Origin: a virus
DNA length: 21,606 bases
Virus record (IMG/VR): IMGVR_UViG_2889849113_000003
Coordinates: 67,716-89,321 of that record
Reading direction: 5' to 3' (one strand)
Position numbers and translations under genes: made by a program. This document shows positions 1-21,606 of the stretch, one piece after another. How positions within the stretch are numbered: the stretch's first letter is position 1; the number at the start of each line of letters is the position of its first letter. Under the pieces are notes generated by a model. It saw nothing but the letters and a program-made list of their open reading frames with translations. It did no database searches and was not told the DNA's origin.

Positions 1-2
1 AC

Positions 3-350
3 AACTGCACCGGCAGCTACGTGCAGCCCGACGTTGAAATGGTGATCGAGGTGCCCAGCGGCAACGACTGGCGCAACAACGCCTTCTTCAACTCGGCCAC
101 GCAGAACTGGCAGCACGTCAACCTGCACAACTACAACCACTTCATTGCCTCCGGCGGCACCTGGGGCGAGGCCAACGGCACCAGCGCCACGGGGGGTGAT
201 CCTTTCGTGAGCGCAAGCGGCCTGGACTTCACGCCGGCGTCGAACGTCATCCCGCCGGGCATCGCGCTGGCGGCGCCCTACAACGTGGATATGTTCGGCA
301 ACGTCCGGGACCCGGCGAACTGGACTCGCGGCGCCGTGCAGAAGGTCTGA
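3..350 (+). CDS. C-terminal fragment of an Asn-rich protein, possibly a right-handed beta-helix/pectate-lyase-like protein with a 'choice-of-anchor Q'-like C-terminus (5' truncated by window)
   Basis: Frame is open from base 3 (NCTGSYVQPD...). Asn-rich rungs (WRNNAFFN, HNYNHF) precede GDPFVSASGLDFTPAS...DMFGNVR...WTRGAVQ, which resembles the DPxF...DFxL...DxxGxxR...DIGAYE tail of beta-helix proteins. Stop is followed by TCC ATG of the next gene. Confidence 0.5.
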   Translation, partial: NCTGSYVQPDVEMVIEVPSGNDWRNNAFFNSATQNWQHVNLHNYNHFIASGGTWGEANGTSATGGDPFVSASGLDFTPASNVIPPGIALAAPYNVDMFGNVRDPANWTRGAVQKV

Positions 351-353
351 TCC

Positions 354-1079
354 ATGCCCATCAGCAACATCCGCACCGCCGTCGCGGGCTCGTCGAACAA
401 TGCCTTCGGCGGCGCCATCACCACCGCGGCCATGGCAACCCTGGCCGACGACATCGTGGTGGTCGCCGTGGTGTTCACGGACGCCAATCCGGCCGGCAAC
501 CTGACCATCACGAACAGCGGCACCGCGATGACGTGGACGCTCATCGCCGACGTGGCGGTCAACGGCTTCAACCGTGTCGCCGCATGGTGGGCGCGCTCCG
601 CCGGCGCGGAGAGCCGCACCGCCACCGTGAACTGGGACAGCGGCCAGAACCTGAACTGGGGCCTCTTCACTGCGCTGCATGCGGGCGGCCATGCCTCGGC
701 CCCGGTGCCACTGGACAAGGTCTACAGCGGCTCCGGCTCCACGGGTGTGAGCCAGGCCATCACGCCGACTTCCGCCGGCTCCGCGCTGTGGCTGCTGGCC
801 GCTGACGCGGCGACTTCCGCCGGTACTGTGCCCTCGACGTTCGCCGCCGGCACGAACTGCGCCATCGAGCGCGCCGTTGCCACCGACCAGTGGGATGCGG
901 TGCTGGTCCGCCCTGCCGTGCAGCCGCGGCCGGACACCAGCGCCTTCACGCTGTCAGAGACGCATGCCGGCAACGCCGTGGCGTGGCTCGCCTTCGAGGT
1001 GCAGTCCGCGGCCAGCGGCGGCGGCACGCTGCTGCCGCTGCTGGCCATGCATCACCGCAAGCAGCAGGGCATCTGCTGA
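354..1079 (+). CDS. Hypothetical virion-associated beta-rich protein (241 aa) with Gly linker and short C-terminal peptide
   Basis: TGAtccATG coupling to the upstream gene, high-GC3 codons, Ala/Thr/Ser/Trp-rich beta-strand pattern, ends GGGTLLPLLAMHHRKQQGIC. Confidence 0.7.
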   Translation: MPISNIRTAVAGSSNNAFGGAITTAAMATLADDIVVVAVVFTDANPAGNLTITNSGTAMTWTLIADVAVNGFNRVAAWWARSAGAESRTATVNWDSGQNLNWGLFTALHAGGHASAPVPLDKVYSGSGSTGVSQAITPTSAGSALWLLAADAATSAGTVPSTFAAGTNCAIERAVATDQWDAVLVRPAVQPRPDTSAFTLSETHAGNAVAWLAFEVQSAASGGGTLLPLLAMHHRKQQGIC

Positions 1080-1106
1080 CCCGCGCCACCACGTAAACCC
1101 ATTCCA

Positions 1107-1146
1107 GGCCCGCCGTGCGCGGGCCGCTTCGCATCTGAGGGCCCGC
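1107..1146 (+). promoter_or_regulatory. Intergenic hairpin with an alternative pairing over the RBS of the next gene
   Basis: GGCCCGC (1107-1113) pairs with GCGGGCC (1119-1125). A second GGCCCGC (1140-1146) overlaps the end of the GAGG (1137-1140) upstream of ATG 1151. Confidence 0.4.
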
Positions 1147-1150
1147 AGCC

Positions 1151-1627
1151 ATGACCATCCGCCTCAAGCAGAGCACCGCCGGCCAGATCGTGCCGCTCGG
1201 GCCCTTCATCGCCAGCAGCGACGGCGTCAGCGTCACGAGCCCGACCATTGCCAGCACGGACATCAAGCTCTGGAAGAACGGCAGCACCACGCTCGCGAAC
1301 AAGAACAGCGGCGGCGCCACGGCCATCAGCCAGGGCATCTACCACGCCACGCTCGACGCCACGGACACGAACACCCTGGGTCCGCTGGTGCTGTTCGTGC
1401 AGGTCAGCGGCAGCCTGCCCGTGCGCCTGGAGTGCGAGGTGCTGCCGGCCAACGTGTACGAAGCCCTCGTGAAGGGCACCCAGTTCCTGGAAGTCACCGG
1501 GTTGAAGCCGACCTGGAGCGTGAGCAGCAACGTGCTCACCGTGCGGGCGGTGGACGGCACCACCACGCAGTTCACCAAGGTGCTCGCCACGGACGGCAGC
1601 GCGCAGCCGATCGTGGGCGCGTCCTGA
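1151..1627 (+). CDS. Hypothetical phage structural/adaptor protein (158 aa, Ig-like beta-sandwich likely)
   Basis: GAGG RBS, strong codon bias. MTIRLKQST...GPF...GIYHATLDATDTNTLG pattern resembles small phage virion proteins; C-terminal beta-hairpin segment LTVRAVDGTTTQFT. Confidence 0.75.
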   Translation: MTIRLKQSTAGQIVPLGPFIASSDGVSVTSPTIASTDIKLWKNGSTTLANKNSGGATAISQGIYHATLDATDTNTLGPLVLFVQVSGSLPVRLECEVLPANVYEALVKGTQFLEVTGLKPTWSVSSNVLTVRAVDGTTTQFTKVLATDGSAQPIVGAS

Positions 1628-1653
1628 ACGCAAACCCTCGGACCTGAGCCCAG

Positions 1654-2616
1654 ATGGGAGCAGGATTCCGCTCGCTGCTGGCCCAGGAGGTCGGCGGCGC
1701 AGCGGTGCCGCAGGCGGCGCCTGCCGGCTTTCGCTCGCTGGCGCTGCTCGAAGCGGGCGGCATCGGTGCGGGCAGCGGCCCGCGCACGGCCTCGGCCACG
1801 CTTGGTGCCTACGTCTTCACCACTGGCGGCGCCGGCTACCGCTCGCTGCTGGCCATGGAGCTCGGCGGCGCCGGCTCCGGCCAGCCCGCAGTGCGGCCGT
1901 TCGACTACGGGTTGCCTGCGGCCTGGGCCGCCGACATAGGCTGGGCGGGCACGTATGCGTGGCACCAGCTCGGCACCACGGTGGTGGCGCGCTCGGTCGC
2001 GGTCAACACCGCAGCCGCCGCGCTCTCCGGCGCCGTGGCCGTGCCGGCGACGGCCGCGGCCACGCTCGACGGCTTCGTGCTCGCCAGCGGCAGCGCGGGG
2101 GCGCAGTTGTCCGCTGCGGTGCAGTCGTCGCCCGCCGCCGCCGCAGCGTTCGATGCCGGCGTGCAGGCGGAGCGCAGCAGCGCGGCCTCGCTGTCGGCGG
2201 TGGTTGCTGCGCAGCAGCTGCTCAGCGGTGCGCTGCAGGCCGCCGTGCAGGACTCGCCGGCCCTGGCTTCTGCACTCTCGGCCGTCGTGCAGGGTGCAGG
2301 AGGGTCACTTTCCGCGCAGGTGCAGGCCGCGGTGCAGGTCGAGGGTTCCGCCTCCGCAGCGCTCTCAGCCTTCGTCGGCGGTACGCCGGAAGTCTCAGCG
2401 CCGCTGTCGGCCGTCATCGTCCTGCCGCGCGAGCGCGCGCTGGCGCTGTCGGCCATCGTCTTCATGCGCCCTAGCCTCTCGCTGGGGATGGATGCGCTGG
2501 TCACCGATCCGGTGCCCGTCGTGATCGTCCAGGCCCCGGAGGGCGGCGGCTACGACCCGGACGTGGTTGAACCCGGCCAGCCGTGGCCCGAAGTGCCGCA
2601 GCGGCCGTCGCACTGA
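1654..2616 (+). CDS. Hypothetical repeat protein (320 aa): three N-terminal AG(F/Y)RSLxxxExGG motifs, twelve ~14-aa Ala/Ser-rich repeats, Pro-rich C-terminus; putative fibre/stalk scaffold
   Basis: Repeats are visible in the translation; the ORF fits between its neighbours without overlap. Confidence 0.75.
   Translation: MGAGFRSLLAQEVGGAAVPQAAPAGFRSLALLEAGGIGAGSGPRTASATLGAYVFTTGGAGYRSLLAMELGGAGSGQPAVRPFDYGLPAAWAADIGWAGTYAWHQLGTTVVARSVAVNTAAAALSGAVAVPATAAATLDGFVLASGSAGAQLSAAVQSSPAAAAAFDAGVQAERSSAASLSAVVAAQQLLSGALQAAVQDSPALASALSAVVQGAGGSLSAQVQAAVQVEGSASAALSAFVGGTPEVSAPLSAVIVLPRERALALSAIVFMRPSLSLGMDALVTDPVPVVIVQAPEGGGYDPDVVEPGQPWPEVPQRPSH
2008..2511 (+). repeat. Twelve tandem ~14-aa protein repeats (consensus xxxAxLSAxVxxxx)
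   Basis: TAAAALSGAVAVPA / TAAATLDGFVLASG / SAGAQLSAAVQSSP / AAAAAFDAGVQAER / SSAASLSAVVAAQQ / LLSGALQAAVQDSP / ALASALSAVVQGAGG / SLSAQVQAAVQVEG / SASAALSAFVGGTP / EVSAPLSAVIVLPR / ERALALSAIVFMRP / SLSLGMDALVTDP. Confidence 0.8.
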
Positions 2617-2661
2617 AACGCAATCGCCCGAAACCGCAACCGCCCAAGGAAACACCGCCTC

Positions 2662-4524
2662 ATGCAAACAGCCGACCTCGTCAAGGAGACCGCTACCGGC
2701 ACCGGGCCCTTCACGCTCGGTGGCGCCGCCCAGGGCTTCCGCACCTTCGCCGCCGCGTTCCCGAGCGGCGCCACTGGCGTCATGGTGGCCGTCTCCGAGC
2801 CGAGCACGGGCGCGCGCCTGACCGGCCTGGCCACGATCAGCGACAACACGCTGACGATCACCAGCACCGAGACGGCTGTGGGCACGTTCGGCGCCGGGGC
2901 GAAGGAGGTGGTGTGTACGGCCACGGCGAAGCAGCTGCGGCGCCTCGCCCGACCCAGCGCACCCACGCTCGGCAGCATTGCTGACGGCAACGCGATCAAG
3001 CTGGCGGCGTTCGACACCAACGGTGACCCGCTGAACTTCACCGCCGGCACGTTTCTGGCATGGTTGCTCACGCAGTCGCAAGGTCCTGGCGATCTTGCCG
3101 CCGCTGGCGCGCTTGCCGGCACGGACATCGTGACCGTGACGCAGGGCACGACCGAAGTCAAAACTACGCTCTCGGCGCTATCAACGTTCTTCGGCGCCGC
3201 TGGCGGCGGCACGTCAACGCCTCCCGGCGCACCAACAGGCCTGACGCTCGGCACTGCCACCACCAGCAGTCAGCCGCTGACGTGGACCGCCCCCAGCAGC
3301 ACTGGCACGAGCGCAATCACCGACTACACGGTGCAGTACGCCGTCGCCGGCAGCGGCTCCTGGCAGACGTTCGCGCACAGCGCTTCGACGGCCACCAGCA
3401 TCACGGTCACCGGCCTGTCGGCGGGCACCAGCTACGACTACCGCGTTGCCGCCGTGAGCGCCGCCGGCTCTGGCTCCTACAGCAGCACCGCGACCGGCTC
3501 CACCGCTGCCGCTACCGGAACGCCGGCAGGCGCCCCGACCGCGCTCACGCTGGGCACGGCCACGACGACGACGCAGCCGCTGTCGTGGACCGCTGGCACG
3601 GAGGGCAGCACAGCAACGACCGACTACATCGTGCAGTACCGGGTGACTGGCTCGGGCTCATGGCTCACCTTCTCGGACGGCACGAGCACGGCGACCAGCG
3701 CGACCGTCACCGGCCTGACGCCGGGTGTGTCCTATGACTATCAGGTGGCTGCGGTCAACGGCGCTGGCTCCAGTGCCTACAGCACCTCGGTTACCGGCTC
3801 GACGGCAGCAGCCGCGCCCGGCCAGGTCACGGGCCTGACGCTGGGCACTGCGACCGAAACGACGCAGCCGCTCACCTGGACCGCACCGACCGCCAACGGC
3901 TCGGCAATCACCGACTACGTGATCCAGTACCGCGTTACCGGCTCCGGGTCGTGGACGACGTTTGCTGACGGCACCTCGACCACCACGAGCGCGACCGTCA
4001 CGGGGCTGACCGCGAGCACAAGCTACGACTACCAAGTTGCAGCCGTCAACGGTGTCGGCACCGGCGCGAACAGCAACACCGCGACCGGCTCGACCGGAGC
4101 GGCGGTGACGGCCTACACCATCACCGGCCACAGCGGCACCGCCGTCAAGAGCACGTTCGACGCCTCTGGGCTCAGCACCGGCTCAAACGGCAAGAAGGTC
4201 ATCGCCCCTTCCAGCCAGTTCACGCTGAACGTCTATTGGGCTATCAGCCCGGCGCCGGCATCGGATGGGGTCGCAACGACCGGCGCCTATTCCGGTTGGG
4301 TACCCAGCGGCACGACGCCGACCACATCCGACAGGGCGGCGACGCAGAACCTGTCGTCTGGACTGAATGCCATTGTTCCGATGGTGAAGCCCTCGACGGT
4401 CTGGGGCAACAACAGCAACCTCTACATCACTCCCGGATCGGGCACGACGACCTGGGACTTCATCGTGTGGCCGGCCGGCGGCACGCCGCAGGTCAAGGGC
4501 ACGCTCACGGTCACGGGCGGCTGA
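2662..4524 (+). CDS. Fibronectin type III domain-containing virion protein (620 aa; N-terminal 'DxVKET..GTG' domain, 3 x FN3, C-terminal beta domain)
   Basis: AAGGA RBS at 2646-2650. Three FN3 patterns (PxAPTGL...LTWTAP...ITDYxVQY...VTGLxxGTSYDYxVAAVNxxGxG). Confidence 0.85.
   Translation: MQTADLVKETATGTGPFTLGGAAQGFRTFAAAFPSGATGVMVAVSEPSTGARLTGLATISDNTLTITSTETAVGTFGAGAKEVVCTATAKQLRRLARPSAPTLGSIADGNAIKLAAFDTNGDPLNFTAGTFLAWLLTQSQGPGDLAAAGALAGTDIVTVTQGTTEVKTTLSALSTFFGAAGGGTSTPPGAPTGLTLGTATTSSQPLTWTAPSSTGTSAITDYTVQYAVAGSGSWQTFAHSASTATSITVTGLSAGTSYDYRVAAVSAAGSGSYSSTATGSTAAATGTPAGAPTALTLGTATTTTQPLSWTAGTEGSTATTDYIVQYRVTGSGSWLTFSDGTSTATSATVTGLTPGVSYDYQVAAVNGAGSSAYSTSVTGSTAAAAPGQVTGLTLGTATETTQPLTWTAPTANGSAITDYVIQYRVTGSGSWTTFADGTSTTTSATVTGLTASTSYDYQVAAVNGVGTGANSNTATGSTGAAVTAYTITGHSGTAVKSTFDASGLSTGSNGKKVIAPSSQFTLNVYWAISPAPASDGVATTGAYSGWVPSGTTPTTSDRAATQNLSSGLNAIVPMVKPSTVWGNNSNLYITPGSGTTTWDFIVWPAGGTPQVKGTLTVTGG
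3220..4100 (+). repeat. Three tandem FN3-coding repeats (~291-300 bp)
   Basis: ACCGACTAC(TDY)...CAGTAC anchors at 3319, 3619 and 3910; the similarity is also clear at DNA level. Confidence 0.9.
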
Positions 4525-4527
4525 TCC

Positions 4528-5838
4528 ATGGCACTCCGCAAAACAGGCCCAGCCCTGCGCAAGCGCGGCGCCCTGCTTGGCTCCATCATCAGCAGCACGG
4601 GCAGCGGTGCCGCCACGCCGCCGCCCGTGACTCCAGGCACGGATTTCGGCATCGGACTGATCGGCCAGTCGGAAATGGCGAACTGGCCCAGCACGCCACT
4701 GGTCAGCCCTCTAGCCGACTCCCGACTGACCCACTTTCTACGCAACAGCAACACGCGGGTTCGGTTCGGCAACTACAACGACAACGGGGCACCAGGCACG
4801 CCGTCCCCGTACACCGGGGTGCCCGGCACAACGACGACACAGCCCAGCTACCGTGGCGATGCTCCGGTCTACCTGGGCAATGCAATCGCCGCTGCGCTCG
4901 GCGTCAATGTGTGCCTGATCGAGCGCGCAGTGGGCGCATCGAGCATCAACTCTTGGGTTGGCGCGGGGGCCAACTGGGCAACGTTTGCGGCCGCAGTGCA
5001 GGCGTCCGGCGTGCCGCTGAAAATGGTCATCTGGTATCAAGGCCCCACCGATGCAGCCGACATGTCGGCGACGACGTACAGAGAAAAACTCGCGCAGGTG
5101 CATGCGCAGTGCTTGGCGCTACCCGGCGTTGATGCTGCGACGTTCAAATTCGGCGTGATTTCCACGGGGCCCGGGAAGTTCAGCGGCTCGCTCGAAGGCG
5201 ACTTCGGCAAGCTGCGGCTCGCGCAGGTGGACTATGCGACCAACACGCCCGGCGCGTTCCTGGCATGCAACGCTTACGACGCTTCCACGGGGGCGAATGA
5301 CAGCGTTCATCCCACGGGCGAGAGCTACAACCGGCACGGCCGGCGCGTGGCGAAGTCGGCGCTCGCGGCGCTGGGCATCGCAAACACCGGGCGCGGTGGC
5401 AGTGGCGCAGGCCCGCGCATCACGGGCGCCACGCGCAGCGGCGCAGTCATCACCGTGACCGTCGCGCACGCGGGCGGCAATGCGCTGCAGGACGGCGCGG
5501 GCGGCACCGGGGCGAGCCTGAGCGGGTTCCGGGTGTTCGACAACGGAGCGACGGCAACGATCAGCGCGACGGCCATCACCAGCCCTACGACGATCACGCT
5601 GACGCTTGCCAGCGCGCCTGCCGGCACGGTGACGCTCACGCATGCCGTCACGGATGCGCCGTGTGACCCGGTGTGGGGCACCGATGCCAACCCGGCAGGC
5701 AAGCGCGCGGGCGCCATCGCGTTCACGGCGGCCAACTGCGTCTATGACAACGACGGGTACTCGGTGGGCACGGGCACGGCGAGCACGACGCTCGGCAGCC
5801 CGCTGCAGCCGTGGTCTGGCACAGTGACGGGGAGCTGA
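4528..5838 (+). CDS. SGNH-hydrolase of the sialate O-acetylesterase (SASA/CE6-like) type with C-terminal Ig-like domain (436 aa)
   Basis: Block I GQSEM (4663-4677; canonical GQSNM), block II GASSINSW, block III VIWYQGPTD (5026-5052; canonical WYQGESD), block V DSVH (5299-5310). TGAtccATG coupling. Confidence 0.75.
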   Translation: MALRKTGPALRKRGALLGSIISSTGSGAATPPPVTPGTDFGIGLIGQSEMANWPSTPLVSPLADSRLTHFLRNSNTRVRFGNYNDNGAPGTPSPYTGVPGTTTTQPSYRGDAPVYLGNAIAAALGVNVCLIERAVGASSINSWVGAGANWATFAAAVQASGVPLKMVIWYQGPTDAADMSATTYREKLAQVHAQCLALPGVDAATFKFGVISTGPGKFSGSLEGDFGKLRLAQVDYATNTPGAFLACNAYDASTGANDSVHPTGESYNRHGRRVAKSALAALGIANTGRGGSGAGPRITGATRSGAVITVTVAHAGGNALQDGAGGTGASLSGFRVFDNGATATISATAITSPTTITLTLASAPAGTVTLTHAVTDAPCDPVWGTDANPAGKRAGAIAFTAANCVYDNDGYSVGTGTASTTLGSPLQPWSGTVTGS

Positions 5839-5839
5839 C

Positions 5840-6283
5840 ATGCTGGGAGTCGGTTCCCTTGCGCAGTATCCGCTCGGCGCTGAGGCGCTTGCGACCACGC
5901 AGTCCGCTGTCGCCGCGGTCTCGGCCGCAGTCAGCGTCGCCGGTGTGCAGTCCGCCATCCTTTCCGGTTACGTTGGGTCTGCCAGCAGCGTGATGCCCAA
6001 GCGCGTGCGCCTAATCTTGCGTACGCTTGGTGGCCAGCCGGCTGCCAATCTCGCCGGCCTATCGGTGGCCTTCTTCGATCAGCCGGAAGTGATTCTGCTG
6101 CAAGCGCCGAGCGTCGTCGTCACCGGGGTGGCCACTGACGCAGGCGGCATGCTTGACATTGATGTTGGCGCCAGCACCCTGAGCCCGGGTGAAATTGGCT
6201 ACTTGGTCGAAGGCAATGCAAGCGGCGACCCCTCGCAGGATCACTCCGGCTGGCACGGTCCGGTGACGGTGGAGGCGGCCTGA
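5840..6283 (+). CDS. Hypothetical virion protein (147 aa): N-terminal MLGxxxLAxxPLG peptide, two LSAxV-type repeats, small prealbumin/Ig-like domain
   Basis: TGAcATG coupling. GQPAANL...VATDAGG..I pattern resembles carboxypeptidase-regulatory/prealbumin-like folds. Confidence 0.65.
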   Translation: MLGVGSLAQYPLGAEALATTQSAVAAVSAAVSVAGVQSAILSGYVGSASSVMPKRVRLILRTLGGQPAANLAGLSVAFFDQPEVILLQAPSVVVTGVATDAGGMLDIDVGASTLSPGEIGYLVEGNASGDPSQDHSGWHGPVTVEAA

Positions 6284-6314
6284 CCATGGTTGCGGAGTTT
6301 GCCGGAGCGCAGTT

Positions 6315-8927
6315 GTGTTGACGGCCTTCACGCTCACCAGTGCCAGCACGCAGGCCGCAGCGCCGTTCGTGCTTGGGCAGGTCTTCAAGCGCGGCAGCGT
6401 GCCGGCTGGCAGCACCGTCGTAGTCTCTGGTGCAGATGCCCAAGTCACACCGAAAGCCTATTGGTCCGACGGCTCTCTGCGCTTTGCGGTGGTGGCTGGG
6501 ACTGCCAATGTCTCCACCACAGCGGCGACACTAACGCTTTCCCTGGGCACGGCCGCCACAGGTGCGGTGCTCACGACAGCGGAACTGCGCGCCACCGGCG
6601 CGGCCGTCACCATCGACTGCGGTGTGCTCGGCGCTGCATCCTGGGCTGGCACTGACTGGGACGCGCCGCTGGACTGGAGTCAGGGCGGACCCGATGTTGC
6701 ATGGGTGTCCGGCCACCGGATGTCGTCGTGGATCTACCGCAAGCCCGTGGGCTCCGATGCGCACCTCGTGGCTTGGCTGGAGGTGCGGTTGTTTGCGACT
6801 GGGCAGGTGGAGATCCTCCCGTGGATCGAGAACGGTTACGTGCATGTGGCCGCACCCACGAACAAGAGCGCGACGTACACCGTAACGATCGGCTCGACAC
6901 AGCGTTTCTCGCAGGCCATCGACCTGCCGCATCACTGCCGCACGCCGCTCATCGGTGCATCGTCGCCGCGCGGTGGTGCCGAGCTCTCATACTGGCTTGG
7001 TGCCGATCCGCGCGTGACACCGCAGCACGACCTGGCCTACTTCCAGGCCACGGAGATGGTGCCCACGTACTGGCCCACGGTGCCGCCAAGCCAGGACATC
7101 GTTGCCTCGCTGCCGGCGACGTACACGCCGCTTCAGCAAGGCAACTACCCCACGGGCATGGGTGCGGCCGGCTACAGTCCATCAATCGGCCTGATACCAG
7201 AATGGGATGTTCTCTATCTCACGTGCCCTGGCAGCGCCAAGCCCTACGAGGCCCTGATCCGCAATGCGTACAGTGCCGGCCGCTACGGCATGCACTACCG
7301 CGACGAGACGACGCAGCGCCCGATCCGTTTCAGCGCCCACCCCGGCCTTTGCCTGAACGCCACCAACTCCGGTGTCAGCAGTGCGGGACACAGCACGCTT
7401 AACGACTACACGCCACAGCCAGGAGGCGCGACGCCGGCGACGTGGGCATCGTCCCATCATCCGAGCGTGGGCTACATGGCCTACCTTGTTACTGGCCGGT
7501 TCTATCACTTGGAGCAGTTGCAGTTTGCGGCGACCCTGAACTACCTCAAGCAGATCGACGCAACGCGGCAGTTCGCAAAGGGATTGTTCCTGTCCCAGGC
7601 TGGCGCCAATACGACGCGCGGCTCCGGCTGGGCGATGCGAACGCTGTGCCAGGCTGCATCCGTCACGCCGGCAGAAGACCCGCTGCATGCCGAGTTCATT
7701 GCATCTACCCAGCACAACGTCGATTACCTGCACGGGCGCTACGTTGCCCAACCCAGCAATCCTCAAGGTTGGGTGCAACCGTATTCCGACTACACGGGCG
7801 CAACCGGCTCCGTGGCTGCGGGTTCAACCGCCACCTTGATCCAGATGCCGGCGGGCTTTGCATTAGCGCAGAGTCCTGTGGGTTGGACGCTTACCACCGG
7901 CGGCAATTCACGCACCGTCATCGCCTATGACAACGTGGCCAAAACGCTCTTGGTGGACTCGCCGTTCCCGTCTGCTCCTGCGGCCGGCTCCTCGTACTCG
8001 CTCAACGACAGCAAGTATTTCGAGGCGGCATGGATGCAGGACTACGTGACTGCGTCCTGGGGCTATGGGCTCACGCTGGATTTGCCGATAAACAACCAGG
8101 CCAAGTTTGCCGCCTGCTTCGAGTGGAAGGCTCAGTCTATTGTCGGGCGCCTGGGGGGCACCGATCCCACAGAGTTCCTGTACCGCGACGCGGCACAGTT
8201 CACCATCTCCATCGCTCCGGCCAACGCACCGAACTACGACACCGGGGAAGGCCCTTGGTACGCCAACTGGGGCGAGTGTTATGCGGACACTTTGGGGGAG
8301 CCCAACCCCGGGGAGGTGGGCAACCTCCGCGGCGATGGCTCGGCTGTACCAACTCTGCCGACGGGATACTGGACTTGGCTGCAGCCCGGCATCGTCTACG
8401 CGATGCGGCACGGCGTTGCTGGTGCCGCCGAAGGCTATGCCCGCATGACCGGGGCAGCCAACTGGCCAGCCCTGCGCGACCTCGGCTACACCGCGCCGGT
8501 TTGGTACGTGAAGCAGCCAGAGGCTGCGGCGGCTCCAGTCGCCAGCACTTCAGTGGCCGCGCTACTCAGCGCAGCGGTGCTGGCTGCACACAGTTTGGCC
8601 TCCCTGCCAATAAGTGCCGCTGTTGCCTCATCCGCGAATGTCACAACGGCAGTCCTGAGCGCGGCAGCGCTGGTCACCCACAGCTCAAGCGTTGCCCTGT
8701 CAGCACAGATCCGGGTGCTGCAGCAGACCGAGTCGCCAGCACGTCATGCACCTCTGCGCGTCGAAGGTGCTGCCATGCATGCGGTACTGCGCGGAGCGTT
8801 GGTGTCGTTCACGCAAACTATGGCTGTCGGTCTGTCGGCCAGCATCGCGGAAGGAAGCTACGTCCCCGCACCCAGTGGCTGCGGCTTTTCTCCAAAACAC
8901 CGCCCCACTTGGCGGCCGAGGCGATAG
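6315..8927 (+). CDS. PcRGLX/YetA-like (exo-rhamnogalacturonan lyase-related, PL26-like architecture) protein with C-terminal Ala/Ser repeats (870 aa)
   Basis: N-terminal APFVLGQVFKRGSVP...YWSDGSLRFAVV matches the P-x-x-x-G-x-x-F-x-x-G / W-x-D-G-S-x-(K/R)-(W/F) pattern of the first PcRGLX/YetA domain. A beta-sandwich and a helical region follow (SHHPSVGYMAYLVTGRFYHLE, RGSGWAMR, WMQDY). GTG start with GGAG at 6304-6307; the start is uncertain (see findings). Confidence 0.6.
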   Translation: MLTAFTLTSASTQAAAPFVLGQVFKRGSVPAGSTVVVSGADAQVTPKAYWSDGSLRFAVVAGTANVSTTAATLTLSLGTAATGAVLTTAELRATGAAVTIDCGVLGAASWAGTDWDAPLDWSQGGPDVAWVSGHRMSSWIYRKPVGSDAHLVAWLEVRLFATGQVEILPWIENGYVHVAAPTNKSATYTVTIGSTQRFSQAIDLPHHCRTPLIGASSPRGGAELSYWLGADPRVTPQHDLAYFQATEMVPTYWPTVPPSQDIVASLPATYTPLQQGNYPTGMGAAGYSPSIGLIPEWDVLYLTCPGSAKPYEALIRNAYSAGRYGMHYRDETTQRPIRFSAHPGLCLNATNSGVSSAGHSTLNDYTPQPGGATPATWASSHHPSVGYMAYLVTGRFYHLEQLQFAATLNYLKQIDATRQFAKGLFLSQAGANTTRGSGWAMRTLCQAASVTPAEDPLHAEFIASTQHNVDYLHGRYVAQPSNPQGWVQPYSDYTGATGSVAAGSTATLIQMPAGFALAQSPVGWTLTTGGNSRTVIAYDNVAKTLLVDSPFPSAPAAGSSYSLNDSKYFEAAWMQDYVTASWGYGLTLDLPINNQAKFAACFEWKAQSIVGRLGGTDPTEFLYRDAAQFTISIAPANAPNYDTGEGPWYANWGECYADTLGEPNPGEVGNLRGDGSAVPTLPTGYWTWLQPGIVYAMRHGVAGAAEGYARMTGAANWPALRDLGYTAPVWYVKQPEAAAAPVASTSVAALLSAAVLAAHSLASLPISAAVASSANVTTAVLSAAALVTHSSSVALSAQIRVLQQTESPARHAPLRVEGAAMHAVLRGALVSFTQTMAVGLSASIAEGSYVPAPSGCGFSPKHRPTWRPRR

Positions 8928-8933
8928 CACCCG

Positions 8934-9503
8934 ATGTCCACCATCAAGATTGCCGAGCCGGCACGCGAGCTTTTCACGCTGGAGGAGGCCCGCGCTTTCC
9001 TCAAGTGCGACGACGCCGAGGCCGACAGCGTCATCACGCTGGCGCTGGCCGCCGCGCGCGAGCTCGCCGAAAAGGAGATGGCGCGCACGCTGCTGGAAAC
9101 CGGCTACGAGATGCGCACCGACGGCTTCAGCCGCGCCGTGCGCCTGGAGTGGCCCCGCGTGCAGCGCGTGCTGTCGCTGCAGTTCGTCGCCCCGGACGGC
9201 GAAGTGCTCACGCTGGACCCGCAGGACTACGTGCTCGACAACGCCAACGACTTCGCGCCGGCGTGGCTCGTGCCCGCGCGCGGCAAGGCCTGGCCGGAGA
9301 CCGCCGACGAGGTCAACGCCGTGCGGGTGCGCTACGTGGCCGGCTACGGCACCGAGCCGGCGCAGGTGCCGGCCGCGATCCGGCAGTGGGTGCAGCTGCA
9401 CGCACGCTCGTTCTACGACAACCCCTCGGCGCTGAGCGCCGGGAACCTCCAGGCCCTGCCGTACCTATGCGGGCTCATCGAGGGCTTCAAGGTCTACGGC
9501 TGA
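8934..9503 (+). CDS. Head-tail connector/adaptor protein (HK97 gp6 / phiE125 gp8-like)
   Basis: EP...TLEEARAFLK.D..D..I..AAARELAE....R.L...; WP....NAVRVRYVAGYG...VPAAIRQWV..H...YDN. Typical of the family. Confidence 0.92.
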   Translation: MSTIKIAEPARELFTLEEARAFLKCDDAEADSVITLALAAARELAEKEMARTLLETGYEMRTDGFSRAVRLEWPRVQRVLSLQFVAPDGEVLTLDPQDYVLDNANDFAPAWLVPARGKAWPETADEVNAVRVRYVAGYGTEPAQVPAAIRQWVQLHARSFYDNPSALSAGNLQALPYLCGLIEGFKVYG

Positions 9504-9505
9504 CC

Positions 9506-9835
9506 ATGGGCGCCGACTTCGACACCCGCGTGGCCCTGCAGCGCCACAGCGGCGCCAAGGACAAGTTCGGCCAGCCGCTGAAGGATGCCTGGGCCGATGT
9601 CGCGCAGGTCTGGGCCAACCGCAAGCTCGGCGTCGGTGTCGAGCAGGTCAAGGCCGGCGCCGACATGGCCACGGTGCGGGCGTCGTTTCGCATCCGCTGG
9701 CGCGCCGGCGTCGATTCCGGCATGCGCCTGGTCGAGGTCGGCTCCGGCGCGGTGTGGGACATCCAGGCCGTGCTGGCGGACCGCCGCGAGAACCGCATCG
9801 ACCTCGCCTGCGAGCAGATCAACCCGAGAACCTGA
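9506..9835 (+). CDS. Head closure / head-tail joining protein (SPP1 gp16 / HK97 gp7-like), 109 aa
   Basis: Real start is ATG 9506 (TGAccATG), inside the 601-aa track ORF. RVALQR...DKFGQP...W.DVAQVWA...FRIRWRAGVDSGMRL....WDIQAVL.D....IDLAC. Confidence 0.92.
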   Translation: MGADFDTRVALQRHSGAKDKFGQPLKDAWADVAQVWANRKLGVGVEQVKAGADMATVRASFRIRWRAGVDSGMRLVEVGSGAVWDIQAVLADRRENRIDLACEQINPRT

Positions 9836-9840
9836 GCCCC

Positions 9841-10368
9841 ATGGCCAAGCTATTCCTCGATGCCGTCGCGCAGACCACGGCGAGCACCGGCACCGGCAAC
9901 ATCACGCTGGTCACGCCGACGCCGTACCCGGGCCGGCGCACCCTGCAGTCCACGGGCGTCGCCACCGGCACGAAGCTGTCCTACCGCATTGCGGCCGTGG
10001 ACAACAACGGCCAGGAGACCGGCGACTGGGAAACCGGCGAGGGCACCTACCTCGGCGCCGGCTCGTTCGAGCGCACGACGCCGCGCGCCGGCTCTGCAGC
10101 GGTGCCCGTGGCATTCGTGGGCGGCACCAAGAAGGTCACTTTCACGGTCAACGCGGCCGACCTCGACACGCTGGCCGAGCTTGATGCCGGCGCAACGCTG
10201 ACGTGGAACACGGACGGCACCCTGGCGACGGTCACGACGAACGGCACGACCTACACCATGGCCTACGCCACCGTGGACGACTTCCCGCGCCTGACCTCCA
10301 TCACCGGCGGCGGCAAGACCGTCGCACTGGGCTACGACGGCGCCGGCCGCCTCACTTCCATCGGCTGA
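9841..10368 (+). CDS. Hypothetical virion protein (175 aa): 'DxVxxT..TGTG' N-terminal domain plus C-terminal YD/RHS-like hairpins
   Basis: ATG 5 nt after the closure gene stop. DAVAQTTASTGTGNITL...WETGEGTY...FVGGTKKVTFT; C-terminus WNTDGTLATVT...PRLTSIT...YDGAGRLTSIG. Confidence 0.75.
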   Translation: MAKLFLDAVAQTTASTGTGNITLVTPTPYPGRRTLQSTGVATGTKLSYRIAAVDNNGQETGDWETGEGTYLGAGSFERTTPRAGSAAVPVAFVGGTKKVTFTVNAADLDTLAELDAGATLTWNTDGTLATVTTNGTTYTMAYATVDDFPRLTSITGGGKTVALGYDGAGRLTSIG

Positions 10369-10385
10369 AGCAGGACACGTCTCGC

Positions 10386-10745
10386 ATGCAACTCGCGCTC
10401 ATCCCTGGCCCCATCCAGCTACCCCAGCTCGAAGCCGGCCCCGCCGAGATCGTTCCGGCCACCGGCACCTGGGCCGGACCGCAGACCAAGGTCATCACCG
10501 CGGCCAACGTCGTGCAGGTGCTTGCCCCCGTGCGCGTGGCCCGGCGCGGCTGGCTGATCCAGAACTTCGGCTCCGACGGGGCGGACTTCTGGATCGACAG
10601 CGGCGCCAACCCGGTGCCCTACGAGTGCATCACCGTTCCTGCGGGTGCCGAGTGGGTGTGCCCGGAGAACATGGTCACCGGCGCGGAACTGCGCATCCTG
10701 TGCTCCGTGGCCGGGACCAAGTTCGCCTTCCGCGAGGCCTTCTGA
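10386..10745 (+). CDS. Small jelly-roll-like hypothetical protein (119 aa), possible spike/fibre base
   Basis: AGGA RBS at 10372-10375, ATG 10386. RRGWLIQN...FWID.G......ITVPAGAEW...ELRI all-beta pattern. Confidence 0.7.
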   Translation: MQLALIPGPIQLPQLEAGPAEIVPATGTWAGPQTKVITAANVVQVLAPVRVARRGWLIQNFGSDGADFWIDSGANPVPYECITVPAGAEWVCPENMVTGAELRILCSVAGTKFAFREAF

Positions 10746-10746
10746 C

Positions 10747-11304
10747 GTGGGCGGCGGCATCAGGTTCTTCCGCGGCGGCCTCGTCGAAGAAACGAGGCTT
10801 TTCGCGCTCAACGCGGTGGCCGGGCAGACTGCGGCCCCCGGCAACACGAACATGAACGCGCTGGCGGGCTGCGCCTACACCATGCCCCGGGGCGTGCTGC
10901 CGATCACGGGCCGGCTGCGGATCTGGGTGGCTGGCCGCAAGGGGAACAACACCCAGACCGACGCGGTGACCTTCGGGCTGCGCGTCGGCACCACCGGCAC
11001 GGCGTCCGACCCGCTGCTGGGCTCGTTCGGCTTCACGCTGCAGGCCACGTCCCGCTCCTGGGCCTTCATGACGCACTGGCGCGTGGAGACCGCAACGCGC
11101 ATCCGCCGCGTCGGCGCGATTGACGGCGTCGGCGGCGAAACCAGCCAGATCGGCTCCAGCATCACGACGGCCTCCACCACGGACACGCTGCCCGATGTCA
11201 GCGTCAACACCCTGCAGTGGCGGCTGCACGCGCAGATGAGCGCCGGGAGCGCCGACTGGGTCGTGGTGGACGACTTCGCCATCCTGGTCACGGACCCGTA
11301 CTGA
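10747..11304 (+). CDS. Hypothetical beta-rich virion protein (185 aa) with Gly-rich N-terminal peptide
   Basis: GTG 1 nt after the upstream TGA; stop overlaps the next ATG (TGATG); coding-like codon bias. Starts MGGGIRFFRGG. Confidence 0.7.
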   Translation: MGGGIRFFRGGLVEETRLFALNAVAGQTAAPGNTNMNALAGCAYTMPRGVLPITGRLRIWVAGRKGNNTQTDAVTFGLRVGTTGTASDPLLGSFGFTLQATSRSWAFMTHWRVETATRIRRVGAIDGVGGETSQIGSSITTASTTDTLPDVSVNTLQWRLHAQMSAGSADWVVVDDFAILVTDPY

Positions 11305-13778
11305 TGGCCACGCGCTACAAGTGGTTCCCCGGGCACTACGTGCTCCTCTACAACGTCAACCTTCCGGACCAGTGGAACGACGGCGGCCTCACCCGCCACC
11401 TGGAGCAGATCAAGGACATCCCCAACCTCATCGGCATCCAGAAGCGCTACACGTGGCGCTTCCTGGAGGCGACGAAGGACAGCTACGACTTCAGCGACAT
11501 CGTCACCGACCTGGCGACGTGCGAGCGCTACGGCAAGAAGCTGCGGGCGTTCCTGACGATCAAGGGCTTCAACGGGGGGCGCGGCGCGCCGGACTACCTG
11601 CGTCCCGGCAATGCCGGTTATGAGGCCGGCTTCGGGCCTGGGGTCTACAACTGGCTGCAGATCGAGCAGCCCGCAGGCTCGGGGAACTTCGTCCCTCGCA
11701 ACGAGCATCCCGCCCTGTGGCTGAACCCGGTGCGGGACCGGCTGAAGAAGCTGGTGCAGCGCATGGGCCAGGCCATCGACAGCCATCCGGCGCTGTCCGT
11801 GGTGGACCTCAACGAAACGTCGTGGGGCCCGGTGCCTGCGGGTACAGCCGCCGGCGACGATGCCGTGTCGCGGCAGCGCAAGATGGCGCTGGCCTACCGC
11901 GAGGTGCACGCGCAGGCCAAGGTTTCGTTCCCGACGACGATCTTTTGCCACTTCCTGAACTTTCCGAACAATGCCGGCTTCTCCGTCATCAATGATGCCG
12001 AGTCCGGTCTTCCTGCGGAGATGCTTGTCACCGGCACTGCGATCGGTGGCCCCGACAACTGGCTGGACGACTTCGGGCTGGAGCGCCCGCCCAGCGTCTA
12101 CCCGCCGCTGCCCGGCGTTTTCTGGCACTACAAGAACGCCCGGGGTCTGACGGCCATCAGCCCCTCGAACCAGCCCGGCAACTACGAAACCAAGAGCCAC
12201 GAGGACTACACCAACACCGACGAGAACGGCAAGCCAGCGCGCATCGTGGCGCCGGACATCACCATCGAGAAGATGTACCTGCGGTGTTCGACGGCTGGGG
12301 TCACGTTCCGCGGCATGTTCAAGGAAGGCCTGCACGCCACCCACGTGAACTGGAGTGCGCGTACCGATGCGGTGCCGACGGCGACACCTTGGGTGCCGTG
12401 GAACGAGATCCGCAACTTCTTTCGCAACAAGTGGAATACGCCTGGGCCCGACTACCAGAATATGACTCCGGGCGTTGTCACGGCCGTTCCCGCCGCCCTT
12501 GAGGACGGGGCGCCACAGCCGCCGCCGGCCCCCACGCTGCGACTCGCCTCGGACACGGGCCAGGCCGGGGACGACCTCTACACGAACAGCGCCGCATTGG
12601 CCGTGGATGGCCTCGTGGCCGGCGCCGTGGTGCAGTACGCGCGCGACGTTTTCTCCGGCTGGAGCGCGACGCCGCCGACACCCCTGCCCGGGGAGAACAC
12701 CGTGATCGCGCGCCAGTTGCTCCAGGGCATTCCGAGCGAGCCCAGCAACATCCTCACGTTCCAGTACGACAGGGATGCTCCCGTGCTGGTTCGCGCCACG
12801 ATCAACAACGACATCCTGCGCATCTACTACCGCGATGCGGTGCCGTTCGCCGATGCTGCAGGCTTCATTCCGGACCGCAGCGCCTACAGCGTCACGATCG
12901 GTGGCGCTCCGGTCGTCGTGGACGGACGCAGCGTGCTGGTGGTGCTGCGGGCCGTGGAACTCAACCTGCGCACGCCGGCGCTGGCCGGCAGCGAGGTGCG
13001 GGTCAGCTATTCACCTCCGACCAGCGGGACGCTACGGTTCCAGGACGCGGCCGGCAACTTCGCGCCGGCCTTCACGAACCAGGCCGTCAACAACGTCACC
13101 GGCGTGCCGGCCCCGACGAAGACGGTCGCGATCACGCAGATCGGCGGCGTCACCCCCGGGGGTTACACCCCCGACGGCGCGCCGCTGCTGCAGGGCACGA
13201 TTTCCGGGGTGCTTGCGAACTACGAAGAGGTCGAGGTCCGCCGCGTCTTCACGCAAGTCGATCCCGACACCGGGGTCTCGACGACGAGCTATGTGCTTGC
13301 CGGCATCGCCGACGTGGTCGGCACAACCTGGAGCTACCGCGACACAGACCGGGGTGACCGCTTCTTTGCGTGGGCTGCGCGGGTGCGCAACGGGGAACTG
13401 TTCGGCCCGTTCTCGGAAACCGTCGGCGTCACCGTGGACACGAAGCCGCCGCAGGTGCCGGTGCTGGGGTCCGGCAAGGCCGTGTATCGGGTTGGCGAGG
13501 CCGTGACGATCTTCGGCGGCTGGGGTGCCGGCGCCGGCGAGAAGATCGTCGTCTACGTCAACGGTGGCCAGTACACGACGGCCAACGGGCTCCAGATCAC
13601 GGGGCGGAACTGGACGCTGCCGCTGGGTCCGCAGCCCGTGGGCCGCTACAACCTCGGCGCCATCGTGACAGACCTCGCCGGCAACACCGCGGCGGTCGAG
13701 GAGCCGACGTTCTTCGATGTCGTCGGCGAGCCGTCGATCAACGAACTGCGCCTGGCGCTGGCGCGCGTGAGGGTCTGA
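11304..13778 (+). CDS. Multidomain protein (824 aa): glycoside hydrolase-like TIM barrel (clan GH-A, GH42/35-like) + Pro linker + Ig-like + SwmB-like + two Big/Ig-like domains
   Basis: ATG overlaps the upstream stop. YTWRFLEATKDSYDFSDI..DL....RYGKKL, APDYL, HPALSVVDLNETS (NE at 11811-11816). Then LRLASDTG..GDDLYT (Ig-like), DAPVLVRATIN...VRVSYSPP....FQDAAGNFAPAFTNQAVNNVT (SwmB-like), PLLQGT...VDTKPP and TDLAGN (Big-like). Confidence 0.7.
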   Translation: MATRYKWFPGHYVLLYNVNLPDQWNDGGLTRHLEQIKDIPNLIGIQKRYTWRFLEATKDSYDFSDIVTDLATCERYGKKLRAFLTIKGFNGGRGAPDYLRPGNAGYEAGFGPGVYNWLQIEQPAGSGNFVPRNEHPALWLNPVRDRLKKLVQRMGQAIDSHPALSVVDLNETSWGPVPAGTAAGDDAVSRQRKMALAYREVHAQAKVSFPTTIFCHFLNFPNNAGFSVINDAESGLPAEMLVTGTAIGGPDNWLDDFGLERPPSVYPPLPGVFWHYKNARGLTAISPSNQPGNYETKSHEDYTNTDENGKPARIVAPDITIEKMYLRCSTAGVTFRGMFKEGLHATHVNWSARTDAVPTATPWVPWNEIRNFFRNKWNTPGPDYQNMTPGVVTAVPAALEDGAPQPPPAPTLRLASDTGQAGDDLYTNSAALAVDGLVAGAVVQYARDVFSGWSATPPTPLPGENTVIARQLLQGIPSEPSNILTFQYDRDAPVLVRATINNDILRIYYRDAVPFADAAGFIPDRSAYSVTIGGAPVVVDGRSVLVVLRAVELNLRTPALAGSEVRVSYSPPTSGTLRFQDAAGNFAPAFTNQAVNNVTGVPAPTKTVAITQIGGVTPGGYTPDGAPLLQGTISGVLANYEEVEVRRVFTQVDPDTGVSTTSYVLAGIADVVGTTWSYRDTDRGDRFFAWAARVRNGELFGPFSETVGVTVDTKPPQVPVLGSGKAVYRVGEAVTIFGGWGAGAGEKIVVYVNGGQYTTANGLQITGRNWTLPLGPQPVGRYNLGAIVTDLAGNTAAVEEPTFFDVVGEPSINELRLALARVRV

Positions 13779-13780
13779 GC

Positions 13781-14395
13781 ATGGCAAACAGCTTCAACCT
13801 CTCCTTCGACCCGGCGCCACTGCTCAAGCAGGTGCAGTCCGTGCGCGAGGCCGTCGAGGCGTCCACGCGCGGCGCGGCCCGCGCCGGCGCCGTGGTACTG
13901 CGCGACGAGGCGCGCCGGCGCGCGGCCAACACGCCGCAGGCGGCGAAGTGGGGCGTCTCGCAGACTGGCAACTTCAGCCGGGCGATTTACCACCAGTTCG
14001 CGCATGACAGGAGCATCCCGGACCGCAAGGCCTCGCCGGGCTACATGCGGGCCATCTACGCCGTCAGCTGGAACCACGCCAAGGCGCCGCATGCCTGGAA
14101 CGTCGAGAACGGCCACTGGCAGTATTTCCGCTGGACGCGCGATGCTGGCGGCAACTTCTGGACGATGCGCCAGCCGCATGCCTGGGGCAAGGCCAAGCCG
14201 CGCCCGCCGCGCAAGAAGACCGGCGACCGCACGGACCAGTACAACTACTGGGTGCCCCTGGACAAGCCGAAGTGGATTCAGGGCTATCCCATCATCCGGC
14301 CCACCTTCGCGGCGATGTGGAACCAGGCGCTGCAGGCCGTGAACCGGCGCTTCAACGAGCGCCTGGCCGAAGAACTCGCGGAGCGCGGCCTGTGA
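13781..14395 (+). CDS. HK97 gp10-like tail completion/neck protein (204 aa)
   Basis: ATG 2 nt after the upstream stop. AARAGAVVLRDEARRRA, TGNFSRAI, KAPHAWNVENGH, YPIIRPTF correspond to the gp10 motifs TGxLxxSI, YxxxVExG, PFxRPA. Confidence 0.85.
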   Translation: MANSFNLSFDPAPLLKQVQSVREAVEASTRGAARAGAVVLRDEARRRAANTPQAAKWGVSQTGNFSRAIYHQFAHDRSIPDRKASPGYMRAIYAVSWNHAKAPHAWNVENGHWQYFRWTRDAGGNFWTMRQPHAWGKAKPRPPRKKTGDRTDQYNYWVPLDKPKWIQGYPIIRPTFAAMWNQALQAVNRRFNERLAEELAERGL

Positions 14396-14757
14396 TCCCG
14401 GTGCTCATGCTGGAGGCCATCGGGCCCCTCGTGGAGGGGCGCGCATTCCATGGAACGGCGGCCTACGACACGCCGCGGCCCTTCGTCACCATCCAGCAGA
14501 TCGGCGGCGAGGCGGTGAGCTTCGTGGACAACGCGCGGCCGTCCAAGATCAACGCGCTGGTGCAGGTGAACTGCTGGGGCGACTCGCGCGAGCAGGTCTA
14601 CCTGCTGATGCTCGCGATCGAGGATGCGCTGCGCGCGTCCGAGGCGATGGTGGCGCGGCCGAGCGGCGCCATGATGGATCGGGATGAACCTGAACAGGGA
14701 ATGTTCGGTGAGCAGCAGGATTTCTCCTGCTGGTGTGACAGACCTGCGCCGACGTAG
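14392..14757 (+). CDS. Tail terminator protein (DUF3168 / HK97 gp11-like), 121 aa
   Basis: GTGA overlap with gp10-like gene. A.YDTPRPFVTIQQIGG, VQVNCWGDSR, QDFSCW; located immediately before the tail tube gene. Confidence 0.88.
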   Translation: MIPVLMLEAIGPLVEGRAFHGTAAYDTPRPFVTIQQIGGEAVSFVDNARPSKINALVQVNCWGDSREQVYLLMLAIEDALRASEAMVARPSGAMMDRDEPEQGMFGEQQDFSCWCDRPAPT

Positions 14758-14783
14758 CGCACGCAACTAGCAACTTGAATTAT

Positions 14784-14804
14784 CCCGCCTTGAGCGGGCT
14801 TTTT
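14784..14804 (+). terminator. Putative intrinsic terminator 1
   Basis: CCCGC-CTTGA-GCGGG followed by CTTTTT. Confidence 0.55.
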
Positions 14805-14835
14805 CGTTTCTCTCTCGCCCGAAAGGGCATCGGCC

Positions 14836-14868
14836 AGCCCGGCATGCACTCGCATGACCGGGCTTTTT
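14836..14868 (+). terminator. Putative intrinsic terminator 2
   Basis: AGCCCGG-CATGC-ACTC-GCATG-A-CCGGGCT followed by TTTT. Confidence 0.6.
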
Positions 14869-14924
14869 CATGCCCGCTCGGGCAAGTGTCTAGCGGGCTG
14901 TCAAGCCCTGGAAAGGAAGCAATC

Positions 14925-15572
14925 GTGTCCTTCGCGATTCCGGATGGTGCCAAGCTGTTCATCGGCACCGTGTCCACGACCATCATCAACGCCACGCTCT
15001 CCACGGGCAGCCCGGCGGTTGCCACCATCGCCTCCGGCCACGGACTGGTCAACGGCGACGAGGTGCTGCTGAACTCCCTGTGGGAGGAGAGCGATGCCAC
15101 GCTGTTCCGCCTCATCAACCAGCTCAGCACCAGCGTGGGCCTGGAAGGGCTGGACTCCACCGACACCAGCTACTTCGCCCCGTCGAGCAACACCGGCTCG
15201 CTGCAGAAGATCACCGGCTGGACCGAGGTGGCCCAGGTCACCGACATCGCCATGAACGGGGGCGACCCGAAGTTCGCGACGGTTGGCCTGCTCTCGCGTC
15301 GTCGCGACATCAACCTCCCGGCGGGCTTCAACCCCATGAGCATCACCATCACGCTGGCCGACGACCCGGCGCTGACGGGCCAGATCGCGCTGAAGGTGGC
15401 GGGCCGCAGCACGGCCAAGCGCCCCTTCAAGATGCTGATGCCGGGCTCGGGCCCCGCGTACTGGTTCGGCAACGTCAGCTTCAACGACGCCCCGCAGATC
15501 CGCAAGGGCCAGGCCAACACGGTGCAGGCCACCGTCTCGCTGCTGGGTCAGTTCAACCGCTACGCCTCGTAA
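14925..15572 (+). CDS. Major tail / tail tube protein (Phage_tail_3-like), 215 aa
   Basis: GTG 14925 with AAGGA RBS at 14913-14917 (the track start at 14775 runs through hairpins). IPDGAKLFI, HGLVNGDEVL..S.W, LEGLDSTDTSYF, KITGWTEV.QV......GGDPKF, ADDPAL. Confidence 0.9.
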   Translation: MSFAIPDGAKLFIGTVSTTIINATLSTGSPAVATIASGHGLVNGDEVLLNSLWEESDATLFRLINQLSTSVGLEGLDSTDTSYFAPSSNTGSLQKITGWTEVAQVTDIAMNGGDPKFATVGLLSRRRDINLPAGFNPMSITITLADDPALTGQIALKVAGRSTAKRPFKMLMPGSGPAYWFGNVSFNDAPQIRKGQANTVQATVSLLGQFNRYAS

Positions 15573-15591
15573 GGCGCTCACAACACGGGGT

Positions 15592-15650
15592 GGCCCGCCG
15601 CGCGCCGCGGCGGGTCTTTCACCGGCCTGGTCGCTCCAGGTCGGCTTTTT
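15592..15650 (+). terminator. Tandem hairpins / terminator after the tail tube gene
   Basis: GGCCCGCCGCG-CGC-CGCGGCGGGTC-TTT (15592-15619) and CCGGCCTGG-TCGCT-CCAGGTCGG-CTTTTT (15622-15650). Confidence 0.65.
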
Positions 15651-15673
15651 CTTCCTGACCCAACGACAACACC

Positions 15674-16099
15674 ATGCCCGCCAAGATCACCCTGACGGCC
15701 CGCCCGGGCCCGTTCACCAAGACCGTCGCCATCCCCACGCCCGAGGGCGAGGATGCGAAGGTGTCCTTCATCTTCAAGTACCGCACCCGCAAGGAGTTTG
15801 CGAAGTTCATGGACGCCTACAACGCCGCCGCGCGCGAGCGTGCCAAGGCGTTGTTCCCGCAACCGGCCGAAGGCGAGGAAGCCCCGGCGGAGGCGCCCGC
15901 GGTCACCGACGCGGTCCTGGCGGACGCCATCAACGAGAGCGGTGCGCAGTACCTCATCGACGTGGCCGAGGGCTGGGGCCTGGATGAGGACTTCACGCTG
16001 GAGAACGCGCAGCGCCTGGTCGATATGTACCCCGGCACCGTGCCGGCGGTGGCCAAGGTCTACGGCGAAACGCTCAAGGACGGCCGCTCGGGAAACTGA
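15674..16099 (+). CDS. Tail assembly chaperone (lambda gpG-like), 141 aa
   Basis: F...V.IPTP.G....VSFIFKYRTRKEF, LIDVAEGWGLDEDFT.EN...LVD.YPG, ends R.GN. Lies between tube and tape measure genes. Confidence 0.9.
   Translation: MPAKITLTARPGPFTKTVAIPTPEGEDAKVSFIFKYRTRKEFAKFMDAYNAAARERAKALFPQPAEGEEAPAEAPAVTDAVLADAINESGAQYLIDVAEGWGLDEDFTLENAQRLVDMYPGTVPAVAKVYGETLKDGRSGN
16090..16096 (+). other. Programmed -1 ribosomal frameshift slippery heptamer G GGA AAC
   Basis: X XXY YYZ in the correct phase (TCG GGA AAC TGA). The -1 frame is open to TGA 16411-16413. Confidence 0.88.
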
Positions 16100-16413
16100 T
16101 CGCGGCTGCGCGCGCACTGCACACCCCTCCGCCCAAGGTGGAGGAGTTGGCGCGGTGGGGCCTGACGCCCGAACTGGTCGCGCGGCCGTTCCCCGAAATC
16201 TGGGAAGAAAACTGGCCGGCGCTGCGGCTCTACATGCGCTGCAACGACCAGTGGCGCTGCGGCATGGGCGGGCCCTACGCCCTGGACATGACCGTGCCGC
16301 TGGCGCTGATGGCCCGCATGGGGCTGTCGGACGACGACTTCGACGAACTCTATGACGACATCACGACGATGGCGCGAACCGCCCTCGAAGTGATGGCCGA
16401 AAACCGGGACTGA
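16096..16413 (+). CDS. Tail assembly chaperone frameshift extension (lambda gpT-like, DUF1799-like); G-T fusion about 246 aa
   Basis: LIAAARALH...EIWEENWPALRLY....QWRCGMGG.YALD; in the -1 frame of the upstream chaperone. Confidence 0.85.
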   Translation: MIAAARALHTPPPKVEELARWGLTPELVARPFPEIWEENWPALRLYMRCNDQWRCGMGGPYALDMTVPLALMARMGLSDDDFDELYDDITTMARTALEVMAENRD

Positions 16414-16416
16414 TCC

Positions 16417-19400
16417 ATGGCTGAAGAAGGCTCCTCCGGCGCCAGCCGCGCGCAAGAGCAGAAGGCCACGCTGCTCATCGGCGCGGATGCGTCCGGCGCC
16501 GAGGTCACGCTGGAGAACCTGACCCGCAAGACCCAGGCCTTCGGCAATCAGGTCGTCAAGGCGCAGGCACTGGTGAAGGCCGGCTTCGAGCTCGGCCCGC
16601 AGCAGACGGCGCGCGGCTTCGAGACGCTGCTGGGCACCCGCGCGGGCCTGGACGCGGAGCGCCTGAAGCCGCTGATCGAAGGCCTGCGCGAACTGGAGCA
16701 GCAGCAGAAGCGGCTGAAGTTCGGCGAGGGCCTGGCTGAGTCGATCGCCGGCCTGGAGAAGCAGGCTCAGCGTGCCAAGGCATCGGCCGAGGCACTGATC
16801 GCGCTGGAGGCGGCTGACAAGCGGCAGCAGCTCACCGCGTTGGGCGGAAGCGCGGAGATCGAGAAGCAAATCAAGCAGTGGGAGCGGCTGAGCCAGGCCA
16901 AGGCCGCGTCCGACCGACAGGACCGCATCGACACCTTCGCGGCCAAGGTGCGCGAGCAGGCCGCGGCACTCGAACTCCAGGGCCAGAAGGCCAAGGCCAC
17001 GGCCGAGGATCTGCTGGCCATCGAGGTCGCGGAAAAGCGCTACCAGGCGCTGATCGCCGGCATCGGGCCGCAGGTCGAGTCCGCCATCCAGGACTACGAG
17101 AACCTGGCGCGCGCGCGGCTGCGTGCTGCCGAGGTGGACCGCATGCAGGCCACGCGCGACGAGTTCACCGCCAAGATCACGGCGCAGGTGCAAGCGCTGG
17201 AGCGGCAGGCCGAGCGCGCGAACCTCTCGGCGCGTGAAATGCTGGAGTTGGATGTCGCCGAGAAGCGCTACCAGGCGTCGCTCGCCGGCGTCGGCCCGCA
17301 GGTCGAAAAGCAGATCCAGCAGTTCCACGACCTGTCGCTTGCACGCATTGAGGCGACGGAACGTGCCGCCGGCGGCCAGGACGCCGAATCGCTCAAGGCC
17401 AAGATCACCGGGCAGATCGAGGCCATGGTGCGCCAGGCCGAGCGGGCGAGGCTCACCGCGCGCGAACTGCTCGAACTGGAGGTGGCGGAGAAGCGTTTTC
17501 AGGCTTCGCTGGCCGGCGTCGGTCCGGCCATGGAAAAGCAGATCCAGGCCTTCTATGACCTGCGCCAGGCCGCTATCGCCGCAGACGAAGCGCAAGCTCT
17601 GGGGCAGGGCGCTGCGCAGCTGAAGGAAAAGACCACCGCGCAGATCGACGCGCTCGTGCGCCAAGCCGAGCGCGCGAACCTGACCAAGCAGGAAATCCTG
17701 GAGCTCGACGCCGCGGAGCGCCGCTACCAGGCGCTGCTGGCAGGCGTCGGGCCGGAGTTAGAGCGGCAGATCCAGCTTTGGTACGACCTCTCTCGCGCGC
17801 GGCTGCAGGCGGAGGAGTTGGCCGCCAACGGCCAAGGCGGGACGCAACTGCGCGCGCAGATCGACAGCCAGGTGCAGGCGCTGGAGCGGCAAGCGCTGGC
17901 AGCCGGTCGCACCGCGCGCGAACTGCTGGACCTGGAGGTGGCCGAGAAGCGCTTCCAGGCATCGCTTGCCGGCGTTGGGCCGCAGGTGGAGGCGCAGATC
18001 CAGCGCCTGTACGAACTGCGCAGCGCCGCGCTGGACGCCGAGGACGCAAACAAGGGGCGAGCGTTCATCAACCAGCTTCAGCAGCGCCTGGACATGGGCA
18101 AGGGCACGGTGAGCATCTACGACCAGATGCTGGCCAAGGCGCGGGCACTGGGCCGGGAAGCCGATGCCAAGCCCATTCTGGATGAGCTCGCCAAGATCGA
18201 GCGCGGCTTCACGGGCGTCGGCAAGGAAAGCCGACTCGCGGCCCAACAGATGGCCCTGGTGGCACCCCAGATCACGGACATCATCACGCAGCTTCAGGGC
18301 GGGGTTGATCCGTTCACGATCCTGATTCAGCAGGGCGGCCAGCTCCGCGACATCTTCGGCAGCGCGGACGGTGCTTTCAGGGGGCTGCTGGGCGGCATCA
18401 AGGAACTGGGCGCCGGCATCCTGCGGTTCGCCGTCAATCCCTTTGTGATGGCCGCCACCGCCGCCGGGGTGCTGGCCGTGGCCTTCCTCAAGGGCCAGGA
18501 TGAGGCGCACGCCTTCGAGCGCGCGCTGATCTCCAGCGGCAATGCCGCCGGCACCAGCTCGGACCGGCTTCGTGCCTACGCGCGGGAGATTTCCGCCAGC
18601 GTCGGCACGCAGGGCGATGCTGCCAAGGCACTCACCGCCCTGGTGAACACCGGCCGCGTCGGCGCCGGGCAACTGGAGGTCGCCGGCGAGGCCGTGGTGC
18701 GCATGGTGCGCGAGATGGGTGTGTCGGCAGAGGATGCCGCCGGGAAGTTCGCCGACCTCGCCAAGGACCCGCTGCAGGCCATCCTGCGCCTGAACGACCA
18801 GTACCGCTTCCTCACCGTCGCCGTCTACGACCAGATCAAGGCGCTGGAGGAGCAGGGCCGCAAGGACGAAGCCGCGAAGCTGGCGCAGGAGACCTACGCC
18901 ATCGCGATGACGGCCAAGGCCAAGGCGCTGGAGCAGCAACTGGGCCTGGTGGAGCGCGCCGCGCGCGGCGTGCGCGACGCAGCCAAGGGCATGTGGGACG
19001 CGCTGCTCAACGTGGGCCGTCCGGAGACGCTGGAAGACCAGCTCAAGAAGGCTGAAGCGAATCTGGAACGGCTGCGCAAGAGGCTCGCGGAGCCGCCGAA
19101 CGCGCCACCCAGCGGCGGGCGCCTCACGCTGGGCCTCGATGTCAAGAGCGACCAGCAGGTGCAGAAGGAAGCCGACCGTGAGCAGTCCAAGGTCGATCTG
19201 CTGAACGAACAGATCCGCCTGCGTAACCGGCTCGCCGCGGCGCAGGGAGATGAAGCCCGGGCTGTGGAGCTCACCAACCAGTTTTTCAAGGACAGCGAGG
19301 GTGCGCTGCGCCGTGAGATCCTGCTGCAGCGCGAGATCGCCCAGGCCAACGAGCAAGCGGCAGCGGCCACCGCACTGAACGCAGGCAACACCGAGAAGCT

Positions 19401-21606
19401 GGCCGAGATCGAGGAACTGCGCCAGCGTCGGATTGCGTTGATCCAGCAGAAGTACGACACCGGCGAGAACGCCGTGTCCATCCGCGCCAAAGAAGCGGAG
19501 TGGATGGACTACATCGCGCGCAAGCAGGGCGAGATCAACCAGGCACGTGCGATGGGCGCGCTCAACGAGGCACAGACCCTCGACGCGCTCAACAAGCTGG
19601 AGATGGACCGGCTGCTGGCGCAGCGTCAGACGCTAGTGCTGGAGCAGCAGGCAGCGCAGGCCCGCATCAACAACCCGGCCGAGCGCGCGCAACTCGCCGC
19701 CGCGCTGGCGCTCAACGAGAAGCAGCTCAACGAGGAACTTGAGCGCGGCCGGCGCGCGCTGGAAGCCCAGACCAACGCTGCCAAGGTGCGTGCGAACCAG
19801 TTCGGCTACGAGGAACAACTGGAGGGCGAACAGGCCGTAGCCGACTACCGCCGGCAGCAAGAGGACGCGATGAACGCCATCGCTCTCGCGCTGTACGAGC
19901 AAAAGCGCTACCTGAACGACAACGCGGCCCTGATCGAGGCCGAGGTCGCGATGGTCGGGCTCTCCAACGAGCAGCGGCAACTTGAACTGGAGAAACTGCG
20001 CATCAAGCTGCGCCTGCAACGCGAGATCGAGGCCATCAACAAGCTCGACCGCTCGCAGGCCGAGAAGGATGTTCTGATCGCCGCGGCGAACGAGAACGCC
20101 GCAAGGCAGTCGGCGCAGGCCGGCACCCGCATCTACCAGCAGGAGTGGGAGCGCACCGCCGGCCAGATCAACGGCAGCCTCACCGACGCCATCATGAATG
20201 CCGGCGAGGATGGGGCGGCGGGCCTGAAGCGCCTGTTTGCCAACCTGGTGCTGCGCCCGGTGGTGCAGGCCATCATGCAGCCGCTGTCTGGCAGCCTCGC
20301 GTCGGCTTTCACGCCGGGTGGTGCCGGCACGGGCGGCGGCGGCTCCGGGTTCATGGGCACGCTGGGCAACGCTGCAAACGCCATCTCCGCGTACCGCAAC
20401 GTCACAGGGCTTGCCGGCACGGCCAGCGGGCTGATTTCCGGGGCTGGGACGCTGTTCGGGTCGGCCACGACGGCGGCCTACGGCGCCGGCGTCGGCCTGT
20501 CGGCGTCACAGGCGGCTGCCGCAGCGGCGGCCTACAACTCGGCGGGCATGACCGCCATCGGCTCCAGCATCAGCGCAGGCTCGTCCCTCGGCGCCAGCCT
20601 CACGGCCGCAGGTCCCTACGTCGCCGCGGCCATGGCCATCTACGCCATCGCCAAGGCGCTCGACAAGTCCGGCACGCCGCACGTCGGCTCGGCATTCGAG
20701 ATCAAGAGCAACGGCACAGGCGGCAGAGTCATCGACAACGCCGATGACGGCTGGCGCCTCAACCGGGTCTGGAGCCCGGGGCAGACGACCAACACCAACA
20801 TGGCGCGAGCCGTCGAGGAACTGGTGCGCGGCGTCTCCAGCACGATCGGCGCCACGCTGGACACCTTCAATCTCGGCAAGGTCACGGTGCGCGGCGCCTT
20901 CGCCAGCGACAACACCGACCCCAGCGCGGGACGGCTGACCATCACCGGCTCGGATGGCGAGGTGCTGACGGACTTCTACCGCCGCAGCTACTCCAAGGAC
21001 GCCGGCAAGGGCCTGCAGCAGTTCACCGACGACGCGGCGCGCGTGATCCGCGACTCGCTCATCAAGGCCGACTTGCCGGCTTGGGCCGACGAGGTGCTGA
21101 AGTCCATCGGCGAGAAGCCGTCGATGGATGCGATCGTGCAGGCCGTCGAGGAGGTCAACAAGCTCGTCGCGGCGTCCAAGACGCTGGGCGTTGCGCTGGG
21201 CCTGACAACCACCGAGTTCGTCAGCGTCGCCAAGGAAGTCGGCGGCAGCGACGCGCTTTCTGGCCTGGCGCAGGGCTACATCGGCGCGATCTACACCGAC
21301 AAGGAGCGCATCGAGGCCGCGCGCAAGTCCCTGGCGTTGGGCTTTGGCGAACTCGGCGTGTCGGTGCCGGCAACCAAGGATTCGTACCGCCAGCTCGTGG
21401 AGGCGCAGGACCTCACGAAGGAGTCCGGGCGCAAGCTCTATGCGCAGTTGCTGGCGCTGGCGCCGGTGTTTGCCGAAGTGCAGAACGCCTGGGAGCAGCA
21501 GGTTGAAGCGGTGCGCAACGAGCGTCTGGGCCTGGAGCAGCGGCTGCTGCAGGTGCAGGGCAACACGGCCGAACTGCGCCGCCGGGAGCTCGCGGCGCTG
21601 GACCCG
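16417..21606 (+). CDS. Tail tape measure protein (>1730 aa, 3' truncated by window)
   Basis: TGAtccATG start; I saw no in-frame stop to the window end. Lambda-type TMP motif QITDIITQLQGGVDPFTILIQQGGQLRDIFG at ~18268-18360, KFADLAKDPLQAI..LNDQYRFLT...YDQIKALEEQGR, long helical Ala/Glu/Gln/Arg-rich segments and a Gly/Ala-rich hydrophobic part at ~20280-20660. Confidence 0.95.
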   Translation, partial: MAEEGSSGASRAQEQKATLLIGADASGAEVTLENLTRKTQAFGNQVVKAQALVKAGFELGPQQTARGFETLLGTRAGLDAERLKPLIEGLRELEQQQKRLKFGEGLAESIAGLEKQAQRAKASAEALIALEAADKRQQLTALGGSAEIEKQIKQWERLSQAKAASDRQDRIDTFAAKVREQAAALELQGQKAKATAEDLLAIEVAEKRYQALIAGIGPQVESAIQDYENLARARLRAAEVDRMQATRDEFTAKITAQVQALERQAERANLSAREMLELDVAEKRYQASLAGVGPQVEKQIQQFHDLSLARIEATERAAGGQDAESLKAKITGQIEAMVRQAERARLTARELLELEVAEKRFQASLAGVGPAMEKQIQAFYDLRQAAIAADEAQALGQGAAQLKEKTTAQIDALVRQAERANLTKQEILELDAAERRYQALLAGVGPELERQIQLWYDLSRARLQAEELAANGQGGTQLRAQIDSQVQALERQALAAGRTARELLDLEVAEKRFQASLAGVGPQVEAQIQRLYELRSAALDAEDANKGRAFINQLQQRLDMGKGTVSIYDQMLAKARALGREADAKPILDELAKIERGFTGVGKESRLAAQQMALVAPQITDIITQLQGGVDPFTILIQQGGQLRDIFGSADGAFRGLLGGIKELGAGILRFAVNPFVMAATAAGVLAVAFLKGQDEAHAFERALISSGNAAGTSSDRLRAYAREISASVGTQGDAAKALTALVNTGRVGAGQLEVAGEAVVRMVREMGVSAEDAAGKFADLAKDPLQAILRLNDQYRFLTVAVYDQIKALEEQGRKDEAAKLAQETYAIAMTAKAKALEQQLGLVERAARGVRDAAKGMWDALLNVGRPETLEDQLKKAEANLERLRKRLAEPPNAPPSGGRLTLGLDVKSDQQVQKEADREQSKVDLLNEQIRLRNRLAAAQGDEARAVELTNQFFKDSEGALRREILLQREIAQANEQAAAATALNAGNTEKLAEIEELRQRRIALIQQKYDTGENAVSIRAKEAEWMDYIARKQGEINQARAMGALNEAQTLDALNKLEMDRLLAQRQTLVLEQQAAQARINNPAERAQLAAALALNEKQLNEELERGRRALEAQTNAAKVRANQFGYEEQLEGEQAVADYRRQQEDAMNAIALALYEQKRYLNDNAALIEAEVAMVGLSNEQRQLELEKLRIKLRLQREIEAINKLDRSQAEKDVLIAAANENAARQSAQAGTRIYQQEWERTAGQINGSLTDAIMNAGEDGAAGLKRLFANLVLRPVVQAIMQPLSGSLASAFTPGGAGTGGGGSGFMGTLGNAANAISAYRNVTGLAGTASGLISGAGTLFGSATTAAYGAGVGLSASQAAAAAAAYNSAGMTAIGSSISAGSSLGASLTAAGPYVAAAMAIYAIAKALDKSGTPHVGSAFEIKSNGTGGRVIDNADDGWRLNRVWSPGQTTNTNMARAVEELVRGVSSTIGATLDTFNLGKVTVRGAFASDNTDPSAGRLTITGSDGEVLTDFYRRSYSKDAGKGLQQFTDDAARVIRDSLIKADLPAWADEVLKSIGEKPSMDAIVQAVEEVNKLVAASKTLGVALGLTTTEFVSVAKEVGGSDALSGLAQGYIGAIYTDKERIEAARKSLALGFGELGVSVPATKDSYRQLVEAQDLTKESGRKLYAQLLALAPVFAEVQNAWEQQVEAVRNERLGLEQRLLQVQGNTAELRRRELAALDP
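16936..18063 (+). repeat. Five tandem 228-bp (76-aa) repeats in the tape measure gene, plus a degenerate copy at 16720-16935
   Basis: The Y/F codon of E(K/R)R(Y/F)QAxxAG(V/I)GP falls at 17041, 17269, 17497, 17725 and 17953, exactly 228 bp apart. Confidence 0.92.

Follow-up and report, generated by a model that had tools for sequence, protein, structure and literature searches.

The question raised by this locus is what a dozen closely spaced accessory genes are doing among the head-tail joining genes of a siphovirus. We analyzed a window of 21,606 nucleotides, by which we mean the whole stretch of DNA examined, together with the genome that carries it and related loci. Judged from sequence, the block probably encodes several accessory virion fibers arranged around the neck, which would be expressed from a late operon and would assemble in the cytoplasm, and at least one of these fibers is most likely of a beads-on-a-string type.

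Two gene-filled slots in the neck module

As the preliminary description had proposed, 12 tightly spaced accessory coding sequences (12,865 bp in total, all on the plus strand, as are the neck genes) occupy two slots, with intergenic gaps of -1 to 71 bp. Slot A includes the end of a1 (3 to 350) and genes a2 to a8 (354 to 8927), while slot B consists of b1 to b4 (9841 to 13778). The two are separated by a long head-tail adaptor of the RcGTA Rcc01688-like type (8934 to 9503; PHROG 442, E 4e-22; RcGTA adaptor 6TBA, E 2e-8) and a head closure protein (9506 to 9835; PF05521, E 2e-16). Slot B ends at a gp10-like tail completion gene (13781 to 14395), assigned by a weak profile match and synteny, and downstream of it are the terminator and tube genes of the tail. 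Slot A extends 3.9 kb beyond the upstream edge of the window, as far as the capsid gene, and from capsid to adaptor there are 14 genes in 12,871 bp, the likely bead gene, u2, being among those upstream of the window.

Neck genes had been described as normally contiguous. This does not apply to slot A in this adaptor family, which exceeds 2 kb in 32 of 43 loci with the same adaptor type, but it holds better for slot B, which measures 750 bp or less in 17 of 22 loci and is filled only in the remaining five, all from the same phage family as this element. Within that family, b1 to b4 are constant and the slot A genes are swapped in and out. Genes a5 to a7 and the domain of a8 were absent from the relatives compared, and their GC3 is 0.74 to 0.86, versus about 0.9 to 0.97 in most neighbor genes; a5 to a8 look recently gained.

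The locus is carried by a circular siphovirus-plasmid of 121.6 kb whose host is Azohydromonas. The contig termini overlap by 127 bp, and the tape measure stays in frame across the join. Pfam matches identified virion and lysis genes, a relaxase, VirB4/10/11 and ParA, with no match to a tyrosine integrase on the 121.6-kb contig, and by gene content the whole element would be classed as a conjugative phage-plasmid. The element shares a VirB/VirD4 conjugation system, at the same position, with a 120-kb relative, and a siphovirus-plasmid of this kind in two family members deserves a separate study; a search for VirB4 in five IMG/VR records, every one of them partial or trimmed, found none. The tape measure is followed by the usual tail-tip fiber and a chaperone-like gene, and because the element has these ordinary parts, the putative neck fibers are regarded as accessory.

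Rope, anchor, and putative bead

The rope or scaffold protein a4 (1654 to 2616) begins with three 13-residue motifs (at residues 4, 25, and 61), continues with twelve 14-residue repeats (residues 117 to 285), and ends in an anchor-like motif. The repeats are in register (lag-14/28 z = 10.7), the rope-repeat motif gave 9 matches where 0.24 were expected, and small and hydrophobic positions alternate as in a donor strand. The tail of a8 gave three matches to the rope position-specific matrix (0.04 expected). Both a4 and the a8 tail are thus periodic rope sequences that end in an anchor motif, and a4 shows the feature that marks GP4-type fibers, a rope made as a protein of its own with docking repeats at regular intervals; rope repeats are present in the a8 tail as well. 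Both a4 and a8 have a rope and an anchor-like end, which led us to reject the possibility that they are the halves of a split gene. Rope-type strands were not detected in a2, a3, a6, or b1 to b4 and were weak in a1 (5.8 bits).

In 33 of 66 related loci, the gene that precedes the adaptor ends in the anchor motif, versus 1.6% of control frames, which would make a rope-anchor gene at this position a common design. The head-tail adaptor is the presumed docking site. This anchor point is read from gene order alone, because no match to Gp77 (PF23148), the 15-fold fiber-tail adaptor of GP4, was found in this genome, where control searches were likewise silent; in three unrelated phages (L034, L041, and L044) Gp77 comes after u2 and u5. 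Of 15 distinct loci, 13 have the 14-residue rope next to u2, and the other two are on short contigs; the rope accompanies u2 across different phage types, although the loci are related and these counts overstate their independence. Among relatives, bead genes of other putative types pair with other repeat types. In the close relatives L017 and L020, a Gp80 homologue occupies the position of u2 (PF23140, E 1e-22; 8JOU, E 3e-5), and the rope has a period of 22 to 23 residues.

The u2 product (162 amino acids) has no Pfam match and therefore does not belong to the Gp80 family (PF23140) by sequence, and tblastn with u2 and b1 against GenBank phages gave no match. The best structural matches of its model were FimG, FimA, Csu, and TasA, with Z scores of 5 to 6 (top score 6.0; the tool's guide value is 8), and the alignments to pilins and TasA begin where their donor strands end. 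These matches weakly predict a pilin-like fold that lacks a donor strand of its own. GP4 gp80 was not among the fold matches listed, and a Gp80 fold may still apply.

These observations suggest a simple assembly, in which the rope anchor of a4 or a8 would dock on the head-tail adaptor, each 14-residue repeat of a4 would contribute a single beta-strand to a single u2 subunit, and the number of repeats would set the length of the fiber, much as the GP4 rope determines the length of its chain of Gp80 dimers. A different arrangement, with the fibers attached to the capsid by way of vertex proteins or the cement-like u1, or with u2 alone forming a TasA-like head filament and the 14-residue repeat proteins serving another role, is unlikely. 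The gene u1 does lie after the capsid gene and its product is weakly Bbp16-like (E 0.04), TasA, matched by the u2 model, is self-polymerizing, and fiber I of GP4 also docks on the capsid. However, u2 aligns without a donor extension, the rope goes with it from one phage type to another, and the placement of the anchor gene is linked to that of the adaptor. The locus leads to a testable rule by which bead type would follow repeat type and fiber length would follow repeat number. If the donor-strand model is true, it would also provide a simple programmable scaffold for protein display.

Putative cargo proteins and fiber bases, and the second slot

The most solid cargo assignment, and the only solid enzyme call in the block, is the SASA/SGNH acetylesterase a6 (4528 to 5838). 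It scored above the cutoff of PF03629 (E 1.5e-9; 38.2 bits versus 24.8), contains Ser48, Asp258, and His261, and matches PHROG 4201 (tail fiber, E 2e-16), in agreement with the esterase suggested before. Its ends are a basic leader and a weak SWM-like C terminus. Relatives were not found on viral contigs, and 300 family genomes gave only two, both weak.

The other carbohydrate-directed folds of the preliminary description were recovered in part. The 3' end of a1 (3 to 350) belongs to a probable beta-helix protein of 487 amino acids that begins 1,113 bp upstream of the window, and the beta-helix assignment comes solely from a host paralogue (E 0.006). The PcRGLX/YetA-like lyase (PL26) proposed for a8 (6315 to 8927) is represented only by the N-terminal RIFT barrel, below threshold (20.8 bits, cutoff 22.1; a distant homologue passes with 31.6), while profile searches gave no match to the second and third (catalytic) domains or to any PDB entry. 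In a8 this PcRGLX-like domain (residues 1 to 735) is followed by four degenerate rope repeats and a conserved C-terminal anchor. The family occurs on 44 viral contigs; the layout of domain, rope, anchor, and adaptor is repeated in L064 and L085, and a homologue in L067 terminates in a BppU_N-like domain (E 0.003). The predicted glycoside hydrolase A-like barrel of b4 (11304 to 13778) has weak matches to GH35 structures (E 0.003 to 0.007) and, in host paralogues, to GH42 (E 0.006). Its N-terminal motif matches GH35 (E 0.003) with Glu171 in an Asn-Glu pair invariant across 11 rows; the second catalytic glutamate was not located. Searches returned no shorter homologues of this barrel, and tblastn of b4 against plasmids gave no match. 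The barrel is followed by an SWM repeat, Big-like domains (Big_13), and a conserved basic C-terminal helix. These adhesin domains had been recognized before, as had the three FN3 domains of a5 (2662 to 4524; PF00041, E 2e-41), which matches PHROG minor tail proteins, has a C-terminal domain without assignment, and resembles b1 by eye in its N-terminal domain.

The remaining proteins are smaller. The beta-rich a2 (354 to 1079; 241 amino acids, with a short basic C-terminal tail) has no protein-family match; it has homologues in L015, L017, L020, G005, and L055 and mostly sits directly upstream of a3. The latter (1151 to 1627), an Ig-like N-terminal anchor domain with a short C-terminal cap, is the shortest version within a very large family of phage fibers (6,009 clusters) in which the domain is N-terminal in proteins of about 190 to 900 amino acids. 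Its model (pLDDT 88) matches the Ig domains of TP901-1 ORF48 and the 80alpha baseplate with a middling Z of about 7. A role of a3 as a 15-fold collar was not supported, and it is taken as an N-terminal fiber anchor; its profile matches to a viral fusion protein among PDB sequences (E 0.06) were attributed to chance. Profile searches of PDB sequences with a1, a3, a8, and b2 gave nothing credible. A rope-motif search found one strong rope-type repeat in a7 (5840 to 6283; residue 20), next to a small domain that recurs C-terminally in other phage proteins. In slot B, b1 (9841 to 10368) combines a fiber-base-type N-domain with YD/RHS-like hairpins, according to profile matches and relatives, and b2 (10386 to 10745; 119 amino acids) and b3 (10747 to 11304; 185 amino acids) are beta-rich proteins conserved in relatives across the family.

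Chromosomal host paralogues of a1, a8, and b4 bear signal peptides, and the a8 paralogue belongs to a polysaccharide-type cluster, where its neighbor is a flippase-like gene. In a tree of seven rows (midpoint root), a1 clusters with two secreted host paralogues (support 99/98), in place of whose signal peptide it has a basic N-terminal leader. A crude hydrophobicity and lipobox check found no phage copy with such a start, as noted previously for the full-length proteins. The three cargo domains would thus be members of families that the host secretes, with leaders or tails of virion type taking the place of the signal peptides in the phage versions, a pattern that is seen in part. It is highly unlikely that the enzyme-like genes are morons or enzymes released at lysis that remodel the polysaccharide of lysogen or biofilm as nonvirion proteins. 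Such a role would suit the secretion of close host relatives, the apparently recent gain of a5 to a8, and a viral a8 homologue (L099) that retains a signal-like start. Against it, the gaps are of a few bases, a rope, anchor, or basic leader stands where signal peptides were, and the block has no excess of promoters or terminators (1 and 11 versus 1.0 and 8.1 expected from shuffles, in a scan that is weak in 70% GC DNA).

Virion fibers from a late operon are the reading that we prefer, and the earlier view of a scaffold holding cargo through short linear motifs, with cargo that looks carbohydrate directed, agrees with it. Three attachment routes can be proposed, partly visible in the proteins themselves: fusion to the rope (a8), a single rope-type strand (a7 and perhaps a1), and separate fiber bases (a3, a5, and b1). 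The idea that all 12 proteins share one branched, cellulosome-like scaffold for cooperative polysaccharide degradation is quite unlikely. The three N-terminal motifs of a4 besides its 14-residue repeats (five in relatives) and the several cargo folds in one operon would suit it. However, none of the 12 proteins has a cohesin or dockerin Pfam match (E 0.1), most lack the rope motif, and the newcomers a5 to a7 and the a8 domain, with their lower GC3, are missing from the relatives compared. Several separate fibers fit better because the family keeps slot B unchanged and exchanges the genes of slot A, and b1 to b4 would form a second, fixed appendage. The fibers may bind and locally modify the extracellular polysaccharide of the host before the tail tip engages, with a6 as a putative de-O-acetylase and a1, a8, and b4 binding or cleaving the polymer. 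Of the two enzymatic activities originally proposed, de-acetylation has a solid sequence basis in a6, and cleavage does not. The poorly characterized host families of the a1, a8, and b4 type are pointed to as polysaccharide acting and recruited by phages, in the case of a8 repeatedly.

Comparison with known systems

Compared with phage SASA/SGNH tail-fiber esterases (PHROG 4201; PF03629), a6 shares the fold and the catalytic residues but stands alone in a head-neck slot and carries Glu where Asn normally follows the catalytic Ser. Cellulosomes are built on cohesin-dockerin scaffoldins, and the likeness is limited to the general logic of scaffold and enzymes; here the parts are putative enzymes that are not secreted, and the scaffold fits the bead-on-rope design of GP4, A1002, and VP1 instead. 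Chaperone-usher pilins and TasA assemble by donor-strand complementation. They resemble the predicted u2 fold and the donor-strand-like rope repeat, but here a single separate polypeptide would supply the strands one after another, with no chaperone, usher, or secretion signal. It is possible, if rather doubtful, that this is a second, pilin-derived bead-on-rope system in phages, in which one polypeptide gives serial donor strands to chaperone-free pilin-like subunits, and that this family of conjugative siphovirus-plasmids of about 120 kb uses it, together with other fiber bases, for the display of at least four active enzymes captured from the host's secreted polysaccharide-remodeling set, acting jointly on one host polymer.

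The Anabaena myophage A-1(L) has bead-chain neck fibers (gp82-gp81-gp80), whose distal carbohydrate-binding module failed to bind the host (PMC10966104). Points of likeness to the putative fibers described here are a bead chain on the neck, a carbohydrate-binding module at its far end, and a pilus-like fold in one of the components, whereas in A-1(L) the beads are trimeric, no rope is described, the neck protein is pentadecameric, and the fiber genes are located apart from those of the neck. No siphophage structure of a bead-on-rope neck fiber was found in the literature searched, whose coverage is incomplete.

The closest parallel is the chain-like fiber I of the Ralstonia podophage GP4, in which gp80 dimers sit on a separate rope protein and gp77 is the fiber-tail adaptor (PDB 8JOU); the fibers of VP1 and A1002 are related to it, and the binding mode in A1002 is beta-sheet augmentation (PMC13730344). 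In both systems the rope has a gene of its own and docking sites at regular intervals, putative ones in a4, and the bead is a small protein, probably u2 here; in close relatives of our element Gp80 itself is in the bead position. In contrast, the locus described here belongs to a siphovirus, its u2 is pilin-like in appearance and not Gp80 by sequence, the period is 14 residues, no Gp77 was found, there are two ropes, one fused to a 735-amino-acid enzyme-like domain, and a second, four-gene appendage is present. The fibers are most likely a variant of the GP4-type chain-like fibers with a different bead protein and sugar-acting domains, which would extend to siphoviruses a bead-on-rope design solved in a few podophages.

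A probably circular element with phage and conjugation genes

The window lies at the end of contig C24 (121,736 bp), part of a 7.8-Mb genome with a GC content of 70%, for which Azohydromonas lata provides a same-genus genome. The C24 element is most likely a circle, since its first 127 bases are identical to the last 127, its first 45 bases have no second copy in the assembly, and a single 2,101-aa frame, that of the tape measure, spans the join (window 16417-21606 plus L053:128-1243). Terminase, portal, protease and HK97 capsid genes lie upstream of the window, and past the join come tail-tip, fiber and lysozyme genes, the last directly followed by a TROVE/Ro60 gene (L053:6285-7601). Dihydrofolate reductase-like and acyl carrier protein-like genes were also recognized by eye on C24 (41774-42364 and 43514-43765).

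The circular contig that holds this complete siphovirus also encodes VirB4, VirB10, VirB11, a relaxase and ParA, with the VirB/VirD4, relaxase and ParA genes located outside the window at 9.8 to 31.5 kb (L053:9842-20000 and L054:1-11510); no match to a tyrosine integrase was found on the contig. A relative of 120,045 bp (L191 and L192) carries VirB5, 6, 8, 9, 10 and 11, VirD4, OmpA and LPD7 in the same position and orientation, its conjugation proteins being 33 to 56% identical to those of C24 and 48 to 78% identical to those of a second system, found on host contig C175. Judged by sequence, the two are a candidate family of conjugative phage-plasmids. That term is already in use, and no described family like that of C24 was found in the papers searched.

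Two filled slots in the neck region

The preliminary description placed 12 accessory genes in two slots, A (upstream of the head-tail adaptor) and B (b1 to b4, between the head closure and gp10-like tail completion genes). We recovered all 12 on a single strand, covering 12,865 bp with gaps of -1 to 71 bp, together with the proposed FN3, SASA, SWM and Big domains; each of the lyase, GH-A and beta-helix calls is best kept as tentative, and the only firm catalytic assignment is a6, an acetylesterase. Slot A extends beyond the window: the stretch between capsid gene and adaptor measures 12,871 bp and holds 14 genes, among them u1 (cement-like), u2 (162 aa), an HNH nuclease, u4, u5 and u6. The HNH endonuclease gene, of lower GC (L001:11322-11972), is inserted behind u2 and also follows it in L032 and L035. 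The widest gaps of the region are at window positions 1080-1150 (71 bp) and 14758-14924 (167 bp), the latter with a terminator-like hairpin ahead of the tube gene.

Neck genes had been said to be normally almost contiguous. Among viral contigs with a long, RcGTA-like adaptor (flanks of up to 8 kb), this does not hold for slot A: the capsid gene-to-adaptor distance exceeds 2 kb in 32 of 43 loci, so a filled slot is normal with this adaptor, that of C24 being the largest surveyed within those flanks. From closure to terminator, 17 of 22 loci measure 750 bp or less. Slot B is a trait of the C24 phage family, as the other five (4.5 to 4.6 kb) all carry b1 to b4. Two metagenomic phages, each ~120 kb long, keep the order and size of these genes, as do a third contig and the A. 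lata element; identity ranges from 36 to 57%.

A rope with a proposed bead and anchor

Twelve in-register 14-residue units make up the repeat of a4 (z = 10.7 against shuffles). A profile of this rope unit made solely from unrelated phages matched nine units in a4 where 0.24 were expected, matched three in the tail of a8 against an expectation of 0.04, and gave one strong match in a7. In 13 of 15 distinct loci, u2 has such a 14-residue repeat protein nearby (the remaining two are short contigs), and the phages pairing them differ widely in gene content. In the chain-like fiber of podophage GP4, the bead is Gp80, dimers of which are seated on a separate rope protein, and in A1002 dimers join the rope via augmented beta-sheets (PMC13730344). 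In two close relatives, the u2 position is taken by a Gp80 homologue and the rope period is 22 to 23. Three other phages have Gp77, the GP4 fiber-tail adaptor, after u2 and u5; Gp77 was not found in the genome of the C24 phage, in a search whose controls were silent as well. We read u2 as an alternative bead. The best matches of its model (pLDDT 81) were FimG, FimA, Csu and TasA, and residue 1 aligns where their donor strands end. Because the scores are modest (Z 6.0), we infer from the model only that u2 might use a donor-strand mechanism. Other putative beads are paired with other repeat types (14, about 20 to 22, and 24 to 26 residues) in L064, L071, L074, L075 and L085, whose slot A also has beta-propeller or LamG-like cargo.

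The C-terminus of a8, like that of the ropes in relatives, consists of an Ala-Pro-x-Gly motif and then an Arg/Pro-rich tail; a4 has a looser form. In 33 of 66 loci, the gene directly ahead of the adaptor has this ending, versus 1.6% of other open frames. Read most simply, this gene order suggests that the motif would serve to dock the rope onto the adaptor. Filaments attached to the capsid, or polymerizing by themselves, seem unlikely beside several accessory fibers.

Cargo genes and the proposed fibers

Chromosomal paralogs exist in the same genome for a1 (two), a8 (one, adjoining polysaccharide-type genes) and b4 (six), and most start with Sec or lipoprotein signals. The b4-type copies (L045 to L050, on contigs C14, C131, C138, C153 and C166) mostly have lipoprotein signals; no name or described function for this GH35/42-like family was found in the literature searched. 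A viral a8-family gene in a head-neck slot (L099:5944-8214) retains a signal-peptide-like start. That the enzyme-like genes are morons appears very unlikely compared with several accessory fibers.

In small trees, unrooted as to the direction of transfer, a1 clusters with the host copies and not with a1 of related phages (support of 99/98), and the phage copies of b4 make up a clade of their own (100/100), consistent with b4 having been gained earlier. The a8 domain was found on 44 viral contigs in many and varied fusions; L064 and L085 share its domain-rope-anchor-adaptor arrangement, with a different putative bead gene. Genes a5 to a7 and the a8 domain look like a recent addition, being absent from the relatives compared and lower in GC3. 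The a3 protein is the shortest member of a large fiber-protein family with an N-terminal Ig-like anchor.

The best model, which we consider probable, is that of several accessory fibers: one or two u2-coated ropes (a4 and a8) and separate bases (a3 with a2, a5 with a7, and b1 to b4), whose cargo would bind or modify host exopolysaccharide ahead of tail-tip action. Compared with these fibers, the single cellulosome-like complex of the preliminary description is quite unlikely. The GP4 fiber resembles the proposed C24 fiber in its mode of working. However, the GP4 bead is Gp80, and the candidate u2 fails the Gp80 sequence test, so the C24 fiber would be a variant of the GP4 type rather than a member of it.
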